A stretch of DNA of 64,000 nucleotides, from the IMG/VR virus record IMGVR_UViG_3300003654_000069, positions 1 through 64,000 of that record; one strand, 5' to 3'. Below, piece by piece: positions 1 to 64,000 of this stretch. The notes below the pieces were generated by a model. That model was not told the origin of the DNA and ran no database searches. It saw only the letters and a list, made by a program, of their open reading frames with translations. The position numbers and the translations under genes were made by a program. The number at the start of each line of letters is the position of its first letter. Position 1 is the stretch's first letter. The stretch comes from a virus.

Positions 1-480
1 TTTGGAAAAAAATGTAGTCCTGATAATCTGTCTACAGATGATTTTAATGGATGGGATGAGATAGAAGACCATATTAGGAATACCCTGAAAGCTCCGGTCT
101 GTTTACCTCTATATCTTATGGATCATTCAGGAGTCAGTATAAATACTACTCCATTTGGTTGCAGATGGGATAGTGGACAAGTTGGTTTTATCTATGTAAA
201 AGCTAGTAAGATTAGAAGTGAGTACAATGTAAAGAAAGTAACCAAAAAGATCATTGAAAAAGCTACTCATTGTCTTGAATCAGAAGTAGAAACCTATGAT
301 CAATATCTTACAGGTGATGTATATGGGTTTAAACTAATGAAACTAACTCGTACAGATCTGGATGGAAAAGAAGAAAGAGAAGAGGAAGACTCATGTTATG
401 GCTTTTATGGAAGGGATATAAAGAAAAATGGTATATTAGATCATCTTGGACCTGAGGATATTCCAATTGAAAAACTATAA
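1..480 (+). CDS. hypothetical protein, 5'-truncated by the window edge; last part of the opposite-strand (non-virion) module
   Basis: Frame 1 is open from nt 1, with no stop before the ATG at 118, and ends at TAA 478-480. The product has conserved-looking motifs (LYLMDHSG, RWDSGQVGFIYV, DSCYGFYG). I cannot name the family. Confidence 0.6.
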   Translation, partial: FGKKCSPDNLSTDDFNGWDEIEDHIRNTLKAPVCLPLYLMDHSGVSINTTPFGCRWDSGQVGFIYVKASKIRSEYNVKKVTKKIIEKATHCLESEVETYDQYLTGDVYGFKLMKLTRTDLDGKEEREEEDSCYGFYGRDIKKNGILDHLGPEDIPIEKL

Positions 481-484
481 AGTA

Positions 485-706
485 ATGAAAAAGAAAAAAT
501 CAAAAATAAAATGGAGTCCTTACTTAGCTGTAGCTTATGCTGAGGGATTTGGTGAAGGAATCGGAGCTACTGAAAAAGAACAAACTCAAGCTTGGGCTTA
601 TCTGATTAAAACAGGTGATTGTTGGCATTTACAAGGATGGTTTGGCCGTATGGCTCAACTTCTAATTGAAAATGAAGTAATATCTAAAACCGGGAAAATA
701 CTATGA
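485..706 (+). CDS. small hypothetical protein (73 aa from the ATG at 485; the ORF track starts at 446)
   Basis: The in-frame ATG at 485 lies just after the upstream stop, so it avoids overlap with the previous gene. The product begins MKKKKSKIKW and contains a W/G-rich motif (AWAYLIKTGDCWHLQGWFGR). The stop overlaps the next start as ATGA at 703-706. Confidence 0.5.
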   Translation: MKKKKSKIKWSPYLAVAYAEGFGEGIGATEKEQTQAWAYLIKTGDCWHLQGWFGRMAQLLIENEVISKTGKIL

Positions 707-972
707 AACTACAAATAAACACAGTTGACAAAAGTATACTTCTTGAAGAAGGTGTAAATTTAAAGGATCTAGTAACTACTCTAAGTAGTCTATTTCCTGA
801 TTTTGGATGGTATGAGTATAAAATAGATGTGAGAGTAATAAACTACTACTCACCTAGTCAACCTAATACACCATACAGTCCTGGAAAATGGGGAACTGAA
901 AATCCACTACAAGATCTGATTACTTACTGTTCGACGGACGGTAATGGATCATATAAAATAATAACTAAGTAA
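703..972 (+). CDS. small hypothetical protein (89 aa)
   Basis: ORF coupled to the previous gene through an ATGA overlap. It is followed directly by a rho-independent terminator. Confidence 0.5.
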   Translation: MKLQINTVDKSILLEEGVNLKDLVTTLSSLFPDFGWYEYKIDVRVINYYSPSQPNTPYSPGKWGTENPLQDLITYCSTDGNGSYKIITK

Positions 973-974
973 CC

Positions 975-1018
975 GAAGGGCTATCTTGCAATCTGCAGGG
1001 TAGCCCTTCTTTTTTTTT
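975..1018 (+). terminator. rho-independent terminator at the convergence point of the plus- and minus-strand modules
   Basis: A perfect 9-bp stem, GAAGGGCTA (975-983) paired with TAGCCCTTC (1001-1009), is followed by a T9 run (1010-1018). It sits between the plus-strand stop (972) and the minus-strand stop (1017-1019). Confidence 0.8.
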
Positions 1019-4000
1019 ACTTCTTGCTACCTATCGCTTGAAAATTAACCAAATTCTTAGTAGCAAGATATGGAGACCAGAAGGTTCCCTTTATACCAAC
1101 TGTTTTTGCTGCATGGTTTATAAGCTTCCATGATTCTTCTTGCTGCCACTCATATGGACCAACATCTTTCTGGTAGTATGCCCGATCATCTCCTGTTCCC
1201 ATAAGATACACATCATTTGCCATCTGTACATAAAGATCTAATGTAGGACCAAATGCATAGGATTTCCAATTAAGCATGTTGTTATAATTATCAAGTCCAA
1301 GTCCAGGTATAGGTATCCATTGATCAGATTCAGCTCTTATTTGCATCATCAGATTAAGAGCACTGTTAGCCAACCAACCATCAAGTTTGAATGGTGCATC
1401 TGGATCCTCTACTACAAAAAGACCTGGCATATCACCTGATCTAGCTTTGATTTTTTCCCATTTGTCATCATCACCAGCATCCCAGTCAAAAAGAAACATA
1501 TAAAGCTGTGTTAAAACTATAAGCATTGCTATCTCAGCAACTGTTTTTATTACCCCTGCTTTTTCATTAGGAGTCATCATAGCAAGACTCTTACCTGCAG
1601 TCTTTACTGCTTTCATGAGTTGTTCTATGGTAACAATATACATTCCTTTATTAGCCTCACCTCTTCCAACATCGATCCTATCCCGAGGTGCCCATATTGG
1701 ACCTGAAAATGCCCATCTATTCATAAACATTGGGATAAAATATTTGTTCAAAAAGAAAGTAAGCCTTCCTAAAAGATGTCTTTCAGCCTCTGGTAGACTG
1801 AAGTTATCATATGCACCAGCCGTGCTACGTGCAACACTATGCATAAGTTCCCGCATGTTTTTAAAATCCTCCCCTTTATCCCATGAGGGATCAATTCCAT
1901 CCAATAATTTTAACTTTCCTTTACTATCCAATTCCCATGCTTGGAGATATGGTATATTTCTTATTTCATTACCTACCTTCTGTGGAACTAGTTGTCTATC
2001 CAGCATACCTGCACTCAGGGAAACTGTAGAATGGGATTCAGTCCACTTACGGAAACTGAAGAACCAACCAAAATCAAGTAACTTCTTGAGCCATGTACGA
2101 GACATTTCCTCTCCAAATACTCTTTCTGTTCTGCCTCTGAGCATATCAAAACGATGTATAAGTTGAACTCTTATACTCTGAGGTCCACCACGTTCCTGAA
2201 TAGATAAACTTAATTCAGTCATTGCCTGTGTAGCCCATACAGTCCCTGCACCATAATTTGTCATGCCAAGATACCTTCCACCAATTGCCTCGATAATATT
2301 CTGAAAAACTTGTGTAAAGGCATTCTTCAAAGCACTAATAATATCAAGAGCAAACATGGCAAAGGATGCTCTACCAAATAATGCATTTACAGTGGCATTC
2401 AATATTTTTGAGTCCTTCCCCCATCCGGCTAGGTTCTGTCCAAGGAAATGCTTTTCATAGAGTGACTCAATAGTTTTAGCTCTTATGTTCTTACTCTTTG
2501 GATCATCAACAAAAGTAACCTGTCCACGGTTATTAAGATTGTTCTTATCAATGCTATTTATCAGTTTTATTGCATTAGCGGGATCTTTTAATACAGTTCT
2601 CAGTGCCTGTGCTATAGGATTAATTTCTATAAGTTTCTTCTGTTTAGTTGCAGAATACATATATTTAGCAAGTGACATGGTAAGATCTACAGAAACCTGA
2701 TTAAATTCAAGTTCTCCTGCACCAGTAATTGGAATTTTGGAATTACCATCACTAAAAGACTCAGCTGTTACTAATTGTACAGCATCATCAAAATTGTAAT
2801 CACGGTCATAATCATCCTTTGCTGTCTGTATGAAATTTCCAACCCATCCATAGAAGGTATCAATAGGGCTACGAGCAGCATCTCCAAAACCTTTAGTCTG
2901 GACAACTTCAGCAAATACCATTGAATACCTGGGCTGATCTAGATATACCTTACCACGAACACCAATACCTTCCTGTGTTTTAAGTAAATATTTTGTAAAA
3001 ATTCCAAGAGCTTTAAATCTCGCCTTATCCATCTCTGATGTACTATTCTTCAGGGCATAGTACTTCTCATTGATATATGGACTGTTTGATGGAGCACCCT
3101 GTTCCAAGCTTAATGGTAACATTCTACCCTTGTTATCAATATGCTTTCCTACAATAAGGTTTACCTCCCCGGTTTTCGGATCATATCCATTCCGAAATTC
3201 TTTCTTTACATTAGATACACTATAACGGCTGTTGGGTACTCTGTCAATAACCTCAATTATATCTCCATTCTCATCAAGAATGTCAGTTTTGTCAAGATAA
3301 ATTGTACTATTAGGTTTCTTAACATTCCACACATAAAGTCTTTTGTATTCATTATCACTATACTCTGTAGTGTCTATCTGTATATGATTTGCCCGGAACC
3401 ATTCTCTCAGTGGAGCATTATTTGCTAATAGAGCACGACGGAGGTCACCATCAGATAAAATGTCTTCTGCATATTCATCAGTCATTTCAGTTGCCCCAGG
3501 TCCATATTTATTTATGAGTACCTGAGATTCTGTTTTTGTAAGCAAACCATTGAAGGTATTGATATAACTGTTGGTTGCATATGTTCCCCGAAGATTACGA
3601 AGTTCTCTAAAGGCATTATTAAGATCTGTCTTTTCTGTTGGAGAAAGACCTGCTGTAAGCTTTCCTTCAGGCTTTAAACTATCTGCCAGTTCTTCTAAAG
3701 CTCTTGCTCGTTGTATGTCAGCTGGTAATATCTCAGCACCAACAATATGTCCATTACCATCTCTGTGCATATTACCTATATGCAAAAGTTTCTCCCAGGC
3801 TTCTGTGGCCTCCTTGGCCTGTGGTTTATTTCTTAGGACAAGCTTTATTACATCAAGGTTTCTTTTAACTTCTGCAGCATAGGTGTCCTTTACTTTGATA
3901 ATAGTATTTCTATCAATCCAGCCTCTTCTTAGTAAATTAAACTTTTCAGAATCTCTTTCATATCCAACACCTTTATCAATAATAGCTTGTTCTACCTTCT

Positions 4001-7000
4001 TGAGATCTCCAAGGAATAGTTTTATATAAGGCTTTCTTTCATGATATCCACGACTGGCTTCTCGGAATTCTATAAGTCTCTTAGCAATAGATAAATCATA
4101 TATTCCATTAGCAGGATCATCAAACTTTGCCTTACCATCTCTATGTACTAAATAAAACAAACTATTATAATCTCTTTGGAGAGATCTGTTTATTGCATCA
4201 GATTCATCATCTCCGATTTGATCATTTGGTTTACGCTGGAATATCTGTATATTCTCAAGTGCTTTCTTTCTGGCATCAAAAGCAAGTCTTCCTATATGGT
4301 CATCAAAAAGAGTAAATTTTTCATAGAACTCAGGCACAAAATCTTGGTTCCAATAAAGACGTTCATGATCACGTATCTCTTGCTCCTTTAATCTAATCTT
4401 TTCATTGTTTGCATCGGTAAGTGGATTCCTATTCAACTCTGCAAGTTCATGAACTAGTTTAGGAAGTACTAATCTACGGTTTTTGGTTGGGTTTAAATAG
4501 GATTGAACATCTCTTTCTACCCATTCACCTTTATCATCAGTATATCCTATTTTGTCAGCAAATAATAACTGATTAGCTAAACCTTGTGTATTCATAGGAT
4601 TATATCCTAATTCTTTTAGAACATCCTGTATTTCATTTTTAAAATCTCCGAGAAGATCAAGAGCTTCGGTCTGAGCATCAGTCATGGCATCACTAAGAAA
4701 CTTGGCAAAGCCACCAATAACAAGATCACTATTCTGAAGAGGACCAAGAAGCCATTGTGCAGGAAGACTTGCATCTCCCAACTTGCCCTCTAGTATATCT
4801 TTTAGCTTTTTATCAGTAATTTGTGTCCTCTCATACTTCTTGGTTATCTCTGCAAGTGCTTCTTTGGATGCACCTTGTGTCGTAGCTTTTTTCATCGTAT
4901 CCTCATATACAATTTTCATACTAAGCTGGGTTACCTTAAGCTGCTTAAGGATAATTACATGCATTCCCGCCTTATATACTATACCAAGATTACTTTCAGC
5001 CTGTTTGAAAGTGCTAGCTATTCCACTAATAAGTTCATGTATTGGATTGGTAGTAGGAACATTATTATCATTAAGAATATTAATACTTCCCTCTATAAAT
5101 TGCTTCCAGTGTTGCACAACAGTATTATAATTAAATACTCTATAAAGATTATCAACAGCATTAAGATTATCCGTATTATCAGTAATTTGTTTAAGATGTT
5201 CATTCATTTTCTGGGCTACCAGATCAAGCCGGAGAAGACTATTAGTAAGAGCTCGGGTATGCCTCTTTGCATACTCAAGATCTACTTTAAGAGCATCTAG
5301 TTTTTTCTCCACATTTCCTTCAAAGAAACCAAGCTCCCTTTTCATTTGTGTAAGGTGACTTGGTGAATCTTGACTTATAAGAAGATCAATAACTTCTTTA
5401 TACTTTCCTCTATTTTCCTTTTGCTTCAATAAACCAACCATTGATAAAGCAGATGTATGGAAATCATTAGTAATTTGGACAATAACATTATTCTCAAGCT
5501 TTCTCAGGGCTTCTGTAAACTCCTCTTCTTTCCTTTGAAATTGTTCAACATCCGAATTTTTTATTCTGACTGTTGTCAGATTAAACTTTCCACCTGCCAT
5601 AAGCATCTCAGCCAGATCCTCAAGGGAACTGTTTACATCTAATTTCTCTACAGTAATCCTATTACCGAATATCTTTCTCAACTTCTGCTTGATGGCATAC
5701 ATAAGATTCTTAATGAACTTCATAAATGGTCCAGAATTATTGATATTATTCATTTTATTCTCAGCTGCAAGCTGAATGGACCATACAAGAGCTTCTTTCT
5801 TATATGCTGAAGTGCCTTCTTTCAGATTAGGGTACCGAGTCTCTAGAATCGTCTTGATCCGATTACTCTCATTAGATAGAAGAAACTGCGTATAGAGACT
5901 ATCAAACAGAGCTGGATCCCCCACTTCAATCGCATCAATAATAGGATGAGAGAATTCATGAAAGAGTGTTGCTGGTGATAAGAGGTCCCGTATGAAATAA
6001 GCAGTACCTCCCACATAGAATGCAGGTTCTCCTTTCCATGTTTTAGCATATGTGATAGCTTCATTTTTATCAATTATTTTATAAGGTTTACCTGTTTGGA
6101 ATGATAAGGCATCTGCCATTTTGATTAAAAATTCAAGTGCCATAGCCTGATCAGTAGATTTAAGATCCAGATTAGGTACACTTTCACCTCTATAGAATTT
6201 TGGAAAATTAGTGAAATATGGACTATAACTTTGGCTGAGTACATTAGCAACCGGTCCACCAGGAATCTTCCGGGATACATACCAGTTTCCCTTCTGTGAT
6301 TGTGTAAGAGTCCATGATTCAGGTACAACCATCTCTTTTATCTTGGCTGCAATTAGTTCCAGATCAATAGCATCAAGCTTATCGAAGATTACCCCATGCT
6401 CACTTACCTCATACATCTGATCCAGCCATTGTAGAAGCTGTCTCTGGTGAGAGGAAATGTCCATTGAATAAGATACAGCAGGATCTGAAGATGTTTTATC
6501 TCTACCCTTAATAATATCCGTTATTTTAGCTATTGTTTCTGGAGAGTTTAACAAAATAATTTGAGAAGGTTCAAATACTACTATTATATTACCCCATTCA
6601 TCTATTGGGGATTCTGAAAACTTTTTCAATTCTTCTGCAATAGTATCCTGTTTACTTAATCCTATATGAGAACCAAATATCGCATCCGAAATTTTATTTT
6701 CTCTTTTACCAATTTTAGTATTATAATAGGTTCCAAGTTCAGGATTACTAATATTCAAAATAGCAGGTGTATGAATACTTCCATATTCATCAGCACTAAA
6801 AGCTTCTCCTTCTTTTTTACGACTAAAAAATATACCATTTTCAATTTGAAATCCTCTATATAACCTTCTTTCAGATTCTTTTAATTTTCTAACAGAAGTA
6901 ATAAACTGTTCACTTCCATGCCATACTATATTCTTAACCTCACTGCCAGGTATTAACTGTTCAATAGCATATTGTATATCTTCATTACTAAATTTAGCAT

Positions 7001-7253
7001 AAGCTGGTTCTATTGATTTTAGATCATCTATATTTTTAGATTGTTCTGGAGTTATAGTAGTTTTGGTAATATCTGTTTCTGTGAGTTTTTTAGATAGGGA
7101 TTGCTGAAATACAGTAGCAACATCACTAGTACGAGTAGGTGTAGATACAATCTGTTCACCATTCTCATAGTAATTTTTATAGGCTTGGAATTCTCCTACT
7201 TCTGCTACCATGGTTTTCCAGGCAGGATCGGTTGTATTGGGGCATATACTCAT
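1017..7253 (-). CDS. giant (2078 aa) multidomain virion/ejection-type protein with an ART-like N-terminal region, an HExxH zincin motif and a C-terminal hydrophobic helix
   Basis: Uninterrupted 6.2-kb ORF. Its start overlaps the stop of the 4038-aa gene as ATGA (7250-7253). Domain motifs are listed as separate features. Confidence 0.9.
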   Translation of the reverse strand: MSICPNTTDPAWKTMVAEVGEFQAYKNYYENGEQIVSTPTRTSDVATVFQQSLSKKLTETDITKTTITPEQSKNIDDLKSIEPAYAKFSNEDIQYAIEQLIPGSEVKNIVWHGSEQFITSVRKLKESERRLYRGFQIENGIFFSRKKEGEAFSADEYGSIHTPAILNISNPELGTYYNTKIGKRENKISDAIFGSHIGLSKQDTIAEELKKFSESPIDEWGNIIVVFEPSQIILLNSPETIAKITDIIKGRDKTSSDPAVSYSMDISSHQRQLLQWLDQMYEVSEHGVIFDKLDAIDLELIAAKIKEMVVPESWTLTQSQKGNWYVSRKIPGGPVANVLSQSYSPYFTNFPKFYRGESVPNLDLKSTDQAMALEFLIKMADALSFQTGKPYKIIDKNEAITYAKTWKGEPAFYVGGTAYFIRDLLSPATLFHEFSHPIIDAIEVGDPALFDSLYTQFLLSNESNRIKTILETRYPNLKEGTSAYKKEALVWSIQLAAENKMNNINNSGPFMKFIKNLMYAIKQKLRKIFGNRITVEKLDVNSSLEDLAEMLMAGGKFNLTTVRIKNSDVEQFQRKEEEFTEALRKLENNVIVQITNDFHTSALSMVGLLKQKENRGKYKEVIDLLISQDSPSHLTQMKRELGFFEGNVEKKLDALKVDLEYAKRHTRALTNSLLRLDLVAQKMNEHLKQITDNTDNLNAVDNLYRVFNYNTVVQHWKQFIEGSINILNDNNVPTTNPIHELISGIASTFKQAESNLGIVYKAGMHVIILKQLKVTQLSMKIVYEDTMKKATTQGASKEALAEITKKYERTQITDKKLKDILEGKLGDASLPAQWLLGPLQNSDLVIGGFAKFLSDAMTDAQTEALDLLGDFKNEIQDVLKELGYNPMNTQGLANQLLFADKIGYTDDKGEWVERDVQSYLNPTKNRRLVLPKLVHELAELNRNPLTDANNEKIRLKEQEIRDHERLYWNQDFVPEFYEKFTLFDDHIGRLAFDARKKALENIQIFQRKPNDQIGDDESDAINRSLQRDYNSLFYLVHRDGKAKFDDPANGIYDLSIAKRLIEFREASRGYHERKPYIKLFLGDLKKVEQAIIDKGVGYERDSEKFNLLRRGWIDRNTIIKVKDTYAAEVKRNLDVIKLVLRNKPQAKEATEAWEKLLHIGNMHRDGNGHIVGAEILPADIQRARALEELADSLKPEGKLTAGLSPTEKTDLNNAFRELRNLRGTYATNSYINTFNGLLTKTESQVLINKYGPGATEMTDEYAEDILSDGDLRRALLANNAPLREWFRANHIQIDTTEYSDNEYKRLYVWNVKKPNSTIYLDKTDILDENGDIIEVIDRVPNSRYSVSNVKKEFRNGYDPKTGEVNLIVGKHIDNKGRMLPLSLEQGAPSNSPYINEKYYALKNSTSEMDKARFKALGIFTKYLLKTQEGIGVRGKVYLDQPRYSMVFAEVVQTKGFGDAARSPIDTFYGWVGNFIQTAKDDYDRDYNFDDAVQLVTAESFSDGNSKIPITGAGELEFNQVSVDLTMSLAKYMYSATKQKKLIEINPIAQALRTVLKDPANAIKLINSIDKNNLNNRGQVTFVDDPKSKNIRAKTIESLYEKHFLGQNLAGWGKDSKILNATVNALFGRASFAMFALDIISALKNAFTQVFQNIIEAIGGRYLGMTNYGAGTVWATQAMTELSLSIQERGGPQSIRVQLIHRFDMLRGRTERVFGEEMSRTWLKKLLDFGWFFSFRKWTESHSTVSLSAGMLDRQLVPQKVGNEIRNIPYLQAWELDSKGKLKLLDGIDPSWDKGEDFKNMRELMHSVARSTAGAYDNFSLPEAERHLLGRLTFFLNKYFIPMFMNRWAFSGPIWAPRDRIDVGRGEANKGMYIVTIEQLMKAVKTAGKSLAMMTPNEKAGVIKTVAEIAMLIVLTQLYMFLFDWDAGDDDKWEKIKARSGDMPGLFVVEDPDAPFKLDGWLANSALNLMMQIRAESDQWIPIPGLGLDNYNNMLNWKSYAFGPTLDLYVQMANDVYLMGTGDDRAYYQKDVGPYEWQQEESWKLINHAAKTVGIKGTFWSPYLATKNLVNFQAIGSKK
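1488..1553 (-). other. predicted transmembrane or membrane-inserting helix (residues 1901-1922 of the 2078-aa protein)
   Basis: A 22-residue hydrophobic run, VIKTVAEIAMLIVLTQLYMFLF, is followed by the acidic stretch DWDAGDDD. Confidence 0.45.
5946..5960 (-). other. HExxH zinc-metallopeptidase motif (HEFSH, residues 432-436 of the 2078-aa protein)
   Basis: The reverse complement of 5946-5960 is CAT GAA TTC TCT CAT. The context GGTAYFIRDLLSPATLFHEFSHPIIDAI parallels the HESWH module of the 4038-aa protein. Confidence 0.5.
6564..6932 (-). other. possible PARP/ART-like (H-[Y/F]-E type) ADP-ribosyltransferase module, residues ~108-230 of the 2078-aa protein
   Basis: The order IVWHGS ... NGIFFSRK ... 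IIVVFEPS matches the H-G-S, aromatic-F/Y-S/T and catalytic-E order of H-Y-E clade ARTs. Judged by eye only. Confidence 0.3.
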
Positions 7254-10200
7254 ATTGCGCAGGCTGCTCTTTTGATGTCTCTTACCATTTGATTGGTGAG
7301 AGGCATACTGGTTTGTAATATTCTTTCACCTTCAGTAGTACTAGTAAAGTTTTTATTTAAGTAGTTGAAATCTTTAAGTAATCTTGCCGACAAATGTGCA
7401 AAAATTCCTGGTGCAACAGCTCGTTTATCACTTAAATTATCACCAGTAATATCATCAGCACCAATAAGAGCTTGTCCCATTCCTCCTTCAGGGAATACAA
7501 TCCGCTTGGGATTAACAGGATCATTCTTCATTGCAAGAGCAGCATCCAGAACTGCATCTATTCTTTTGGCATGTGCTTCAAACTCCTTCTCAGTACCATC
7601 AGTAATCTGGGCAGTATTCTGATTTGTATAATAAGATACCCTTAATGGAATACCTATAGCATTAGTTTCACCACCTGGTCCTTTTGCTGTTTGCCATACA
7701 TGACCCGGAACACCGAAGAACTTAGTATTTACAGGTTTACCGGGAACAAGACCATCATACATAAAAATTGCATTAGGGTTCTCTATCATTATCTTCTCGG
7801 CCATCTTAACACTTTCAGATAACTTATCTGTAAATGAACTGGTATAAGTGAATACACCCGGAAAACTTTCTTTTATAAATCTTCCTTGTAAAGGTATAAG
7901 TTGAGAAGATTGTTGTGTAAAAGCTTTGATTATTACATTTTTAGTAAATTCAGCAATTCCTGGGTGACTAACTTCTCTATGTCCCGCTACATTAAGTGTT
8001 TTAATATTATTTTTTATAACAAATTCTAAAAGTTGTTCAGCAGCTTCATTAACATCTTTAGTAGTAATAACTAATACAGGACGATGTCCTTTATCACTAG
8101 ATTTCCCTGTACCATGTTGCCATTTACCTGTTTGAGCATATCCTATAGTTTTGCTTGTACCAACACTTGTTCCCCATAGAGTAGCTAATGTACCGTCTGA
8201 ATCATCTACATTTTTCATTGTTCTTTTTGGGTATGTTTTAGGATCTGATACTCCTTCAACAAGACCAAAAGACTCAAGCAAAGCTTTTTCATTCTTATCT
8301 CCACTAAGCCAATTAGGAGGGGCTGTACCACCTGTTTCAATACCTACAGCTTTAGCTCCTTCTAATCCACCTATATCTCCACCAGTTTGACCACCAGATA
8401 TAATTTTAGTGACAGCAAGTATAGTAGGTTCTACGGATGTTTGCCCCAAAGTAGCTCTATTGCTAGAGTTAATAGTATACTGTTTATACCTATCTCTATA
8501 TTGATAATTACTGGAACGGTTATTCCATGCAAACATTTCTGCAAAATTGTCTATGAAAGCAGTACCTCGTTTTCCAGAACTGATTTCATCAAGCATAGTA
8601 ATATATTTTGGCATTTCTGACTCCATAAACAAAACAGTAGTCTTCTCTGTAGGCATTATACGACCCATAGCAAACATGTTATCGGTAGCCATACCGGACT
8701 GAAGCATATTGAAGAATGGCATCTTCCGGAAGAATTCTGATATTCTCATGTTCTCCTTATCATCAGCTACTTTCATTACTCTAGGATCCATTAGATTAAG
8801 GAGACTTTCATGAAACATATTTCTCATATCAACTGTCATCCTTGGGTCATGTAAGCGAAGATTATCCATTCTTTCCAGTTGAGTTTCTCCTGGTTTAACT
8901 CCTATCTGATTGAATACAATCTGATCCAGAACAGGAAATCTGTCTGCCATATCTGTATCTCTATACTTATTCTTAAATTCTTGATACTGTTTAGCATAAC
9001 TACTGTCATTCTTAAAGACCTTCCATGTATTCCATATATTATCCAGAGCTTTATCTCGTAGAATTTCTTCATAGGAAAGTATACTTATTCTCTCATCAAA
9101 AGCAGCATGTGTTTCTCCCTCCTCTCTCTTTTGTATCTTTTCATTTCTCTCTAAATTACGTTTGAACTCATCAGTATCTTTTACATCTTTTATAGAAGTA
9201 AAGCTTCTCAGATGTTCTCTTTCTATTACGAAATGAGCATACTCATCCATTGACTCAAATACATTCTTATGAAGTGGTGCAAGACCAAGTTCTCTATATT
9301 CTGGCATAAGACCAAGACCTGGTTTTGTAATAAGATTATAGTCAGATTTGATTTTTTCTTTATCAATATACATGGTATCATTATGAACAAAGGCACCTAT
9401 CTTAAGATATCTGATTTGTGTAATAGAAGTTGTTGTATTGGTATTATACCCCTTGTACTCCTTAATATTATCTAAAGAAAATCCTCGAAGCATATCCTGA
9501 TAGATATATGATATGAAATCACTCTTCATAGTATCTATTGTCTCTTCCATATCACGATATGTTTTCTCAACAACTTCCTCAAATTTTTTATCTTCTATTT
9601 GTTTAAGTATATGGTTATTAAGTGCAGGATGATTTGAGAGTTCAAATAAAGGAGCAAGATGATGAGCGAGGAACTCAGAAATATCATAGCTACCCATTAC
9701 TGAGTCTTCCATGATATTAGTAACCATTTCTGGCCGCCATCTGCCATTCTGTTCTAGTTGTTTTGCTTTTATATGTCTGAACATAGCCATGAACATAGTA
9801 CCAGATTTTTTAGCATCAAATCTAGTAGCTAGTTTTATTTTAGTAAGACTACTACTTTGATCTTCTAGCTCAAAATAATGTAATAAGACATCAATATCAG
9901 TCTGTGATGGTTGTACAAGCTCTTCTCCTTCAACTCTTTGTCCAAATTTTTTACCCTTTTCCTTAAACACTTTAAGAGTATCGAGAAGTTCTCCTTCAGT
10001 AAATGGATTATCAGCTCTTCTGGTACGGAGATACATATATATCTCCTTCTTCATAAAGTGAATCTCTTTAGTATTTCTTATAATTTTCTGTCCGATAAGT
10101 TGTGTCTGAGCACCTTTACCTAATGCATCAAGTAAAGGTTGTGTATATCTAAGAGTCATTCCATATTTTGCATCAGATAACATAACATCCCTAGCATGGT

Positions 10201-13200
10201 TTCTAGCGTACTGTGGTTTTTCTGCAGCTTTGTTAAGGGGACCGCCAAACTGACTTTGGGCAAGTTGTTGTTCTCTTACATATGCTCTTACTAAAGGATT
10301 ATTAACAAGATAAACTGCCATCTCTTTTGTTACACCAGCTCTTCCTACCAAATAAGCAAATGTAGGAAGGACATCTAAAGAAATACCTAATCTAAATATC
10401 CACGGATCTTTTGCCACATCCACATAACCGGAAATAAGCTGGGCTTGGTATTCAGGCATTTTATATCCTTTTACATTTCTTAGTCCTGAGACAGATATTA
10501 CCTCATTACCATCATCATCTGTAACGGTATTACTATCCATATATATGGCCTGAATTCTTGCAAATTCTCTATTACCAGCCTTATCCATGAATGTATAACT
10601 CATAGGCTCACCATTATCCATAAACATTGGAGAGGTTGATGCATCTACTGCAGCAATCCCTAAACCTGCCATACCAGAACCAAATGCCTGATGCATATCT
10701 AGATTGAAGAGTTGTTCCATAACACGGGTATGACTGATTTTATCAGTCTTCTCACCATGTACATTCTCTCTAGCATCATATTCCTGAGTAAATTTCTCCA
10801 TTTCTTCTGTAAGCTTGTCATAATGGAATGTACCATTGGCACGAATAAGATCAGCAAAACCTGCAGGATCAAGAAGAATATTCTCCATAGCTAATAGTAA
10901 TTGATTCTCAGCAAATTTTGCCTCATACTCAAGAGCAAAATCTTCATAACTCTTCACTCCCTGTTCTTTTAATATATCTATTATCTCTTCTTCTGTATAA
11001 TTTCCATCATAAGCATCTGGAATTGTTGTTTCTATTAACTCATCCATTTCAGTATCTACTATCCTAATTATCTTACCATCTTCATCCTTAAGGAAATTTA
11101 CTTCAAGTGCTTTATCCCGGAGTCTTTCCCATATTTTTTTCACAGCAATAGGATCATATCCAGCTAGTCTGGGAACCCCATTAATTATGGTTATACTAGG
11201 CATAAGAGTTAATTCCTTATCACCATCAAAGTCAATACCTTTTTTAGCAAGCCATTCGGGAGGACCTATAATTATTGCTCCAGCAAGTTTTGGTAAAAAT
11301 TCATGAACTTGAACTATATCAAATGATGCTTTAGACTGACCTGGAATCCTGGGTGATATGAAACTAATCATTCTACGATTTTCATCATTAGCATACCAAC
11401 CTGGAGCTTGGATAATCTCATTGAGTCTTAATAAGGTTCTGGCAGGTTGACCATCTGGATGCACTAATTTAAGCAGCTTCTGGAAGTCTCCTTGAAGTGC
11501 AATCTTGACTCTCACAGACTGAATCTTTGAGGTATCTGGTTTCTTTACCCAGAAACCTACATTCTTATGTTCTTTTCTCTCAAAACCCTGTTCTTCCAGA
11601 AATTCAGCTATTATACCTTCTCCTGAGACATTATGTGGACTAATAGCATTAGTCTTATTGTCAGCAATGAAAGTCCGTACACCCTGGTATATGGCCTTCT
11701 TAATATGCTTTTTAATAAGTTCTACATCTTTTTCCTGATTTTTTCTTCCTCTTCCTGGAACAGAAATCATTACCTTATCAAACATGTCGTATTTATCTGC
11801 ATTAACAGCATTATCCCCACGAGCCTTTCTAAACTCATCTGCATACTTGATAGTAGAGCTTGAAGGATCATGAGAAACTGCTATAATCTTATCAGCAAAA
11901 TCAGCTTTTACCTGGTCTTTAGGAAACTTGGCACCAATAATTACAGGAGTAACCTGTCTTTCTATTGTTTTAGGATCAATTTCTCGTTCTATATGATAGC
12001 TTGCTAAACCATTACTACCATACCTCATAAGATCTGTAAAGCTTGGCTTCTTAAGTTTGATCTCTCTAACAGCATCTGAACTTTCCATACCAGCCCCAGA
12101 TACAATATTTAAAGGTTCTCCCTTTACTTTCTGTTTAATAAGTCTTCTCTCAACCATTCCTACAATCAGTCTTTCAATATCTGCGGCTGCAGGTGAAAGG
12201 GAAAGATCATGTTGAAGCTTATTCAAAATACCATTAAATTCTACAAAATCTACTTCATGTTCACCAAACTCTCCTCTTTCCAGTTCAGATTTAGCTAATG
12301 CTATAAGCTTCTCTAGATTAACCTTAGCTCCATCGCTGGTACCACTTAAATCTATATTGAGTTGCTTCTTACGAATCTCAGTCAGGTACTTTGCTGCCTT
12401 ACCAAAATCACTATGCTTTATATAGGCAGCGGAAAGCTTTCTTCTAGCTTTATCTGTAGCTTCTTTATCAATTTTACCATCTTTACCTATTACTTCAGTC
12501 TTCTTCCAGGCCTTCCTTTTTTCATCTGTGGTAACATTAGGCTTAAAATCTACAGGAACTCCATCGGACATAAGACCGGTAGTGATAAGTCTTCTCAACT
12601 GGGTAGAAAAACTAACCTTTCGCTTATACTTATCAGGAATAGATACCTGATCCTTGAGATATTCTATATAAACAGGATTCGGAGTAAATTGATAATCATC
12701 GGATGCAAAAGCAGCTATTCTATCTTCTTGATTACTATAGAACAAATCTAGTTCACCATTTTTTCCAATAGATGTAAGCTTCGACCCAGATTGAAATAAT
12801 GCATAATCGATACCTTGGGAAACCATCTTATTATGAAATATTTCCAAATTACCTGTTACAACTCCAGGAATAAGAGGTAAAAGCATCATTTTATGGAATG
12901 ACTGAAGGGGGATTCCTAGTGCTGTTGCAAGAGGACCGAACTCCTGAAGTTTCATTGTAGGAAAGAAATGTTCAGCAGCTTCAGCACTGATTTTCTCACC
13001 TTTGATAACTTTCCAATACATAGTTTCCATTTCATCAGTCCATTCATCAGAACCCATAAGCTTCTTAAGAATTCGATATGTATCAAAAGTTATCCATCCC
13101 TGTCCATCTCCTTCTTTAATACCCAGATAGTTCTTCATCTCAGCTGCAAGTATCTCATCAATTGCTTTCTTGGATAATTTTGCATCTTCCATAGTTTTTA

Positions 13201-16200
13201 CAGAATCTGCATACATTACTCTGGTATATTCTGCAAAATAAATACTATTTAATACAGAATCTTGTAGAACGGCTGACTGTACTATACCAGTCCATCTGAT
13301 ATGTATTGGCTTAAACATTCCTTCAGGGAACCACTTACTATCCATGTAAGGTCTTAATCTATTTTCCTCACCATCCATGCTGTTAATAAATGCTCGGGAA
13401 GCAGCATCATTAAGGAAACCTTTTCCTGTTGCAGGTCCTCCTGTAATACGTTTAATTGCACTTTCAGCTGATTTATACTGGGCAAGATCTCCATAAAAGA
13501 TAGTAAATGTCTCATAATTATGGATCCACATATTAGTAAGATATGCCTCAAATAAAGCTTTCTTATACTGAGGATTTGTGAAATCACCGGATATATGATG
13601 ACCCTGTCTGGCACCTGCACCAACTGATCTTAGAAGCTCTTGCATATTCTCAAGATGGGCACTATTATCAAACCCAAGTTCATTGAATGTTTCAGTAAAT
13701 TGTTTAACTCGATTATCAAAATACTTATCTAGATCTTTTATTATCTTATCCAGAAGATCCTGATTTTCTTTCTGGAGTTGTCCAAAAAGAGGATTATCAT
13801 GGTCATAGTCAGTCATTTTCATAAGCTCATCTTTCGTACTTGGAGAAAGAACATCATGAAAAAACGTGAACTTTTGTCCAGCTATGTAATAAGGAATAAG
13901 TTTACCATTTTTATCTGTAGCTTCTGTTAATGCATCACGTTCCTCTGATCCTACAGGAAGAGCTTTCAAATAATTAATCCTGGCTAGCTCATTGCTTATT
14001 TTGGAAAGAAAGATAATATTTCTTTCTTCTCTACCAGTATCAATAAGGAATTTAACAGGATCTATATAATATTTTCCAGTATGTTTTGTATTAGGTGATA
14101 TACCATTGGCCTTTGTGATCTTAGATACTCCAGACATATATGAAGTAGTTCTGTCAGAAGTTCGGGGTCCTTCAGCCCAACCTCGCTGAAAAAATGTAAT
14201 AAGATCTCCCAAAAACTTAGTAGCCTTATCAGTATCTGCTAAAGCAGATCCAGAAAGATGTATTATATCATTAAAAGTAGTAGCTACACCTGATAGATTT
14301 CCCCATATAAGTTCAACAACTGCAGTACTCTTATCTTTTTCATTAACTTTTCTCCTTTTTTCTGTTATAGGATCAAAAAGCGAGGCCATAATTATACTAT
14401 CTCTGATTAAAGGATTTCTATCTTTTTTGAGATATGACATGAAAGGAAATCTGAAAAAGAGATCATCCTCTGACTCTGAATTATTAATAGCATTGACTTG
14501 TCGTGTATTAGTAGAATGAAGAGCAAACTCATATTGAGTCTTGTTTTCTGCGGTACTGACCATAAAACCAGCAGCAGTATTATGTTGAGCTTCAAGTTCA
14601 GCTAATTTTGTAAAACGACCCTCCCATCCTGTTTTATCTCTAAGTATCTTTTCTCCTGGTATTATTTTTCCTTCAGGTGATATTTTAGGTAGATCTGTGA
14701 TATTATCTCTTTCTTGATACAATTGATTCAAAAAATCTGCTCTTAGGATAGGTTCCTTTTGGTGTATTAATATATTTAACCATCTATAAATGTGAAATAT
14801 CTGATATTTGTTATCACTATCTTTCATTATTTCAGTTTCCACTTCCAACTGTTCAGATAAGTCAATCCCAATAACTCTTAAAAATTCAGGAGATCTTAAT
14901 CTATCCAGTGTATCAACAGTACTATCTTTATCTTTAGGAGCTGCAAATTCCTTTACAACTTCTGCAATATCAAGATATACTATTCCATTAATATCTTTCT
15001 TCATGAACTTATTTCTTCCTAGTACAGGAAAGTCAGTTTGCCATTGACTCTTCATTCTTCTATGACCACCTGAAGTTTTTCCAAATGCAAAATCAAATAT
15101 ATCTACTCCTTTTGTATTTATCTCCTTATTTATAGTAAGTTGATGAAGATAGGTTCTGATCTTATCGAGGGATGCCTGAAAATCCATCCATATAACATTA
15201 ACTATTTTTTTATCACTCTTTCGATCACCAAGTCTTTCTAAGAGTTGTTTATATATATGAGCATCTGGATAATTTGGGTTGTCTCTTCTAACTACCATTC
15301 TATTATATAAAAGCTCTCTATCATTCCCACCAACCAAGTACTTAACAACTCTATTCCATACAAGCATTGGCTCCTCATAATTGAGAAAACCAAATCTGTC
15401 ATAAGCATCAGCCTGATTCTTAGACTTAAAAATGGTTTTCATGAGTACAGCTATCTCAGGAGTAGCAAAGAAGTCCAATGGAATAGTATTACCCTTTCTG
15501 TTAGGATCACTTCTTTCTTTTGCGACAGATGCACTAGTATCAAAATCATCATCTATACCTTCTAATTTCGCTTTATCCTTGGCAGTAAGAAACCGAGTAT
15601 GGTCTCTATGATAAGCAACAATCCCTTTCTTTTTATCTTTCTTAGTAGGATAAAAATTATTTTCAATATAACCCAGAAGATACATATTACGACTTTCACC
15701 AACATTAACTAGTTCTTTAGAAGGAGCTTGTTTGGCAGCTTCCTGCTGTGACATTATAAGCCGGGCAGTATCAATAGTTCTTTCAAGAGGTGAAGCAATA
15801 ATCTCAGGAATTTCTATATCCTTGAATAACTGTCCAATTTCTACAGCTTGCTTAGTACCCTTATCTGTAAGTTGTCCACCAGGAGTACCAAAAGTTTTAG
15901 TTACATTATCTATGGTTTCTCCATGTCTTACAATATGAATAGGACCATTCTTACCCTGAATAATAAAATGTGCTCCTGGTTTGAATGTACCAGCCTGTTT
16001 TACATATGCATTTCTCTGAAGTTGTGTGAATTCAGAAGGGTTCCCCTCTTTATTCCATAGACTAATTAATCCAAATGTTGAACCATGAGTAACAACTACA
16101 GTATGAGCCTTACCATTAGCTACTATATCAGATATAGCAGGAACAATTCTATTGAATGCATGATTGAAAGATTCACCATCAGAGATAATAGGCTTATCAG

Positions 16201-19200
16201 GCTTATTCATTATATTGTCAGCAATAGTCATATTTTTAGCTCTATCTTCTGGTCTTCCTACTTCAGACCCATAATCAAAACCTCTAAAACTATTAACAAG
16301 TTTAAGCTTAGACTTAACACCAGTTCTCATTGTTCTAATTTCATCAAGTACAAGGGTATATATAATTTTTTGGGAAGAAGGTTCTTTCATTAAATGATGC
16401 TCACTTATAAAATGACCTTGTCTTTTTTCCAATACTATGGCTATTTTGGTAATAATTTTATCAAGAAGACCACTTATAGCCTTAGATTCAGTATAATCAA
16501 GATTAACTGCTTCCATCGGATTGCCAGCAGCATCAGTATCAAGACCTTGAATACCTTTACGGAGAATATTGAAGTTCCGGTTACTTATATCAAAGGTAAA
16601 GTCTGAAAGATCACCTATTCTCATCTTTTCGAAAAGCTGATGGATATGTACATTATCAAGAGGACTTGCTATAACATCTTTCATACTAGTACCACCAAAA
16701 AGAGACTTGAGTATATCCCATAACCTTTTAAATATTGATTTTCTGGCTGGTCCTGAAGGGATTTTTTTACCACCAGATAACATATACTTACGGAAATCCT
16801 CTGCAAGCCACTCTTCTAATTGTTCTTCACTGGCTTTATTAAAGGCTACTGTTACACCCTTATAATCAGTAAAACTACCCTGTAATGAACCAGCCTCTTT
16901 ATAAAGTCTTTTCTTTTGTTCTTTAGTCAGGAAAAGCTGAGTGAATCCGTGCCATGACTCATGGTAAAGATCTGAGAAATCTGATCCTTTGAAAAGAACA
17001 ATACCATCAGCAGTCCATTGAGCAACTCCTGAACTGTTAACAATAGTAAACATAACTTCAAAAGGAATAAACTTTGACATAGGATGGTTTGAATACCATT
17101 TCTTGGCATCTTCTATCTGAGCTTTAGTAGCAACTAAGTTAAATGTCTTCTGAAACTTATTCTTATTCCACTTAACTTTGAATATCTCTTCAAGCTTTCT
17201 AAGTGCTGGATCTGTTAAAGGAGCTAGACTGACTGTCTTCTCTTGGGTAGGTACGGTTATATCTATATTAGGAATAGTACCCTTAGCTGCACCTAATGAT
17301 GGGGCACCAAGCATAAAATCGAGAGAGGGGTTTATAGGAGCAATCCCTCTCACACCACCATCGTCATAAGACACAGCATTAGAAAGTGTTTTTGTTGCAA
17401 TCCAATTGACATATGGTATTGCAGGTACTTTTTTAATAGATATTTTGCCATTTTTATCAGTTTCCAGACTAAACTCCTCAATCATTTTTTGGTCACTAAT
17501 AACATTATAAGTCTGGAAATTAGCCCATTTAAGAACAAGTTTTCCATTTGGGTCTTTTACCTCTACAAGCATAAAATCCTTCCCCTGATTTCTTGTTTTA
17601 GCTGCTAGTCTAGGATCACTAATTTTATCAAATAGTCTATTACCAGTTTTTAGATAAATTGCATAGGGAGTATCCTTTCCATCTTTAGTCGTCATTTCTC
17701 TACTAATAGGAACAGCATCTTTACTTATAAATGGATGACTTAGATATTTTATAATTAATTTTTTTGCTTCTTCTTTCTTAACAGCAAGCTCTTCTGGAGC
17801 AATACCGGCAGACTTATAGATATCATGACCCATGTATCTGACAGTAATATTCTTAGTATCATCTGCAAATAATTGCAATCTATCACTACTAAGTAAAAGC
17901 ATTGGTCGAAGAAGTGCTAATTTGGCATGAACAGACATGGGCTCCTTTCCTTTATCATAAATATCATCTACTATAAGACTTGCCCAACTCTCTATGTCTT
18001 CCTGAGTAATATACTTTCTAGTAAGAGGAATTTCTTCATGTACACCAGGAAGAGTTAAATTAATATTCTTTACTTCCTTTAGACCTGGAACAGGTTGAAT
18101 ATCAAAACCTTTAGATAAAGTAACTTTACTAAGATCTTCAAATTCATTTTTCGGAGTCTTGGTAATAATTCCTTGCGAACCTCCTGTTATATGGCCTATT
18201 ATCTTATTACCCTTAAGAGCACCATTATCAGTAGATAGTACATGTTTAGTAACCTGATCACGCTCCTCAGCTTGATCATTAGTAAACTTGGTTGCTTCTT
18301 CTAAGGTAATTTTTGTATATGGTTTTTTTAATGATTTTTTTACAGTTTCATTAGGATTTTCTATACCTGATTTTTCATAGTTAATACTTCCATTTTCATT
18401 TCTATGTACTCCTTTTACAGGAGAATAAAATATTCTACCATTATTTTCATCAGTAAGTTCACGTTTAACATTAAAGTATAATATTACACCATTTTCATCA
18501 GTAGCTACCATAACTACCTTTGTCTTCCAATTTGCCAAGGCAGCAGCATTATCTGTGGCATTACCATTCTCTAAAAATGCTTTATCTTGAGAACTATATT
18601 GCCCTGGAGGAATATTAGTAGCAGCCATTGCTGTATAATACAATCCTGTAGTTCCACCACCAGGTCTGATAAATTTTATATTACGACTATCATTATTATA
18701 TCTTGGATTATCTCTCAGATCATCCAAGATACTTCTCATAAATTTCATGTAGAATCCCATTTCCAGATCAGGAATATTTCTCATTATCTCAGCCCGCTGA
18801 ATACCTCTTGCTTGTTCTAAACTTTTATTATCTTCATCCCTGATTTTAGGAAGAGTTCTATGCTTAGCTTCCTGACCAGTAGTGTGGTTAAGACTTTTAA
18901 GAAGAACAGTACTTTTAATAGGCTTCTTAAATTTTCCTTTCTCTTCAGCCATTCTCTTCTGCTGTCTATCCTGTGCCTGATAAGAAAGTTCTTTACTTAT
19001 CTGCTCGGTTGTTTGAGTAGGTGTACCTTTTTCTAGATAAGTAAGAACATTAGCAATTCCTTTCTCAAGCTCTTTCCCAAACTCTCTTATATGCTTTCCG
19101 AGGGCATTCAGATCAAGACCATTATTTGCTAGATATTCTGCAAGGACTTCATTTGCTTCAGTAGACACAACAAGATTAATTGCCTTAGGAACAACTTGTA

Positions 19201-19366
19201 ATACGGATGCCGCATAGGCATGTTCATCACCTCCAATAACAAGACCCTTATCATACATATCACTAAAGAATTTATCCATAGAAAATTTAGTACCATTTTT
19301 TCTTATAGTATCTAAATTAAGACGAACAAGTTCGTATACATCACTTGGATCAAGAGGACATGCCAT
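7250..19366 (-). CDS. giant (4038 aa) virion-type two-barrel RNA polymerase fusion protein carrying zincin, histidine phosphatase and cpYpsA/SLOG modules
   Basis: Uninterrupted 12.1-kb ORF. It contains a beta-prime-like R-x-P...DFDGD motif plus three accessory enzyme signatures, each listed as a separate feature. Both gene junctions overlap (TAATG at 19364-19368, ATGA at 7250-7253). Confidence 0.85.
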   Translation of the reverse strand: MACPLDPSDVYELVRLNLDTIRKNGTKFSMDKFFSDMYDKGLVIGGDEHAYAASVLQVVPKAINLVVSTEANEVLAEYLANNGLDLNALGKHIREFGKELEKGIANVLTYLEKGTPTQTTEQISKELSYQAQDRQQKRMAEEKGKFKKPIKSTVLLKSLNHTTGQEAKHRTLPKIRDEDNKSLEQARGIQRAEIMRNIPDLEMGFYMKFMRSILDDLRDNPRYNNDSRNIKFIRPGGGTTGLYYTAMAATNIPPGQYSSQDKAFLENGNATDNAAALANWKTKVVMVATDENGVILYFNVKRELTDENNGRIFYSPVKGVHRNENGSINYEKSGIENPNETVKKSLKKPYTKITLEEATKFTNDQAEERDQVTKHVLSTDNGALKGNKIIGHITGGSQGIITKTPKNEFEDLSKVTLSKGFDIQPVPGLKEVKNINLTLPGVHEEIPLTRKYITQEDIESWASLIVDDIYDKGKEPMSVHAKLALLRPMLLLSSDRLQLFADDTKNITVRYMGHDIYKSAGIAPEELAVKKEEAKKLIIKYLSHPFISKDAVPISREMTTKDGKDTPYAIYLKTGNRLFDKISDPRLAAKTRNQGKDFMLVEVKDPNGKLVLKWANFQTYNVISDQKMIEEFSLETDKNGKISIKKVPAIPYVNWIATKTLSNAVSYDDGGVRGIAPINPSLDFMLGAPSLGAAKGTIPNIDITVPTQEKTVSLAPLTDPALRKLEEIFKVKWNKNKFQKTFNLVATKAQIEDAKKWYSNHPMSKFIPFEVMFTIVNSSGVAQWTADGIVLFKGSDFSDLYHESWHGFTQLFLTKEQKKRLYKEAGSLQGSFTDYKGVTVAFNKASEEQLEEWLAEDFRKYMLSGGKKIPSGPARKSIFKRLWDILKSLFGGTSMKDVIASPLDNVHIHQLFEKMRIGDLSDFTFDISNRNFNILRKGIQGLDTDAAGNPMEAVNLDYTESKAISGLLDKIITKIAIVLEKRQGHFISEHHLMKEPSSQKIIYTLVLDEIRTMRTGVKSKLKLVNSFRGFDYGSEVGRPEDRAKNMTIADNIMNKPDKPIISDGESFNHAFNRIVPAISDIVANGKAHTVVVTHGSTFGLISLWNKEGNPSEFTQLQRNAYVKQAGTFKPGAHFIIQGKNGPIHIVRHGETIDNVTKTFGTPGGQLTDKGTKQAVEIGQLFKDIEIPEIIASPLERTIDTARLIMSQQEAAKQAPSKELVNVGESRNMYLLGYIENNFYPTKKDKKKGIVAYHRDHTRFLTAKDKAKLEGIDDDFDTSASVAKERSDPNRKGNTIPLDFFATPEIAVLMKTIFKSKNQADAYDRFGFLNYEEPMLVWNRVVKYLVGGNDRELLYNRMVVRRDNPNYPDAHIYKQLLERLGDRKSDKKIVNVIWMDFQASLDKIRTYLHQLTINKEINTKGVDIFDFAFGKTSGGHRRMKSQWQTDFPVLGRNKFMKKDINGIVYLDIAEVVKEFAAPKDKDSTVDTLDRLRSPEFLRVIGIDLSEQLEVETEIMKDSDNKYQIFHIYRWLNILIHQKEPILRADFLNQLYQERDNITDLPKISPEGKIIPGEKILRDKTGWEGRFTKLAELEAQHNTAAGFMVSTAENKTQYEFALHSTNTRQVNAINNSESEDDLFFRFPFMSYLKKDRNPLIRDSIIMASLFDPITEKRRKVNEKDKSTAVVELIWGNLSGVATTFNDIIHLSGSALADTDKATKFLGDLITFFQRGWAEGPRTSDRTTSYMSGVSKITKANGISPNTKHTGKYYIDPVKFLIDTGREERNIIFLSKISNELARINYLKALPVGSEERDALTEATDKNGKLIPYYIAGQKFTFFHDVLSPSTKDELMKMTDYDHDNPLFGQLQKENQDLLDKIIKDLDKYFDNRVKQFTETFNELGFDNSAHLENMQELLRSVGAGARQGHHISGDFTNPQYKKALFEAYLTNMWIHNYETFTIFYGDLAQYKSAESAIKRITGGPATGKGFLNDAASRAFINSMDGEENRLRPYMDSKWFPEGMFKPIHIRWTGIVQSAVLQDSVLNSIYFAEYTRVMYADSVKTMEDAKLSKKAIDEILAAEMKNYLGIKEGDGQGWITFDTYRILKKLMGSDEWTDEMETMYWKVIKGEKISAEAAEHFFPTMKLQEFGPLATALGIPLQSFHKMMLLPLIPGVVTGNLEIFHNKMVSQGIDYALFQSGSKLTSIGKNGELDLFYSNQEDRIAAFASDDYQFTPNPVYIEYLKDQVSIPDKYKRKVSFSTQLRRLITTGLMSDGVPVDFKPNVTTDEKRKAWKKTEVIGKDGKIDKEATDKARRKLSAAYIKHSDFGKAAKYLTEIRKKQLNIDLSGTSDGAKVNLEKLIALAKSELERGEFGEHEVDFVEFNGILNKLQHDLSLSPAAADIERLIVGMVERRLIKQKVKGEPLNIVSGAGMESSDAVREIKLKKPSFTDLMRYGSNGLASYHIEREIDPKTIERQVTPVIIGAKFPKDQVKADFADKIIAVSHDPSSSTIKYADEFRKARGDNAVNADKYDMFDKVMISVPGRGRKNQEKDVELIKKHIKKAIYQGVRTFIADNKTNAISPHNVSGEGIIAEFLEEQGFERKEHKNVGFWVKKPDTSKIQSVRVKIALQGDFQKLLKLVHPDGQPARTLLRLNEIIQAPGWYANDENRRMISFISPRIPGQSKASFDIVQVHEFLPKLAGAIIIGPPEWLAKKGIDFDGDKELTLMPSITIINGVPRLAGYDPIAVKKIWERLRDKALEVNFLKDEDGKIIRIVDTEMDELIETTIPDAYDGNYTEEEIIDILKEQGVKSYEDFALEYEAKFAENQLLLAMENILLDPAGFADLIRANGTFHYDKLTEEMEKFTQEYDARENVHGEKTDKISHTRVMEQLFNLDMHQAFGSGMAGLGIAAVDASTSPMFMDNGEPMSYTFMDKAGNREFARIQAIYMDSNTVTDDDGNEVISVSGLRNVKGYKMPEYQAQLISGYVDVAKDPWIFRLGISLDVLPTFAYLVGRAGVTKEMAVYLVNNPLVRAYVREQQLAQSQFGGPLNKAAEKPQYARNHARDVMLSDAKYGMTLRYTQPLLDALGKGAQTQLIGQKIIRNTKEIHFMKKEIYMYLRTRRADNPFTEGELLDTLKVFKEKGKKFGQRVEGEELVQPSQTDIDVLLHYFELEDQSSSLTKIKLATRFDAKKSGTMFMAMFRHIKAKQLEQNGRWRPEMVTNIMEDSVMGSYDISEFLAHHLAPLFELSNHPALNNHILKQIEDKKFEEVVEKTYRDMEETIDTMKSDFISYIYQDMLRGFSLDNIKEYKGYNTNTTTSITQIRYLKIGAFVHNDTMYIDKEKIKSDYNLITKPGLGLMPEYRELGLAPLHKNVFESMDEYAHFVIEREHLRSFTSIKDVKDTDEFKRNLERNEKIQKREEGETHAAFDERISILSYEEILRDKALDNIWNTWKVFKNDSSYAKQYQEFKNKYRDTDMADRFPVLDQIVFNQIGVKPGETQLERMDNLRLHDPRMTVDMRNMFHESLLNLMDPRVMKVADDKENMRISEFFRKMPFFNMLQSGMATDNMFAMGRIMPTEKTTVLFMESEMPKYITMLDEISSGKRGTAFIDNFAEMFAWNNRSSNYQYRDRYKQYTINSSNRATLGQTSVEPTILAVTKIISGGQTGGDIGGLEGAKAVGIETGGTAPPNWLSGDKNEKALLESFGLVEGVSDPKTYPKRTMKNVDDSDGTLATLWGTSVGTSKTIGYAQTGKWQHGTGKSSDKGHRPVLVITTKDVNEAAEQLLEFVIKNNIKTLNVAGHREVSHPGIAEFTKNVIIKAFTQQSSQLIPLQGRFIKESFPGVFTYTSSFTDKLSESVKMAEKIMIENPNAIFMYDGLVPGKPVNTKFFGVPGHVWQTAKGPGGETNAIGIPLRVSYYTNQNTAQITDGTEKEFEAHAKRIDAVLDAALAMKNDPVNPKRIVFPEGGMGQALIGADDITGDNLSDKRAVAPGIFAHLSARLLKDFNYLNKNFTSTTEGERILQTSMPLTNQMVRDIKRAACAI
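7922..8419 (-). other. cpYpsA-type SLOG domain (former 'putative molybdenum carrier' family), residues ~3650-3815
   Basis: IISGGQTGGDIGG (SGGQTGGD at nt 8375-8398) ... ETGGTAPPNW ... YPKRTMKNVDDSDGTLATLWG ... LNVAGHREVSHPGI. These match the GGQTG-x-D, RT-x-NV-x-DSDGTL and NVAG-x-RE signature blocks of that family as I remember them. Confidence 0.65.
11219..11362 (-). other. catalytic double-psi beta-barrel of a multisubunit-type RNA polymerase (DFDGD = residues 2712-2716, nt 11219-11233)
   Basis: FISPRIPGQSKASFDIVQVHEFLP...AKKGIDFDGDKELTLMP parallels bacterial beta-prime NRAPTLHRLGIQAFEP...AYNADFDGDQMAVH. R2673 lies 39 residues before the Asp triad. Confidence 0.75.
15752..16300 (-). other. 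histidine phosphatase (PGAM/SixA superfamily) domain, apparently circularly permuted (residues ~1023-1205)
   Basis: C-terminal-half motifs (FDYGSEVG, DGESFNHAFNRI, VVVTHGSTFGLI with H1094 at 16085-16087) come before the N-terminal-half motifs (IVRHGET with R1147-E1150 at 15917-15928, then LTDKGTKQA and SPLERTIDTA). Confidence 0.6.
16877..17149 (-). other. HExxH zincin-like metallopeptidase module (HESWH = residues 802-806, nt 16949-16963)
   Basis: The reverse complement of 16949-16963 is CAT GAG TCA TGG CAC. The context is GVAQWTADGIVLFKGSDFSDLYHESWHGFTQLF. Confidence 0.5.
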
Positions 19367-22300
19367 TATATTTTAGGTTTTGTTGCACAGGTTAATTTAT
19401 CTTTTTTCATTTTTTCTATAATCTGTTGTTCGGTACGTTCACTCTCTTGAGCTTCAGCTCTGGCAACCTTATCAGCTGCGAATGCTGCCAGAGCTGCAAG
19501 ATTATCTTTCATGACCTGGATATCCTCCTCAGATAATGTGATGGGAGCAACTACAGATACTGCAGTGAATGGTTTCAGGAATTTGTCAATCTCAGCTTTA
19601 GTAAAAATAGATATTCCCCTCTTACTTGGAAAGCTTACTTTTATTGTTCCATCCTTTTTCTTTTCGGTAATTATTCCTCTTTCGTTGGTTATTCTACTAA
19701 CTACATATTTTCCTTTTTCATAAGTTGGAACCTTTGAGATTGCAGCTCTTCTCTTATTAAGTAATTCTGTAACCTCTGGTGATGTTATCCCGATCTGCTC
19801 AAGATACCGAGGATTTACTTCCATCAATCTTGTTAGTTCTCTCTCAAAATTTTCAACATTTTCAGTAGCTGCTATATCACTTATAAACCTAGCTCGACCC
19901 TCTTTTACACCAACTTCTTTCTTGGTTACAATATCCTTGAGTGATACTCCGGTAGGAATTTCTGTAACGAAGTTCTCTCCTTTTACCTTAGGTTTATCCT
20001 TGAAAAATCTGGTCTCATCTTCAACTTTCTTTGTGGCAGAAGCCATTGCTTCAGCTGCAGTCTGACCTCTTAACTCAAATGTCTTGGCAAGTTCAACTGT
20101 ATCTTTTGAGAGATATGCCTTATCAGCATGTTCTCTCATGAACCAATTACTTGTAATAACTGTCTTTCCTGCTGCTTTTGCTGCAAATATCTTAATCATT
20201 ACATCCTTAATCATTGCCGAATACTTGACAAAAAGAACCTGACCAGCTTTCTTAGGATCAGTTATTGGCTGGTCATTCATATCAGTAAGAGGAGGTACAT
20301 GTTCAGTCATGAATTTAAACATGATATCATCAGCATCCACTACATTAGCATCAAGAAGATTTGAATAGTCAACTCCTGGAGTTGTATATATAATTTGTGC
20401 CTTGGCAGCAGTTGCAGCTTCACCTGCAGATACCGTACTCGTACCTATACCCATGGTACGGGCATATGTATTCTTTATTTCTTGTCTTCCTGCAGCATTG
20501 AGAGTCTCAGTACCTATACCCGCAAACTTTTTTGTTAGCGTAGGTGGTGCTATTGGGCTAAGTGTGTTATCAGCATATGAAAACCATTTCTTCTGATTCT
20601 GGTCAAATATGTATATAGGCTTGCCTAAGTTGGCTGCCATTTGTACAGTATATGCAGCACCTCCATCAATAATAGGATGAGAAAGAGTATTGGTAACTCC
20701 TGCTACTCCTTTCTTTCCTGGATATACCAGAACTCCGATAGCAAATATTGCATCAGCAGCTTTTACATGAAGATACTCTTTTCTTAGAAGTCTACCTGGA
20801 TGAGTTCTTCCACCAAGTGGCTTTCTATTCAATTGTTTAACTGCTGTCTGATAAGCATCCTCCACTTCGTTTTTATTTTCAGGAGTCATTTCAGGAAGAT
20901 CAAGAGTCTTAACATCATAAACAACTGTTCTACCAACAAGATGTTTACCCTCTTCAGCCCAAGCAGTAGCTGCACCATTAGTATTACCAGTATAAAGGAT
21001 ATGATCAGCTAATCTACGTTTCCTTTCTACAGGTGGTACATCAGTACTAATCGGAAGTTTATTTAGTGCAACAAACTTAGATGTAAGCTTGAGATATTCT
21101 ACCTTTCCCATAACCTTTACTTTTTCAGTAAGAGTTGTTCTTGCATCCTCGAATGTCTTAGTTACGATACCCATTCCCATACCGGTAGCCTTATCAATAA
21201 CTACATATTGCCCGGCATCATTTTTATAAACTGCAAATCCTACACCTTTAAATTCCTGCGCTACCATAGAATCTTTAATAAGAAGATCTTTGGCATAAAC
21301 AAAACCATATCCTTTTTGATTAGATACAGAAACCATTATTCTACGATAACCTCTCTTCCCTTTATTAACATCAGAATCATGAGCAGGCATGTGAACAATT
21401 CCTTTAGGAACACCTGCTGCAGGAGTAACTGGTCCTGCTGCCTTCTCTTTCTTTTCTTTCTTTGCCTGGTCAATTTCTTCCTGGGTTTTCTCCTTTCTGG
21501 CTCTGGTTCTAGGTGCTCCGGGATCTTTCTTCTTCTTTGCTTTTTTAATAGGAATTAACACAGCATCCTTAACTTTGTCAAGTGGAATTACCTCTACTCC
21601 TTTTAGTAATTTTAGTTCAGTAGTTTTTGTATCACCACCTTGATATGCTACTTGTACTGGCATAATACCAAGAGTAGTTACAAATATTGCATTGGTATTG
21701 TTAGCAAGAATTCTATATACAGAAACCTGCTCTTGATGTTTTTGTTTTTTAGATTTACCATATTTTGTACTTTCATATTTATTATTTTTATCACCTTTAT
21801 AATGATCTACAAAATTATTACCTCTCATAGTCTTTGTGTCATAGATACGGAAGATTCCATTATCATCTACAGTAATTAAGTCAATTTCACCAGCTATTCC
21901 TAACTCATCACTAAATACCTTAATACCTTTACCTTCTGGATGACTTATAACACGTTCTCCCCTGGCTTCCATTGCCTCTTTTACTTTCTCGAGTTGTTTT
22001 ATAAAAGCTTCTACTATTTTAATATCATCTGCAATACCATATGAATCAAGAGGTTTTAATGTTCCAGCAAAGAAATCCCGATAAAGATTATCTACTTTCT
22101 TTCCTATAGTAATAGCAGACTTAACTAAGGGTTCCTCTGTATCTATTTCTTCATCTCCTGTATAACTTGTAACTCTGATTAATTTCTTTCTCTGCTCTTC
22201 GGGTAAATGAGCATCTCTCTTATGCATGTAGAACTTTTGATCCTTGGTAAGCTCTAAATCATCACTATTTTTAATAAGTTCTGCTATCTTTTCTTCGATA

Positions 22301-25300
22301 GTCAGTGGAGGACTTATCTTAAATGCTTCTCCACTGACTATCTCAGCAGCCATTCCTGTATCAATATCACCTATCTCACTTGTCATTACATCTTTATACT
22401 CAATTCTTCCTTTTTTTGTTGAATCCTCTGGAACTATCAATTTTAGATAGTCTATTGCTTCACTTTTATTAGAAACATCTACTGCATACTCCTGTTCATT
22501 ATAAGTAAATCGTAAACGATACTCAGTTCCAGCTTTTTCAACATTAGTTACTCTCATCATATAACCAATACGCTTACCACCAACATAGATATCTGTATGA
22601 CCGGTATCAAGAAGAGCATTTAAGTATCTAACTTGGTCACCATAAACACTAAGCTTACTCTGAAAATCACTTAGTCGTTCATTATCAGCGGCCTGTACCT
22701 CTTCATTAATCTCAATCGCATCAATATTGGACAGAACTATAGCTTCTAATGCATCAAACTGGATCTTAAGCTCAGCATAGTCATCAAGAGTTGCCGTATC
22801 AGATTCCAAGGTTGAATTGATAAGAGCTTTGAGTTCAGCAGTTGAAAGATTTTTATAATTATTATCTTTCTGAAACTTACTAAGCCTAGTATCGTTAACC
22901 TCCCATATTTTAATGTAATCCCGAATATAACCTATAGATTTACGGATAATATCCTTAATAATCTTAATGAGTTTCTGAATATGATTCATCTTCCCTTCAA
23001 TTCTCTTAATTCTATGAGTAATGTTTTCTCTATTAATAACAGGCATTAAAGGATCAATCAATAACTTATTATAATAATCAAGCTGATTGGTCATATCAGT
23101 ATGAATAGCTTCCAGTTGCTGAGCTTGATCTTTTAATTCCCGGACTCTATTCTGAATATCATTTAAAAGAACAAACTCTTCATGAACTGCTTCCTTCTGT
23201 GTAACTATTTCCTCAGTTCTTGTTTCTATTCTTTCAGCTGCTGCAATACCTCTTTTTGTCTTAGCGGTTGTGGTTGTACTGATTATGCCTTTAAGTGTAT
23301 TAATTTGATCCTGAATATACTTTATACTCTTAAGAATATAATTAATATCATCCTTACTAAGTTCAATAGTTCCATTAAGAAGTTCATCAAGATAGAGAAG
23401 AGTATCATCTATCCTATCCATGTCAATACCAAGAAGTTCTTTCTGTTTTTCAAGTTCTTCTATCCTCTTGGTAAGAAATGCTACTCCGGCTTGTTTAAGA
23501 GGATTGTTAGCAGCCATAGCTGCCCGTGTAGTAGCTTCTGCTGCAAGTAGACCAGCTGCTTCTGCAGCGGCTCGAGCGGCATCTGAAAATATATCCTCTG
23601 GTGCTTCTGTACGTCCTTTTAGTTTGTTATATTCATCAATAATAATTTTAACTTCAGGTTCCCTTTTCATGAAATCTTGTAAGATATCCTGATTTTCCGG
23701 TGCTAACATATCACCTTCAACCTGGTTCTCCGGAGTTTGTTTTGCATTCCATGCATTGAATGCATCAACTATGAGCTGATATAAATCTTGTGTGGCTTCT
23801 GTATTTCTGATAGCAATAATAGAAGTATCAGTTGTAATCATCTCTTTCTCTCCAATAGGTTCATCTCCTGTCTTCTGTCTTTCAAGGAACTCCTTCAACT
23901 GGGCCAGAACCATCTGAGCAATTTTGTATTTCTCAGAGTTTTTGTCAAGTTCCTTTTCCGAAGCAGTGGCATCCATTAATCTTACATCCATGTCTCCTGT
24001 AAAAAACTTTGGAATATCATCCTTATGAACCAGAACACCCAAATTATGAAGTATCTGGAGAACACCATTTACATCAAGCTTAGTATAGTAAACATTAATG
24101 CCAACTCTAGCAGCTATATCTTTTAATCTATCTTCTTCTTTTAATATTTCTCCATGAATATTGTTTGCATAATTCTCGAAATTAGATGGATCATGTAACC
24201 AGTTTGCAAAACCTGCAAAGCCTGCTCGATCATGTTCAAGTTCTATATAATCTTTGAATTTGGCAAAGGAATCTACTAGATTCTTATCAAGTAGAATTTC
24301 ACCAGCATGAGTAGCTAACAACTTAGCATGTTTGAAATAGGCCTCCTGAAGTTTTTCGTTAATATCATCAAATAAAGGAACATTATCAAATGCCTCAGCC
24401 TGATTTATAGGTTTTGAACGATGTTCTTCAACCTTCTTATTATACTCATCAAGCAAGGTTCTTATTTCATTATGAGAATCTCTTAGCTCTATAGTCTGTT
24501 TAAGATCTTTTTTCTGGTCAGCTGTGTCTCCTCCTAGCTCAATTCTTGCATTCAACTCCTTAATACGACTCATATGCTGCTCCTTATCAAGTATAGAAGT
24601 GAAATCAGTTCCCGCAATCTTAGATGTGCCCATGTTATCCATGAAGGATGAAATTATAGAATGTTGTCTTTTTACAACATCATCAAAAGCATAACCGCCA
24701 TATGCAGCATTCATCTTAGCATTCTCCCATGCATGGTGAGCTATCTCGGCTGCTTTATACTCAGGGGTACCTCGCTTAAATGCAGTCATATCAACAGGAT
24801 TACCCCATCGTGCATCAAATTCATTATACCTATCATGAATATCTTTAGCTCTATCGATTACATCATCAATTCTTTGATGAATAGGCTTATTATCTTTGTT
24901 ACCTGCATAATGTGGATTATTGAATGCCTCCCCTAGTTCTTCTGGCTTAAGTCCCTTTAAATTTTCTAACTCAGTAACAATATGCTCAAAACCACCGTTT
25001 CTAATAACATTATGAAAGTGTGTCCAGTTTGCATCTGTGAGAGCATCTCTTACTCCTTTATAATCATTGGCTCCCTCAGCCATAGTACCATACGTAGCAT
25101 AGTGTTGTTGCTTTACCATATTCTCATCGAGCATACTGAAATACTTTATACCGTGCTTATGAACATAATTGAGAGATGCAAGATAACTATCCACTGATGC
25201 ATTACGAGCAGCTTTATCTGCCTCAAATTGTACTCGATTGGTAGTTGCTTTATATGCTTTAGGAAGAGTATTAAAAAGAATATTCTGAGGAATCTGCAAA

Positions 25301-26970
25301 AAACCTCCCATAAGGAAACCTCCAAGAAATACCTCAAGTCCTTGCTCAGTCATCTGAGCATCCATTCCTTTCTTGAATGATCCCCATATTTGTCTCTTAC
25401 CAGCAAGTGCAGGATCTTCGTAAATATTACGGTAGTAATCTTTAACTCCGACTGCTATAACATCTTGCATACTCTCCTGGAATCCTTCAAAGAAATTAGC
25501 TTTTCCATATCTTAAACCACCTGCAATAATTGCGGTAGGTGACTGTTTCCAATATGCAGCCTTTGTGAACTTCTTGAATCCATCTGCCATTCGTACATAT
25601 CCCTTGGTGGCATCCTTAACAACAGTTTTTCCTGTCTGTCGTGAAAGATTACTAGCTGCTATATTGCCAAACTGGAATCCTTTAAATGCACGACCCAATA
25701 CAATAGAATTAGTAAAATAAATAAATGGCATATTAATAAGAGTCTCCATTTGACCAGCAGTCTGGGCTTTATTATAAATCTTTAATGCAGCATCACCCTC
25801 AGGCATTTTATTATTCTCATTATAATAATCATTAATCCAATCTCGGGTAAGTTCATTAGTTGTAAATCCTCCCTGTAATCTTGACTCTGCAGCTGCTGCA
25901 TTAATCATTCTAAGATCTCTATAAAGAGAACCGGCACCTCTCTGTAATTTGGCAAAATCATTTAGTCTACTGATAGCTGATCCTTCAGTAGCAATACCTC
26001 TTGCAAATGCAGTTGTTTGTTTAAGAGGGTTTAGAAAATGACCAATTCCCCGTACCGAATTCCAAAGATCTCTAGCATCCTTGGGAGTTCTAAGTGTCTT
26101 ATTAATAAGATCATTAGTTCCTGTAAGTCCTTTTACTATTTTGTTCATCATCTGACCACCCATAAGAATATTAGATACTCCCTTAGCTCCCCTGGCCATC
26201 ATCATAGGAAAGGTAGCTCCTGAGCTCATACCTCTCGTAAAAGCTGTAGCCATTAGTAAAACAGCCTCTTCAGCAGCAATTTGACCTATTATACCAACCG
26301 TATATGCGGAATTAGACATGAAATTAATTGCCTTACCACCGAGACCTGGTCTACTTGAAGCAGCAATTCCCATACGTCTTTCCATGCCAGCTGCCATTTC
26401 TCGATCCGGTTCAGCTGTCGGATTAAACCAACCTGTATATAAACTCTTTGCACCAAGACCAGCTAGTCCAGGCCACTGACTTGCCATTCTTTTAAAATCA
26501 TCATACCATGAGCCTTTTTGATTGTAAAGTTTCTCATTATCTCTATATGGAGACCATCCAAGCTTACCATATTGAGGATGCTCATAATACCTATCAAAAT
26601 CAACATCTGCTACTCCAGAGTTAAAAGAATATGCTTTAGCAAATTGATGAGGATCAGCAGCCCAATCAGGATTCTGAATTGTGTTTCTTATTGCATCAGT
26701 AAAACCTTTTGTAGAACTCAATCTTCCTGGTACCGGACCAGTTCCTGAATCACCACCAAGAAAATTGTTAATGGCAAAACTAGAAGGTACTCTTGACTGT
26801 ACCATCTTTAAAGCAGCACTTGCTTTATAAGCATCAGTAAGTCCTCTGGAATCTTCCAATCTTATCTCATTAAGTGATCCTTCGGTATCAATACCAGTAC
26901 TCCTATCAATCTCCCTAAGGTTTTTTACATAGGCAGGATCAGCCAACATTTTTTCCAATGGTGTTGCCAT
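19366..26970 (-). CDS. giant (2534 aa) virion/ejection-type protein with a PD-(D/E)xK nuclease and a SLOG-like domain
   Basis: Uninterrupted 7.6-kb ORF with TAATG overlaps at both ends. The N-terminal third is Gly/Ala/Met-rich and hydrophobic (e.g. FLGGFLMGGFLQIP). It has a long coiled-coil-like middle and a Lys-rich linker (KKAKKKKDPGAPRTRARKEK). Confidence 0.9.
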   Translation of the reverse strand: MATPLEKMLADPAYVKNLREIDRSTGIDTEGSLNEIRLEDSRGLTDAYKASAALKMVQSRVPSSFAINNFLGGDSGTGPVPGRLSSTKGFTDAIRNTIQNPDWAADPHQFAKAYSFNSGVADVDFDRYYEHPQYGKLGWSPYRDNEKLYNQKGSWYDDFKRMASQWPGLAGLGAKSLYTGWFNPTAEPDREMAAGMERRMGIAASSRPGLGGKAINFMSNSAYTVGIIGQIAAEEAVLLMATAFTRGMSSGATFPMMMARGAKGVSNILMGGQMMNKIVKGLTGTNDLINKTLRTPKDARDLWNSVRGIGHFLNPLKQTTAFARGIATEGSAISRLNDFAKLQRGAGSLYRDLRMINAAAAESRLQGGFTTNELTRDWINDYYNENNKMPEGDAALKIYNKAQTAGQMETLINMPFIYFTNSIVLGRAFKGFQFGNIAASNLSRQTGKTVVKDATKGYVRMADGFKKFTKAAYWKQSPTAIIAGGLRYGKANFFEGFQESMQDVIAVGVKDYYRNIYEDPALAGKRQIWGSFKKGMDAQMTEQGLEVFLGGFLMGGFLQIPQNILFNTLPKAYKATTNRVQFEADKAARNASVDSYLASLNYVHKHGIKYFSMLDENMVKQQHYATYGTMAEGANDYKGVRDALTDANWTHFHNVIRNGGFEHIVTELENLKGLKPEELGEAFNNPHYAGNKDNKPIHQRIDDVIDRAKDIHDRYNEFDARWGNPVDMTAFKRGTPEYKAAEIAHHAWENAKMNAAYGGYAFDDVVKRQHSIISSFMDNMGTSKIAGTDFTSILDKEQHMSRIKELNARIELGGDTADQKKDLKQTIELRDSHNEIRTLLDEYNKKVEEHRSKPINQAEAFDNVPLFDDINEKLQEAYFKHAKLLATHAGEILLDKNLVDSFAKFKDYIELEHDRAGFAGFANWLHDPSNFENYANNIHGEILKEEDRLKDIAARVGINVYYTKLDVNGVLQILHNLGVLVHKDDIPKFFTGDMDVRLMDATASEKELDKNSEKYKIAQMVLAQLKEFLERQKTGDEPIGEKEMITTDTSIIAIRNTEATQDLYQLIVDAFNAWNAKQTPENQVEGDMLAPENQDILQDFMKREPEVKIIIDEYNKLKGRTEAPEDIFSDAARAAAEAAGLLAAEATTRAAMAANNPLKQAGVAFLTKRIEELEKQKELLGIDMDRIDDTLLYLDELLNGTIELSKDDINYILKSIKYIQDQINTLKGIISTTTTAKTKRGIAAAERIETRTEEIVTQKEAVHEEFVLLNDIQNRVRELKDQAQQLEAIHTDMTNQLDYYNKLLIDPLMPVINRENITHRIKRIEGKMNHIQKLIKIIKDIIRKSIGYIRDYIKIWEVNDTRLSKFQKDNNYKNLSTAELKALINSTLESDTATLDDYAELKIQFDALEAIVLSNIDAIEINEEVQAADNERLSDFQSKLSVYGDQVRYLNALLDTGHTDIYVGGKRIGYMMRVTNVEKAGTEYRLRFTYNEQEYAVDVSNKSEAIDYLKLIVPEDSTKKGRIEYKDVMTSEIGDIDTGMAAEIVSGEAFKISPPLTIEEKIAELIKNSDDLELTKDQKFYMHKRDAHLPEEQRKKLIRVTSYTGDEEIDTEEPLVKSAITIGKKVDNLYRDFFAGTLKPLDSYGIADDIKIVEAFIKQLEKVKEAMEARGERVISHPEGKGIKVFSDELGIAGEIDLITVDDNGIFRIYDTKTMRGNNFVDHYKGDKNNKYESTKYGKSKKQKHQEQVSVYRILANNTNAIFVTTLGIMPVQVAYQGGDTKTTELKLLKGVEVIPLDKVKDAVLIPIKKAKKKKDPGAPRTRARKEKTQEEIDQAKKEKKEKAAGPVTPAAGVPKGIVHMPAHDSDVNKGKRGYRRIMVSVSNQKGYGFVYAKDLLIKDSMVAQEFKGVGFAVYKNDAGQYVVIDKATGMGMGIVTKTFEDARTTLTEKVKVMGKVEYLKLTSKFVALNKLPISTDVPPVERKRRLADHILYTGNTNGAATAWAEEGKHLVGRTVVYDVKTLDLPEMTPENKNEVEDAYQTAVKQLNRKPLGGRTHPGRLLRKEYLHVKAADAIFAIGVLVYPGKKGVAGVTNTLSHPIIDGGAAYTVQMAANLGKPIYIFDQNQKKWFSYADNTLSPIAPPTLTKKFAGIGTETLNAAGRQEIKNTYARTMGIGTSTVSAGEAATAAKAQIIYTTPGVDYSNLLDANVVDADDIMFKFMTEHVPPLTDMNDQPITDPKKAGQVLFVKYSAMIKDVMIKIFAAKAAGKTVITSNWFMREHADKAYLSKDTVELAKTFELRGQTAAEAMASATKKVEDETRFFKDKPKVKGENFVTEIPTGVSLKDIVTKKEVGVKEGRARFISDIAATENVENFERELTRLMEVNPRYLEQIGITSPEVTELLNKRRAAISKVPTYEKGKYVVSRITNERGIITEKKKDGTIKVSFPSKRGISIFTKAEIDKFLKPFTAVSVVAPITLSEEDIQVMKDNLAALAAFAADKVARAEAQESERTEQQIIEKMKKDKLTCATKPKI
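20585..21018 (-). other. SLOG-like (DprA/YpsA/LOG-type Rossmannoid) domain, residues ~1985-2130
   Basis: ILYTGNTNGAATAWAEEG ... ADAIFAIG ... IDGGAAYTVQMAANLGKPIYIFD. This is the Gly-rich loop, second GG(T/A) loop and terminal 'KP-hydrophobic' strand pattern typical of SLOG domains. Judged by eye only. Confidence 0.4.
21690..22173 (-). other. PD-(D/E)xK (RecB/Cas4-like) nuclease motif set
   Basis: GEIDLITVD (D1697, nt 21880-21882) ... FRIYDTKT (D1711-T-K1713, nt 21832-21840) ... QEQVSVYRIL (QxxxY). Confidence 0.6.
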
Positions 26971-29843
26971 TATTGTGGGATTTGGCTTAAGATCTTTTCT
27001 TTTTCTGCAATAATATTTGGATAAAACTCTTTTAAAAACGTATTGAACTTATCCTCTCCTCTTATATAAGGTTCCATTAAATTGTAATCCTTAATTATAC
27101 CAAAATTGAACTGTTGCAATTTATACAGCTGATTTTTTGTAATCATTTCCCATGTACTAGTATTAATACCTTCTTGAATTCCGAATGATGTAGCAATATT
27201 TTTTATAGCACCATCCTCTACCTCAGAAAAATAACCGTTTACCTGATATCCACCTTGATCACCCTTAACTTTTGCTATAGTAAGAGCACCTCCTCCATAG
27301 GCATAATCATTAATATCTACAGGTCCTCTATTAAGCAAGATATCCATATCAGATGTTCTTGCAGATTCAGCAAATACATTTTTGGCTACATCTTCATGCA
27401 TATATAGAGTTACAGTACCCTCCTGACCAAATAAAATTCCTTTCTTTCCCTTAGAACCTGCAAGATCTTCTTTGTAAGTATTGTCAGGAGTAAGAGTATA
27501 AGCTCTTATATTTCTGTCTCCACCACCAATTTTATGTGATCTAATAGTAACACCAGCAAGTTTATTAGTACCTGCATGCATGTCCGAACGAAAAGCATTA
27601 AGGAGCTCAATAGCTTTATTATCAGAAACCTCATCATTAAAATCAAATTCTTTATCATGTTCTCCCATCTTTGCAATTACTTGACTTGGATTTCCTGCAA
27701 AGTCTTCCAGAACACTAACTAGACCAGTATGCCCAATTGTTCCAGGACTAGTTGCTGTAGCATGTGTAGTTAATGAACGAGATGACATAACACCACCACC
27801 AGCCTCTATCTTGAATGAAGCATTGAATACTTGACCACCAGCATCATTGGAATTATATATCCTAGTCCATTCAGGCATAAGTTCATCATAAGATTTTTTT
27901 GCACCCTCACTTATTTGAGCAGGGATGCGTATACCTTTATCAACTAATGACTGATACTTTTTAGCATATTTTTTACGAAAAGTTTCATATGATATACTAG
28001 GGTCATCACCACTAGCCATAAGATCAGCATCCTTATACTTAAGATTATCACCAACAGTAAGAGGGTAATACGATTTGATATAATCAAATACCTTCTTATT
28101 ATATGCTAATGACATATCTGTTAAGGCTTCCATTACCTTTGTTTTCTGAGTAACATTAAAATCAATTTTTTCAAGATTTGCTTTTACATAATCATCCCCG
28201 ATCCAAGCTTTATTCTTCTCATATGCTGCTTGTACAGTCTTATGCATGGTTTGCCAATAACCGGGTTTCCCTTGACTAAGTATATCAATATCTTTTGTAG
28301 GATCTCCATTTGGGAATAATTCAGCTAACTGTTTTTTTCCAAATGCTTCAGTTCCTGGTGTTTTAGACATTGATAGATATTGTTGATAACTTGCACCTAA
28401 ATAATTAACTGCATGTCCTACAAGATTATCGCTTTCCTCTGTAAGCATTTCTTTATGAACATCTAGTGCTGGGGCATTCTTATCAACATCTGCTGGCTCT
28501 CCTTTAGCACTAGGTATCAATAAATTATCAAGAGGATTGTCAATAATTTCTCCTTTCTTTTTAGCTAGTGTAACCTCATTAGCAAGTCTCATAGCAAGAA
28601 GTCTTACATCATCTTTATATTTAGCATCCATCTCAATCATTCTATATTTATGATCTTCACGCTTAAGAGAAAAAGGATTAGCTTCAACTTTGGTAATACC
28701 ACCATGAGTCAGGGCATACTGTTGAGCAAAATTGGCCATATCAGAACTAAGTTTCATTTGACCAAAAGCTCCATCAACCGTTCTTCTTTTAGAATCAATA
28801 CTAATTTCCTTTTGTTGAGCAGTGGTAATCATAGTTCCAGTATCTTGGTAATGTTTCTGAGCTTTCACATTATCAAGCATATCCTGAAGGACAGCATTAT
28901 TTCTTATTGCAGTTTCAGCAACCTTACTCTCTGGTATCCCTTTCTTTATATCATTTTTGGCCATACCGTCCTTCAGCTTTAGAGTCTCTACAGCTTTATC
29001 AGTTTCTTTCTGATACGCATCATTAATTTTTTTGATTTCAGCAATACTGGTATCAAGATAATCAAGTTCTGCAGCTCTTTCATCACCACCAAACTTCTCA
29101 AGATTAGCATATATATTATTCTTTCTGTTAAGATATCCCTTAACATTATACATCTCAGCTACCTGGGGATTTCCCATCATTGCTGATACAAGATAATTTC
29201 TGAGAGGAGCTTCAAGAGCTTTACCATTTTCCCCGTAAATCATCCAATCACCTTTTGGCTCAAACCACTTAATATCAATCTTCATAGCAGTAGCAATATC
29301 AAGAGCCATCTTAGGAACATCTACACTAGGAACAAATCTGGGATTCTCAAATTTCATTGCGGTCTCATCATCTGATTTTGCAAAATCTGCAATCATATGA
29401 TTAAGATACTCATCACCTTCCTTCCACCATTTTACATCTCCACATTTTTTAGGATCTGTACAATCTCTAAGAGCTTCAGACTTACGTTGTTCTCCACGGG
29501 CTTTCTTAGTCCAGGACATATCCTTCATGATATTTTGATCATCTATCATAGGCTGAAAGATTCTGTATGCTGAATTTACATTATCATCAAGAGAAAGATC
29601 TACAGTAGAAATTCTCTGGATATCCTGTTCAATCTGATTAAAAAAGTAATCTCTTTTCTCCTTATTAGGTTCTCTTAGCATCTCGGAATTAAGAAGAGTT
29701 CCATAAATATTGCTTAACTTATCATGCCCAGCTTTATACTGAGCTTGTTTTTGAGAAAGTACACTCTGATAAAAGTTTAAATCTGGCTGAAAGGGCTGAG
29801 TTTTGGGGATGTAATCGGTTATCTGAGGAATATATGTGGCCAT
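26970..29843 (-). CDS. 957-aa hypothetical virion/internal protein
   Basis: Long ORF. It is the first gene after a promoter-like gap, and its stop overlaps the 2534-aa start. I recognised no motif. It has only 2 Cys. Confidence 0.85.
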   Translation of the reverse strand: MATYIPQITDYIPKTQPFQPDLNFYQSVLSQKQAQYKAGHDKLSNIYGTLLNSEMLREPNKEKRDYFFNQIEQDIQRISTVDLSLDDNVNSAYRIFQPMIDDQNIMKDMSWTKKARGEQRKSEALRDCTDPKKCGDVKWWKEGDEYLNHMIADFAKSDDETAMKFENPRFVPSVDVPKMALDIATAMKIDIKWFEPKGDWMIYGENGKALEAPLRNYLVSAMMGNPQVAEMYNVKGYLNRKNNIYANLEKFGGDERAAELDYLDTSIAEIKKINDAYQKETDKAVETLKLKDGMAKNDIKKGIPESKVAETAIRNNAVLQDMLDNVKAQKHYQDTGTMITTAQQKEISIDSKRRTVDGAFGQMKLSSDMANFAQQYALTHGGITKVEANPFSLKREDHKYRMIEMDAKYKDDVRLLAMRLANEVTLAKKKGEIIDNPLDNLLIPSAKGEPADVDKNAPALDVHKEMLTEESDNLVGHAVNYLGASYQQYLSMSKTPGTEAFGKKQLAELFPNGDPTKDIDILSQGKPGYWQTMHKTVQAAYEKNKAWIGDDYVKANLEKIDFNVTQKTKVMEALTDMSLAYNKKVFDYIKSYYPLTVGDNLKYKDADLMASGDDPSISYETFRKKYAKKYQSLVDKGIRIPAQISEGAKKSYDELMPEWTRIYNSNDAGGQVFNASFKIEAGGGVMSSRSLTTHATATSPGTIGHTGLVSVLEDFAGNPSQVIAKMGEHDKEFDFNDEVSDNKAIELLNAFRSDMHAGTNKLAGVTIRSHKIGGGDRNIRAYTLTPDNTYKEDLAGSKGKKGILFGQEGTVTLYMHEDVAKNVFAESARTSDMDILLNRGPVDINDYAYGGGALTIAKVKGDQGGYQVNGYFSEVEDGAIKNIATSFGIQEGINTSTWEMITKNQLYKLQQFNFGIIKDYNLMEPYIRGEDKFNTFLKEFYPNIIAEKEKILSQIPQ

Positions 29844-29851
29844 AGTGGGTG

Positions 29852-29880
29852 CAAATATAAATTAATATTCTAATATCAAA
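29852..29880 (-). promoter_or_regulatory. candidate Bacteroidota sigma-A type promoter (-33 TTTG / -7 TAnnTTTG)
   Basis: The minus strand reads TTTG (29877-29880), 17 nt, TATATTTG (29852-29859), 8 nt, then the ATG at 29843. It lies in one of the few intergenic gaps (29844-29922). Confidence 0.45.
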
Positions 29881-29922
29881 CTAATTAAGTTTAAAAATCT
29901 TTTTAGTTTAACTTTTTTTAGT

Positions 29923-32900
29923 TTATGTTACTCCAGGATATCCATAAGCTGCAGGATTATTTCCATATGGATCATCATATTCATTAAGCTCATCTGCTCT
30001 TTGATTACCCTTTGCAGAAATTCCATATGCATTATAAACAGCTCTTATAACCCCTGGATCAGTTATCTTATTCTCACTGATATATGACCCAGCTGCATCA
30101 AGTCTACCCTCTACACCTGATTTACGAGAAGTATTAAGTCCCTTACCTTGGTTATACCTAACATAACCTGTATGAGCATCTACCTGATAGGTCGGATCAA
30201 GGAAATTCAGAGCTTGTGTTTTACCCTTATTTGTCCATCCTTGTGTGAATTGTGCCAGTAACTCCTGATTAGCCTGTCTCTTGGAATTGTCAAACTGCTG
30301 TTTAAGAATTGTAGATGAATCCCATAGGTTTTTCTTAGATTCAGCATTTATAAGAGCAAATTTGTTTCTAGTATCAGCATTACCTTGTGCAAACTGATTG
30401 GCAACTCCAACATTCATAGCATCATACCTGGAAAGAGTATCAGCTTGTTGTTTTGCAATCTCACCAAACATTCTGGATGATTGTCCACTAAAACGCTGAG
30501 GACGGCCATATATACCAGCTGCTTTAGTACCAACTTGTAATTGTTCAATATTTGCTGCTAATGCTCTTGTAGGATCATAAAACCTAGGCTCAGCTAGATC
30601 CGGATGAACTGTAGGAGCCCATGGTTGATATGCTTTTAGTCCGAGTCTTACACCAGCTGCACCAGCTATATTAGCCACATCCTGAGTCCACCAGTTACCA
30701 TAAGGACTTGGTTGCCGATACATAGGATCATATGCTCGTTCAGGACCTGTAGTAGTGGTACCTGGAGTAGTAGTACCAGGTATCTTTGGAATACCACCAG
30801 GTGTTTTAGCTGTACTAGGAGCTGAAAATGTATGTTCTCCCATAAGTGAGTCAAATCCAGTACCTTTTTGTTTTTGCCCAAACCACGAAGGATTAAGTTT
30901 ATTATATTCCTCTTGAAACCAATGTGTATCTGATTGTCCTTTAGTTTTATCTTGACCAGAAACATCTCTACCTCTATATCTAGACCCTGGCTTCCATTTT
31001 CCTATAACAGTTTTATCGGTAGGATCAAAATCAGGTCTTTGTTCATATACCCATCCTTGCCTTCCCTTAAATTCTGCTTGCTGTTGTGGTGACCAAGTTA
31101 CATCTCCATATAAATTATGGCCACCACCAGGATTCGGAGATTGCGTTTCATCTCTTTCCCAACCAACAGTAGGTTCATTTTGAACATTAACTTTATACCC
31201 TGCTTCACCTTGTTCTTTCAGCCAAGCTACTGATCCCGGGGTGTATATACTCATAGTTGGTTTACCCCCTTTTGTTCCACTAGAAGTTACTGATTTTGCA
31301 GGTATAGTCCTTACAAGCTTTCCAGAAGCATCTTTTACTTCAACCCTACCATCAGGATATAGTGTACTAGTTGTTCCATCATTATACTTTGTAACTATAC
31401 CTCCTGGCTCATATTGAGTTAGGCCTCCACCATATTTTTTTAAAAAAGGATTTGCTGTTTGTAATTGTATAGTATCACCAACTGCAGGTTGTGGAGTTAC
31501 AGTCTGTGTGGGTGTAGTAGGATAGACTACAGGAGTCATTCCAGGAAATTCAGAAGATGTAGAAGTCTTTGCAGTATCAGATAATCCCTTTGTCCAAGCT
31601 TCTATAGCCACCATTTCTTCAGGAGTTAACTTTTTAGGAATACCAGGAGTTAAGGCCCATCCTGCTGCTAATGGTAGTAAAAGTCCCCGTCCTTTATAAG
31701 CAAGGTTTGCTGTCTCCAAAAGAGCTGCTGGAGTCGCCTTTGCCATATCCTTAACATATTTTATTGTACTGGTTGTAGCATCCTTTATCGCTTTAGTAGT
31801 TTTTAATGCAATTTTTTGTGTAATAGGGTGTGTAAGTATTTTACTACCAAGTTTAAAAGCACCTACTCCAAGATACATATTAGTATTTAGTCCAAGGTTT
31901 ACTGCTTTTGCTATATAGGGACTATCTTCTAAAAATCTTCCTGGTTGTGATGCCGCATCTCCAAATAATGGTACATCTTCACCTCTTTTTGCATCACCTA
32001 TTCCATAAACTATCTGAGTAAGTAATTTAGAAGGAGCTGCCATAACATTTCCCCAAGTAAACTCACTATGTTGGTAAGGTACAGCCGCTATCATTTTTTT
32101 TATCCTCTCTTCATTAAGTTGATGTGCCTTCTGTTTCCTCTTGTCTGTTTGTATTTCTTGCTCTATATTCTCCCTTTCTTGGTAGGTAAGTGGTCTCTTT
32201 TGCTTTTCTGCTAATGCCTTTATTTTTTCACCAGGAGCATAACTTTGATCAAGACGATGAGCAGCTTTAGCAGCAGCAATATTAGTATCACTAGCAGCGA
32301 TAGCATCATGGAAAGCAGCCATAGCATCATCCTGAGCAATTCTTTGATTTTCTTTATAAGTCTCAGAACCCTCTTCCCCCACATACTCACTACTCATAAA
32401 CGCCTTATAAGTAGTTTCGTAAGCCTCTCGTCCAATCGTTTGCCGATCATAATCACTGAGTGACGTTCTAGCTTTTTCAGCTTGAACAGCTTGAGCAACA
32501 GGATCATCATCCTTAGCTTTCCACTTAATACCTGCAGCTTCACTAGCCAAAAAAGACTTACGAGCATTCCTAGCAATAATACCAGCCATATCAACAGCAT
32601 CAGCATCAGCCTTAGCCTTATCCTTCATACGAGGATTAAAAGCAACCTTATAAGCTTCAGCATAAGCATTATCATAAACAGTCTGAGCAGCACTTTTTTC
32701 TACTACACTCTTTGTTTGATGCTTAGGTAATTGCATACCATATTTAGCCAGAGATATATCTTCATAATTTATATCTTCTGTTCGTTGAAAATTATCTACA
32801 AATGAGGTACCCATAGGAATACCACCAAAGTCAAAATATCCACCACCATATCTAGATATAGTTTCCTGAGGTTGCTGTTGTTGCTGAGGTTGTTGCTGAC

Positions 32901-33993
32901 CTTGTTGAGGAAGAAGTCTCTCCTTTTTAATACCCATCATAGACATATATGGTGTAGCAACTTCTGGTATTTCTTGAGGATATGCTTTTTTAGATTCTGA
33001 GGCAAGAGCTAACATGGCCAATTTTATGTTATAATTCTTTATCATCTGCTCTGCTGTTTCTCTTTGCAAATCATCAGAATTAGGATTTGCAAGAACTGCT
33101 CTATAATAGTTTATATCATACTGCTTTGCCAGTTCTGCTGGTGTGTACTTCTTCTTTGTATCTTCAGGCTTACCGAAATATCTCAGAATAGGACCTCCAA
33201 TTTCCATCTTCTTTGTATCAGAAAAGATAAAGGTACCTTCTTGTGCTTTCAAAGGTACTCCACCATGTGTATGACGAGGACCAGTAATATTAAAATGAGC
33301 AGGTAGACCTCCCTGATTAGGAACAAACATAGTTTCTCCACCTTCTGCTTCAATATTAGGATTTTCATAATTAGGCATGATAGAACTACGAACACCAGAT
33401 GCTGAATTACCACCATTAGAACTAGGCTGTTGACGAGCATGGTCAAAAGAACCTACTCTGGTATTTCCACCATGACCATATCTGGTTAGAGCACCACCAT
33501 ATTTTCCAACTGCTGAAAAAGTACCTTGATGACCTGCATCCTTAGATAAACCAAGATTAGGATATAAATCACCACGTTCACTCAATTTCTTTGAGTTATC
33601 TGCCAGTAAGTTTCCAAATTGATCTTTAAATGCTTGTTTTGCATCAGCCTTCTGGCCAGTAAGACCATATACTCCAGCCGTAACCGAGTCTGTAATATTA
33701 ATTGCCAAATCAGAATCCCATGTTCTACCAAATATATTTTCCACCTTTACATCAGTCTGTCCTGCAGGAGTACCTGCCGGTAATGGTACTCCTGTTAATT
33801 GTGCTGCTTTTGCTGCTTCTGCTGCTTCATAATCTTTTGCTGCTTCTGCTTGTAAATCTTCTTCTTGTTGTACAGAAGTGTTAAACTTACCAACTTGACT
33901 ATTCAATTGAAACTTGGGTAAACCTGTTATCCGAACAAGCTTTCCTCCACCAGAATAGTTTGGAAGTTTTATAATTTTTACTCTTTTGACCAT
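29923..33993 (-). CDS. 1356-aa Gly/Gln/Ala-rich internal or ejection-type protein
   Basis: Long ORF with repeated YGG / LPK[FH]Q motifs, a poly-Q tract (QQGQQQPQQQQQPQ), hydrophobic segments (LLLPLAAGWALTPGI) and a GPRHTHGG motif of unknown meaning. Confidence 0.85.
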   Translation of the reverse strand: MVKRVKIIKLPNYSGGGKLVRITGLPKFQLNSQVGKFNTSVQQEEDLQAEAAKDYEAAEAAKAAQLTGVPLPAGTPAGQTDVKVENIFGRTWDSDLAINITDSVTAGVYGLTGQKADAKQAFKDQFGNLLADNSKKLSERGDLYPNLGLSKDAGHQGTFSAVGKYGGALTRYGHGGNTRVGSFDHARQQPSSNGGNSASGVRSSIMPNYENPNIEAEGGETMFVPNQGGLPAHFNITGPRHTHGGVPLKAQEGTFIFSDTKKMEIGGPILRYFGKPEDTKKKYTPAELAKQYDINYYRAVLANPNSDDLQRETAEQMIKNYNIKLAMLALASESKKAYPQEIPEVATPYMSMMGIKKERLLPQQGQQQPQQQQQPQETISRYGGGYFDFGGIPMGTSFVDNFQRTEDINYEDISLAKYGMQLPKHQTKSVVEKSAAQTVYDNAYAEAYKVAFNPRMKDKAKADADAVDMAGIIARNARKSFLASEAAGIKWKAKDDDPVAQAVQAEKARTSLSDYDRQTIGREAYETTYKAFMSSEYVGEEGSETYKENQRIAQDDAMAAFHDAIAASDTNIAAAKAAHRLDQSYAPGEKIKALAEKQKRPLTYQERENIEQEIQTDKRKQKAHQLNEERIKKMIAAVPYQHSEFTWGNVMAAPSKLLTQIVYGIGDAKRGEDVPLFGDAASQPGRFLEDSPYIAKAVNLGLNTNMYLGVGAFKLGSKILTHPITQKIALKTTKAIKDATTSTIKYVKDMAKATPAALLETANLAYKGRGLLLPLAAGWALTPGIPKKLTPEEMVAIEAWTKGLSDTAKTSTSSEFPGMTPVVYPTTPTQTVTPQPAVGDTIQLQTANPFLKKYGGGLTQYEPGGIVTKYNDGTTSTLYPDGRVEVKDASGKLVRTIPAKSVTSSGTKGGKPTMSIYTPGSVAWLKEQGEAGYKVNVQNEPTVGWERDETQSPNPGGGHNLYGDVTWSPQQQAEFKGRQGWVYEQRPDFDPTDKTVIGKWKPGSRYRGRDVSGQDKTKGQSDTHWFQEEYNKLNPSWFGQKQKGTGFDSLMGEHTFSAPSTAKTPGGIPKIPGTTTPGTTTTGPERAYDPMYRQPSPYGNWWTQDVANIAGAAGVRLGLKAYQPWAPTVHPDLAEPRFYDPTRALAANIEQLQVGTKAAGIYGRPQRFSGQSSRMFGEIAKQQADTLSRYDAMNVGVANQFAQGNADTRNKFALINAESKKNLWDSSTILKQQFDNSKRQANQELLAQFTQGWTNKGKTQALNFLDPTYQVDAHTGYVRYNQGKGLNTSRKSGVEGRLDAAGSYISENKITDPGVIRAVYNAYGISAKGNQRADELNEYDDPYGNNPAAYGYPGVT

Positions 33994-34005
33994 ATTGATT
34001 AAGTA

Positions 34006-37000
34006 TTAAACATATTCTACTTTACCACCAGCTGCAAGTATTCTTTCTATCTCGCCACCTTCAAGATATATTACCTGTCCTTTCTTGTATTTAGGAAGAG
34101 GCCTTCTACGTTTACCATAAGATCCACCATGAGCATAATTTCCTTCACTATAAGGATCATATGAAGTTTCACTCTCATCATAATATTGAGCATCAGCATC
34201 GGGAGTTCCTTGTGGTTCATGTGGTTTCCAAGAAAAAGACCTAGAAGTTTTTCCTGTTAGAGTACCTGGAGTTAATCCTAGTCTTTTCTCTTCTTTCTCC
34301 ATATACTTAATCTCTTTCGGACTTGTTGGAGGACTTGCTTTATAAAGCTCAGGATTTTCCCTCCAGTGTTTATCAGCAGCACTAATAGGACGAGCATAAG
34401 GATTTTGCATAAATTCTGCCATTTTTACCTCTTTCTCACCTGGAGGAAGTGGTGGTTGACCAAAAGGATACTCTGGTTTACCAAAATAATCTTCTTGCAC
34501 TGGTTGTCCTGTGAATCTTTGAAGATTCTCAGTAGCTGGGTCACCTGTAAGCATATTTTCAACTGGTTGTCCGATAAAATTACCCTCAGCATCATAAAGC
34601 TTAGCTTGAGTAGCATTATAAGCAGCAGTACCAGCAGCTTGAGCACCCTCAATGTCACCAGGATTAGCCTTTAGATGAGCATTACGAGCAGTATCATACT
34701 CAAAATTTTCAGGATCCACTTCACCTTCTTGTGAAATAGGAGCATTTCCATCTATGGTAGTATATCCATCAGGGTTTCTAGTATTAGCAGCAATACGAGC
34801 ATTTTCTGCAGCTTGAGTACGAATTGCCGTAGCATCATAACCAGCATCAGTAGAAGGATTATAAGTATTAGGTGCTTCTGAAACAACTGGAGTATCAAAA
34901 GGACCAGGATCTCCTTTACCAGGAAACCCGTGTTTCCATGTTTCTTGTTGGTCAGGACTCATATTATCCCAAGCTTCTACTGTAATTCCAGGATTAAGTA
35001 ACTCATCTTCTTTAGGAACTACTACAGGAGCTTCTGGTACCCCTGTATTCTTCCAACCTGATTGTCCAGCATTCTGCTGCATATCTGTTAGCCATTGATT
35101 AGCCTCATCTGCAGTAGTTGCTCTATTAAGTAAAGGATTTGTATTAGTACTTGCAGTAGTACCTGTATTAGGAGTACCTGTATTAGGAGTACCTGCATTT
35201 ACAGCAGCTGCATTTGGAGTAACTGTATTTGAAGCTGTTGTAGGTGATCCTGTTTGCCACGGATAAGCAAATGTTGCTTCTTCCGATTTAATACCTCTAC
35301 CAATTCTTCGTTTTGTCGTCTTATATGAAGTCAAATATGGATTTGTTTTCTGCATTGCTGCTAAGCGTTGCACAGGAGTCATGTCTCGGAACTGATTTCG
35401 ATTCCCAGTCCATCCGGAAAAAGGATTTCCAACACCCTGTTGCTTTCCACCAATATAGATATTTTGTTTTCTTATATATGGTTGACTAGTTGAAGGATAC
35501 CAATTACTCCAACCACCACTAACAGGATTGAAAAATCCCTGGTTATAATTTCCCTGGTGTCTTTGATTGGTTGAACCTGAGAAATCTCCTTTAGACCATT
35601 TATCCCACTGGGCCCACTGCTCATTTGTTAAAGGAGTTCTTGGTGTATTTTGATCATCCCAGTATTTTTTATAAAAAGCGGCATCTTTTACAACTGGACC
35701 TTGTGGAATCATAGTTTTACTATCTTGAGCTTTAGGAAGAGAATATCCAAATCTAGCTTGTGTATTAAGATAATCTCCCATTTTCTTATCATAACCACGT
35801 GCAAATAATTTAGTAAATGGATTTCTAATATTTGCTTTCTGGTTTATATCAGCCATATTCTGACCATACATATCAAGCATATCTTTTGATTGCTGACTAA
35901 AACCAGGTTGATTAGTATATCCAAAATTAGCTCTTGGAATCCATCCACCGTTCCTACCCTGTGCAATAGCCATATTCTGACCCATATCTTGTCCTATACC
36001 TTCATTACCCATATCCTGATAAGTAGTATCTTCTGTAGGAGGATTAATCATATTATTATACTGTGCCAACTCAGACCCCTCATCTAATAAAGCTAGAAAG
36101 TTATCTCCTCTACTTTTTGACAGTTCTGAAATTGATTCATCATTGGTACCACCAGCTCCATACTTAGTACCACCGCATCCAAAACAAGGAGCTCCTCCTC
36201 TTTTAAGTTTACCTTCTCGTTCTGGATTCATTTCCAGTTCGTGTTTTTTCAATAACTTTATCAGTCTTGTTTGACTTTTCTTAGTAGCTGTTTTTGGATA
36301 GTCCATATGCATTCCATGGAGTTTCATTATTTCATCATAAGAGCCTCCCATACCAAAGTACTGAGGACCTGGGCTTCCTCCAAAGTTAGATATCTCACTC
36401 ATAGTAGGTTGCTGAGGATAAGCCGAAAAAGTTGGAAATCCACCATTAGAAAATTGCTTACCAGTATTAGGATCAATTTTAAACGGAGGAGTTATGTTAT
36501 TTATACTGTCTCTCTGTGATTTATTAATTATTGAATTAATATAATCTTGATGGAGCATATCTTTCATCTGTTTCTTATACATATCCATTGTAGGACTAAG
36601 CCCTGACTGACCTGGAATAAAACCAGGAGGAAATTCAGATATACCTGTCTCAGGATTCATTACAGCATCAGGTGCTCCTTGTGGTCCTACTATACTTTGA
36701 ATCTGATGTTTAGGAAGCATATGTCTAGGCATACCACCATTTCGAAAACTACCTTGTTCCTGTGGTTGTCCTTGTGGTTGTCCTTGTGGTTGTCCTTGTG
36801 GTTGTCCTTGTGCCTGTGCCATTACTTCTTCAATCATTGGTTCAACTTGCTCTTGAGGCATTCCTAATTGAACAAATATTTGAAGAATTATCTCAGGTGG
36901 CATTTCAGATTGTAACAATTGCATTATAACATCTTGTGGTTGTGCATTTGGTTGCTTTAACATTTGTTGTACCTGTTTCATCACTTGTTGCATCTGTTGT

Positions 37001-37332
37001 TCTTGTCCTTGCCCCTGTTCTTGCTGTACTTGTCCTGTTTCCTGATATTTTGGCATTCCTCCATAAGCAAAGCTACCACCCTGATAAGGAGCTGGAACAT
37101 TTTGATAAGCCGGAGAAAAGAATCCTCTTTCTGATTGAATCTGAGGATACATCTTTGGTGTTCCACCCATAGCCATTATATAATCTTGTTCTGTACCATA
37201 CTTGGCATAAAACTGTTGTTCAGTCCCACCAAATTTAGCGAGAATGAGTTCTTTTTGTGATTGGGGTTTTCTTTTAGGCATAATTTTAGGTATAATATTT
37301 TGTAAAGTTACGAATTTAATTGATCTAACCAA
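34006..37332 (-). CDS. 1108-aa low-complexity (Q/P/G/N-rich) internal or ejection-type protein
   Basis: Long ORF. The start may instead be the MPKRKP Met at 37281, which would remove the 25-nt overlap with the upstream gene. It contains (QGQP)4 and several GG...LPK[YHA]Q motifs. Confidence 0.85.
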   Translation of the reverse strand: MVRSIKFVTLQNIIPKIMPKRKPQSQKELILAKFGGTEQQFYAKYGTEQDYIMAMGGTPKMYPQIQSERGFFSPAYQNVPAPYQGGSFAYGGMPKYQETGQVQQEQGQGQEQQMQQVMKQVQQMLKQPNAQPQDVIMQLLQSEMPPEIILQIFVQLGMPQEQVEPMIEEVMAQAQGQPQGQPQGQPQGQPQEQGSFRNGGMPRHMLPKHQIQSIVGPQGAPDAVMNPETGISEFPPGFIPGQSGLSPTMDMYKKQMKDMLHQDYINSIINKSQRDSINNITPPFKIDPNTGKQFSNGGFPTFSAYPQQPTMSEISNFGGSPGPQYFGMGGSYDEIMKLHGMHMDYPKTATKKSQTRLIKLLKKHELEMNPEREGKLKRGGAPCFGCGGTKYGAGGTNDESISELSKSRGDNFLALLDEGSELAQYNNMINPPTEDTTYQDMGNEGIGQDMGQNMAIAQGRNGGWIPRANFGYTNQPGFSQQSKDMLDMYGQNMADINQKANIRNPFTKLFARGYDKKMGDYLNTQARFGYSLPKAQDSKTMIPQGPVVKDAAFYKKYWDDQNTPRTPLTNEQWAQWDKWSKGDFSGSTNQRHQGNYNQGFFNPVSGGWSNWYPSTSQPYIRKQNIYIGGKQQGVGNPFSGWTGNRNQFRDMTPVQRLAAMQKTNPYLTSYKTTKRRIGRGIKSEEATFAYPWQTGSPTTASNTVTPNAAAVNAGTPNTGTPNTGTTASTNTNPLLNRATTADEANQWLTDMQQNAGQSGWKNTGVPEAPVVVPKEDELLNPGITVEAWDNMSPDQQETWKHGFPGKGDPGPFDTPVVSEAPNTYNPSTDAGYDATAIRTQAAENARIAANTRNPDGYTTIDGNAPISQEGEVDPENFEYDTARNAHLKANPGDIEGAQAAGTAAYNATQAKLYDAEGNFIGQPVENMLTGDPATENLQRFTGQPVQEDYFGKPEYPFGQPPLPPGEKEVKMAEFMQNPYARPISAADKHWRENPELYKASPPTSPKEIKYMEKEEKRLGLTPGTLTGKTSRSFSWKPHEPQGTPDADAQYYDESETSYDPYSEGNYAHGGSYGKRRRPLPKYKKGQVIYLEGGEIERILAAGGKVEYV
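36761..36808 (-). repeat. perfect 12-nt x 4 tandem repeat (TGTGGTTGTCCT on the plus strand) encoding (QGQP)4
   Basis: Read directly from the sequence. The repeat is in frame, so copy-number slippage would preserve the reading frame. Confidence 0.95.
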
Positions 37333-40300
37333 CGATTGTGTTGAAATTTAACAGGTAAATCTAACGAACCACCATATTTCTTTTTCTTTAATTTAGCTAT
37401 TTTACTATCAGGAATATATTTCTTTGTTTTTGGATCAAAATAGAATCTATCATAAATTTTAAATGGGTAACCAGCTTTATGCATTAATGATGATTGTATA
37501 TAAGATACTGCTTTATCAGCAGAAGAATGCTCCCACCATTTTTCAGTATAGTGTTCAGGGGAAAAATCCCAAGCATCTGAAATAGACATATATGGTAAAT
37601 TCCTCTCATGATCCCAACCCATACCAATTTTATGTGATGCAATATTTATACTTAACATATCTGATAATATACTGTTGTGGGTATCTGGTAAAAATATTGG
37701 TTTTTTTGTTTTTATAAAATTATTATATATTTTACTTGTCTCTTCTTCATTTGGAGCTACTGTATCATTATCAACTCGTCCAATTAGGATATTATCAATT
37801 TGTCTAGATAGTTGATCATTTCTCCATTCTTTATTATCATTATCTGATACTTCTAAAATTTTATCAAAATTACTTTTAATACTATATGAAGGTAAAAATG
37901 TTAAATAATCATCTATAGGTGTATATATTGATTTTGGATATAATGGTTTTTCTGAAAAATATTGATCTAGCATTGTTACTTTATCCTCATCTCCCTTAAT
38001 AAGTACACCACTTTCAAATGTCCTCATATTACTACCTGTATAATCTCCTTTTGGCACTGTAGGATCTATAAGAGCTGCCATATCATCGTATGATCTAGAT
38101 GCCATCGGACTTTGCCCAGCAATTTCTTTTGCTTTCTTTTTTATATAATCACCAAGAATTGGTACTTTATGCATCCAGGGATTTTCATATACCATATCTT
38201 GTTTCCAATCACCAGTTGTTAAACCTTTTATAATTGGTGGATTATAGTATGCATATTCTTCAGATGTAGGAATAGGAGTTACTCCATAGGTAGCTGCAGT
38301 AGGAAGAGGTACTTCAGGAGTAGTTTTCATAGAACTAGGATCCCATTTATATTCTCCTTTAGTTTGAAATTCAGGTAATTCATCTAGCCAATTTGTTGAA
38401 ATAGAACCTCCATACTTTTTCTTAACACCATGTTCTTGTATAAACTTTTTTATTCCTTCAACCTTCTCTGCAGTTAATTGTTGCTGTGTTCCTGGTTTCC
38501 ATTCTAATACTAGATCACTGTATTCAAGTTTTCCTCTCTGCCTCTTGACATTATTAACATAACCAATATCATTCTTAGGAAGATAATAATTAACAAATTC
38601 GGAACTAAGTGCTTTACCAGGAGCATTATGCATAAGTGTTGTTAAATCAATAATCTGATCCTCTGTATAGGTAGGATATCTCTCCTTCATCCTATGATAG
38701 TTATCAATCGCTAGATTCATGGATGATACAAACTGATTTTCCGGAGTGTTAAAAGTATTACCATGATGCCTTCCTCTCTTGGATAAATCTTTCTGTTGAA
38801 ACATACCTTTACTTTTGGGACTATTATAAAATATCCACTCTCTGGTCTTACTATCTAATATATGATTCTTCTTAGAATCAAGGTATTTTCTAAATTTTTC
38901 AAGGCTATCATGGTTATTTTGAACACCATCTGCATTATCATTCCAATAAGCCTGAATCCAATTATCATCCTCTTTTCCGAATACCTCTTTCTTAATCCAT
39001 TTTACTGTATCAGAAGCTGCTGCTTTTCTGGCAGTTGGTAAAGCAGAATCAGGTACTAATGATGTTAAAAAACCCTCATCTGTTCCAAACTTAGATTCCT
39101 GACCTGCAATTCCTATCATATTATGAAAAAGCTTATCTAGCACAGCTGGTGGAAGATTAGATCCTTTTCCTAACTTCTCATAATTCTTATTATAATATGT
39201 TAGTAATAAGTTAGCTTCAGGGAATAATATTGCCTTCTTTATTTTAGGACTATGAATATTAAACCTATCTTCCGGAGTTGTATCTTTAGGAGATCCGCTT
39301 GTAACATTTTTAATAGCAGATTTTTTTCCCTTGTAGAGATGAGCATAATCATTCTTTCCATCCATAATGGCCTTCTCAGCTTTTGTTATTTCTGTTCTTA
39401 TATAAACCTGTTCTGGATCATATCGGTTTACAAACAAACCATTATAACCATAACCAAGATAATCTCCACTCTGCGGGGTATTATAAAGCTCTATCAATTT
39501 TTGCTCTGATACAGTCTCAGTTTCCCATATGTCCATACCCGCATTATCACCAATTCTATACCGGGTAGGTCTACCATCATCGAATATGATTTTCTCCAGA
39601 ATCACTTTTGCATGAGTTGGAACCTTGTTATTTTTATTTTGTGGTGTTATTGCATAATCAAGTCTACCTACTTTAGATACCCGTTCTGCTGACATTGTCC
39701 ATTGAAGTATATCTCCAACTTCAAAACCCTCATCATTAGGATTTATGTCATAGTAACCCTCTTTTCCTAACTGACCATGAAATTTTTGATTTCCTGTATA
39801 ATTCTCAGTGAAATCTTTATCTGTTATTTGTTCAATTGCAGTACATACTCCGTTTATACAGTTCATGTGCGGATATTTCTTTTTAAAATCACTTGATATA
39901 TATGGACTCTTCTTATTAATATCTTGCCAATTATCCGTAATTGCTTTCCTGTAATCCAGAGCTTGTTGACTAGGAGGCCTTACAGTATTTACATCATCTG
40001 TACTGAGTGGTTCTTGATCAACTTCAGATAAAGAACCACCCGTGTCATATCTATCTAACCAATTTGAAGTTGATCCACCATACATAAATTTAGTGGTTTT
40101 ATGAGCTCGTTTTTTAAATTTATAATTACCCGTAATTATATCTTGACCAAGTTCTTCAGAATTGCTTATAGCATTCTCTTTTGTAGTGGGATGCCACCAG
40201 CCTTCTGTAACTAATCCATACCTATTAGATTTTGTATCATAATAATATTGTTTTTTGGGGTCACTTTTAGATTTAATTACTGGTAGCTCTTGTGATATCT

Positions 40301-42044
40301 CTTGTGGTATCTTTTGTGATAGTTCTTGAAGTGGTTCTTGTTCAATTTTTGGAATAATTGTTTCTTTCGGAGTTTCTTTAACTACAAGTGAGTTATTATA
40401 ATCTTCTCTTGCTTGTCTTGTGAGATCTCCTACATCACCATCAATTCTTCCGTGATAGTGCCCTAATTTTCGTAATTTTCGTTGCTCTTCCATTATCACT
40501 AATTGTTTTTGTGTAGGTTTAGCTTGATATATTACTTTATCAACTGGTTTTTTCCATATAGCAAATGTTTCTGCCGCAGTGAAACCTGGATAATTACTTA
40601 TACCTGTTGTAATAGGTTGAAAATTTTTAGGATGGACCTGAGGATAGATATTTGGTAAATTTCGATTACTAGTAAAAACAACATTGGGCCATCTACTTTT
40701 GATCTCTATCATCTTATCAACTCCACGATTAAAATAACTTAAACTATCTCCATAAGCTATTAATCCTGGGTCTTTTGGATCTGTTACATAGATAGTTTTA
40801 CCCTTTTGAGCTTTAGGTAGATTATTTAACCAACCAGGATTTGCGTATATATTACCTATAATACCACCTTGTGCTTTTTTAGGAATTGTTTGCCTACGAT
40901 AATATTCATTATAATCAATTTTTTCATCATCTGTCAATTCTATATCCTTCTTTACAAAAGGACTCATAATATTTGTTGAAAACATATTACGTATACCCGG
41001 ACCCCAAACAGATTTATAATCACTGCTTATTGCACCATATTCATCTCTTATAGAACTGCCATCTGGATTTTTACCATAAAAATCATTAGAATTAGTATAT
41101 CTGTTTTTAAAAAACCAATCTTTTGCATTATTAATTAATAACTGTTGCTCATCTTCTGATAAATTTTTAACTTCTTCATACATTTTATTTATTTCTGAAT
41201 CATTTGAATTTTTTCTTCCTGTCCATCCCCAACTCTCATCCCAATCTTCTGGTTTATATGTTTTATATTTTCTAATATACTCCCCAACAATATAGTTTTT
41301 TGGTTTAATCGTTGGTTTCATAGTTTTCCAATCCCAACCTGCTCTCCATAACCAATCTCCAACTTGAGTTCTATTAGCAGCACTTCCATATTCAGGAATT
41401 TTATCTACAATACTCAAATAGTCTTGCTGACGACCAGCATAACTTGGAATAGGTTTTCCACCTGATGCTCCCATTGTTGTTTCAAAACCAATTACTCTAT
41501 TTGATGCAGAGTTAGTAGTATCATTTACACTTACTTGACTTGTGATTTGATATTTAGGTAAATCTAACCACTTTTTATTTCCACCATATTTAAATTTCTT
41601 TTTTATACCTATAGAAAACGTAGGATCAAATTTTTCTGTAATAGAACCTATTCCTGCATTTATATTAAGGTCTCCAATGTTATAACCATAATTAGCTCCC
41701 ATCCAATGGCTATTTCCAAATATTTTGAGATTATCAGATACCCGATTATTATTTGAATGAAATAAAGGTGAATTAATTTTTGGAGCTATAGGTAACTCAT
41801 CTAACCAACCTTCTTTTCCGATTGGAATTTCAAGTACAGGACCTTTGAATTTATACTTTTTATCAGGCTGCATTAACTTCTTCTTACCATCTCTACCAAT
41901 TCCTAATACTGGACCAAGAACATTATGCATACTTATATCACCAGAGGGAATAATATTATAATCATTGAATCTATCGGGAGAATCAGCTCTATATCCTGTT
42001 AGGGATAATCCTGTTTTTGCTTTATATAACTTCCTCTTACTCAT
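37308..42044 (-). CDS. 1578-aa cell-wall-degrading ejection/tail protein (PG-binding + CHAP/NlpC-like + SLT domains)
   Basis: Long ORF. Three peptidoglycan-related motif sets are listed as separate features. Five YGG...WLD..LP..Q punctuation motifs fall between the domains. Confidence 0.85.
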   Translation of the reverse strand: MSKRKLYKAKTGLSLTGYRADSPDRFNDYNIIPSGDISMHNVLGPVLGIGRDGKKKLMQPDKKYKFKGPVLEIPIGKEGWLDELPIAPKINSPLFHSNNNRVSDNLKIFGNSHWMGANYGYNIGDLNINAGIGSITEKFDPTFSIGIKKKFKYGGNKKWLDLPKYQITSQVSVNDTTNSASNRVIGFETTMGASGGKPIPSYAGRQQDYLSIVDKIPEYGSAANRTQVGDWLWRAGWDWKTMKPTIKPKNYIVGEYIRKYKTYKPEDWDESWGWTGRKNSNDSEINKMYEEVKNLSEDEQQLLINNAKDWFFKNRYTNSNDFYGKNPDGSSIRDEYGAISSDYKSVWGPGIRNMFSTNIMSPFVKKDIELTDDEKIDYNEYYRRQTIPKKAQGGIIGNIYANPGWLNNLPKAQKGKTIYVTDPKDPGLIAYGDSLSYFNRGVDKMIEIKSRWPNVVFTSNRNLPNIYPQVHPKNFQPITTGISNYPGFTAAETFAIWKKPVDKVIYQAKPTQKQLVIMEEQRKLRKLGHYHGRIDGDVGDLTRQAREDYNNSLVVKETPKETIIPKIEQEPLQELSQKIPQEISQELPVIKSKSDPKKQYYYDTKSNRYGLVTEGWWHPTTKENAISNSEELGQDIITGNYKFKKRAHKTTKFMYGGSTSNWLDRYDTGGSLSEVDQEPLSTDDVNTVRPPSQQALDYRKAITDNWQDINKKSPYISSDFKKKYPHMNCINGVCTAIEQITDKDFTENYTGNQKFHGQLGKEGYYDINPNDEGFEVGDILQWTMSAERVSKVGRLDYAITPQNKNNKVPTHAKVILEKIIFDDGRPTRYRIGDNAGMDIWETETVSEQKLIELYNTPQSGDYLGYGYNGLFVNRYDPEQVYIRTEITKAEKAIMDGKNDYAHLYKGKKSAIKNVTSGSPKDTTPEDRFNIHSPKIKKAILFPEANLLLTYYNKNYEKLGKGSNLPPAVLDKLFHNMIGIAGQESKFGTDEGFLTSLVPDSALPTARKAAASDTVKWIKKEVFGKEDDNWIQAYWNDNADGVQNNHDSLEKFRKYLDSKKNHILDSKTREWIFYNSPKSKGMFQQKDLSKRGRHHGNTFNTPENQFVSSMNLAIDNYHRMKERYPTYTEDQIIDLTTLMHNAPGKALSSEFVNYYLPKNDIGYVNNVKRQRGKLEYSDLVLEWKPGTQQQLTAEKVEGIKKFIQEHGVKKKYGGSISTNWLDELPEFQTKGEYKWDPSSMKTTPEVPLPTAATYGVTPIPTSEEYAYYNPPIIKGLTTGDWKQDMVYENPWMHKVPILGDYIKKKAKEIAGQSPMASRSYDDMAALIDPTVPKGDYTGSNMRTFESGVLIKGDEDKVTMLDQYFSEKPLYPKSIYTPIDDYLTFLPSYSIKSNFDKILEVSDNDNKEWRNDQLSRQIDNILIGRVDNDTVAPNEEETSKIYNNFIKTKKPIFLPDTHNSILSDMLSINIASHKIGMGWDHERNLPYMSISDAWDFSPEHYTEKWWEHSSADKAVSYIQSSLMHKAGYPFKIYDRFYFDPKTKKYIPDSKIAKLKKKKYGGSLDLPVKFQHNRWLDQLNS
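38565..39167 (-). other. SLT-type lytic transglycosylase domain
   Basis: IAGQESKFG (E983 at 39096-39098), GMFQQ (38793-38807) and MHNAPGKA (38611-38633) correspond to the ES, GLMQ and AYNAG motifs of family-1 lytic transglycosylases. Confidence 0.7.
39525..39902 (-). other. CHAP/NlpC-P60-like cysteine peptidase or amidase
   Basis: Candidate nucleophile in HMNCINGVC (C729 at 39858-39860, C734 at 39843-39845), then EVGDILQW, then PTHAKVIL (H811 at 39612-39614), then IGDNAG. Confidence 0.45.
40380..40493 (-). other. peptidoglycan-binding (PG_binding_1-like) repeat
   Basis: QRKLRKLGHYHGRIDGDVGDLTRQAREDYN matches the LGYY-x-G-x-IDG-x-FG-x-T-x-x-A pattern. D535-G-D537 is at nt 40434-40442. Confidence 0.55.
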
Positions 42045-45000
42045 TATCGCACAGATATTAACTCTTTAGTATTTATAAGTTTTACATACATCTTAATGTT
42101 ACCTGAAATATTTTTATAGAACATTACATGATTAGTATAATGTCTGAACTTCTTTCTTTGAAGTGGGGACTTACCGTAAAACAGATTAGCAGGATTGAGT
42201 ATCCGGATATATCCATTAGATTCTGTTTGCCAGATTTTTCTTTGCACCGTAGGGAAAGTAAACTCTCCTCTGTCTTCTGTTATATCCCAGAACTGATTAA
42301 TACGATACTTTTGTTCAACCTTTGCAGCAAGAATATCAATCGATGTAGCATTAACAATTGGATACTGAAGTGTCTGGACAATATCATTCTTTGGGACAAC
42401 ATTCAATATAAGAATCCCTGATACCTGTTCAGAATTATAAACTACGGCATGATCAAAATTTGCATCAAGCACATGAAATGCATCTGTACCAATCTCATCA
42501 TATATATAACACTCAAGTAGATACTCAATACTTCTTACTGTTGTTACCTGTTGCCCTGTCGATGCTATGTAATCTATTTCAAAAGGATAGTCTATACCAT
42601 AATAATTACAATAACTATTGGTAAGTACACCATGTCTCCAGATCTGACCCTGATTAGCAGGTGTATGTACAGTAGTCAGGAAATCATTCTTACTTGGAAT
42701 AGACAAGTCTGGATGCCAGTCATGAAAACCGAGCCATTGTCCATCTTTGGATTTTATATCATAACTAAGAGTCCATGAGGCATCATCAAAATACTGAGGA
42801 TCTCCCAGAGTTATAGGAAAACCGAGTGTAGCATGTACAAATCCTTCGTAAGTAGAATCAAGTATAACCTGAGCACCTATTAGTCCAGGTTTTCGCTTAA
42901 AGTCTTTCTTGGTAAAGTAGACGATACCATTCTTATTATCAAAAATAGACTGACATCCTACTCCGGCAACAGGATTATTAGTAAGACTAAAGTCAGGAAA
43001 ATCTTCAAGAATCTTAAATGGAAGATATCTTGTCATCCACCATTTCATACCCAAATTGGATATCTCTCTGAGTCCACCAGCATAATTAAATATCTTACCT
43101 TGATTCGCACTCATCCAGAAGAGACCTGATGGAGTATTAATTACACCAAGACTGTCTTGACAGGAACCATATTCATATGAAGAATCAGCATTTATAATAT
43201 TCTGAGGCTCTCTGTCAAACAATGCTCCATCACCAACAGTAATTTTTACACCAGCATCTGTTTTAAGTTCATCAACACCCTGGAATATCTGTGGACTAGC
43301 TGTATCAAAAAGTAACACTGCACCAGTCATACCTAAAGGCTTAATTGATATAAGATGATGCTTGAAATCTTTGTCATTATTTACAAGAAAGACTCTCCAG
43401 AAATCCTTTACTGACTCAAGGGTTTGTGGAAGTGAGTAAATAAGCTTGTTTGGATAAAAGACAAAACAGGTTTCGGCAATAGTAGGATTATACTCTCTCT
43501 TCTGGAGAGAGCCCCAAGGGAAAAAATTATTGAATACCCTTGAGATACTCAGTGAGGTATCATACTTAACAAAATTACCCGACTTTATAATCTTTGGATC
43601 AAATAATGTCCTTACATCTGAAAATCTATTAGGATCATAATATCTTTGCTCCATAGGATCACCCCAATCTCTTAATTCTGTATTGATCACTGACTCTACA
43701 TAGAAATCTCTTACTGCACTATTAAATGTATAAAAATATCTATTTTTCATTCTGAAAAGTCCTGGACTGCCTATACTCCCTTGATTTAAATTTGCTCCAT
43801 CTAATCGAGCTCTATCATTTGGAAGAGGGATACTTACAAAAGGTGGAGCAGTTAAATCTATCGTACCACCTGTAATGAACTCATTTATATCATAGTCAGT
43901 AAAATCTGCCCAATATCTTGGAAAGTTAAGCATGTATCTCAACTTATAATTCCATTCATACCCGTCAGGTTGATCATACAGCCAGTCCCAGAAGTAAAAG
44001 AAAGTATTCTTCTCTGTATAACGACAAACATAAGTATCTCCATTGAAAACAATAGCAGTAGAATAAGGTGCAGCAAGACCAGTTGTGTATACAGGACAGG
44101 TAGAAGCAGGAATTTGAACAATACCCTCTAACTGACCATACTGATTTCTCATTCTTTTCTTCATGGCAGCATATTGTGAACATGCTGTTGTATTAAATTC
44201 TTCCTTGGCATCATCTGGTTTAAATGAGACTAGAGTACCAACAGGAAGTCCAAGGTCACCACGTACACATGAACCAATTGTTTGGACAGAATTATCAATA
44301 GTAAGAGGTCTTGGGATATTAGAAGCAAGTGTCTGAAGTACAACAGTCTTACTCCTATATAAATTATTAATTTTAGTCTGAGCTAACGGATTAACATTAA
44401 AGTCCTGAAACTGATCATCTACATATATGGCATCTGCTATAATATGTCGGAAGTTTCCAGCATTTACATTTCCTATAGCATAATTATCCATAAATCCATG
44501 AGAAGTATATCTCATAGCATATTGAGTAAATGGAATAAGAGCTTTTATCAATTCCATGACTGCTTCTGTACTCTTACTCCAATAATTAGAAAACATTACT
44601 AAACTATTAGTAGTCTTCATAAATTTTGGAAGATATCCAAAATCAGACTGATCAGTTTCAATATTTTCTTGTCCACCACTTACACCAGGTGTAGAAAGTG
44701 CAACTACTGCAGCATTTTTATAAGTAGTTACAAGAAGAGGCTCATCTCCAAATAATGATGCTACTAATGATAGAAGAGTTGCACCTCCAGTGGGCTCTAC
44801 CTCTTCTTGATCAAAAGTATTTCGGTATGTTATTAATGCAGCAGCTCCAGCTGCTCCTGAACCTGCTGGAGAAGGTGCAAATCCTGAAGATCCCGGTCCT
44901 GTTAATATCATCCCAATATTACTAACATAAGGTGATATATAACTAGTTCTTCTCTGACCTTTTATAGCCATTATAGCATTTCCAATTCCAAGTAATGCTG

Positions 45001-47158
45001 ATATTACAAAAGTAAAATCAGTTATTAGTTTATGTTTAGGATGCTCTGGTTGTTCATCAAAACTACCCTCAACCTTACCAGACAACTCACCATAAAGTTT
45101 AAGTTCTCTTGAGGATAAATATGGATTATTGAATGAAGTATCAGGTGAATGGAATGAAAACTGATTTTTTGATAATCCACCACTAGGATTCTGAGTAGTT
45201 GGATCATCAAAAGCATTTGATAATGTAGCACCTCCGGAAGTTTCTTCTTCAGAAAGAAAAGGATCTCCCAGAGTAGCATAGGGACCAATATCTACCTGTG
45301 GATTATAAGGATAATTCTGGAATAATACTGTGGGACCACTATCAAGTGTAGTAACCCTCATGTTATTAATGATACCTTTAGCAATAACTGTTTTATTTCC
45401 TTCTCTTGAACCTCTGAGGATCTCAAATCCAGCTATACCTGGAATTAAATTACCTGCATTATCTACAGGAGGACGCACATTCTCAAATTTTACTCCGAGA
45501 AGAATTATTTTACCTAAAGCTGCATCATAATGAGTAATTGTTCTATTCTCTGGAAACTTATGGTGTCTTATCTGGTCACCACATGTATCATATTGTGGTA
45601 TGGTAGTTCCTGAAAGAGGTGGAACAGATAATTGATATGGCTGAGAACCAGGAGCTATGGCTGTCCAAGGATTAATGCTAGGATTAAACATCTCAGCTTT
45701 ATCATCGGGATACTTCTCTGTAGATTCCCAATAACCCATATATCCATCAGCTATTTCAACACCACCATCAGGAAGTGTTATCTGATTAATAGGTAATATG
45801 GGAACTATAGTAGCAGTATTAATTGTCTGCCAAGTCTGAGTTTCAGTAATATCAAGTACACTACCTGCTGGTGGAGCTGCTGTATCAGAAGGAATAAAAG
45901 GTCTTCCTGGAATATGATACGAAGCAGACTTATCTCCAGTGGTATATATAAATCTTACAAAAAATGGATATACCTCATCTCTCATATAACTGGTCTTGTT
46001 ACCACCCTTAGCATAGAAATCAGCAGGATAGGCTATAGCAGACCATTTAGTTACTATTTGATTAGCAAGAGGTTGATAATTGAAATCAAACTTACTAGTC
46101 GGACCAAGTCGGACCAAATGAGGTCCGATAGTATGCATACTCTCAGACCTTTCATATGTTGGTGAAATAAACGGGATATCCTCAACTGGTATAGAAGGTA
46201 AGGCCTCATTGATGTAATCGATAAAGATCTGTGCTTGTCTTACACTATAATTACCGATTCTCTTTGCGGAAGTCTGTTGATTAATAGTCCTTACAATAAC
46301 AAGATCAAAATAATCGAAATATTTCTTGTCAATCTCTTTAATAGTCAGGATAAGCGAACCAGCAACATTGAGATGTTCAAAGATAGGTTGTATATCAGAA
46401 GGAAGAAAGTAATCTGTAACTCTCTCGCCATTAAGAGTATATGCAATAATTGCATAATAAGAACCGTTTAGAACAGTACCTCCATTAGTTCCTCGGGTTA
46501 ACTCCAAACATGGAGTTTTCATAAGTGATTGAAGTCTTATAAGATCACAATCAAGTTGAAGAGGTATATTATTGGTACAGGTAACACAACCTACAGAAAT
46601 ATAATTAGGTGGTCCAGGAAGGACTACTAGATTCTCATCAACACATGTTTGCATATAGGGCACACCAGGCCACGGCTGCGAGTAAGGTGCTGTTGAAATA
46701 TTACCAATATTGAGTACTCTGGATGGATTTAGCCCATCATCCCAGTATACATGCCAAGTACAGTCATAACTCTCCTTAGATTGCCCTGTAATAAGATTAT
46801 GAGTATTGAAAGCCAGACAGGTATCCCTAACAATTTGGGTATATTTACATAACCCCTCATCAAAAAAACCTATTTCAGAATTAGTATTATCAGTTGAGAA
46901 AATAACCCATCGATCATCTAGAAGATGAACTACACCTATAATTATATACGGTACATCTAATGGATTCAGGCTATTAGGAATACATATCTTAGTAGAAGGT
47001 TCATTACCAACAGTACCGGTATGCCCATCCTTAGAGTTATTAATACCATTTCTTAGGTGATACCATGCACCTTCTGGTTGAAATGTTCCATCAGCATCCT
47101 TCACCATCCCTTTCAGGAAAGTATTTGACTTATCCGGACTATTCTGGTCTTCTGCCAT
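42044..47158 (-). CDS. 1704-aa large virion structural protein (tail hub, nozzle or stabilisation-type candidate)
   Basis: Long ORF with beta-rich, Trp/Tyr/Asn/Gly-rich composition. It sits between small structural genes and the ejection proteins. I recognised no catalytic motif. Confidence 0.5.
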   Translation of the reverse strand: MAEDQNSPDKSNTFLKGMVKDADGTFQPEGAWYHLRNGINNSKDGHTGTVGNEPSTKICIPNSLNPLDVPYIIIGVVHLLDDRWVIFSTDNTNSEIGFFDEGLCKYTQIVRDTCLAFNTHNLITGQSKESYDCTWHVYWDDGLNPSRVLNIGNISTAPYSQPWPGVPYMQTCVDENLVVLPGPPNYISVGCVTCTNNIPLQLDCDLIRLQSLMKTPCLELTRGTNGGTVLNGSYYAIIAYTLNGERVTDYFLPSDIQPIFEHLNVAGSLILTIKEIDKKYFDYFDLVIVRTINQQTSAKRIGNYSVRQAQIFIDYINEALPSIPVEDIPFISPTYERSESMHTIGPHLVRLGPTSKFDFNYQPLANQIVTKWSAIAYPADFYAKGGNKTSYMRDEVYPFFVRFIYTTGDKSASYHIPGRPFIPSDTAAPPAGSVLDITETQTWQTINTATIVPILPINQITLPDGGVEIADGYMGYWESTEKYPDDKAEMFNPSINPWTAIAPGSQPYQLSVPPLSGTTIPQYDTCGDQIRHHKFPENRTITHYDAALGKIILLGVKFENVRPPVDNAGNLIPGIAGFEILRGSREGNKTVIAKGIINNMRVTTLDSGPTVLFQNYPYNPQVDIGPYATLGDPFLSEEETSGGATLSNAFDDPTTQNPSGGLSKNQFSFHSPDTSFNNPYLSSRELKLYGELSGKVEGSFDEQPEHPKHKLITDFTFVISALLGIGNAIMAIKGQRRTSYISPYVSNIGMILTGPGSSGFAPSPAGSGAAGAAALITYRNTFDQEEVEPTGGATLLSLVASLFGDEPLLVTTYKNAAVVALSTPGVSGGQENIETDQSDFGYLPKFMKTTNSLVMFSNYWSKSTEAVMELIKALIPFTQYAMRYTSHGFMDNYAIGNVNAGNFRHIIADAIYVDDQFQDFNVNPLAQTKINNLYRSKTVVLQTLASNIPRPLTIDNSVQTIGSCVRGDLGLPVGTLVSFKPDDAKEEFNTTACSQYAAMKKRMRNQYGQLEGIVQIPASTCPVYTTGLAAPYSTAIVFNGDTYVCRYTEKNTFFYFWDWLYDQPDGYEWNYKLRYMLNFPRYWADFTDYDINEFITGGTIDLTAPPFVSIPLPNDRARLDGANLNQGSIGSPGLFRMKNRYFYTFNSAVRDFYVESVINTELRDWGDPMEQRYYDPNRFSDVRTLFDPKIIKSGNFVKYDTSLSISRVFNNFFPWGSLQKREYNPTIAETCFVFYPNKLIYSLPQTLESVKDFWRVFLVNNDKDFKHHLISIKPLGMTGAVLLFDTASPQIFQGVDELKTDAGVKITVGDGALFDREPQNIINADSSYEYGSCQDSLGVINTPSGLFWMSANQGKIFNYAGGLREISNLGMKWWMTRYLPFKILEDFPDFSLTNNPVAGVGCQSIFDNKNGIVYFTKKDFKRKPGLIGAQVILDSTYEGFVHATLGFPITLGDPQYFDDASWTLSYDIKSKDGQWLGFHDWHPDLSIPSKNDFLTTVHTPANQGQIWRHGVLTNSYCNYYGIDYPFEIDYIASTGQQVTTVRSIEYLLECYIYDEIGTDAFHVLDANFDHAVVYNSEQVSGILILNVVPKNDIVQTLQYPIVNATSIDILAAKVEQKYRINQFWDITEDRGEFTFPTVQRKIWQTESNGYIRILNPANLFYGKSPLQRKKFRHYTNHVMFYKNISGNIKMYVKLINTKELISVR

Positions 47159-47161
47159 AAC

Positions 47162-48103
47162 TTATACTGCATTGTTAACATTACCCTGAAGCTGACCATC
47201 ATATGATTTGAACATATCATAGTACTTACTATACATGGCCTTTCTATTTGCTACCCATAGTTTCTGCATTTCACTGAAGTTAGGGGTATTAACAATATTT
47301 AGAGCATAGTTTCTGGCAACTCTAAGTCTCTGATCAATAATTTGCATCTGAGCTATAAGGTTCTCTCCACCAAGGATAAGATTCTCAATTATTCTTTGCT
47401 TTACTGCATATTCATAATATTCATTAATCTCAGGATGATCAACAACAAGTAAATTTCCATCAGGATCAACAAGTTGTCCCTGGTAATTGATATACATCTT
47501 ACCATGTGTGAAATTAGTGAAGACAAATCCATCTCTGATATAGGCTTCATTCGTATGTCCGTGATGTTTTCCCCAGTTTAATCCCAAGTTTGGACACTCA
47601 CAATTAATAAATTTTGAATTCTTGAATACTACCTGATGAGAAAAATCATAATGTCGAGTATAGGTATTTACCTTCTGAATAATCTTATATTCTGCTCCAC
47701 ACTCGGTAAGACAGACTGAAGGAACACACTGAAAAGCAGGAGCACATGGATCTGTGGAATTCGGAAATGTCTTATATGTTGGAAATAAAGGAGTATTTAC
47801 AGATACCTCTTCAATATGGGTACCCTGAGGTGGTATGATAATCTCTGTAAAGCTCCCACACATAAGAGCAAAGTTCATTACAAAGAAGTCATCTGGAAGC
47901 TTTGCTTTATTATGCTCAATTTCAATAATTGTTTCTTTAGTCATCTGAACCCTAAGACCCAAATCATAATTGACACGAAGTGCAACCTTTGCAAGCTCTG
48001 CAGGTGTAATCTTTCCAGAAACATCAAGTGTTTTAAGATCCATACTTGCATCAGCAAGCAGCTGTTCCAATGTTCTGTATTTAAGAGTATAATTATAATT
48101 CAT
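47162..48103 (-). CDS. 313-aa hypothetical structural protein
   Basis: ORF in the operon. Its start overlaps the upstream stop as TAATG. Confidence 0.75.
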   Translation of the reverse strand: MNYNYTLKYRTLEQLLADASMDLKTLDVSGKITPAELAKVALRVNYDLGLRVQMTKETIIEIEHNKAKLPDDFFVMNFALMCGSFTEIIIPPQGTHIEEVSVNTPLFPTYKTFPNSTDPCAPAFQCVPSVCLTECGAEYKIIQKVNTYTRHYDFSHQVVFKNSKFINCECPNLGLNWGKHHGHTNEAYIRDGFVFTNFTHGKMYINYQGQLVDPDGNLLVVDHPEINEYYEYAVKQRIIENLILGGENLIAQMQIIDQRLRVARNYALNIVNTPNFSEMQKLWVANRKAMYSKYYDMFKSYDGQLQGNVNNAV

Positions 48104-48765
48104 TACCTAAGAATATTAATTTTATCATGAGCTGCTGGATCTGCAGGTATCTGTATTTGAGTCATCATTTCTTTAAGAGTAAATTGTTCTACCTCAGCAA
48201 AGATATCTTCTGGAATAGGAGCAGCTGTATCCTGATTAATCATACATTTATCAGCTTCACATAAAAATGATGATATATCACCTGACCAGACTCCTTCAAT
48301 ATTTACAGATGACCAGATGATATTAGGAAAGTAAAGAAAATCATTCAGATAATAGTAATATTTAGTTTTATCATATTTAGCTCCCGATGTTTTACTAAAA
48401 TGAATATAGGTAGCTAACTCTGTAGGATAGACTCTACTACTACCATCTACAGCAGTTATTGCTCCTAGAAGAACACCACTTGTACTATCAAGTAAAGATG
48501 GTAATTTCTCTTTTGTTCTCATTATAGTACAACCAGACTGAATATCACAGCATGCTTCTACCTTGTCAACTTCTATAAGAGCAACACAAGGAAGTGTCCG
48601 ATAAGCACTATTTGCTGAATTAGGACTTGCCTTAATATTACGACTTATAATAAAAGCTGCATATTTTAGAATAACACTATAAATGTTCCTATCTGTAAGG
48701 AAAGGATCAATTTTTACAGCTTTTAGGGCATTTCTTACCCGAGAGATTGTTTCTGCTATTATCAT
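48103..48765 (-). CDS. 220-aa hypothetical structural protein
   Basis: ORF in the operon, with an ATGA overlap to the upstream gene. Confidence 0.75.
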   Translation of the reverse strand: MIIAETISRVRNALKAVKIDPFLTDRNIYSVILKYAAFIISRNIKASPNSANSAYRTLPCVALIEVDKVEACCDIQSGCTIMRTKEKLPSLLDSTSGVLLGAITAVDGSSRVYPTELATYIHFSKTSGAKYDKTKYYYYLNDFLYFPNIIWSSVNIEGVWSGDISSFLCEADKCMINQDTAAPIPEDIFAEVEQFTLKEMMTQIQIPADPAAHDKINILR

Positions 48766-49352
48766 GACATGTCGAATTCGTTATAAAAATCCATTGCAAA
48801 TGCATTACTTATATTCTTATTATCTTGTCGTACAGTTTTCTTAGCAAGATTGGCAATACTAGTAAAGTTTGATATAACTCTATAAAGCTTCCAGTTACTT
48901 GGATAGGTCTTGGCTACTGTTCTCTTAAAAGTCCGGAATGGTCGAAATGCCCAGATATCACGATCCTTTAGTGAATGACCAGAAGTATTATTAGTATAGA
49001 ATATTTTGGCCATATGTCCATCTGTTTCCCAATTCTTATTCTCTATCTGTCTACCACACTCAATTGACTTTTTATAATCAATCGATTTTCTCTTTCTTTT
49101 ATTACAAGATCCTATGAATACGGTACCAAGATTCTCAGGAAGACATACCCCATCTCTATGCTCAATAACAGTACTCCAGATTCTACCTGTATGATTATAA
49201 ACTATTTCATGAATAAGATCATCTTTTACAGTAGCATATTGAGGAAATTTCTTTCTGAATTTATCACAGAATTCCCTATCAATTACTTCTTTCCAGGGTT
49301 TTCTATACCTTGGACCTTTAACATTCGGTTTTCTAAATGTCACACCTATCAT
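48762..49352 (-). CDS. 196-aa basic hypothetical protein
   Basis: First ORF after the 142-nt gap. The product is Lys/Arg-rich (RKPNVKGPRYRKPWK, CNKRKRKS). Confidence 0.7.
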   Translation of the reverse strand: MIGVTFRKPNVKGPRYRKPWKEVIDREFCDKFRKKFPQYATVKDDLIHEIVYNHTGRIWSTVIEHRDGVCLPENLGTVFIGSCNKRKRKSIDYKKSIECGRQIENKNWETDGHMAKIFYTNNTSGHSLKDRDIWAFRPFRTFKRTVAKTYPSNWKLYRVISNFTSIANLAKKTVRQDNKNISNAFAMDFYNEFDMS

Positions 49353-49408
49353 ACTCCAAGATACAAAAACTTTACCGATTTACCAATAAATTTTTTCAGT
49401 TTATTCAG

Positions 49409-49416
49409 CAAAGATA
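49409..49416 (-). promoter_or_regulatory. candidate -7 box (TATCTTTG = TAnnTTTG)
   Basis: The minus strand reads TATCTTTG 56 nt upstream of the ATG at 49352. It follows a weak GC hairpin plus T6 (about 49425-49455). I found no well-spaced -33 TTTG. Confidence 0.3.
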
Positions 49417-49494
49417 AACAAAAAAGCCCACAGTGATTAACCGGGGCCAGTTTGTATCGGTGCAAAAACCAATTATTGCACTTTCATATTTTAT

Positions 49495-50034
49495 TTAAGG
49501 TTTTGTATTAATTCTTAATGTTACAGAATAACAATTTCCAGAAGCACAAAAGGTATTCACTCTTATCAAATAAGTATTAGCAGATAAAAGATTTACAATA
49601 ACTGCAGTATTTGGACCTAAAGGTGACTGAGGTGGTAAAAGAGTCCAAGGGGCTACAGTAAGCAGCTTATACTCTACCTGATAACTTGTAGCTGTAGGAG
49701 ATGATACCCAGGCTATAGCAATACTATTACTAGTAATTTGATAAGGATAAACATAAGGAGAAGATTGACAAGCTGATGCAGGATTAATGCATCCCGGATT
49801 AGTTAACCATATGCTAATCATCTGCATGATTTGAGCTACAGAAGCTCCCTCTGGAAAGTTTGTATCTACAATACTATAATCATTTTGATAGACACATGCC
49901 TGATCTATGAATTCCACACATGTCTGAGGAACCGGACAATTAGGATCAGGTAGACAGGCGCAAGAAGGGACTGTTGTAAAAGGTCCATCTTTACAACCAC
50001 AACCTGGACCAGAACCGCATTTTTTACAAGCCAT
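49495..50034 (-). CDS. 179-aa cysteine-rich fibre or receptor-binding-type protein with a C-terminal FN3-like domain
   Basis: 13 Cys in 179 aa, with N-terminus MACKKCGSGPGCGCKDG. The FN3-like part is listed as a separate feature. Confidence 0.7.
   Translation of the reverse strand: MACKKCGSGPGCGCKDGPFTTVPSCACLPDPNCPVPQTCVEFIDQACVYQNDYSIVDTNFPEGASVAQIMQMISIWLTNPGCINPASACQSSPYVYPYQITSNSIAIAWVSSPTATSYQVEYKLLTVAPWTLLPPQSPLGPNTAVIVNLLSANTYLIRVNTFCASGNCYSVTLRINTKP
49507..49761 (-). other. fibronectin type III-like domain
   Basis: SIAIAWVSSPTATSYQVEYKLL...W...NTAVIVNLLSANTYLIRVNTFC fits the W / Y-x-V-x-Y / L-x-x-x-T-x-Y-x-x-R-V pattern of FN3. Confidence 0.55.
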
Positions 50035-50035
50035 T

Positions 50036-51568
50036 TTATATAGTATTAATTGTAGTTATGAAAGCTTGAGGACAGACAACAGGTGAACCAGAATTTACCT
50101 GAACTGTTATTAAAATATAATAAGTAGTTCCCGGTGTCAATGCTATAAATGTTCCTGATACCGTTGCTGCAAGAGCAGGATTTATTGTAGTTTGACTACT
50201 AATCAGAACATTATCAAGACCATAAATCTCTACTGTATAAGTAACCGGCCCGGTAACAGTATTAACAAAACTGTAATCTATAGTAGTATCAGTAGGAGTA
50301 AGAATAATAGTTTCCTGAGGGCATGGTACAGTGTTAATAATACTATATGTTAAAATCCTTTCACATTGTAATCCACCACAATCAGCACCTGGTGAAGATC
50401 TTACCCAACATCCCTGTATTGAAATTATAAGGTTTGTAGCTACATTAATAGGTGAACCAGAAAGATTTACAACAAAACTTCCGTTTAGATTAGTTATCAC
50501 AGAAACATTTGTTATAAAAATATTACCAGCACCATCAGTTATAGTAACCTGATTACCACTTGGAGAACAATCTACCATTCCTGCAGGAACAGAACCTGTA
50601 AAGTAGAGAGTCAAATTAGTTCCTGTTAATGAAGCTGTAAGATTAATATTTACATCATCACAATCTGTGCAACAACAAGTTTTAAGAATATTAAGAACTG
50701 CAGCTCTCATATCACATATAGCAATCCATTGATTATTAATAGAATCTGCTAGAGTTGAATATTGAGAAGATACTGCCCATCCTGGAAGAGTACCCATTGT
50801 GGTATTCAAATTAGCTAAAGAAGGAGAGATATCAAGATTAGAACACTGTTTCTGAATAGCCAAAAGTATTTCTATAGGAGAACCTGTAACTGATTCAAGT
50901 GTACAAAATTGTGTTTCCAAATTCTGAACTACAGTCTGAATAGGAAAACCACCAGGTGGTGGTGGTCCAAGAAGACAGCTAGATGGAATAAGTATTTCAC
51001 AAGATGGTTCATTTTCAAGAACGGTTACTCTTGCATCAATATTTGATACATTAATATTAGTATTATTAAGACCAGCTGCTATAGTTGCAACCTCTCCAAT
51101 CAAAAGGCAAAGTCTATTACCTATAGCCTGAGCATAGTCAGCCACGGTCATAGTGGTAACCCAGTCTCCAATTGGATTAAGATATCGGAAACAATCAGCT
51201 ATTGGTACATCCTGACCACCCATTCGAGCAGAACCATCCTCAGGACAACACTCTTTACATGTAGGAGGACAACCAGGTTCAAATACACAATTTTCTATTG
51301 CACAGATTCTACCTATTAGAAACTGAATAAGATCATGAAAGTTCTTTGGAGTAGGACAAATAGGGTTAAAACAAGTTAAATCGTAGGTCTTTATGTCTAA
51401 CTGATTAAGAATATCACATAATTCAGTAGCTAGTTTAGCAACTACATCTGATATAGAGTCTCCATGACATAGATTAATGCAAGGAATATCTGGTCCTTGC
51501 CAAATTACACAGTTAGAACTTACAGGATTGCAACCTTGTCCGGAAGTAATATTTGTTGGTAATGCCAT
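50036..51568 (-). CDS. 510-aa cysteine-rich fibre or receptor-binding-type protein
   Basis: 30 Cys in 510 aa, including CCC and CKECC clusters. The C-terminal ~90 aa are FN3/Ig-like (TYTVEIYG...LTPGTTYYILITVQV). Confidence 0.7.
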   Translation of the reverse strand: MALPTNITSGQGCNPVSSNCVIWQGPDIPCINLCHGDSISDVVAKLATELCDILNQLDIKTYDLTCFNPICPTPKNFHDLIQFLIGRICAIENCVFEPGCPPTCKECCPEDGSARMGGQDVPIADCFRYLNPIGDWVTTMTVADYAQAIGNRLCLLIGEVATIAAGLNNTNINVSNIDARVTVLENEPSCEILIPSSCLLGPPPPGGFPIQTVVQNLETQFCTLESVTGSPIEILLAIQKQCSNLDISPSLANLNTTMGTLPGWAVSSQYSTLADSINNQWIAICDMRAAVLNILKTCCCTDCDDVNINLTASLTGTNLTLYFTGSVPAGMVDCSPSGNQVTITDGAGNIFITNVSVITNLNGSFVVNLSGSPINVATNLIISIQGCWVRSSPGADCGGLQCERILTYSIINTVPCPQETIILTPTDTTIDYSFVNTVTGPVTYTVEIYGLDNVLISSQTTINPALAATVSGTFIALTPGTTYYILITVQVNSGSPVVCPQAFITTINTI

Positions 51569-51592
51569 TTGTTATAATTTACTAAATTTTAT

Positions 51593-52126
51593 TTAACCTA
51601 TTATTACTACACGATAAGTTCCAGGTATTGTAGGGTATATACTTAATTGATCTGCCGTCATATCATATATTATACTACAAGTAGATGTAACTTTAACCCA
51701 TTCATTGGTAGTAATATCCAACCACCAAACAGTTATAGCAAAATCAATTACATAAGGTGTATTAATAGAAGAATCAACAATACAAGTTTCTACTAAAGGA
51801 CCACAGGTAGATACATCAGTACCAGTGATTGTTATTGGTATTATTGTCTGGTTTCCTTCTGGATCAGGTATTGATAAAACAACCTCAAATGTTTTAGCAT
51901 ATTTAATTAAGGTAGGAGGACATATACAAATACCAGTTGGACCAGTTGGCCCGATTGCACCTGTGGCTCCGTCAGTTCCATTTGTTCCTGCTAAACCTGT
52001 TGCACCTGTGGGACCAATAGGACCGGTTAATCCAATAGGACCTTCTGGACCCATAGGAGCAGGATATTGATAGCATACCTGACTTGGGCAACAACAGGGA
52101 TTTGAATTACAATTATGACAACTCAT
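51593..52126 (-). CDS. 177-aa collagen-like fibre protein with Cys clusters flanking the triple-helix segment
   Basis: [13 protein letters not shown], then 14 G-X-Y triplets, then GICICPP, then a globular C-terminal domain. Confidence 0.8.
51926..52051 (-). repeat. collagen G-X-Y triplet repeat (14 triplets)
   Basis: [40 protein letters not shown]. Confidence 0.9.
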
Positions 52127-52130
52127 TTTA

Positions 52131-52643
52131 TTATAAATTTACTATATGATACAAAATATAAATTTTTATTGTGCCGTCTCCTGTTAAAGAATCTGAACCA
52201 ATTTGAATTAGCAATGGCTCGTTTTCAATTATGTTTAATCCGCCTGTATTTATAAAAGAAGAATTTTTGCGAGTTGCATTACAAACAAAACCAGCATAAT
52301 ATTGCATTTGCATTGTCCCCGAAGGATTTTTTAAATTAATAATACTACTCGTAAACCCCACACTTACAAATGTTTCTGCTATGTTTGCCTCAATAACTAC
52401 TATCGCTTTGCCTGCTCCTGGCGATGGTATCGCTTCAATAGGAATTGAATTTCCTGTTTTGATTTGGTCTGCCATGAGGGAAACAGTAATGCTTTCAAGA
52501 GTAGTACCTGGACCAGCAGGACCCATTGGACCTATTGAACCTAGGATACCTTGAGCACCAGGAGGTCCCATTAGTCCTGGTGGACCTACAATTTGTATTG
52601 TTGATTGGCAACAACAATTATTATTTCCACAATTACAACTCAT
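52131..52643 (-). CDS. 170-aa collagen-like fibre protein (paralogue)
   Basis: [12 protein letters not shown], then about 8-9 G-X-Y triplets ([27 protein letters not shown]), then a globular C-terminal domain. Confidence 0.8.
52506..52586 (-). repeat. collagen G-X-Y triplet repeat (~9 triplets)
   Basis: Read from the translation of the 170-aa ORF. Confidence 0.85.
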
Positions 52644-53154
52644 AATGATTAACTATATTATATCCGGTTGTTTGATTAGATACTAATGTTATACCTCCAA
52701 AAGTTCCTACTTCTGCAAAAAGAGATAAAGTAGCATTTACAGTATCTATAGTATCAAGATTGTCCGGATCAATACTAATATCGAAAGTTCCACTTGTTCC
52801 AAAAGCATCTTTTATAACCAGAGTATTTCTTTGAGCAAAAATATTACTTGCAGGAAGTAATTGAACTACTACAGATCCTAAACTAGTATCTATTAAAAGT
52901 ACATCTTCATCTCCGACAACTGTATATGTCGTTGCTGGACCTATATCTGGACCTGAAGGTTGACCTATAATATTAACAACCATTATAGGAGGACAAGGAC
53001 ATTCACCTTCAGGACCAATAGGACCTTCTGGACCTATTGGACCTGGATTACCCTGTATACCAGCAGGACCTTGAGGACCCATAGGACCTGGTAACTGATA
53101 CGGAATACTCGGAGTACAATTACAAGGATTCGGATTACAATTATGGCAGCTCAT
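52633..53154 (-). CDS. 173-aa collagen-like fibre protein (paralogue)
   Basis: MSCHNCNPNPCNC, then 10 G-X-Y triplets, then GECPCPP, then a globular C-terminal domain. It overlaps the next gene by 11 nt. Confidence 0.8.
   Translation of the reverse strand: MSCHNCNPNPCNCTPSIPYQLPGPMGPQGPAGIQGNPGPIGPEGPIGPEGECPCPPIMVVNIIGQPSGPDIGPATTYTVVGDEDVLLIDTSLGSVVVQLLPASNIFAQRNTLVIKDAFGTSGTFDISIDPDNLDTIDTVNATLSLFAEVGTFGGITLVSNQTTGYNIVNHYEL
52999..53088 (-). repeat. collagen G-X-Y triplet repeat (10 triplets)
   Basis: GPMGPQGPAGIQGNPGPIGPEGPIGPEGEC. Confidence 0.9.
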
Positions 53155-53192
53155 ACTATAATATAAGGTTTTTTACTGATTAATCAAAGAGG

Positions 53193-54077
53193 TTAACAAA
53201 TTAGTTTTGAAAAATCTGACAATTCTTTCTGAATCCAGATTTTATTAAGATTTTTAGGACAACAAGATTCTATTCCATATTGTTTATACTTAAACATCTC
53301 ATAGGTCATATTTGCAAAGACTTTGTTTGCTTGAATATCACATTCTTTTTCACAAATCCTATAGGTATGCTTATCTATCTCAGGAATACTTGGTTGAAAA
53401 GGAGGTTCCGGTTCTGGAGGTACTGGAGGAAGACAGCATTCACAATCAGGAAAACACTCTATAGTTCCAGTAATAGGAACTTCAACACATGGTTCATGTT
53501 CAAGTCTTTCTGGAACTTCTATTCCAGTAGGAATAGGATCGTCTATTATACAACAGTCTGTAACTTCTACAATATAACATATACAAACTCTTGGAAATTC
53601 TGTTCCTGGTCCACCGGTACATATCCTTATTACTTGTCCTACATATTCAGATAAATCGGTATTTGTTATTATAATAGGAGTTAGACCAGTACAATCAGTA
53701 AGCTTATAACAATCACACTTACAACCCGAAGGACCCCACTCAACTATAATTGATACGCTAATACCACCAACTGTAAATATAACATTTGGTGGATCAATTT
53801 CTACAAAAGGACAAGTTGTGGTTAATGTAATTGTAAAATAACACCAATCACCAATAAGACCACTAGCTACGATAGATATATTAGTTATAGGTAATACTGG
53901 CGGTAAAATAGCAGTTGCAAGAAGAGCATTTATCTCTACTAAGGTTGTTATACCTGGGTCATAATCAACAGTAAAAGGACTTGTATAACCAACAATTTCT
54001 ATTGTATTATTACCTTCTAGAAGACCAATCCGAAAGGATCCTCTATAATAACAACTATTTAGTAAGTGCGATGACAT
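53193..54077 (-). CDS. 294-aa cysteine-rich hypothetical virion protein (start moved to the internal Met)
   Basis: The ORF track starts at 54119 and overlaps the upstream 62-aa gene. The ATG at 54075-54077 (MSSHLLNS) lies 1 nt after that gene's TAA. The product has CxC, CC and CxxC clusters and a Pro-rich stretch (LPPVPPEPEPPFQPS). Confidence 0.65.
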   Translation of the reverse strand: MSSHLLNSCYYRGSFRIGLLEGNNTIEIVGYTSPFTVDYDPGITTLVEINALLATAILPPVLPITNISIVASGLIGDWCYFTITLTTTCPFVEIDPPNVIFTVGGISVSIIVEWGPSGCKCDCYKLTDCTGLTPIIITNTDLSEYVGQVIRICTGGPGTEFPRVCICYIVEVTDCCIIDDPIPTGIEVPERLEHEPCVEVPITGTIECFPDCECCLPPVPPEPEPPFQPSIPEIDKHTYRICEKECDIQANKVFANMTYEMFKYKQYGIESCCPKNLNKIWIQKELSDFSKLIC

Positions 54078-54078
54078 T

Positions 54079-54267
54079 TTATGTATGAGGTGTAAAAGGA
54101 CCTCTAGGAGGTGAAACATATCCTGGTATAGGAGATCCGGATCTTTTAGTAGCGTTATAAGTAGCTACACATTTTGTACAACACATCTTTCCATCAGATG
54201 CTGTAGTTAATTTTGCTCCCGCACATCCTACACAGGATATTCCGCAGTTTGGACATGATTGTGCCAT
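54079..54267 (-). CDS. 62-aa Cys-rich, zinc-ribbon-like small protein
   Basis: CPNC-x4-CVGC ... CCTKC. It is preceded by an AAACCAA-repeat leader. Confidence 0.5.
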   Translation of the reverse strand: MAQSCPNCGISCVGCAGAKLTTASDGKMCCTKCVATYNATKRSGSPIPGYVSPPRGPFTPHT

Positions 54268-54297
54268 AATATTGGTTTATTGGTTTATGTTGGTTTA

Positions 54298-54411
54298 TTA
54301 AGGACTTACTTCTACTATTGTAAGAATATATCCAAAGTATCCGGCAATAGCAATTACTACTGCAATGATTAATACTTTGTACTTTTTCAAAAATGCTTTT
54401 ATTTGTGACAT
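54298..54411 (-). CDS. 37-aa single-pass membrane mini-protein; not in the ORF track because it is under 60 aa
   Basis: My own translation is MSQIKAFLKKYKVLIIAVVIAIAGYFGYILTIVEVSP*. It has a basic N-terminus and a 20-residue hydrophobic core. It nearly fills the otherwise unexplained 172-nt gap (54268-54439) between two genes. Confidence 0.4.
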   Translation of the reverse strand: MSQIKAFLKKYKVLIIAVVIAIAGYFGYILTIVEVSP

Positions 54412-54439
54412 TGTATTGGGTTTTAAGGGGTTAATATTT

Positions 54440-54997
54440 TTAGCAGTCCGGACATCCGCAACCACAAGATAGTTTTTTTAGTTTACCTACTACATAATTA
54501 TACATTTCCATTCCTTTTTTAGGATGATGACAGTACTCTACATTAGCTTTAGCTCCTTTTAGAAGCATCCACAGTTCCTGAAGTTCCCGAATCTGAGACT
54601 TTGTAGGCTCAATAGGTTCACAAGCTGCCAGATCTAAACAACAAAGTAACTTATTTATTTGATTGAGAGCACATGTAATCCGAAGATGGTTATACTCTAC
54701 ATAGACCTGATCGTTAGGAGAAAGGCTGTATCTGATCACATATACCCCATCAGGAAGAGGATTAAACTGAACTCCACAGTTATATATCTGAATTCCGAGC
54801 TCACAGGCATTTAGATTTACCGAAAATCCGGTTTGGATATTAGTTACCACAGAAGGTAACTGAAATCCAGGAAGAGTAACTTCAAGTTTAGGACATTCTT
54901 TAGGAACATCCTCACTATATAAACTAGAATCACATACTTTAAAAGTTACCTCCGATAAGGTATCCGGAATATCAAGAGCAAGAAGATGTTTTGCCAT
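54440..54997 (-). CDS. 185-aa cysteine-rich hypothetical virion protein
   Basis: ORF ending in KKLSCGCGCPDC, with scattered Cys pairs (LLCCLDLAAC). Confidence 0.7.
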   Translation of the reverse strand: MAKHLLALDIPDTLSEVTFKVCDSSLYSEDVPKECPKLEVTLPGFQLPSVVTNIQTGFSVNLNACELGIQIYNCGVQFNPLPDGVYVIRYSLSPNDQVYVEYNHLRITCALNQINKLLCCLDLAACEPIEPTKSQIRELQELWMLLKGAKANVEYCHHPKKGMEMYNYVVGKLKKLSCGCGCPDC

Positions 54998-55012
54998 GTA
55001 GGTTCTTTTAAG

Positions 55013-55046
55013 TAAAAAAGGGGATGAGGTTTTTCCTCACCCCCCT
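55013..55046 (-). terminator. strong rho-independent terminator after the 523-aa gene
   Basis: The minus-strand RNA reads GGGGGUGAGG AAAAA CCUCAUCCCC UUUUUU. This is a 10-bp stem with one G-U pair, a 5-nt loop and a U6 tract, 22 nt after the stop. Confidence 0.8.
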
Positions 55047-55068
55047 TTATTACTGATTTTTATATCAA

Positions 55069-56640
55069 TTACGCAGTAACGGTGATTTGCAGTGCAAAAC
55101 AACCAGTCAGTGCTCCAAATTGGTCAGTAACAGTTACTGTGACATTGGCAGTACCTATATTAGCCAGAATAACAGTACCAGAAATTATTCCAGTATTGGC
55201 ATTAAGAGTTAATCCTGTAAGTAATGTTCCAGTCATAGTAAATCCACCAGTTGCAGGAGGTGTAACTCCAGCAGGTACAGTTACCTGGTAACTATATGCA
55301 ACAGCAGCAACACCTTGTGGGGCTACTGCAGGAATTGCACAACATGGATCTATACAATTTAGGAATTCCATTCCAGAACATGGTCCACATGATGCAGTCC
55401 AGTTAGCTAAGAATGTTTGTAAATTTGTATCAATACCATTTGTGATGATTTCAAGCATGTACTGATCATTATCAAACACTCCACTAGGATTGTTGAAACG
55501 AGGTACATTATGTAACAGATGATATACAGTATAGAAAGAATTTCTATTAATCGCACTAGTTACATCATAACCCTGAGTAATCTCACGGATTCTAAGGTCA
55601 CTACCAGTATAGAAAGGAGTTTGCATGTATGATTCAGAAAGAATCACATCACGAAGGATTGTTTCACCAAAACCCATTCCCTGACGAGGACAGCAGATTG
55701 TTTTTACACAAATTCCGGTAAATGCACATACATCACCTGTATAATCTTCCATTTCTATATAGAGTTTTACAGGCTCTTTTTCAAAGAAGTCAGAAGGATA
55801 GAAAGTGCAGTCTCCGAACTTAGTATCAATATATCCTCCGGCAATGGTCATACCAGCACCAGGAGTAGTAGCGCTACATGCAACTACAGCTACAGGTACA
55901 TAAGCAGCCCATGCGGTAGTATCATTTACACCACCAACAGCTACACCTGATTGGTTATATACAATAACCTGAAGGAATGGAGCTGTGATTGGATTTGTTA
56001 CAAATTCAGTTGCCCATGCAATATATACTGATGTAGGATCTACTGGAAGAGGTAGTAATGCAGTAGGATCACAGCATCCAGTCCACTTTGCAGTAGTTCT
56101 ATATGCATTATGATGCAAATAACGAAGAGCGGGTGATCCCTTGATATCAATTCTTAAGCTGTAACTTTCGTTGCAGAGGAATTGAAAACAGCATCCTTCA
56201 GAACCAGATACAGTAAACGGAGTATTTCCGATACCAAGAACTGATTGATTAGGAAGACATGGGGTCACACGGTACATCCTACTAATGTACTTAGGATTGA
56301 TCATTTTCGATTTAGTTGATTCCTGGTATCCACCAGCAAAAGGACCAATCTTGTCATTCTGGTATAAGGCTGAAGAAGCCAAAACCAGAGGACAGCAAAC
56401 ATAGCCGCCACTAGAAAGATTGGAATTGTTGACATTTGTCTGACCATCAGGAGTGAAGAATCCAAAGGATCCTAATCCGAGGCCAGTTGCTGCTGTTGGT
56501 CCGGGGTTAATCAGACTTGCAGTTGTGTAAGAGTTTGCACCAAAGATGAAACCACTTACATTCTGTGATTGAGCAGCATTTGCTGTCTGCTTTTTCGTTC
56601 CCAGAAAAGATTTGTTAAAGGCATGATTAAAGTAAGCCAT
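55069..56640 (-). CDS. 523-aa abundant-looking Cys-rich virion surface protein with a C-terminal Ig-like domain (alternative capsid or decoration candidate)
   Basis: It has its own upstream gap and A-rich leader and its own strong terminator. 20 Cys. The C-terminal Ig-like repeat is listed as a separate feature. Confidence 0.6.
   Translation of the reverse strand: MAYFNHAFNKSFLGTKKQTANAAQSQNVSGFIFGANSYTTASLINPGPTAATGLGLGSFGFFTPDGQTNVNNSNLSSGGYVCCPLVLASSALYQNDKIGPFAGGYQESTKSKMINPKYISRMYRVTPCLPNQSVLGIGNTPFTVSGSEGCCFQFLCNESYSLRIDIKGSPALRYLHHNAYRTTAKWTGCCDPTALLPLPVDPTSVYIAWATEFVTNPITAPFLQVIVYNQSGVAVGGVNDTTAWAAYVPVAVVACSATTPGAGMTIAGGYIDTKFGDCTFYPSDFFEKEPVKLYIEMEDYTGDVCAFTGICVKTICCPRQGMGFGETILRDVILSESYMQTPFYTGSDLRIREITQGYDVTSAINRNSFYTVYHLLHNVPRFNNPSGVFDNDQYMLEIITNGIDTNLQTFLANWTASCGPCSGMEFLNCIDPCCAIPAVAPQGVAAVAYSYQVTVPAGVTPPATGGFTMTGTLLTGLTLNANTGIISGTVILANIGTANVTVTVTDQFGALTGCFALQITVTA
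55072..55332 (-). other. Ig-like ('putative Ig'/He_PIG-type) domain
   Basis: YSYQVTVPAGVTPPATGGFTMTGTLLTGLTLNANTGIISGTVILANIGTANVTVTVTDQFG matches the Y-x-Y...LP-x-GL-x-L-x-x-x-TG-x-ISGT...V-x-V-x-D pattern. Confidence 0.6.
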
Positions 56641-56730
56641 AGTGTTTGTTTTTTTTAATTTATATAAAGTTTAAGATACATATGTTATAATATACAGTCT
56701 TTTATTGATATCTCCAAATATTTTTTCATT

Positions 56731-57432
56731 TTAATTTGATCTTTCTGCTAATTGGGTTCCTCGACTGAACTGACTACCTGATTCTATGTCTCCTGCCAGG
56801 ATAGATACTGCCTCATCAATTATTAATTCAGTAATATCATCCTTAAATTCAGATTCTACATCAACTGTTGACATAATGTTGGTATAAGGATCTACACAAT
56901 TAGCAACTTGAATTCTGATAGGTTGTCTATAATAGGTTAAAATAGCAGAAGGGATTGTAAATTCACCATTTGTATAAATTCTTGCTTTTTCACCTATGAA
57001 GGTCATAAAGGTTTCTCCCCAGTCAAAACTAGGTTTTTTGTTTACATCTCTTAATAAGACAGCAACATTGGCCTCCTCAGTCTGGTAGACTACCATTCTT
57101 CGATCTGGACAACAATCAGTGGATGCATATGCATCTAATCTTTTAAATTCGAAATAATCTGCCGGTATGACAGCTGTTTCATAATAAACTGGAAAGGGGG
57201 ATAATAGAGGTGTAACTTCCTTAAGTAGTTGTTCCAGATCATCAATTCTCCTTTTGGATTGTTCATCTCCCTGTTTCAGAATATTTGTTCCTGCAAGCTG
57301 TCTTCGACACCATGCTACCTGACTCTTATTAAATGCTTCAACAATCTGCCAACATTCTATATTATCAAAATCCTGAGAATCAAGTTTGTTGATCCGCTGT
57401 TTTACTTTTATTTGAAGTGTTGAATTAAGCAT
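56731..57432 (-). CDS. 233-aa hypothetical protein (head-tail joining position)
   Basis: ORF in the operon. I recognised no motif. Confidence 0.7.
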   Translation of the reverse strand: MLNSTLQIKVKQRINKLDSQDFDNIECWQIVEAFNKSQVAWCRRQLAGTNILKQGDEQSKRRIDDLEQLLKEVTPLLSPFPVYYETAVIPADYFEFKRLDAYASTDCCPDRRMVVYQTEEANVAVLLRDVNKKPSFDWGETFMTFIGEKARIYTNGEFTIPSAILTYYRQPIRIQVANCVDPYTNIMSTVDVESEFKDDITELIIDEAVSILAGDIESGSQFSRGTQLAERSN

Positions 57433-57613
57433 TATCTTTTTTAGATACTTGAAATAATGAAGATTTCTCCTGAGCAGCTAGTCTTTCTTCAGCTCGTTCT
57501 CGGAAGTATGCTAAAGGTTCTTTGGATCCCTTCTTGAGTTCTCTCTTAAATTCTTCTTTCAGAACCATGTATGAACCATTATTAGCATATCTTTTAACTA
57601 GTTCTCTAGCCAT
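57425..57613 (-). CDS. 62-aa highly charged small protein
   Basis: ORF with an 8-nt overlap to the downstream gene. The composition is helical and K/E/R-rich. Confidence 0.5.
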   Translation of the reverse strand: MARELVKRYANNGSYMVLKEEFKRELKKGSKEPLAYFRERAEERLAAQEKSSLFQVSKKDNA

Positions 57614-57627
57614 AATTTTAGTTTTAG

Positions 57628-58653
57628 TTATTTAATCCAGTCTTTTTCTACTTTCTCCATGAGCATATCAAGAATCTTGTCATTCAGAGGATTCTTGAAA
57701 AATTCAATTAATTCTGAACTGTTCCTTCCAAGCATCGTGTTACTCTGACTATGATATAACATTCCATCAGATTTGAGCATGATGTACTTGAAATAGGTTG
57801 AGTCCTTTATAAGAGCACGGATTTTTAATGTCTCCATGTCCAAATCACATGTAGTGATAAACTCTTGGGCTGCTCGCTTTGCATTTGTCTGAGATCCTTC
57901 TCCATTAATGAATTTATCAAGATTATCATAAATTACATCATTTGGAGTAGATTTTTTATACTGAACACTATTCGGATCAACAACCTTTGCTACATAGAAC
58001 ATCTTATTGGTATTCTTGTCAAAGAGTTTCTGAAGTTCTGATAAAGCCTTATTTCGAAGTTTTCTAGGCTCATTCTTTGTAATAGCTGTATCCTCATACT
58101 TATCTAAATAGAACTTAGGAGGAACAGGTGTTGACCTGGCAGTATCAAATGATTTTGCAACACTACTGAAACCCCCTGCCTCAATTGCATAGAGCTTTAT
58201 CAGATCATAAGGATCCTTCTCAATATCAAGAATCAAGGGTTGATTACTCAATCTAAGACGAATCTTTCCCCAAAAACTATGATTACCAGGATTAAGAAGT
58301 TTAACTTTTGACCAAAAATCCTCATCTGTAATCTTAATTACATTAGATCCCAGCTCTCTTTCAAGCTGAGCTACTATAGTACGGATCTGTTTAATCTTTG
58401 CAACTTTTTCATCTTCATCTGCAATAAGTTTAATTTCCGGTGCAAATTCATTAAGTCCAGTGACATATCTTACTACACCATTATTTTCAATACAAGCTAA
58501 ATCCTCTTCATGAAATACTCCATCAAAGAGAGCCAGGTTGTACTTCTCGAGTCCCATGTTAGATACATTAGGATCAAAATAAGGTCTGATTGCAATAGGT
58601 CCCTTTTTTAAGGCCTGATGCTTTTCAACGATTGTTACTGTTGCTGTTGTCAT
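57628..58653 (-). CDS. 341-aa hypothetical virion protein
   Basis: ORF preceded by an AAACCAA-repeat leader that is nearly identical to the one at 54268-54297. Confidence 0.75.
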   Translation of the reverse strand: MTTATVTIVEKHQALKKGPIAIRPYFDPNVSNMGLEKYNLALFDGVFHEEDLACIENNGVVRYVTGLNEFAPEIKLIADEDEKVAKIKQIRTIVAQLERELGSNVIKITDEDFWSKVKLLNPGNHSFWGKIRLRLSNQPLILDIEKDPYDLIKLYAIEAGGFSSVAKSFDTARSTPVPPKFYLDKYEDTAITKNEPRKLRNKALSELQKLFDKNTNKMFYVAKVVDPNSVQYKKSTPNDVIYDNLDKFINGEGSQTNAKRAAQEFITTCDLDMETLKIRALIKDSTYFKYIMLKSDGMLYHSQSNTMLGRNSSELIEFFKNPLNDKILDMLMEKVEKDWIK

Positions 58654-58683
58654 TGGTTTATTGGTTTGTTGGTTTATATTAAA

Positions 58684-59118
58684 TTAACTGAGGCGAATTA
58701 TTCGTACATCAGTAGCGCTTGCAATGTAAGCTCTATAAATAGATACTGTATTTGCTGCTGTAGTAGCTGTACCCTGAATAGTAACTCCAGTTCCTCCAGC
58801 AAGAGTAGTAATACCTGTTCCTAAATTCTCAATAGTAAAACTAGCTGATGAATTAGCAACACCTCCTATTGCTGCAATAATAGCAGATGCAGAAGGAGTT
58901 GTAATTGTTATATTACCTGCTGCTGTATCTTTTACTACACCATGGGCAAATTGCTCTCCTGTAAGAGTAGAAGTACCAGTAACAGTTATAGCACCTTTGG
59001 CTACACCGTTTACAGCATCTACTACTTTATTAAGATGGCCAAGCTTTGCAAGCTGTAGCTCACCATATGGAGGAACATTGAATTGTTGTTCTGGTAATTG
59101 AGATATCATGTGTTTCAT
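58684..59118 (-). CDS. 144-aa Gly/Thr/Ala-rich beta protein (decoration or fibre-like)
   Basis: ORF directly downstream of the capsid candidate. The composition is TGTSTLTG...GTGITTLAGGTGVTIQGTATT. Confidence 0.6.
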   Translation of the reverse strand: MKHMISQLPEQQFNVPPYGELQLAKLGHLNKVVDAVNGVAKGAITVTGTSTLTGEQFAHGVVKDTAAGNITITTPSASAIIAAIGGVANSSASFTIENLGTGITTLAGGTGVTIQGTATTAANTVSIYRAYIASATDVRIIRLS

Positions 59119-59149
59119 TTTATTTAGTTTTATATTGTTAGAGCTAACC

Positions 59150-59157
59150 CAAAGTTA
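59150..59157 (-). promoter_or_regulatory. candidate -7 box (TAACTTTG = TAnnTTTG)
   Basis: It lies in the 137-nt gap after the 541-aa gene, 31 nt upstream of the ATG at 59118. A GUGACC/GGUCAU hairpin (about 59223-59240) lies upstream. I found no clear -33. Confidence 0.3.
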
Positions 59158-59255
59158 TGAGCTTTGTTCAGGCTTATTACCTGGCCCGGACATCCGGTGA
59201 CTAGCTTATATTTTTAAGATAATGACCTTACGGGGTCACAATATCTCAAATTTAT

Positions 59256-60881
59256 TTAGAATGATCCTCCTGTAATCGGATTTCTCATTACTATTTTAAG
59301 AACCTTGGTAGGATCTTTTACCCAGATTGCAGGAAATGTCTGAGACATATATACCCTGTAACCATTGAATTGCCCTGAAGAGGAGAATCCTTGAGTACGA
59401 CCCATATAATCCATTGTTCCATTCTGATACCACCATTTCAATTGGTTATCCCAAGAAAGTTTCAAGAGATAAATATTGTCATTAGTGTTGTCAGTAATAT
59501 CAAAGATAATGAAATTATACGAAGAAAGAGGAAATCCATCAATAATCGGATTCTCAATGTCATTAGTATGAACATTATCGAATGCCGGATTGATAACAAA
59601 CTTTACGTTTGCCAAGAATGGAATTGTGTAACTAGTGAATGCAAAACCGTAATCAAGATCCAGGGCACTTCCTGAAACTGCTCCGATTCCACCATTACTA
59701 GATGCCTGAATAACCAGACCAGATCCACCTACTTCTTTCTTAATTGCTTCATTAATCAGTCTCATTCCACCCATACCAGTCTGAACAATCAGCTGACGTT
59801 TAGGATCTGGACCTTTGAACTCAACCTTTCCAAGATAGAAATTATAAATTTCTGAACGGAAAAGATCAAGATTAAAACCAACCTTATTATATACTCTTTT
59901 AAAAGCATTATCAAGTTGTCTCCAGAGTCCTACAGAAAGACGGATATCATCCGGACCATCCTGTTTTACTCTTCCACCATGTCCCCACATCAAGTAGGTT
60001 TCGATGTCAGAAGCAACTTTACTCAGGTGAGCAGCTTCCATTGTAGTTAAGAATGTACGTGAAAGTGAACCATTTTTCATAGCTCGCTTTACATAGTCCT
60101 TACCCATTGTGGATACCATGCTTTCAATTGAAGAAATTGAAGGATCTGTTGTTTTATCAAAGTTTCTCCAAATCTCAGTTACTGGTATAGTTCCATCAGC
60201 ATTTATTCCGCCTTTGATCATAAGATCAGCACGACTGGATACTGAATAATGTACGTGAGCTTCTGCACCTCCTACGAAGTTATAAAATTCACGGTAGCCA
60301 GATTTAGTAATGATGTCAGAGAATCTTTCTCCATACTCACCTCTAGCAGAACCTTTGCGGAACACTTTAGTTCCACAGCCCAAGTACTTACTATCAAGAA
60401 ACTTGAAACTATCATTATTCACAAGAGTAACAGTATACACGAAGCCATCTCCCATAGGAAGAATATCATCAGCAGTAATGTACATCTCAACACCGTTGTA
60501 CTTGTCATAAGTGATAATATCACCATGACCAAATTCACGTTTGTTGATTTTGATCTTGAAGGGAGAACCATCAATACCTTTTGTAAGGTTAGCTGGTTCA
60601 ATGTCTTCAATGATATAAGGAAGATCCTGTGAAATAGGAGTCTGCCATTTATACTCACCCTTTACGTTATCTACCATGATAACATTTTTGCCTCCAAAGG
60701 ATGACATTTGATAGAGAGGCATCTCTACCTTTTGAGACATTGCCCAGATGTCCACTGGTCCCAAATCCATGGGTTCTGCTGTTTTCAGCATGTTCATCAA
60801 GTGGTACGAATCCACATGAGAACTTGCATTGTAGTTGGTATCCCGCAGGAAAATACCATTGTTTAATACTGGAGTTGCCAT
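59256..60881 (-). CDS. 541-aa major capsid protein candidate (HK97-like)
   Basis: The gene order is portal, acidic scaffold-like protein, then this gene. A spine-helix-like segment followed by a Gly turn (LTTMEAAHLSKVASDIETYLMWGHGG) resembles HK97-family coat proteins. The leader is long and A/C-rich. Confidence 0.5.
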   Translation of the reverse strand: MATPVLNNGIFLRDTNYNASSHVDSYHLMNMLKTAEPMDLGPVDIWAMSQKVEMPLYQMSSFGGKNVIMVDNVKGEYKWQTPISQDLPYIIEDIEPANLTKGIDGSPFKIKINKREFGHGDIITYDKYNGVEMYITADDILPMGDGFVYTVTLVNNDSFKFLDSKYLGCGTKVFRKGSARGEYGERFSDIITKSGYREFYNFVGGAEAHVHYSVSSRADLMIKGGINADGTIPVTEIWRNFDKTTDPSISSIESMVSTMGKDYVKRAMKNGSLSRTFLTTMEAAHLSKVASDIETYLMWGHGGRVKQDGPDDIRLSVGLWRQLDNAFKRVYNKVGFNLDLFRSEIYNFYLGKVEFKGPDPKRQLIVQTGMGGMRLINEAIKKEVGGSGLVIQASSNGGIGAVSGSALDLDYGFAFTSYTIPFLANVKFVINPAFDNVHTNDIENPIIDGFPLSSYNFIIFDITDNTNDNIYLLKLSWDNQLKWWYQNGTMDYMGRTQGFSSSGQFNGYRVYMSQTFPAIWVKDPTKVLKIVMRNPITGGSF

Positions 60882-60932
60882 TGTTTTGTTGTTTTTAATT
60901 GTTATTGTTTATTGTTTATTGTTTGTTGTTTT

Positions 60933-62132
60933 CTATCTTTTGAAGAAATTGTTATTTCTTGGGATCCTTCTAGTACTAGCTTCATCCTTTTCAATTACAG
61001 GAGAATCAGTATCCCGATTCTGTTCTTCTGTTTTAAGTTGTCTTACTGTCTTTTCAATTGCTCCATTCTTACCTTGTTCCCGAAGTTTATTCTTGAATCC
61101 ATCAGGATCAGCAAGAAGCCATAGAGTTTCAGTAATCAATGAATGATTAGGTTCTACATACTGATATTTTTCCAGAAGATGTCCTAATAAGTTAGTAGGT
61201 CTTCCTGAAATTGAAGGATATCGTGGAGATACAAGTCCTTCATATAACATATTCTGAGTTTTTTTATCAAGCCTGACACCATTTAGAACACCTGGTTCAA
61301 GAGTACGGTAAATATTTTGCATATATGTATTAGAAGCATGTGCTTGCTGTTCTCTCATTTGCTCTTGTTTCGCAAGTTTCTGAGCGATAATAGTCTCTTG
61401 CATCATTTCCAATTTCGGTTTGTACTTAATAGCCTTATTTTGTAGTTCACTACGATCTTTCAAGCCAGTAATTTCTTCATCAATATCTTCTTCATTACCA
61501 TAATTAGTAGCACGAAGATAATTTCTAACAATTGTTTCATGATCAGTAGGATCCGCTACATCAAGATCCCGAATTTCTTCAGTTTGAGCAAGAGCTTGAA
61601 AAAGTCCCTTGATATCACGGCCACCATCAGCAATATATTTAGCTGCTACTTGCATTTCCTCTGGGAGTGACTGGAAAAACTCTACAGGAGTTTGCTGCCG
61701 AATCTTTTGCTCTCTTTCAGCCATATTAGCTTCTAGGAGCTCCTCATAATCTTTATCACTATAATCTTCAATTTTTTTATCATCATCAAAAGGTACGAGC
61801 TTACCAGCTTTAATAAATTTTTGAAAGAGGGCTGCTGTCTCAGTCTTTCCTTTCGCAAAGAGTTCTCCTGGCACTGTACTAAGAACTTCCGTAACCTCTG
61901 CATCTGTTGCCGCCGGCTTAGTTTGATCATTTTTAATTTCAGGTTTAACTGGAATTTCCTCAGTACTTTCCTCATTTACAAATTTCATATCCACCTTGCC
62001 GTTAGAGAATATGTTTGGTTTCTTTAAATCAGATGTTGCTGTAATGATGTTTTCAGCACCTGGTGTTCCCAGAATTTCATCCAGATCTAGTGTGACCTGG
62101 GAAACATTTGTTTCTGTTGTTGTTTTAGACAT
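60933..62132 (-). CDS. 399-aa acidic, helical scaffold-like protein
   Basis: The product is Glu/Asp/Lys-rich with long predicted helices. It lies between the portal and capsid candidates and is preceded by a promoter-like gap. Confidence 0.4.
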   Translation of the reverse strand: MSKTTTETNVSQVTLDLDEILGTPGAENIITATSDLKKPNIFSNGKVDMKFVNEESTEEIPVKPEIKNDQTKPAATDAEVTEVLSTVPGELFAKGKTETAALFQKFIKAGKLVPFDDDKKIEDYSDKDYEELLEANMAEREQKIRQQTPVEFFQSLPEEMQVAAKYIADGGRDIKGLFQALAQTEEIRDLDVADPTDHETIVRNYLRATNYGNEEDIDEEITGLKDRSELQNKAIKYKPKLEMMQETIIAQKLAKQEQMREQQAHASNTYMQNIYRTLEPGVLNGVRLDKKTQNMLYEGLVSPRYPSISGRPTNLLGHLLEKYQYVEPNHSLITETLWLLADPDGFKNKLREQGKNGAIEKTVRQLKTEEQNRDTDSPVIEKDEASTRRIPRNNNFFKR

Positions 62133-62171
62133 TATGTTTTGGTTTTTTGGTTTACAAACTTAAATCATATG

Positions 62172-62205
62172 CAAATTTATGCAATAAACCTCAGCGGTTT
62201 ACAAA
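62172..62205 (-). promoter_or_regulatory. candidate Bacteroidota-type promoter for the scaffold/capsid genes
   Basis: The minus strand reads TTTG (62202-62205), 22 nt, TAAATTTG (62172-62179), 39 nt, then the ATG at 62132. Confidence 0.4.
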
Positions 62206-62225
62206 AATTGTAAAAAAATCTGAGG
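62181..62225 (-). terminator. composite hairpin after the portal gene (attenuator or weak terminator)
   Basis: CCUCAG...UUUACAA-UUU-UUGUAAA...CUGAGG, followed by UUUAUU. This is a 6-bp outer stem and a 7-bp AT inner stem. Confidence 0.35.
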
Positions 62226-62237
62226 AGATAGCTATAC

Positions 62238-64000
62238 CTACTTCTTTTTCTTATTTAGTTTAGCTTTCTTCTGTGCATTTAACTCCATATTGGTTTTATT
62301 TTCTCTTGCAATTTTAAGATCATTCTGAGATTTTTCTCTAGCAACTTGTAGTTTTTCCCTTGTAAGTTGTTGCTTATCTTGATTCAGTCTTACCTTATTA
62401 TTCTCTTTTTCTCTCTCAAATCCCATAGTATCACTATACTCCTCTGTACCCTTGATATAATTAAGTGCATCAAGATAGTCACTCTGCTGATTGACATTTA
62501 TATCTTTCATTGCACCATATCCTGCAGCCTTAATCTGAGCTTCAACAATATCAGCCTGACGATCCTTATCATTCTCTGCAGCTTGGAATTCTCTAGCAGC
62601 TTGCGCTTCAGCTTGTTGAGCCTGTAATTGTTGTTCCTGCATTTGCTGCTGCTGTTGCATTTCTTGCTGTCTTTGCATATCTGCTCTTTCAACAGACTCT
62701 TTCATTACCTGTGTTACCTCTGCAATTGAGTCAGACTTGATTACACTACCAATATCAAAGATAGATGCACCTGTTGTATTATTAGTTATCATTAATTGTT
62801 TGAGTTTCTCAAGAATTGAACGGGAATTAGCCCTAGTAGTACAGAAAACATTAATATCACGAAGAAAAAGATCTTTACCATTAATTTCAAAATTAATCCT
62901 TTCTTCCATGTTTGTCATATACTGAAGTCTTGCTGAAGCCTTAGTAGAATTATAATATTGTGCAAGATCTGTTCTCATTTGATGCACTCTTGGCATAAGA
63001 TGATCACAGTGCTGAATAAAGTACATCTCTGTTTGGGCATATGAGTTAGTGACAGATACCTTAATACCTTCAGCTGTAGCTTGTTCAACAGCTGCGCCCA
63101 AACGCTGTGGAGTAATGCCAATTGTAGCAAAAGCCTCATTCTTAAAATAATTTGCTAACTGAATTCTTGACATAAGCCGGTTAGTCTGTTCTAAATTCAA
63201 AGTTTGGAAGTGCTGGAATGCCAGAGGATTTTCAGTATTTGTAATAGATGTATCCAATGGAAGCATCTGAAAGTTCTTCATTGCAACATATGCCTTGGCT
63301 AGATTATTCTTTCCCCAATCTTCCCCCAGAGAGTGCCGTGGGAGTGCATTCTGATCAAGCAGGATGATTGTTCCAAGCTCGTCTACTAGAATATCAGCAA
63401 TTTGATTATTAACAATATTATAGCCTATTTGGAAAGGCTTCATCATATCTACAAGAGAAGAAGATCGGGTATTTCTATCTGAAAATACAGCTCCTTCTAC
63501 AGGAAGTTTACATCCATAAAGTGAGTTATTTCCTTTAAATTGAAATTTCACAGGACCTATTTGGTTCTGATTTATTCCAAGATAGATCGGATTTATTTCA
63601 TTGGAATCGCCTCGAGTACCCCAAAAACCTGGAAGATTAGGTCCTATTTTGACTCCTCCCCATACATGATTAATATAGATCCAATCAATATGCTCACCAA
63701 AGAGCAGATTACTCTTATCCTTCTTCTTAAAGAGTGTAGTATCATAAACTGGTTTGTCTGTTACTCTATAGATTTCATCAATGATATCCTGAATTACATT
63801 ACCAGCTTCATCAATTTTGGTGAGATGCCCAACTCTTCTTTGTGATTTCCAATATGCTGTTGTTACTCTAAGCATATTACCCAATCCTTCATCAAAATAA
63901 TCATCACTCTCAGAAAGGATCATGTTTACAATATCTCCTCCGCCTTGAACATTGTCCCACATTGAGGTAAATTGTCTATAAGCTAAAGAAGGTCCTTTGG
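62238..64000 (-). CDS. portal protein candidate, 5'-truncated by the window edge
   Basis: The frame stays open from 63962 to nt 64000 (...KGPSLAYRQFTSMWDNV). It is at least 587 aa, sits upstream of the scaffold and capsid candidates, and has a Q-rich helical C-terminal tail (QRQQEMQQQQQMQEQQLQAQQAEAQ). Confidence 0.5.
   Translation of the reverse strand, partial: KGPSLAYRQFTSMWDNVQGGGDIVNMILSESDDYFDEGLGNMLRVTTAYWKSQRRVGHLTKIDEAGNVIQDIIDEIYRVTDKPVYDTTLFKKKDKSNLLFGEHIDWIYINHVWGGVKIGPNLPGFWGTRGDSNEINPIYLGINQNQIGPVKFQFKGNNSLYGCKLPVEGAVFSDRNTRSSSLVDMMKPFQIGYNIVNNQIADILVDELGTIILLDQNALPRHSLGEDWGKNNLAKAYVAMKNFQMLPLDTSITNTENPLAFQHFQTLNLEQTNRLMSRIQLANYFKNEAFATIGITPQRLGAAVEQATAEGIKVSVTNSYAQTEMYFIQHCDHLMPRVHQMRTDLAQYYNSTKASARLQYMTNMEERINFEINGKDLFLRDINVFCTTRANSRSILEKLKQLMITNNTTGASIFDIGSVIKSDSIAEVTQVMKESVERADMQRQQEMQQQQQMQEQQLQAQQAEAQAAREFQAAENDKDRQADIVEAQIKAAGYGAMKDINVNQQSDYLDALNYIKGTEEYSDTMGFEREKENNKVRLNQDKQQLTREKLQVAREKSQNDLKIARENKTNMELNAQKKAKLNKKKK

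Follow-up and report, generated by a model that had tools for sequence, protein, structure and literature searches.

Immediately upstream of the gene for its virion-type RNA polymerase, an uncultured crAss-like phage carries a 7.6-kb open reading frame, and this arrangement raises the question of what so large a protein might do beside a polymerase. Phages of the order Crassvirales are the most abundant in the human gut. The frame lies in a 64,000-nucleotide window (positions 1 to 64,000 of IMG/VR record IMGVR_UViG_3300003654_000069), where it occupies positions 19366..26970 on the minus strand, starts with ATG and encodes a product of 2534 aa, here called P0001; an open frame of that length could not have arisen by chance in DNA of 35% G+C. 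A previous reading of the letters alone (hereafter the sequence-only reading) had reported the same frame, and the nuclease motifs that it described are found at the positions it gave. We favor, with somewhat better than even confidence, the view that P0001 belongs to the virion cargo of a distant crAss-like podovirus, is injected into the host in association with the RNA polymerase and carries a predicted nuclease that would process phage DNA at its ends as it enters the cell. That a PDDEXK domain occurs in the giant proteins of the crAss transcription block has already been published (Yutin et al. 2021), and P0001 adds a member whose function is putative. To the published mention we add a defined set of catalytic residues that is invariant across a large family, evidence of a mobile nuclease module that has repeatedly been fused to virion polymerases, and a second mobile module, of the SLOG type, that is also found in an N4-like virion polymerase and whose decaying copy in this phage lies beside an intact domain of paralogous function.

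The genomic setting bears on how P0001 would reach the cell. The gene lies downstream of those for the portal, the major capsid protein and the tail and is followed by the virion polymerase gene. The immediate upstream neighbor (26970..29843, minus strand) encodes a 957-aa protein of the cargo block that is syntenic in 13 related contigs. The downstream neighbor (7250..19366, minus strand) encodes P0002, a 4038-aa fusion protein built around a virion-type two-barrel RNA polymerase, which displays the DxDxD signature as DFDGD and also carries an HExxH motif, a His-phosphatase and a canonical cpYpsA SLOG domain. Both junctions of the P0001 gene read TAATGGCA: the TAA of the 957-aa gene and the ATG of P0001 overlap, as do the TAA of P0001 and the ATG of P0002, these TAATG overlaps being such that the stop of P0001 and the start of P0002 share 1 nt. 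The gene is coupled translationally to its neighbors within a series of giant genes, the last of which encodes the two-barrel virion polymerase, and 13 related viral contigs show this order (ORF1356-like, ORF957-like, P0001-like, polymerase). Elsewhere (in L024, L025 and L029 and in P0015, P0139 and P0140) the polymerase polypeptide itself includes the nuclease domain as a fusion. Finally, gp47 of crAss001, which shares the nuclease domain of P0001, has been detected in virions by mass spectrometry (PMC10172136). By analogy with gp47, and given the recurrent gene order and the coupling, P0001 is very probably a component of the virion that is injected alongside the RNA polymerase of the phage, in keeping with the previous suggestion that the nuclease travels with the genome.

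The nuclease domain itself comprises residues ~1553-1800 (21571..22314, minus strand) and contains, in the order characteristic of the PD-(D/E)xK class, an acidic residue (motif II), (D/E)xK (motif III) and QxxxY (motif IV). Motifs II and III (AGEID, with D1697, and YDTKT, with D1711 and K1713; 21829..21891, minus strand) do not vary among 86 homologues, 81-82 of which have the residues while the others have gaps, and motif IV (Q1748...Y1752; 21715..21729, minus strand) is invariant in 82 of the 86. The helix of motif I (G1623, D1627, R1631, D1632, F1633 and F1634; 22069..22104, minus strand) is kept in 70-77 homologues, most of the others having gaps there. The motif strings GEIDLI, YDTKT and QEQVSVY start at residues 1694, 1710 and 1746, and the conserved glutamine of QxxxY is Q1748; Q1746 varies among homologues. 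At 35-50% identity, 81-82 of the 86 homologues keep all five catalytic residues as well as motif I, and the P0001 copy retains 18/18 family-conserved columns. This invariance points to purifying selection on catalysis.

Profile and structural comparisons agree with the motifs. A Pfam scan of the whole of P0001 gave no match, and the nuclease came to light only in a scan restricted to the domain: PDDEXK_1 (PF12705) then scored 19.8 bits (E 8.5e-4), just under the 22-bit gathering cut-off, so that the domain is not a formal Pfam member. The same profile matches 9 of 12 relatives (best E 3e-6), and PHROG 298, annotated "exonuclease," matches P0001 at E 0.002. Searched by sequence against solved structures, residues 1500-2250 gave nothing beyond chance Hsp20 matches. 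AF2 models were examined for the two enzyme-like domains, the nuclease and the SLOG-like domain. The nuclease model (pLDDT 89.3) matched 35 chains at Z >= 8 in a VIA comparison, led by MGME1 (Z 11.0; rmsd 4.1, 166 aa), AddA (Z 10.5) and Cas4 (Z 10.2) and including AdnA, Dna2, RecE and RecB; among the matches listed, all are nucleases of the RecB/Cas4-like branch, to which the best Foldseek matches also belong. Judged by its modeled fold and its motifs, the domain is a genuine superfamily member of the RecB/Cas4/MGME1 type. The two features on which the sequence-only reading had staked this assignment, conservation of the catalytic residues and a restriction-endonuclease-like fold, both hold (Z ~11).

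The domain resembles RecB/AddA/AdnA, Cas4, MGME1, Dna2, RecE and lambda exonuclease in fold (Z 9-11 over 140-180 residues) and shares with the RecB/Cas4/MGME1-type enzymes a four-motif catalytic set that includes QxxxY, but sequence identity to them is just 8-15%. Cas4, AddB, Dna2 and Exo5 have an Fe-S cluster, whereas the P0001 domain contains no cysteines and therefore cannot hold the four-cysteine cluster of Cas4; the single cysteine of P0001 is C2528, outside the domain. Unlike these enzymes, moreover, the P0001 nuclease is embedded in a 2534-aa protein that is, by analogy, probably injected.

The closest systems are gp47 of crAss001, a 2341-aa "putative RNA-polymerase subunit," and gp057 of IAS virus. 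Their nuclease domains are ~30-33% identical to that of P0001 (E 2e-17 to 4e-19) and keep D, DxK and QxxxY; in gp47 the domain lies at residues 1711-1868 with its motifs intact. Like P0001, both are giant proteins whose genes adjoin that of a two-barrel virion polymerase and follow cargo genes. Similarity is nevertheless confined to the nuclease domain and does not extend over the full length: P0001 has a different N-terminal module and, in addition, an orphan C-terminus and a SLOG-like domain, the latter two being missing even from its closest syntenic orthologues. Among deposited phages the nuclease domain was found solely in crAss-like ones. Because crAss001 is cultivable and has the same domain in gp47, the proposed function is directly testable.

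With a nuclease, a SLOG-like domain, an N-terminal module and a coiled coil in one polypeptide encoded among virion genes, P0001 also resembles the polyvalent proteins described by Iyer, Burroughs, Anand, de Souza and Aravind (2017; PMC5512222). These proteins, which include the N4-like virion RNA polymerases, join disparate domains in one giant polypeptide, are encoded with virion genes and should, on that view, enter the cell along with the DNA. P0001, if packaged as gp47 is, would be a polyvalent protein in that sense. Term searches of that paper found no passage on a nuclease or a SLOG-like domain.

What might a ready-made nuclease that enters with the polymerase accomplish? It is a candidate helper for the start of transcription on duplex DNA or, alternatively, a weapon directed at the host. 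In the scheme that we favor, P0001 would leave its capsid in a partly unfolded state, either before the DNA or together with it, as has been proposed for crAss001 gp47. Once in the cell, the nuclease would act in the first minutes of infection as a Mg2+-dependent exonuclease requiring DNA ends or as a nuclease of single-stranded DNA, its likeliest substrate being the phage genome at its entering end. There, resection would expose single-stranded DNA, the template that two-barrel virion polymerases prefer to duplex DNA: gp66 of phi14:2 efficiently transcribes single-stranded and denatured DNA, is weak on its own native genome and is inactive on duplex M13 DNA (preprint 10.1101/2020.03.07.982082). 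Alternatively, resection could ready direct terminal repeats for annealing. The genome has such repeats, along with two separate stand-alone PDDEXK_1 genes; the contig ends of an assembly with direct terminal repeats are uninformative as to which end enters first.

A more specific proposal is that the co-injected nuclease serves crAss-type virion polymerases as a template-preparation factor by resecting the first-entering genome end. This proposal, which we put forward only tentatively and consider rather improbable, would explain why the domain has repeatedly become linked or fused to the polymerase. Since, however, a PDDEXK domain has been reported in the transcription-block giants of only "some" crAss-like phages (Yutin et al. 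2021; PMC7886860), the nuclease is not generally required for virion-polymerase function, and its link to the polymerase could reflect shared packaging rather than shared function.

The best-surviving alternative is that the injected nuclease attacks the DNA of the host chromosome, of plasmids or of competing phages, or DNA ends generated by defense; it would thereby shut off the host or counter a defense system, as has been proposed for other domains of polyvalent proteins. Counter-defense enzymes figure among the proposals made for polyvalent injected proteins (PMC5512222). The neighboring giants and cargo proteins carry ART-PolyVal-like, His-phosphatase and cpYpsA SLOG modules, which fit a host-directed arsenal equally well, and the nuclease domain is evidently mobile: it turns up in many giant proteins of differing make-up and can also constitute a small protein by itself. 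Yet the close structural relatives all need a free DNA end, which an intact circular chromosome does not offer, and few copies of a cargo protein would enter each cell. A host-directed role would also leave the tight and recurrent linkage to the virion polymerase, or fusion with it, unaccounted for, and we consider it unlikely. The sequence-only reading had asked how a nuclease of this kind would spare the phage's own DNA. That puzzle is softened because the close structural relatives are end-dependent exonucleases or single-strand nucleases rather than restriction-type endonucleases, and because the target may be the phage's own DNA end.

A further possibility is that P0001 serves only in structure or assembly: its nuclease fold would be a DNA-binding or packaging module that does not cleave in vivo and that might, for example, tether the polymerase or the genome end within the capsid. 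DNA binding is suggested by the Lys/Arg-rich linker that follows the nuclease, as the previous reading had described (residues 1809-1845, 43% K+R; 21436..21546, minus strand), and the decay of the SLOG-like domain (see below) shows that modules of P0001 can lose activity. But the near-universal conservation of the five catalytic residues and motif I (81-82 of 86) and the unbroken set of family columns in the P0001 copy make a purely structural role quite improbable. A linker tag of the form YGG...LPK[YFHA]Q was sought in P0001 and was absent.

In contrast to the nuclease, the SLOG-like domain (residues ~1987-2180; 20431..21012, minus strand) is degenerate. Its assignment as a Rossmannoid of the SLOG superfamily, also made previously, stands as to fold: in a VIA comparison the model matched 3IMK_A, of the cpYpsA family, at Z 11.9 (rmsd 3.0, 127/158 residues), the next matches being near 6 (DprA 6.1, YpsA 5.8, LOG-like 5.7, and also ShosA). 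Foldseek found nothing in the PDB at E <= 0.001 (3IMK appeared at E 0.49), and the profile of the cpYpsA family (PF12694) did not match the domain at E <= 1. Against the canonical cpYpsA domain of P0002, BLASTP was not significant and hhalign gave a probability of 1.5%; the kinship to the neighbor's domain is visible by structure only. Within its own family, 14 of 17 members of which match PHROG 768 ("DprA-like"), the P0001 domain differs from consensus by D2001A, R2064K, Q2068H, T2105A, G2106A, A2108T and A2164E. Of these, D2001A, Q2068H, T2105A and G2106A replace near-invariant residues (Q2068 is Q in 68/68 relatives). The Gly-rich loop, with consensus SGGAxGxD, reads TGNTNGAA and GGTGY has become GGAAY, so that the Asp after the Gly-rich loop and the Thr and Gly of GGTG, all parts of the ligand-site motifs, are gone. 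P0001 keeps 28/39 conserved columns, whereas the minimum among 64 relatives is 0.79 (about 31/39). Because residues near-invariant in its own family are lost, the domain is probably inactive as a SLOG enzyme. It may be a relic or a binding module, and the intact cpYpsA of the neighboring polymerase protein would probably perform the nucleotide-directed job.

The sequence-only reading had also taken the N-terminal ~600 residues, rich in Gly, Ala and Met, for membrane-active or tape-measure-like sequence. We find instead a conserved module (residues ~60-950; 24121..26793, minus strand), present at 25-33% identity in P0003, P0004, P0086, P0024, P0009 and the orthologues in L005-L022. It is of unassigned fold and has no match in Pfam, the PDB or the PHROGs, a PDB profile search having given chance matches only. 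Pfam scans of four homologues of the module yielded nothing useful, the ESM Atlas matches were hypothetical proteins of viruses, with LPD22 and LPD14 as faint leads only, and a profile of the module hit no open reading frame of the crAss001, IAS or Pylas loci at E <= 10. At least 12 of 13 homologues agree at 71 positions, many of which bear polar or charged residues (for example, R127, Y128, D144-N145-E146, E234-E235, N492, E495, Q498, E499 and Q502). The most hydrophobic 19-mer of P0001, residues 225-243, averages 1.49 on the Kyte-Doolittle scale and includes E234-E235, a pair near-invariant across homologues (invariant in 6 sequences), which argues against any clear transmembrane helix. That P0001 is an ejectosome or tape-measure-like conduit with enzymatic passengers is thus very doubtful: Gly/Ala/Met richness is moderate (0.21-0.36 per 100 aa over the first 600 residues, with 0.36 at 201-300), two stretches (225-243 and 547-565) are mildly hydrophobic and the gene follows cargo genes, which in crAss001 include that of the transmembrane protein C1, but no 19-mer exceeds a mean of 1.5, the pattern of conserved positions is commoner in an enzyme or specific binding domain, and no similarity to known ejection proteins is seen in the PDB, Pfam or PHROGs.

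The coiled-coil body proposed for the protein proved real but limited in extent. Significant heptad periodicity is restricted to residues ~1163-1372, in a segment (residues ~1163-1460; 22591..23484, minus strand) common to P0003, P0024 and the syntenic orthologues, so that the coiled coil takes up ~200-300 aa and not the bulk of P0001. The C-terminal 345 residues (2190-2534; 19369..20403, minus strand) are without detectable relatives among proteins of 1393-4435 aa and 150 domain-bearing representatives, and scored below 0.8 in ESM Atlas. Between the linker and the SLOG-like domain is a small uncharacterized domain (residues ~1857-1985; 21016..21402, minus strand) whose sole local relative is a stretch of P0088.

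Finally, we note that 956 representative proteins match one or both of the enzyme-like modules. The virion RNA polymerase of the N4-like Klebsiella phage Pylas has the same SLOG-like domain at residues 982-1159, and in P0148 this domain sits where the canonical cpYpsA sits in the neighboring polymerase protein.

The 121,971-bp source record is a complete viral genome with direct terminal repeats, of which the first 64 kb make up the window. On its minus strand, between about 64 kb and 1 kb and in descending order, lie the portal gene (62238-63962), the major capsid gene (59256-60881; nearest deposited relatives in Leptolyngbya phage Lbo-JY46, crAss-like phages and Cellulophaga phages), tail genes and a train of giant genes with products of 1704, 1578, 1108, 1356, 957, 2534, 4038 and 2078 aa. 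The gene for the 2534-aa protein, P0001 (19366-26970, minus strand), is joined to both of its neighbors: its ATG and the TAA of the 957-aa gene overlap, as do its own TAA and the ATG of the gene for the 4038-aa protein, P0002. Each junction (26968-26972 and 19364-19368, minus strand) reads TAATGGCA, and these stop/ATG overlaps suggest that the three genes are translationally coupled. The proteins that follow the two junctions both begin with Met-Ala. P0002 carries DFDGD and HExxH motifs, a histidine-phosphatase domain and a SLOG domain of canonical cpYpsA type; it is therefore the kind of two-barrel virion RNA polymerase fusion that crAss-like phages typically encode. The 2078-aa protein encoded past the polymerase (1017-7253, minus strand) shows a sub-threshold match to ART-PolyVal (PF18760, E 4e-4, aa 109-232) and may represent a further polyvalent cargo protein.

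With aa 1500-2250 of P0001 as query, an exhaustive phmmer search yielded 956 representative proteins at E ≤ 1e-3 (462 at E ≤ 1e-10), and the matches split into two independent domain families. The first, domain A (aa ~1553-1800), is the PD-(D/E)xK nuclease that a sequence-only reading had recognized from its motifs, and the motif residues are as that reading gave them: G1694-E-I-D1697, Y1710-D1711-T-K1713 and Q1746-E-Q1748-V-S-V-Y1752. Among 86 homologues D1697, D1711, K1713, Q1748 and Y1752 are invariant save for gaps (81-82 of 86), as is an upstream helix motif, G1623-x3-D1627-x3-R1631-D1632-F-F, and the P0001 copy retains all 18 of 18 family-conserved columns. Profile searches matched the domain to PHROG 298 'exonuclease' (E 0.002) and to Pfam PDDEXK_1 (E 8.5e-4; 19.8 bits, below the 22-bit cut-off), the latter being matched by nine of 12 relatives with a best E of 3e-6. 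The expected restriction-endonuclease-like fold was borne out by an AlphaFold2 model (pLDDT 89.3, from a 12-sequence alignment), which Foldseek and VIA-align alike grouped with RecB/Cas4-type nucleases; the highest Z scores were to MGME1 (11.0), AddA (10.5), Cas4 (10.2), AdnA (10.1), Dna2 (9.2) and RecE (9.0), followed by RecB (8.6), Exo5 (7.9) and lambda exonuclease (7.0). All of these enzymes act on DNA ends or single-stranded DNA. The sole cysteine of P0001 lies outside the domain, so an Fe-S cluster is ruled out there. Nor does the domain, with its RecB/Cas4-type structural relatives, resemble a sequence-specific restriction enzyme.

We scanned viral contigs with the nuclease alignment and compared the resulting 26 loci by local BLASTP. 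The gene order ORF1356-like, ORF957-like, P0001-like, P0002-like polymerase recurs at 13 of them (L005, L007, L008, L010-L013, L015-L017, L019, and L018 and L022, which are cut by contig ends). The syntenic P0001 orthologues, of 1809-2238 aa, have the N-terminal module, a coiled coil and the nuclease; the SLOG-like domain and C-terminus of P0001 are absent from all of them. The order of coiled coil and nuclease is swapped in L005 (6929-12406) and L013 (6929-12418) relative to L007 (4682-11383) and others, and this placement of the nuclease before the coiled coil in some orthologues and after it in others indicates that domains have been shuffled within a single orthologous gene. At three further loci (L024, L025 and L029) a single reading frame contains both the nuclease and the polymerase core. 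Among the best 150 of the 956 representatives, domain A was present in 83 and the second family, domain B, in 67, the two occurring together only in P0001 and one other protein, P0083; the polymerase core was detectably fused in three A-bearing and eight B-bearing proteins of this set. Deposited phages with the nuclease domain belong to the Crassvirales only (48 records), and include the cultivable crAss001 (gp47, aa 1711-1868) and IAS virus (gp057). The nuclease motifs are intact in both proteins; those of gp47 read AGEVD, YDVKT and QLSAY.

Mass spectrometry has found gp47 in crAss001 virions, and partial unfolding has been proposed for its ejection (Bayfield et al. 2023, PMC10172136). The P0001 gene is coupled to, and syntenic with, that of a virion polymerase, and its nuclease domain is homologous to part of a proven cargo protein. 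Given these relationships, the earlier proposal that the protein travels with the genome appears largely right, and P0001 would be packaged in the virion and injected. Its nuclease would then act on DNA ends as infection begins. One candidate target is host or foreign DNA, attack on which would fit the ART-like, phosphatase and SLOG neighbors of the nuclease as well as the paradigm of polyvalent injected proteins, as defined by Iyer et al. (2017, PMC5512222), who counted the virion polymerase of N4-like phages among the modules confined to phages. We favor instead the end of the incoming phage genome, where the nuclease might generate a single-stranded template for the polymerase, resect the terminal repeats, or both, because domain A is recurrently linked and fused to two-barrel polymerases, is restricted among deposited genomes to crAss-like phages, has structural relatives that are all end dependent, and coexists with separate stand-alone nucleases that could serve replication and recombination. 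Two such PDDEXK_1 genes lie outside the window, at G000:C1:116016-116759 (plus strand, 24.9 bits) and G000:C1:68102-68422 (minus strand, 23.7 bits), both over the Pfam cut-off, so that the phage has three PD-(D/E)xK nucleases, counting the cargo copy in P0001. In phi14:2, the polymerase gp66 is efficient on single-stranded and denatured DNA, transcribes the native phi14:2 genome weakly and duplex M13 DNA not at all, and the products of adjacent genes are virion proteins (Drobysheva et al., preprint 10.1101/2020.03.07.982082).

Proteins of this kind have already been noted: a passage in Yutin et al. (2021, PMC7886860), repeated in a review (PMC10136315), describes a PDDEXK pattern in some crAss-like phages, including giants of the transcription block. 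The present phage, with a cargo nuclease and two stand-alone genes, fits that pattern, and P0001 adds another case, one whose predicted biochemical role is experimentally accessible.

A conserved N-terminal module of P0001 (aa ~60-950, window 24121-26793) is common to the related proteins P0003, P0004, P0086, P0024 and P0009 and to the syntenic orthologues (25-33% identity), with 71 positions retained in at least 12 of 13 sequences and no relative in Pfam, PHROGs or the PDB. Strongly conserved polar clusters within it (R127-Y128, D144-N145-E146, E234-E235, N492/E495/Q498/E499/Q502 and Q539/E546) resemble an active site or a binding site in an undescribed domain. Gly, Ala and Met are moderately abundant in the first 600 aa, but the membrane activity once ascribed to this region finds no support: it has no membrane-grade hydrophobic segment, and the maximum Kyte-Doolittle mean, 1.49, falls in a stretch with two conserved glutamates. 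The supposed coiled-coil body survives as significant heptad periodicity, but solely at 1163-1372, and the anticipated Lys-rich linker is present as a Lys/Arg-rich stretch at 1809-1845. It is followed by a small domain (aa 1857-1985) with one local relative. The orphan 345-aa C-terminus (aa 2190-2534, window 19369-20403) had no detected relatives in any search and no visible Walker A motif; its ESM Atlas matches pointed only faintly to clusters named 'deoxynucleoside kinase domain' (0.79).

Domain B (aa ~1987-2180) has the SLOG-like fold attributed to it but not the signature of an active SLOG domain. Pfam yields no match for it, and a profile comparison with the canonical cpYpsA domain of the neighboring P0002 reveals no similarity. 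Its AlphaFold2 model (pLDDT 87.3) nevertheless superimposes on the cpYpsA-family structure 3IMK (Z 11.9, rmsd 3.0, 127 aa), a score well clear of the next-best ones, which are all to SLOG members (DprA 6.1, YpsA 5.8, ShosA 5.7, LOG-type 5.7). Of 17 family members, 14 match PHROG 768 'DprA-like'; the P0001 copy does not. Where the family consensus reads SGGAxGxD...W, LVRRDxLQ and GGTGYAVQMA, P0001 has TGNTNGAATAW, LLRKEYLH and GGAAYTVQMA, and it keeps only 28 of 39 conserved columns (0.72, compared with a mean of 0.95 and a minimum of 0.79 for 64 relatives). In the model the helix following strand 1 begins at the position of the lost Asp, and the one following the GG turn at that of the lost Thr/Gly. 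It is at these two places that Rossmannoid SLOG domains have their classical ligand loops, and from the absence of these residues we infer that the domain probably no longer binds or processes a nucleotide ligand.

Domain B also occurs elsewhere. A canonical copy is found in the N4-like Klebsiella phage Pylas (NC_049444), whose virion RNA polymerase carries it at about aa 982-1159, apparently between the N-terminal region and the polymerase part; a term search of a recent structure paper on the N4 enzyme gave no mention of SLOG. Another copy of this domain, which Pfam does not detect, lies at aa 3705-3912 of P0148, a P0002-like polymerase fusion of 4065 aa, in the same place as the canonical cpYpsA domain of P0002 (aa 3655-3813, window 7922-8419), so that the two kinds of SLOG module look interchangeable. 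In BFVD the domain B fold also turns up in giant proteins encoded by two uncultured crAss-like phages, cr130_1 and cr272_1.

What the first reader, a model, noticed from the sequence alone, without database searches (positions are those of the whole stretch)
29923..42044. Recurrent YGG...(WLD)..LPK[YFHA]Q motif punctuates three consecutive large proteins like polyprotein linkers
The motif is seen directly in all three proteins.
- 1578-aa protein: FKYGGNKKWLDLPKYQ (151-166, nt 41547-41594); GWLNNLPKAQ (405-413, nt 40806-40832); MYGGSTSNWLDRYDTGG (W662 at nt 40059-40061); KKYGGSISTNWLDELPEFQ (W1219-Q1227, nt 38364-38390); and the C-terminal KKYGGSLDLPVKFQHNRWLDQLNS.
- 1108-aa protein: AYGGMPKYQ (nt 37042-37056); RNGGMPRHMLPKHQ (nt 36703-36717); FGYSLPKAQ; and the C-terminal RRPLPKYKKGQ.
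- 1356-aa protein: the N-terminal YSGGGKLVRITGLPKFQ (LPKFQ at nt 33907-33921); KYGMQLPKHQ (417-426, nt 32716-32745); KKYGGGLTQYEPGG; and RYGGGYFDFGG.

In the 1578-aa protein the copies fall at domain boundaries, between an N-terminal segment, the PG-binding segment, the CHAP+SLT segment and a C-terminal segment. The protein's C-terminal end carries the fifth copy. More than ten copies of a specific short linear motif across three adjacent genes is hard to attribute to chance. Possible roles are maturation cleavage sites (perhaps cut by the HExxH modules or a prohead protease), capsid or portal docking tags for packaged cargo, or cell-envelope anchoring repeats. I know of no description of this motif.
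Basis: seen in the sequence. Interest (0 to 1): 0.8.

Follow-up and report, generated by a model that had tools for sequence, protein, structure and literature searches.

The report
Linker tag in crAss-phage cargo proteins
Three large proteins that this crAss-like phage probably packs into its particle and injects into the host share a short, conserved peptide tag at their ends and between their domains; the tag recurs in hundreds of related uncultured phages, I found no description of it, and its job (docking handle or cutting site) is still open.

Summary
All coordinates check. LPK[YFHA]Q occurs 6 times in the three proteins (4,042 aa), 0 times in the other 16,497 aa of the window, and 0.009 times per composition-preserving shuffle.

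The window is the virion module of a divergent crAss-like phage (portal, MCP, ring proteins, muzzle). The three proteins occupy the cargo (ejection) protein slot after the muzzle gene.

The motif is a local variant of a family-wide element, [YFN]GG-[WFY]-L-x-[KR]-[YA]-Q-x-GG. It is present in 77 of 119 homologues of the 1356-aa protein and in many modular homologues of the 1578-aa protein.

It lies in predicted disordered linkers (AlphaFold pLDDT below 50). It sits at the edges of independently shuffled homology modules and at the extreme N- and C-termini of many relatives. It is conserved at protein level, not DNA level.

The best reading is a glycine-hinged docking or threading tag on beads-on-a-string cargo proteins. 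It is weakened because no protease sits in the portal–scaffold–MCP block, complete tags persist at natural termini, and ΦcrAss001 gp45 keeps an FGGWLNTQGG copy intact in the cryo-EM model.

No function is shown. No prior description was found.

The parts
37308..42044 (-). A1578, first gene after the muzzle gene: a modular cargo (ejection) protein of 1578 aa. Modules are about 10-82, 160-397 and 655-1200 (hydrolase-like), plus a C-terminal part.
   Evidence: ORF. Separate homology modules. Invariant C729/H811/N834 and E983 in alignment A4. Weak PG_binding_1 hit at about 522-546.
34006..37332 (-). B1108, second cargo protein (TTG start; overlaps the A1578 3' end by 25 nt). It is Q/P/G-rich. The module at residues about 92-205 is shared with C1-like proteins of relatives.
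   Evidence: Its N-terminus MVRSIKFVTL resembles the C1356 N-terminus MVKRVKIIKL.
29923..33993 (-). C1356, third cargo protein and positional counterpart of crassvirus cargo protein C1. It has a conserved domain at 200-365, a beta-repeat at 858-897 and a conserved C-terminal domain from about 1100.
41766..41810 (-). Motif copy A0 (aa 79-93, GWLDELPIAPKINS). Degenerate; lies at the end of module 1.
41547..41594 (-). Motif copy A1 (aa 151-166, FKYGGNKKWLDLPKYQ).
   Evidence: Module 2 of homologues starts at about 160-172.
40806..40838 (-). Motif copy A2 (aa 403-413, PGWLNNLPKAQ).
   Evidence: Module 2 ends at about 391-397.
40035..40085 (-). Motif copy A3 (aa 654-670, MYGGSTSNWLDRYDTGG). D stands in place of Q.
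   Evidence: Module 3 starts at about 654-700.
38364..38420 (-). Motif copy A4 (aa 1209-1227, KKYGGSISTNWLDELPEFQ).
   Evidence: Module 3 ends at about 1170-1218.
37311..37382 (-). Motif copy A5 at the C-terminus (aa 1555-1578, KKYGGSLDLPVKFQHNRWLDQLNS).
37042..37071 (-). Motif copy B1 (aa 88-97, FAYGGMPKYQ).
36703..36744 (-). Motif copy B2 (aa 197-210, RNGGMPRHMLPKHQ).
35725..35754 (-). Motif copy B3 (aa 527-536, RFGYSLPKAQ).
34075..34107 (-). Motif copy B4 (aa 1076-1086, RRPLPKYKKGQ). Degenerate; it precedes the C-terminal mini-domain YLEGGEIERILAAGGKVEYV.
   Evidence: The P0002 C-terminus has the same form, RMLPKYRKG.
33907..33957 (-). Motif copy C1 in the N-terminal leader (aa 13-29, YSGGGKLVRITGLPKFQ). 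The family consensus N-terminus is MxxKVRIKKLPKAxTG.
   Evidence: Lbo-JY46 has MKIRIIGLPKAQ.
33466..33504 (-). Motif copy C2, GG...aromatic...GG variant (aa 164-176, KYGGALTRYGHGG).
   Evidence: pLDDT about 32.
32821..32853 (-). Motif copy C3, variant (aa 381-391, RYGGGYFDFGG). hhalign pairs it with gp45 YGG561.
32716..32745 (-). Motif copy C4 (aa 417-426, KYGMQLPKHQ).
31399..31440 (-). Motif copy C5, variant (aa 852-865, KKYGGGLTQYEPGG), at the N-terminal edge of the beta-repeat domain.
42044..47158 (-). Muzzle protein (1704 aa). It is the context marker that defines the cargo-gene slot.
   Evidence: Pfam crAss_MUZ, E 1.5e-22. PHROG virion structural protein.
26970..29843 (-). 957-aa protein, positional counterpart of cargo protein C2. 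It carries no core motif.
   Evidence: Its N-terminus is conserved in L006. There is no PF25712 hit.

Best explanation
The motif is a conserved short linear tag of the virion-packaged, ejected cargo proteins of a large, mostly uncultured clade of crAss-like phages.

Its compact form is [YFN]-G-G-[WFY]-L-x-[KR]-[YA]-Q-x-G-G. It has a small aromatic/Leu/Lys core held between two diglycine hinges. The window's phage uses an expanded dialect: (K)K-[YF]-GG, then 0-8 residues, then WLD, then LPK-[YFHA]-Q-x-x-[SG]-x-V.

The tag lies in intrinsically disordered linkers that separate independently folding, evolutionarily shuffled modules. It also lies at the very N- and C-termini. The proteins are therefore beads on a string.

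Inferred mechanism: the tags stay uncleaved and act as multivalent docking or threading handles. They would bind a phage-encoded site inside the particle (portal wing, tail-barrel rings, capsid interior) or bind each other. This would recruit the early-exiting cargo proteins A, B and C1 into the particle and hold them in an extended, ordered state. They could then be fed N-to-C through the portal/tail channel, with the GG hinges allowing module-by-module passage.

Shown: the motif is real, specific to the cargo slot, conserved, placed in linkers and at termini, and associated with module shuffling. Inferred: presence in the virion, binding to a partner, and absence of cleavage.
For: Context:
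- The window carries a portal C-terminal part (phrog_6547, E 8e-59), Crass_capsid, CrAss_Ring_1/2 and crAss_MUZ.
- A, B and C follow the muzzle gene. In ΦcrAss001 the same slot holds cargo proteins gp45 and gp46, followed by the RNAP-associated giants (PMC10172136).

Specificity:
- The core occurs 6 times in A/B/C and 0 times in the other 16.5 kaa of the window.
- The motif is likewise concentrated in the cargo-slot ORFs of L008 and in one large virion-module ORF of L015.

Conservation:
- 77 of 119 homologues of C1356 carry GG...[KR][AY]Q.
- The family consensus has an N-terminal KVRIKKLPKAxTG and an internal MxxGGxxRLxRAQxGM.
- Compact copies such as NGGWLDKYQDGG and YGGWLNEYQDGG occur in A-type homologues.
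- Codons differ between the window's copies.

Linker position:
- pLDDT is below 50 at all C1356 copies, next to domains with pLDDT above 90.
- Homology-module ends lie a median of 5.5 aa from a motif, against 69 aa for random positions.
- 47 of 55 core hits lie outside aligned modules.
- The B1108 module bracketed by two copies sits inside C1-like proteins of other phages, and is tandemly triplicated with its motif in P0081, P0088 and P0096.

Tag-like behaviour:
- Of 83 compact copies, 31 sit at the extreme C-terminus and 16 at the extreme N-terminus (MGWLKKYQxGG).
- Both ends of the same protein often carry a tag.
- C-terminal tags follow at least 21 unrelated sequences.

Structural precedent:
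- In ΦcrAss001 gp45 the cryo-EM-ordered portal-bound segment 425-552 begins with AFGGWLNTQGG.
- The tail-barrel-bound helix 214-245 begins 4 residues after AYGG.
- YGG561 follows the portal-bound domain (PMC10172136).
- Steigviridae C1 proteins conserve these [YF]GG sites and end in GG[YF]L[TN] tails.

Concept: a beads-on-a-string architecture has been proposed to allow passage of N4 vRNAP through a channel of about 35 Å (PMC13434306).
Against: - No binding partner is identified, and no complex could be modelled with these tools.
- The giant RNAP-associated proteins (2534, 4038 and 2078 aa) and the C2-like protein lack the tag. It cannot be a universal packaging signal.
- Relatives with the same virion plan have no compact tag in their cargo genes: Cellulophaga phi4:1 and csAssE-Sib.
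- The link between C1356 and the structurally characterised gp45 is weak. BLASTP is not significant. There is no PF25725 hit. hhalign gives E 1.1e-3 at only 20% probability. Foldseek of a confident domain model finds no gp45 chain.
- Glutamine is strongly preferred in internal and N-terminal copies (38 of 52 internal) but not in C-terminal copies (1 of 27). The tag model does not predict this asymmetry. A Q-specific protease would.
- A test for lineage-specific co-evolution of copies was not significant (within 0.203 versus between 0.186; permutation p 0.13).
Confidence: 0.4

Rival explanations
1. The copies are maturation cleavage sites. A phage protease cuts after the Q (P1 = Q/E) or at the GG, and chops A, B and C into their modules. 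The three genes would then behave as polyproteins, like the multi-site processing of T4 internal proteins and phiKZ inner-body proteins.
For: - The motif is in accessible disordered linkers exactly at module borders.
- Q is strongly preferred in copies that are followed by more chain (38 of 52 internal; all 14 N-terminal) but relaxed to K/N at natural C-termini.
- 23 of 31 C-terminal copies end exactly at that residue, as if natural ends mimic processed ends.
- A1578 module 3 has an invariant Cys/His/Asn set that could belong to a papain-like enzyme.
- HExxH modules exist in the neighbouring 2078-aa and 4038-aa proteins.
- Iyer et al. 2017 proposed autoprocessing of polyvalent phage proteins by zincins (PMC5512222).
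Against: - No protease family hit appears in the window. The portal-to-MCP interval holds only a charged, helical, scaffold-like protein.
- The ΦcrAss001 structural paper mentions no protease or cleavage.
- Its gp45 model range 425-552 runs through FGGWLNTQGG uncut.
- X is E/D/G/N or another residue in 14 of 52 internal copies, and D in the window's WLDRYD.
- The distance between GG and the core is variable.
- Full tags sit 1-3 residues from natural N-termini and at natural C-termini, which serves no purpose for a pure cleavage site.
- Only 2 of 267 proteins end in GG.
Confidence: 0.25
2. The motif has no specific partner. It is a passive hinge or junction element. The diglycines give flexibility for module-by-module unfolding and refolding, the aromatic core is a weak 'sticker', and the element persists because domain shuffling happens at these junctions.
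For: - GG pairs and disorder.
- Adjacent Q/P/G-rich low-complexity sequence in B and C.
- Modules are exchanged between genes together with their flanking motif.
- There is no lineage-specific homogenisation of copies.
Against: - Position-specific conservation of W/F/Y, L, K/R, Y/A and Q across proteins that are otherwise unalignable is more than a hinge needs.
- Codon divergence argues against a DNA-level recombination signal.
- The strong enrichment at chain termini is not expected for a hinge.
Confidence: 0.18
3. The copies bind a host envelope component (peptidoglycan, membrane interface). They would anchor the extended ejected proteins while these build the trans-envelope conduit.
For: - The tag is restricted to the proteins expected to act in the envelope. 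A1578 has a weak PG_binding_1 hit and hydrolase-like conserved residues. Lbo-JY46 and phi4:1 have transglycosylase or lysozyme domains in the same gene slot.
- It is absent from the cytoplasm-bound RNAP giants.
- Trp/Tyr/Lys are typical of sugar-binding and membrane-interface residues (general knowledge).
Against: - No match to any known wall-binding repeat family.
- Copies are single and hundreds of residues apart, not tandem arrays.
- The one structurally seen copy (gp45) is inside the capsid on the portal (PMC10172136).
Confidence: 0.1

Closest known systems
ΦcrAss001 cargo protein 1 (gp45; Pfam PF25725 crAss_CARG1; PDB 7QOG/7QOI/7QOJ/7QOL/8CKB)
   Same: - It occupies the gene slot after the muzzle gene.
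- It is a long, partly disordered protein with short ordered segments docked on the portal and tail rings.
- It carries five [AF][YF]GG sites, one of them a compact FGGWLNTQGG.
- It has a basic N-terminal leader with (L/M)P...GG.
- Relatives end in a basic GG[YF]L[TN] tail.
   Different: - There is no significant sequence match and no Foldseek match between C1356 and gp45. hhalign is only suggestive.
- Gut crassvirus C1 lacks the LPK[YA]Q / WLDKYQ half of the tag.
- The window has two extra tag-bearing proteins (A and B) upstream.
Cargo-targeting peptides: T4 capsid-targeting sequence of internal proteins; encapsulin cargo-loading peptides (recalled from general knowledge, not tested here)
   Same: They are short peptides at a terminus or on a flexible Gly-rich tether. 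They are found only on proteins that end up inside an HK97-fold shell.
   Different: - Those tags occur once per protein, and their receptor is known.
- Here there are up to 5-6 copies per protein, many internal.
- The receptor is unknown, and not all presumed cargo carries the tag.
Multi-site morphogenetic processing (T4 gp21 L/I-x-E; phiKZ gp175 S/A/G-x-E; recalled from general knowledge)
   Same: A short recurring motif in packaged proteins, placed at domain borders, with an acidic/amide residue at the would-be P1.
   Different: No cognate protease was found. P1 is not invariant. Complete motifs occur at natural termini. The spacing is variable.
Polyvalent proteins of phages and conjugative elements (Iyer et al. 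2017, PMC5512222)
   Same: - They are giant modular proteins delivered with the DNA, and their domains are shuffled between elements.
- One A-type homologue carries ART-PolyVal.
- The window's 2078-aa protein has a sub-threshold ART-PolyVal hit.
   Different: That work defines domains and proposes zincin autoprocessing. In the passages returned by the term search of its main text it names no linker motif. A, B and C themselves contain none of its signature domains.
Beads-on-a-string ejection proteins of N4-like phages (PMC13434306)
   Same: Loosely connected domains have been proposed to pass one by one through a tail/ejectosome channel of about 35 Å.
   Different: The abstract of that paper describes no conserved linker peptide (the full text was not read). 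The proteins are unrelated.

Membership tests
Crassvirus cargo protein 1 (C1, gp45, PF25725) - applied to C1356 | The gene lies downstream of the muzzle gene and upstream of C2 and the RNAP-associated giants. | tested here: met
   Gene order is muzzle, A, B, C1356, 957 aa, 2534, 4038, 2078 aa. The ΦcrAss001 order is gp44-gp50.
Crassvirus cargo protein 1 (C1, gp45, PF25725) - applied to C1356 | The protein matches the crAss_CARG1 HMM. | tested here: not met
   C1356 gives no Pfam hit at E<=0.01. Four family relatives (P0012, P0085, P0004, L005/L006 C-like) give none at E<=1. gp45 itself scores 2.3e-66.
Crassvirus cargo protein 1 (C1, gp45, PF25725) - applied to C1356 | Profile-profile similarity to Steigviridae C1 proteins. 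| tested here: inconclusive
   hhalign E 1.1e-3, probability 20%, with C1356 179-388 aligned to gp45 389-566. An MSA against the single sequence gives E 0.008.
Crassvirus cargo protein 1 (C1, gp45, PF25725) - applied to C1356 | The fold of the portal-bound domain matches gp45 425-552 in PDB 7QOG. | tested here: not met
   The domain model has pLDDT above 95, yet Foldseek against the PDB gives a best E of 1.8 and no gp45 chain. BFVD instead hits a Cellulophaga phi4:1 structural protein at E 9.8e-5.
Viral maturation-protease cleavage sites | A recurrent short motif in exposed linkers at domain borders. | tested here: met
Viral maturation-protease cleavage sites | An invariant P1 (and P1') residue. 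| tested here: inconclusive
   Q occurs in 38 of 52 internal compact copies and E/D/G/N or others in 14. C-terminal copies have K/N. The window has one D (WLDRYD) and one K (LPKYK).
Viral maturation-protease cleavage sites | A cognate protease is encoded by the phage. | tested here: inconclusive
   None was found in the 64-kb window by Pfam or PHROGs. The protein between the portal and MCP genes is scaffold-like. The rest of the genome is not available.
Viral maturation-protease cleavage sites | Neo-termini at the motif in virion proteins. | not testable with these tools
   This needs virion mass spectrometry.
Cargo-targeting / loading peptides | A short peptide on a flexible tether, at termini or in linkers. 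| tested here: met
   There are GG hinges on both sides. 47 of 83 compact copies are at chain ends. pLDDT is below 50.
Cargo-targeting / loading peptides | Present on all packaged proteins and only on them. | tested here: not met
   The tag is confined to A, B and C. It is absent from the C2-like protein and the three giant proteins presumed to be packaged too.
Cargo-targeting / loading peptides | Binds a defined site on the shell, portal or tail lumen, and is sufficient for loading. | not testable with these tools
   No multimer modelling or experiment was available.
Polyvalent proteins (Iyer 2017) | Multi-domain proteins with shuffled effector domains, delivered with the DNA. | tested here: inconclusive
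   Module shuffling is shown. Signature domains are absent from A, B and C. ART-PolyVal appears only in one homologue and, below threshold, in the 2078-aa neighbour.
Cell-wall-binding repeats (CW_binding_1, LysM, SH3b, GW) | Matches a repeat HMM, usually in tandem arrays. | tested here: not met
   No Pfam hit on whole proteins or on excised motif peptides. Copies are isolated, not tandem.

The most novel reading that the evidence does not exclude
The tag is an address-and-order code for virion cargo in tailed phages. It would be a portable, glycine-hinged peptide ((G)WLxKY(Q), or LPK[YA]Q in this phage) that, through multivalent binding to the portal, the tail lumen or other tags, decides which proteins are loaded and how they are lined up for ejection. 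This would be the phage counterpart of encapsulin cargo-loading peptides, and it could be used to load foreign proteins into crAss-like particles. A variant of the same reading is that the tags act as stickers that condense the cargo into the DNA-free 'cargo zone' seen in ΦcrAss001.
Probability: 0.3. Interest if true: 0.85.

Novelty: new variant of a known kind. Interest (0 to 1): 0.62.

Why it matters
How crAss-like phages select, store and eject megadaltons of protein cargo is an open question raised by the ΦcrAss001 structure. A sequence-defined tag that marks the early-exiting cargo proteins, their module borders and their termini gives a concrete handle on that question. It predicts where to look for neo-termini or bound peptides in maps and proteomes. 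It lets cargo genes be recognised in uncultured phage genomes that have no detectable homology: more than 388 C-type and more than 600 A-type relatives, none matched in GenBank phages. If it is a docking tag, it could be used to engineer what these particles deliver.

Tried and rejected
- tblastn of A1578 and C1356 against GenBank phages found no match. The viral-contig scans with A1578 and with the muzzle protein found nothing.
- Pfam, PHROGs and NCBIfam gave nothing on A, B or C beyond a weak PG_binding_1 hit. A profile of A1578 module 3 against the PDB and Pfam recognised no enzyme family.
- The third homologue search, on gp45, returned only sequences at least 96% identical and was of no use.
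- I tried to show that C1356 is C1. BLASTP was negative. Foldseek of the 1200-aa model and of the domain-only model against the PDB was negative for gp45. Only hhalign was suggestive. I therefore treat C1356 as a positional counterpart of C1, not as a member of the family.
- A concerted-evolution test (within-phage versus between-phage similarity of copies) was not significant, p 0.13. Orthologous copies keep position-specific flavours instead.
- The DNA-repeat or recombination-signal idea is rejected, because the codons differ.
- The GG-cleavage (adenain/PLpro-like) idea is disfavoured. Only 2 of 267 proteins end in GG, and natural C-termini extend through the core.
- A Pfam scan of excised motif peptides found no model. 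The C-terminal mini-domain gives only sub-threshold DUF7210 and SutA-RBD hits.
- I tried to recover the rest of the genome. The portal fragment is not on record, and the MCP lies on a contig of only 5.8 kb.
- Literature string searches for WLDKYQ, LPKYQ, LPKAQ and similar returned only unrelated papers.
Full report
**1. What the window is**

All genes lie on the minus strand. Reading in the direction of transcription, the order is as follows.
- The C-terminal part of a portal protein, 62238-63962, cut by the window end (phrog_6547, E 8e-59).
- A charged, helical, scaffold-like 399-aa protein with no family or PDB match.
- The crassvirus major capsid protein (PF23898, E 2.6e-31).
- Small structural proteins, including three collagen-like ones.
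- Tail ring proteins (CrAss_Ring_2 and CrAss_Ring_1).
- The 1704-aa muzzle protein (crAss_MUZ, E 1.5e-22).
- The three proteins of the finding: A1578, B1108 and C1356.
- A 957-aa protein, then giants of 2534, 4038 and 2078 aa.

In ΦcrAss001 the genes after the muzzle gp44 are cargo proteins gp45 (C1) and gp46 (C2), followed by the RNA-polymerase-associated gp47, gp49 and gp50. All of these were detected in virions and are thought to be ejected (PMC10172136; gene map). A, B and C therefore occupy the cargo (ejection) protein slot of a divergent crAss-like phage. The nearest database phages share only about 25% identity in the muzzle protein.

**2. The observation**

Counts in the three proteins (4,042 aa) versus the other 22 ORFs (16,497 aa), with composition-preserving shuffles:
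- LPK[YFHA]Q: 6 versus 0. Shuffles give 0.009 on average and never reach 6 (0 of 5000).
- [KR].?[YF]GG: 10 versus 1.
- WLD: 5 versus 2.

The codons of the copies differ, so what is conserved is the peptide, not a DNA repeat.

Two further copies exist: A1578 79-93 and C1356 164-176. A second flavour, YGG followed by 3-8 residues, an aromatic residue, 1-3 residues and GG, occurs three times in the three proteins and nowhere else in the window.

**3. Conservation**

A1578 has almost no close relatives.

C1356 has more than 388 homologues in metagenomes and none detectable by tblastn in GenBank phages.
- A loose pattern, GG within 12 residues upstream of [KRE][YFHAW]Q, hits 77 of 119 of these homologues.
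- The recurrent forms are MMRYGGMRRLRRAQEGMQQP, AYGGSLDRYQTKGEVK, YGGYLPKAQDG and FIYGGGDDPSIPELTKAQ.
- The family consensus begins MxxKVRIKKLPKAxTG, with V5 and P11 at least 90% conserved.
- The same N-terminal form is present in Leptolyngbya phage Lbo-JY46 (MKIRIIGLPKAQ).

An exhaustive HMMER scan with A1578 residues 1-1200 found 606 proteins.
- They match separate pieces of A1578: about 10-82, 160-397 and 655-1200. In the targets these pieces sit at varied positions.
- Many of these proteins carry a compact form of the motif, such as NGGWLDKYQDGG, YGGWLNEYQDGG or GGFLPKYQNG.
- A position table from 65 instances gives [Y/M/N]-G-G-[W/F/Y]-L-[K/P/N/D]-[K/R/E]-[A/Y]-Q-x-G-[G/M].

The window's LPK[YFHA]Q / WLD version is thus an expanded local dialect of a widespread element.

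Genomic contexts of relatives are crAss-like. P0319 follows ring and muzzle genes. P0262 lies next to Crass_capsid and Ring_3_4. L005 and L006 repeat the A-B-C order.

The motif is missing from the cargo genes of Cellulophaga phi4:1 and csAssE-Sib.

**4. Where the motif sits**

- On A1578, the ends of homologous stretches fall a median of 5.5 aa from a motif copy, against 69 aa for random positions. 66% lie within 20 aa, against 23% expected.
- In the homologues, 47 of 55 core hits lie outside aligned modules. Five of the eight counted inside lie within 6 residues of an alignment edge; the other three are LMKRAQ hits about 160-195 residues inside the hydrolase-like module.
- The B1108 module at about 92-205 is bracketed by copies at 88-97 and 197-210. 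In most relatives this module is part of the C1-like protein, directly after MMRYGGMRRLRRAQEGMQQP. It is tandemly triplicated with its motif in P0081, P0088 and P0096.
- AlphaFold2 with a 91-sequence alignment gives confident domains in C1356 at 200-360 (pLDDT 94-98), 858-900 and beyond 1100. All five motif copies lie in segments below pLDDT 50 that flank these domains. The shorter construct confirms this.

**5. Termini**

There are 83 compact copies in 267 proteins.
- 31 lie within six residues of the C-terminus, although only 0.6% of positions lie that close to a C-terminus. 23 of these end exactly one residue after the Y/F/H.
- 16 lie at the very N-terminus, as MGWL[KN]KYQxGG.
- Many proteins carry a tag at both ends.
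- C-terminal tags follow at least 21 unrelated sequences.
- The residue at the Q position is Q in 38 of 52 internal copies and in all 14 N-terminal copies. In C-terminal copies it is K or N, and Q only once in 27.
- Only 2 of 267 proteins end in GG.

In the window, A1578 ends with ...KKYGGSLDLPVKFQHNRWLDQLNS, and C1356 begins with a doubled leader that ends in LPKFQ.

**6. Link to the solved crassvirus structure**

ΦcrAss001 gp45 has five [AF][YF]GG sites, one of them compact (AFGGWLNTQGG at 425-436).

According to PMC10172136:
- The portal-bound ordered segment is 425-552. It starts with that copy and ends 9 residues before AYGG561.
- The helix bound to tail rings R1 and R2 is 214-245. It starts 4 residues after AYGG208.

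Five other Steigviridae C1 proteins were examined alongside gp45. Most of the six conserve the [YF]GG site before the tail-barrel helix. The [YF]GG site after the portal-bound domain is kept in three (ΦcrAss001, cr126_1, IAS). Three of the relatives end in basic GG[YF]L[TN] tails.

That paper discusses no motif, protease or cleavage.

I could not prove that C1356 is a C1 homologue. BLASTP is not significant. PF25725 does not match. hhalign of the two families gives E 1.1e-3 at 20% probability, although it pairs C1356 YGG382 with gp45 YGG561. Foldseek of the confident domain finds no gp45 chain. Foldseek against BFVD does match the second post-muzzle 'structural protein' of Cellulophaga phi4:1 (E 9.8e-5).

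**7. Interpretation**

The firmly supported part is this. The motif is a conserved, disordered, glycine-hinged short linear motif. It is specific to the post-muzzle cargo proteins of a large environmental crAss-like clade. It marks module junctions and chain ends of beads-on-a-string proteins.

For the mechanism I favour an uncleaved docking or threading tag (confidence 0.4). The reasons are:
- Complete tags are kept at natural N- and C-termini and at both ends of the same protein.
- The one copy seen in a structure is intact and sits at the portal interface.
- No protease is found where one is expected.
- The would-be P1 residue and the spacing are not strict.

The cleavage model (0.25) remains alive mainly because of the Q asymmetry between internal and C-terminal copies. 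A passive hinge or junction (0.18) and envelope binding (0.1) are less likely.

**8. Novelty**

No Pfam model covers the motif. No paper in the library contains the motif strings in a phage context. The passages returned by term searches of the crassvirus structural paper and the polyvalent-protein paper describe no such linker motif. The abstract of the N4 ejection-protein paper does not either.

I rate it a new variant of a known kind: modular, ejected phage proteins with a previously unnoticed, family-wide linker and terminal tag.

Noticed in passing
window 62238-63962 (- strand), runs off the window end: The 574-aa ORF is the C-terminal two-thirds of a portal protein (phrog_6547, E 8e-59, profile positions 316-824 of 827). 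The true start lies beyond base 64000.
   Followed up: partly
window 60933-62132 (-): The 399-aa protein between the portal and MCP genes is very charged and reads as helical by composition. It has no Pfam, PHROG or PDB match. It is probably the scaffolding protein. No prohead protease sits in this classical position.
   Followed up: partly
window 1017-7253, 7250-19366, 19366-26970 (-): Three giant ORFs (2078, 4038 and 2534 aa) lie downstream of the cargo genes. HExxH motifs occur at residue 432 of the 2078-aa protein and residue 802 of the 4038-aa protein. The 2078-aa protein also has a sub-threshold ART-PolyVal hit (E 4e-4). They are presumably virion RNAP-associated or polyvalent proteins. 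None carries the tag.
   Followed up: partly
window 31303-31419 (C1356 aa 859-897): A five-strand beta-repeat (YNDGTTSTLYPDGRVEVKDASGKLV...) matches the CPAP/TCP10 G-box by sequence (E 9e-4) and by fold (probability 1.0, about 40 columns). This is an unusual domain for a phage protein.
   Followed up: partly
window 32899-33393 (C1356 aa 201-365): A very well predicted domain (pLDDT above 95) is conserved at about 55% identity in more than 100 metagenomic proteins. It has no Pfam model and no PDB fold match. Its only structural neighbours are crAss-like phage virion proteins (phi4:1, Fpv3).
   Followed up: partly
window 34006-34068 (B1108 C-terminus); L005 7336-9813 and L008 12601-14670 C-termini: A C-terminal mini-domain recurs, of the form GG-x-[IV]-x-[ML][ST]-x-EEI-xx-L-xx-G-x-x-[VI]-E-[YI]-[LV]. 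Examples are YLEGGEIERILAAGGKVEYV, MSDEEIKRFLRAGGQIEYLD and LSDAEIANLKRMGYQFDIL. It gives only sub-threshold hits to DUF7210 and SutA-RBD.
   Followed up: partly
window 37308-37332: B1108 starts with TTG and overlaps the last 25 nt of A1578. Its N-terminus (MVRSIKFVTLQN) mirrors that of C1356 (MVKRVKIIKLPN), which supports this start and a shared basic/hydrophobic leader.
   Followed up: no
window 51593-53154 (-): Three consecutive small proteins (177, 170 and 173 aa) each carry a short collagen-like Gly-X-Y stretch. Only the first reaches the Pfam Collagen cutoff (28.1 bits versus 27.2). They may be head or tail fibre components.
   Followed up: no
A1578 aa 10-82 (window 41799-42017): A small N-terminal module (TGYRADSPDRFNDYNIIPSGDISMHNV...PVLEIP) is the most widespread piece of A1578. 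It matches about 80 of the top representative proteins at N-terminal, internal or C-terminal positions, nearly always next to a tag. Its function is unknown.
   Followed up: partly
L001 (phage csAssE-Sib) 82-657 and 750-2147: The epsilon crAss-like phage used for comparison carries an annotated diversity-generating retroelement (VR/TR/IMH plus reverse transcriptase) on a tail-fibre gene, and two TnpB genes inside its structural module.
   Followed up: no

Follow-up and report, generated by a model that had tools for sequence, protein, structure and literature searches.

Nine consecutive minus-strand genes at positions 49495–56640 of the window (the whole 64,000-nucleotide stretch of DNA that was analysed) encode proteins with 128 Cys in 2,273 aa (5.63%), against 57 Cys in 18,431 aa (0.31%) in the remainder of the window (Fisher odds ratio 19, p 3e-79). 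From its Pfam and hhalign context, the source is a distant crass-like phage, related to the crAssphages of the gut; it is apparently aquatic and, like the rest of its clade, uncultured. Our reading, to which we give a probability of about 60%, is that this region encodes its tail collar and fibre (adsorption) apparatus, that most of the conserved Cys belong to a disulfide network in which the terminal Cys clusters act as docking pegs, and that the rest of the virion has been purged of Cys. The conserved Cys, at approximately 5–7% of the collar and fibre proteins, most likely lock these proteins together by disulfide bonds.

Gene context and cysteine content of the module

The nine ORFs, all present in the interval, and their neighbours are as follows, all on the minus strand:

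56731..57432, minus strand: 233-aa protein, possibly Ring 3/4-like, directly upstream of the module (5 Cys, conserved)
55069..56640, minus strand: 523-aa Cys-rich protein, 20 Cys, first gene of the module
54440..54997, minus strand: 185-aa Cys-rich protein, 13 Cys (AlphaFold2 pLDDT 91.4, pTM 0.85)
54079..54267, minus strand: 62-aa mini-protein, 7 Cys (CPNC...CVGC...CCTKC)
53193..54077, minus strand: 294-aa Cys-rich protein, 22 Cys (7.5%)
52633..53154, minus strand: 173-aa collagen-like short fibre, 6 Cys (Collagen E 4e-4; tail-fibre PHROGs; paralogue alignment)
52131..52643, minus strand: 170-aa collagen-like short fibre, 6 Cys (paralogue alignment)
51593..52126, minus strand: 177-aa collagen-like short fibre, 11 Cys (Collagen score 28.1 bits, cut-off 27.2)
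50036..51568, minus strand: 510-aa Cys-rich protein, 30 Cys (AlphaFold2 model, Foldseek FN3 matches)
49495..50034, minus strand: 179-aa Cys-rich protein, 13 Cys
48762..49352, minus strand: 196-aa protein, possibly IHF/HU-like and crAss001 gp42-like (hhalign to gp42 65.9%)
48103..48765, minus strand: tail Ring 2 protein, 220 aa (PF25702; hhalign to crAss001 gp40 96.6%)
47162..48103, minus strand: tail Ring 1 protein, 313 aa (PF24228; hhalign to crAss001 gp43 91.7%)
42044..47158, minus strand: muzzle protein, 1704 aa (PF25731)
1017..42044, minus strand: seven giant proteins 3' of the muzzle gene (2078, 4038, 2534, 957, 1356, 1108 and 1578 aa)

The module is flanked by Crass_capsid on one side and by CrAss_Ring_2, CrAss_Ring_1, and crAss_MUZ on the other. 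In crAss001, the disulfide-linked collar of the tail hub is encoded at this same position, between the capsid genes and the Ring 2, Ring 1, and muzzle genes. Full-length homologues at 33–60% identity occur in hundreds to thousands of metagenomic contigs, which indicates that the nine genes are real. A further ORF of 55 aa within the interval (54298–54465) has no Cys and is absent from the JGI gene calls. The length of the 294-aa protein follows the JGI call, with its start at 54077, whereas the longest-ORF rule gives 308 aa. The 233-aa protein matches phrog_29507 (E 7e-14) and, by blastp, gp64 of phage phi17:2 (E 5e-16), and thus resembles a protein annotated as a virion structural protein; its hhalign score to crAss001 R3 was only 16.8%.

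The Cys counts given in a preliminary description of this DNA for the 179-, 510-, 177-, and 523-aa proteins and for the 957-aa giant protein (2 Cys) were exact, and the enrichment that it reported is real. The G+C content stays level through the module, so the enrichment is not a composition artefact. Per-gene Cys frequencies computed for the window and the relatives gave a median of 120 Cys (4.8%) for the module in 53 relatives, with totals of 68–251 per module and module proteins of up to 1,344 aa with 103 Cys; the MCP and scaffold proteins of these relatives contain 0% Cys. The edges of the enrichment are not sharp, as a diluted Cys excess runs on past the module into the 233-aa protein (2.1%), Ring 2 (2.7%), Ring 1 (2.2%), and residues 1–217 of the muzzle protein (4.1%), an N-terminal end that holds 9 of the 19 muzzle Cys. 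The seven giant proteins have 10 Cys in 13,649 aa (0.073%), compared with 0.98% in the other structural genes (p 6e-19), and the head proteins are likewise almost Cys-free, as they are in crAss001. The virion proteome is bimodal, its proteins being either Cys-rich or Cys-free. The giant proteins are presumed, from their synteny with crAss001 gp45–gp50, to be ejected cargo or virion-RNAP proteins, and they had no family or PDB match confirming a cargo role. No thiol oxidase was found in the ~74 kb examined.

Folds and families of the module proteins

The three collagen-like fibres share an N-terminal Cys cluster and a Gly-X-Y stalk, but not the C-terminal head, which is divergent in each. The stalk comprises ~9 triplets in the 173-aa fibre, whose cluster is MSCHNCNPNPCNC, ~9 in the 170-aa fibre, and ~13 in the 177-aa fibre; a CPC motif in the 173-aa fibre and a CIC motif in the 177-aa fibre directly follow the helix. 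No orthologues of the 177-aa fibre were found in the relatives, which identifies it as a variable insert.

FN3 and Ig-like domains, as noted in the preliminary description, are present in the 510-, 523-, and 185-aa proteins. The 523-aa protein, with at least 3,166 homologues, has a conserved ~430-aa core of unknown fold and ends in an Ig-like domain of the He_PIG family (E 3e-9). This terminal Ig-type domain differs among members of the family (He_PIG, Big_9, or PKD), none of which matches crAss_AuxCP. The 510-aa protein, with at least 1,449 homologues, begins with a Cys-rich segment modelled at low confidence by AlphaFold2, continues with helices that might build a coiled-coil shaft, and ends in two tandem FN3 domains (Foldseek); it is likely a fibre or collar subunit. 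The 294-aa family is longer in the relatives (median 632 aa and 5.4% Cys), and the longest among the aligned homologues has 824 aa with 55 Cys.

In the 185-aa protein, an FN3-like β-sandwich is followed by three helices and a C-terminal CGCGCPDC cluster (ending in LSCGCGCPDC). This protein, whose family comprises 585 clusters at 50% identity, matched R9ZWW9 in BFVD by Foldseek (E 2e-10, TM 0.74–0.79) and gp58 of Cellulophaga phage phi17:2, annotated as a virion structural protein, by hhalign (97.8% probability, E 9e-13); it did not match crAss001 THA. We regard it as a candidate fibre-docking or hub subunit. The 179-aa protein starts with a CKKCGSGPGCGC cluster, and its C-terminal domain is FN3-like on a weak fn3 match. 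The 62-aa mini-protein belongs to a conserved family of 57–75 aa without a match in Pfam or PHROG, and its relatives at the same position share MxCxNCx5CGCQKRxASDGxxVCxxC. Its motifs would suit either a zinc ribbon or a disulfide-knot connector, the ribbon being the closer likeness. That the Cys-rich proteins are virion proteins, as the preliminary description had it, we infer from synteny, the collagen, FN3, and Ig domains, and the phi17:2 homology; they are plausibly tail and fibre components, and may form the host-recognition apparatus that the same description proposed.

Conservation, covariation, and chemistry of the cysteines

Cys are the best-conserved residues in every Cys-rich orthogroup, their columns scoring 0.59–0.86 compared with 0.21–0.49 for other residues. 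The scores were 0.67 vs 0.36 in the 523-aa protein, 0.59 vs 0.21 in the 294-aa protein, and 0.81 vs 0.28 in the 179-aa protein, whose N-terminal motif is common to 29 orthologues; the Cys columns scored 0.81 in the 233-aa protein, 0.86 in Ring 2 (six conserved Cys), and 0.74 in Ring 1 (7 Cys). In the 510-aa family, no residue class is better conserved than Cys, with 19 of the 30 Cys invariant. The neighbouring 196-aa protein is not Cys-rich and lacks this pattern (0.21 vs 0.35), and it therefore serves as an internal negative control. These results indicate that the module Cys are functional.

Several Cys pairs that lie far apart appear and disappear strictly as a unit, in 5–8 independent events. 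C100/C104 of the 510-aa protein changed jointly in 8 events with none of 186 sequences discordant, and C128/C429 of the 523-aa protein, which lie 301 residues apart, in 6 events with none of 165 discordant. Joint gain and loss was found in 5–7 independent events for C128/C429 and C83/C421 of the 523-aa protein and in 4–5 events for C416/C499 of the 510-aa protein; C120/C180 of the 185-aa protein also covary. The Cys were replaced mostly by real substitutions rather than gaps, and only 1 of ~31,000 control non-Cys column pairs was as concordant. Such behaviour is expected of disulfide partners. The Cys count is odd in the majority of homologues (105 of 186, 102 of 174, and 117 of 165), so not all Cys can be paired inside one chain; this fits inter-chain bonds, and also free or metal-bound Cys.

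Among the three chemistries put forward in the preliminary description (zinc sites, disulfide cross-links, and a redox trigger), disulfide cross-linking is the best supported because of the covarying pairs, the scarcity of His (0–5 per protein), the excess of CC and CxC (17 and 12) over CxxC (10), the Cys-free remainder of the virion, and the crAss001 disulfides. If instead most Cys were ligands of structural metal (in zinc knuckles, ribbons, or clusters of the Cys4 type), the metal sites would stabilise trimer axes and small domains already in the reducing cytoplasm, where assembly takes place. The odd Cys counts would suit this alternative, as would the N-terminal CxxC x4–5 CxC motif, which places four Cys within ~12 residues in the manner of a zinc knuckle, and the two CxxC knuckles ~18 residues apart plus CGC in the mini-protein family. 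However, Cys are gained and lost in twos and not in threes or fours, even where the pair lies 300 residues apart; most are scattered singly in folded regions of the 510-, 523-, and 294-aa proteins; and no module protein matches a zinc-binding Pfam family. Metal binding would also leave the exclusion of Cys from other virion proteins unexplained, and the equivalent crAss001 locus shows disulfides, not metal sites. We therefore consider metal ligation by most Cys unlikely; zinc is plausible only for the mini-protein and the small terminal clusters, of which the mini-protein and the clusters with CxxC fit zinc knuckles or ribbons at least as well as disulfides. Iron–sulfur centres have a precedent in the phage lambda tail-tip protein gpL, and dense Cys clusters do occur in tail proteins, but the module has neither CxxCxxCxxxC-type spacing nor an Fe–S family match, most of its Cys are dispersed, and the pairwise covariation favours disulfides, which makes this alternative highly improbable.

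A different possibility accepts the disulfides and gives them mainly a switching role, in which reduction at the host surface or periplasm, or thiol–disulfide exchange upon receptor binding, would trigger ejection by freeing the fibres or opening the muzzle. Treatment of cyanophage Pam3 with DTT releases its fibres and makes the tail contract, for which a redox-dependent mechanism has been proposed (PMC9942802), and reducing conditions destabilise the Q-beta capsid (cited in PMC13576161). Ring 1 and Ring 2 also hold conserved Cys, as does the muzzle protein at its N-terminal end. By analogy, a redox trigger is possible, but sequence alone does not distinguish a switch from plain stabilisation, the Cys totals in the relatives look like bulk reinforcement rather than a discrete sensor, and the searches turned up no thioredoxin-like motif or domain with a redox-active CxxC; we thus regard this role as doubtful.

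If most of the conserved Cys form disulfides, as we prefer, a dense network of bonds within and between subunits would arise once the proteins exit the reducing cytoplasm, or in late assembly, and would covalently staple fibres, docking subunits, rings, and the muzzle barrel into one cross-linked assembly. The clusters at the protein ends would serve either as pegs for covalent docking or as knots that hold trimers. Those at N-termini (CxxC x4–5 CxC or CCC) are seen in all three collagen-like fibres as well as in the 179-aa protein and the mini-protein, and those at C-termini in the 185- and 294-aa proteins; the N-terminal motif was found in 60 of 435 module ORFs compared with 1 of 576 others, and C-terminal clusters in 36 of 435 compared with none of 576. 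A shared terminal anchor would let interchangeable fibre heads use one docking site. The capsid, scaffold, and portal proteins, like the giants encoded 3' of the muzzle gene, would need to stay free or unfold at ejection, and would have been purged of Cys such that stray cross-links cannot trap them. Observed directly are the enrichment, the conservation of the Cys, their pairwise covariation, the gene context, and the folds; the disulfide chemistry, the docking role, and the explanation of the purge are our inference from these.

Comparison with known systems

The short fibres find parallels in the cystine knot of collagen type III and in the A, B, and C chains of C1q. Shared features are Cys directly at the end of the Gly-X-Y helix (GICICPP and GECPCPP here), with N-terminal Cys before the helix, and tandem paralogous short collagen-like chains with globular heads, of which there are three here. 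The CxC after the helix in two fibres would work like the collagen knot, although it is CxC rather than CC, and the phage proteins are ~175 aa with stalks of ~13, 9, and 9 triplets. The general concept of Cys exclusion from exported proteins, in bacteria lacking disulfide machinery, involves a similarly bimodal pattern, in which the Cys of oxidation-exposed proteins are either paired or lost; here it extends to a virion proteome, with the most extreme purge in the presumed ejected cargo proteins. Among cultured phages, phi17:2 gp58 and phi4:1 gp56 are true homologues of the 185-aa protein, annotated as virion structural proteins and located among genes annotated as structural, upstream of tail-spike pectate lyases. 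They keep a Cys at the extreme C-terminus, but gp58 has 3 Cys (1.75%) compared with 13 (7%) in the 185-aa protein, and the cultured phage lacks the 510-, 523-, 294-, and 179-aa families.

In the Pam3 baseplate, trimeric fibres are tied covalently by N-proximal Cys to the Cys-rich wedge regions of docking proteins in a reduction-sensitive manner (PMC9942802); Pam3 is, however, a myovirus whose proteins are unrelated, and it has only a handful of disulfides rather than 5–7% Cys over a whole module. The closest likeness is to crAss001, also a crass-type phage, whose THA (gp38) and THB (gp39) genes lie with those for R2 (gp40) and R1 (gp43), and whose hub shows hub–hub, hub–ring, and R1–R2 disulfides by cryo-EM (Bayfield et al. 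2023, PMC10172136). The locus directly upstream of Ring 2, Ring 1, and muzzle shows the same contrast in both phages: crAss001 THA has 5.1% Cys and a Cys-cluster C-terminus, whereas its cargo proteins have 0–0.24% (0.04% in gp47). The module proteins have no homology to crAss001 THA, THB, or AUX detectable by Pfam, hhalign, or Foldseek, so the link to the crAss001 collar is positional only. Disulfides between hub, ring, and fibre-docking subunits are visible by cryo-EM in crAss001. That phage inhabits the anaerobic gut, whereas host and habitat here appear aquatic and largely oxic.

The suggestion that such enrichment is unusual for phage particles was therefore overstated, since disulfide-stapled tails are documented in crAss001, Pam3, Milano, and a siphovirus tube protein, and the novelty that it implied is reduced by the crAss001 contrast. 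The module is an extreme form of a feature known from crAss001 and a few other phages, and it goes further than the one small Cys-rich protein of crAss001 in that nine consecutive proteins, fibres included, share the 128 Cys.

Cysteine content and conservation of the module

Nine adjacent minus-strand genes encode exceptionally cysteine-rich proteins (hereafter the module), which are referred to by length, as are their neighbours. ORF calling recovered all nine genes where a preliminary description had placed them, and the Cys counts given there were exact. The features discussed here, by window position, are as follows.

446-706, plus strand: small ORF matching DUF7417
1017-42044, minus strand: genes for seven giant proteins (957-4038 aa), downstream of the muzzle gene
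7250-19366, minus strand: gene for the 4038-aa giant protein
42044-47158: gene for the 1704-aa muzzle protein
49495-56640, minus strand: module (523, 185, 62, 294, 173, 170, 177, 510, and 179 aa)
51593-53154, minus strand, within the module: three tandem paralogous collagen-like genes (177, 170, and 173 aa)
62238-63962 and beyond 64000: portal ORF, cut at the window end

The module contains 128 Cys in 2,273 aa (5.63%), compared with 0.31% in the remainder of the window (Fisher p 3e-79), and the claimed enrichment held when Cys frequency was computed over relatives as well: the modules of 53 relatives carry a median of 120 Cys (range 68-251; 4.8%), with a largest single-protein load of 103 Cys in 1,344 aa. 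The capsid protein among these relatives shows 82% identity and 0% Cys. G+C is flat across the region, with no shift at the module, and base composition alone predicts ~3% Cys for module and giant genes alike; relative to this, the module has an excess of Cys and the giant genes a strong deficit, and both a composition artefact and a horizontal island are ruled out. The 294-aa protein has this length in the JGI gene call for the identical contig and is 308 aa by the longest-ORF rule. A Cys-free 55-aa ORF within the module interval is absent from the JGI gene calls and is probably not a gene.

We found at least 1,449, 3,166, and 324 homologues of the 510-, 523-, and 185-aa proteins, respectively, which carry no family annotation except Ig-type domains. 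Cys positions are conserved among homologues: in the 510-aa family (43-60% identity), 19 of the 30 Cys are invariant, and Cys is the best-conserved residue class (0.82, with Trp at 0.69). Column conservation was higher at Cys than at other columns in five module proteins, and lower in the adjacent 196-aa IHF-like protein, which is not Cys-rich. These results indicate that the module cysteines are under selection. In the muzzle protein, 9 of the 19 Cys lie within the first 217 residues and most of these are invariant in relatives, so the conserved Cys network seems to reach the N-terminal end of this protein.

Table. Column conservation computed over 80 IMG/VR relatives (33-46% identity).
Protein; Cys columns; other columns
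179 aa; 0.81; 0.28
510 aa; 0.72; 0.33
294 aa; 0.59; 0.21
185 aa; 0.69; 0.49
523 aa; 0.67; 0.36
196 aa (adjacent, not Cys-rich); 0.21; 0.35

Phage lineage, gene order, and protein folds

The major capsid protein belongs to PF23898 (Crass_capsid; precomputed for the identical JGI contig) and matches phrog_11589, major head protein (E 7e-31). By tblastn, it matches the capsid proteins of Lbo-JY46, csAssE-Sib, and cr106_1; the closest is that of Leptolyngbya phage Lbo-JY46 (28.6% identity), and more distant kinship extends to the epsilon-crAss phage csAssE-Sib, the Cellulophaga phages phi4:1 and phi17:2, and gut crAss-like phages. No near relative among GenBank phages was detected by megablast or by tblastn of the 510-aa protein, and a literature search on Lbo-JY46 or on this lineage returned nothing. 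The Lbo-JY46 genes syntenic with the tail module are mildly Cys-rich (up to 5.8%). For the clade itself, IMG/VR includes several contigs of 115-136 kb. JGI labels the source samples SLW02 and SLW30, which we take to be possibly from Subglacial Lake Whillans. Eight MAG bins contain the 510-aa gene; four of them belong to the Bacteroidota, with sample names that point to lakes and estuaries. This weakly suggests an aquatic host from the Bacteroidota, for example a member of the Chitinophagaceae or Flavobacteriales.

Three tail components were found in the conserved crass-type order: Ring 2 (CrAss_Ring_2, 220 aa; PF25702; hhalign probability of 96.6% to gp40 of phage crAss001), Ring 1 (CrAss_Ring_1, 313 aa; PF24228; 91.7% to crAss001 gp43), and the muzzle (crAss_MUZ, 1704 aa; PF25731); all three Pfam assignments were precomputed for the identical JGI contig. 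Together with the capsid assignment, this order shows the Cys-rich module to be bordered on one side by genes close to the capsid and on the other by those for the IHF-like protein, Ring 2, Ring 1, and the muzzle; the same position in crAss001 encodes the auxiliary capsid protein (AUX) and the tail hub proteins THA and THB. The order common to relatives is 523, 185, mini-protein, 294 family, 510, 179, IHF-like, Ring 2, Ring 1, and muzzle. At the far end, the portal ORF yields a 574-aa product, and because the portal of relatives is 911-923 aa, this is the C-terminal part only. The DUF7417 ORF (E 7e-10) marks the switch to an oppositely oriented, non-structural part of the genome.

The position of the module raised the possibility of homology to THA, THB, AUX, or R3/4 of crAss001, which was rejected by Pfam, hhalign, PDB sequence search, and Foldseek against the PDB. 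No module protein matched the THA and THB families (PF25724 and PF25711), which crAss001 gp38 and gp39 match strongly, and hhalign probabilities against THA and THB were below 2%. For the confident 185-aa model, no Foldseek match in the PDB reached E 0.001; the matches were generic FN3 ones, and THA was not among them. Recognisable crAss001 counterparts are thus limited to Ring 1, Ring 2, and the muzzle, with the 233-aa protein upstream of the module weakly R3-like (hhalign 16.8%). The module genes do share with THA a location just upstream of Ring 2, Cys richness, and a terminal Cys cluster, which is C-terminal in both THA and the 185-aa protein; this resemblance is an analogy, not homology.

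The AlphaFold2 model of the 510-aa protein (pLDDT 72.8) has a Cys-rich, low-confidence N-terminus, followed by long helices, possibly a coiled-coil shaft, and, at the C-terminus, two confident FN3 domains, which Foldseek matched to tandem FN3 pairs of fibronectin (E ~1e-7). The 185-aa protein (pLDDT 91.4, pTM 0.85) comprises a beta-sandwich, three helices, and a C-terminal Cys tail, and Foldseek (E 2.3e-10, TM 0.74/0.79) and hhalign (97.8% probability, E 8.8e-13, 162 columns) establish true homology, along the whole protein, to gp58 of Cellulophaga phage phi17:2 (phi17:2 gp58/phi4:1 gp56 family). phi17:2 gp58, with no more than 3 Cys, is an annotated virion structural protein encoded just upstream of the tail-spike genes of that phage. 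Across 585 clusters of this family, the median Cys content drops with divergence from 4.9% to 2.8%, while the extreme C-terminal Cys persists. The folds are ordinary for crass-type tails, and the Cys load is accordingly a clade-specific elaboration. In phi17:2 (27983-28695), two proteins annotated as structural adjoin the gp58 homologue and are modestly Cys-rich: gp57 has 6% Cys in 100 aa, and gp56 has 3.7% Cys in 136 aa; this cultured phage is a possible experimental proxy.

Probable disulfide pairing, possible metal binding, and terminal clusters

Variable Cys in the 510-, 523-, and 185-aa families were gained and lost in twos, including a pair 301 residues apart, and mostly through real substitutions. 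For C416/C499, about half of the joint losses are alignment gaps, and this pair is hence weaker. Only one of ~31,000 non-Cys column pairs used as a control was equally concordant. Such covariation could be a phylogenetic artefact of a single event; this explanation was ruled out for the four or five pairs that changed independently 4-8 times apiece, and accepted for C300/C397, which showed one event only and was left out of the evidence.

Table. Covarying Cys pairs in module protein families.
Protein; pair; independent events; discordant
510 aa; C100/C104; 8; 0/186
523 aa; C128/C429 (301 residues apart); 6; 0/165
523 aa; C83/C421; 5-7; 5/165
510 aa; C416/C499; 4-5; 1/186
185 aa; C120/C180; 4-7; 4/174

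The cysteines could instead bind metal. His is scarce (0-5 per module protein), and CC (17) and CxC (12) motifs prevail over CxxC (10); taken with the paired gain and loss, this favours disulfides for most Cys. Odd Cys totals predominate among homologues, and some Cys must therefore be inter-chain, free, or metal-bound. The best candidate for metal binding within the module is the 62-aa mini-protein, a candidate zinc ribbon judging from its motifs: its family (57-75 aa) conserves CxNC x5 CGC ... CxxC, with two CxxC knuckles present and conserved, and Pfam and PHROG searches gave no match. Disulfide bonding in the mature virion is the probable state of most conserved Cys. Within the window and the 10 kb upstream of the portal in one relative, which cover about half of the genome, we detected no gene for a thiol oxidase, thioredoxin, or DsbA. 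The window and the loci of the 53 relatives contain no phage-borne tRNA-Cys that could meet the Cys demand, nor any tRNA gene at all. In Lbo-JY46, which is the closest relative among cultured phages, two tRNA-Cys genes are part of a tRNA array (locus L001, 2093-2241). Outside the structural module, relatives encode upstream of the terminase a conserved protein of ~108-111 aa with 8 Cys, some of them in CxxC motifs (L104:5103-5429, L154:3571-3906, and L093:4908-5240); it had no Pfam match, and a role in zinc binding or redox chemistry is possible.

The three collagen-like paralogues share an N-terminal MSC(H)NCNxNxC(C)C motif and a Gly-X-Y stalk, and their heads are divergent. The Pfam Collagen score is above the cut-off of 27.2 bits for the 177-aa protein (28.1) and sub-threshold for the 173-aa (20.6) and 170-aa (16.5) proteins, which nevertheless have 9 clear Gly-X-Y triplets each; the proteins also match tail-fibre PHROGs. 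A CxC immediately follows the helix in the 177- and 173-aa proteins (GICICPP and GECPCPP) and is missing from the 170-aa protein. The cystine knot of collagen III has two Cys in each chain, which abut the end of the triple helix and form inter-chain bonds; in sequence, the phage CxC resembles this arrangement, and the three tandem genes recall the three tandem chains of C1q. The collagen-like genes are a variable insert that has no orthologues in relatives, and any collagen-like module ORF occurs in only 4 of 53 relatives.

The N-terminal Cys-cluster motif M x0-4 C x1-2 C x2-6 C x0-1 C was found in 60 of 435 module ORFs versus 1 of 576 other ORFs at the same loci, and C-terminal clusters in 36 of 435 versus 0 of 576. 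The crAss001 fibre protein gp22 enters the disulfide-linked hub by its N-terminus (residues 1-26; PMC10172136), and the fibres of cyanophage Pam3 are bonded via Cys28 to Cys-rich wedge regions and detach in DTT (PMC9942802). By analogy with these phages, we infer that the terminal clusters might act as covalent docking pegs or trimer knots.

Cysteine-poor giant proteins and comparison with known systems

The seven giant proteins contain 10 Cys in 13,649 aa (0.073%), compared with 0.98% in the remaining structural genes (p 6e-19). In statistical terms, this deficit matches the enrichment of the module in significance. Cys is likewise nearly absent from the capsid, scaffold-like, and portal proteins. 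The crAss001 pattern is similar, with 4 Cys in the 5,066 aa of gp45 to gp49, 1 in the 2,341 aa of gp47 alone, and 5.1% Cys in THA; in the literature examined, we found no description of this near-absence in giant or cargo proteins. The giant ORFs sit downstream of the muzzle gene, where crass virion RNA polymerase and cargo genes are expected, and synteny is thus what suggests that they are cargo. None matched crass RNA polymerase or cargo proteins in PHROG, Pfam, or the PDB, and no RNA polymerase signature was detectable by sequence. Only two unrelated small domains were matched, both in the 4038-aa protein: one like histidine phosphatase/phosphoglycerate mutase (residues ~1139-1213; PDB 2a6p, E 5e-4; phrog_12933, E 2e-9) and one like a "putative molybdenum carrier protein" (residues 3651-3811; PDB 3imk, E 6e-8). 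A pattern scan found no IMG/VR relatives of the 2078-aa protein. The authors of the crAss001 structure argue that cargo proteins must partly unfold to pass the tail (PMC10172136). A purge of Cys would avert the trapping of cargo by cross-links in an oxidised virion; the strong purge in presumed ejected proteins, common to the window and crAss001, fits this model of unfolding during ejection.

Combining these observations, we tentatively propose a "pair or purge" reading, to which we give a probability of about 0.3. In a large, globally distributed aquatic crass-like clade, the external adsorption apparatus would be a covalent disulfide mesh into which exchangeable fibres plug via a common N-terminal Cys-cluster peg, and the parts that move or unfold during ejection would be nearly Cys-free. 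If so, a modular covalent docking code would govern fibre exchange and host range, and virion stability and triggering would be redox-dependent beyond any described phage. The analysis as a whole predicts that the named Cys pairs are bonded, that the common N-terminal peg motif docks fibres, and that the mini-protein is a zinc ribbon. To express these receptor-binding proteins recombinantly or to predict their structures, oxidising conditions and a multimer context would be needed.

Crass-like phages are among the most abundant known, and their environmental lineages are uncultured, with tail appendages mostly unannotated. Six large protein families that had neither a family annotation nor a source name gain context here, as they appear to be Cys-stapled collar or fibre components beside Ring 2, Ring 1, and the muzzle. 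The preliminary description overstated how unusual such enrichment is: disulfide-stabilised tails or fibre attachment are documented in crAss001 (PMC10172136) and Pam3 (PMC9942802), and disulfide stabilisation likewise in Milano, Q-beta, and a siphovirus tube protein (PMC13576161), so this kind of system is known. What is new is its scale (nine adjacent proteins with 5-7% Cys, and 68-251 Cys per module), its breadth (metagenomic relatives number in the thousands, none of them cultured), the recurrence of a Cys-cluster motif at protein termini, and the explicit virion-wide bimodality of Cys. On a scale that extends to modules with as many as 251 Cys, the disulfide-linked hub of crAss001 appears to occupy the mild end.
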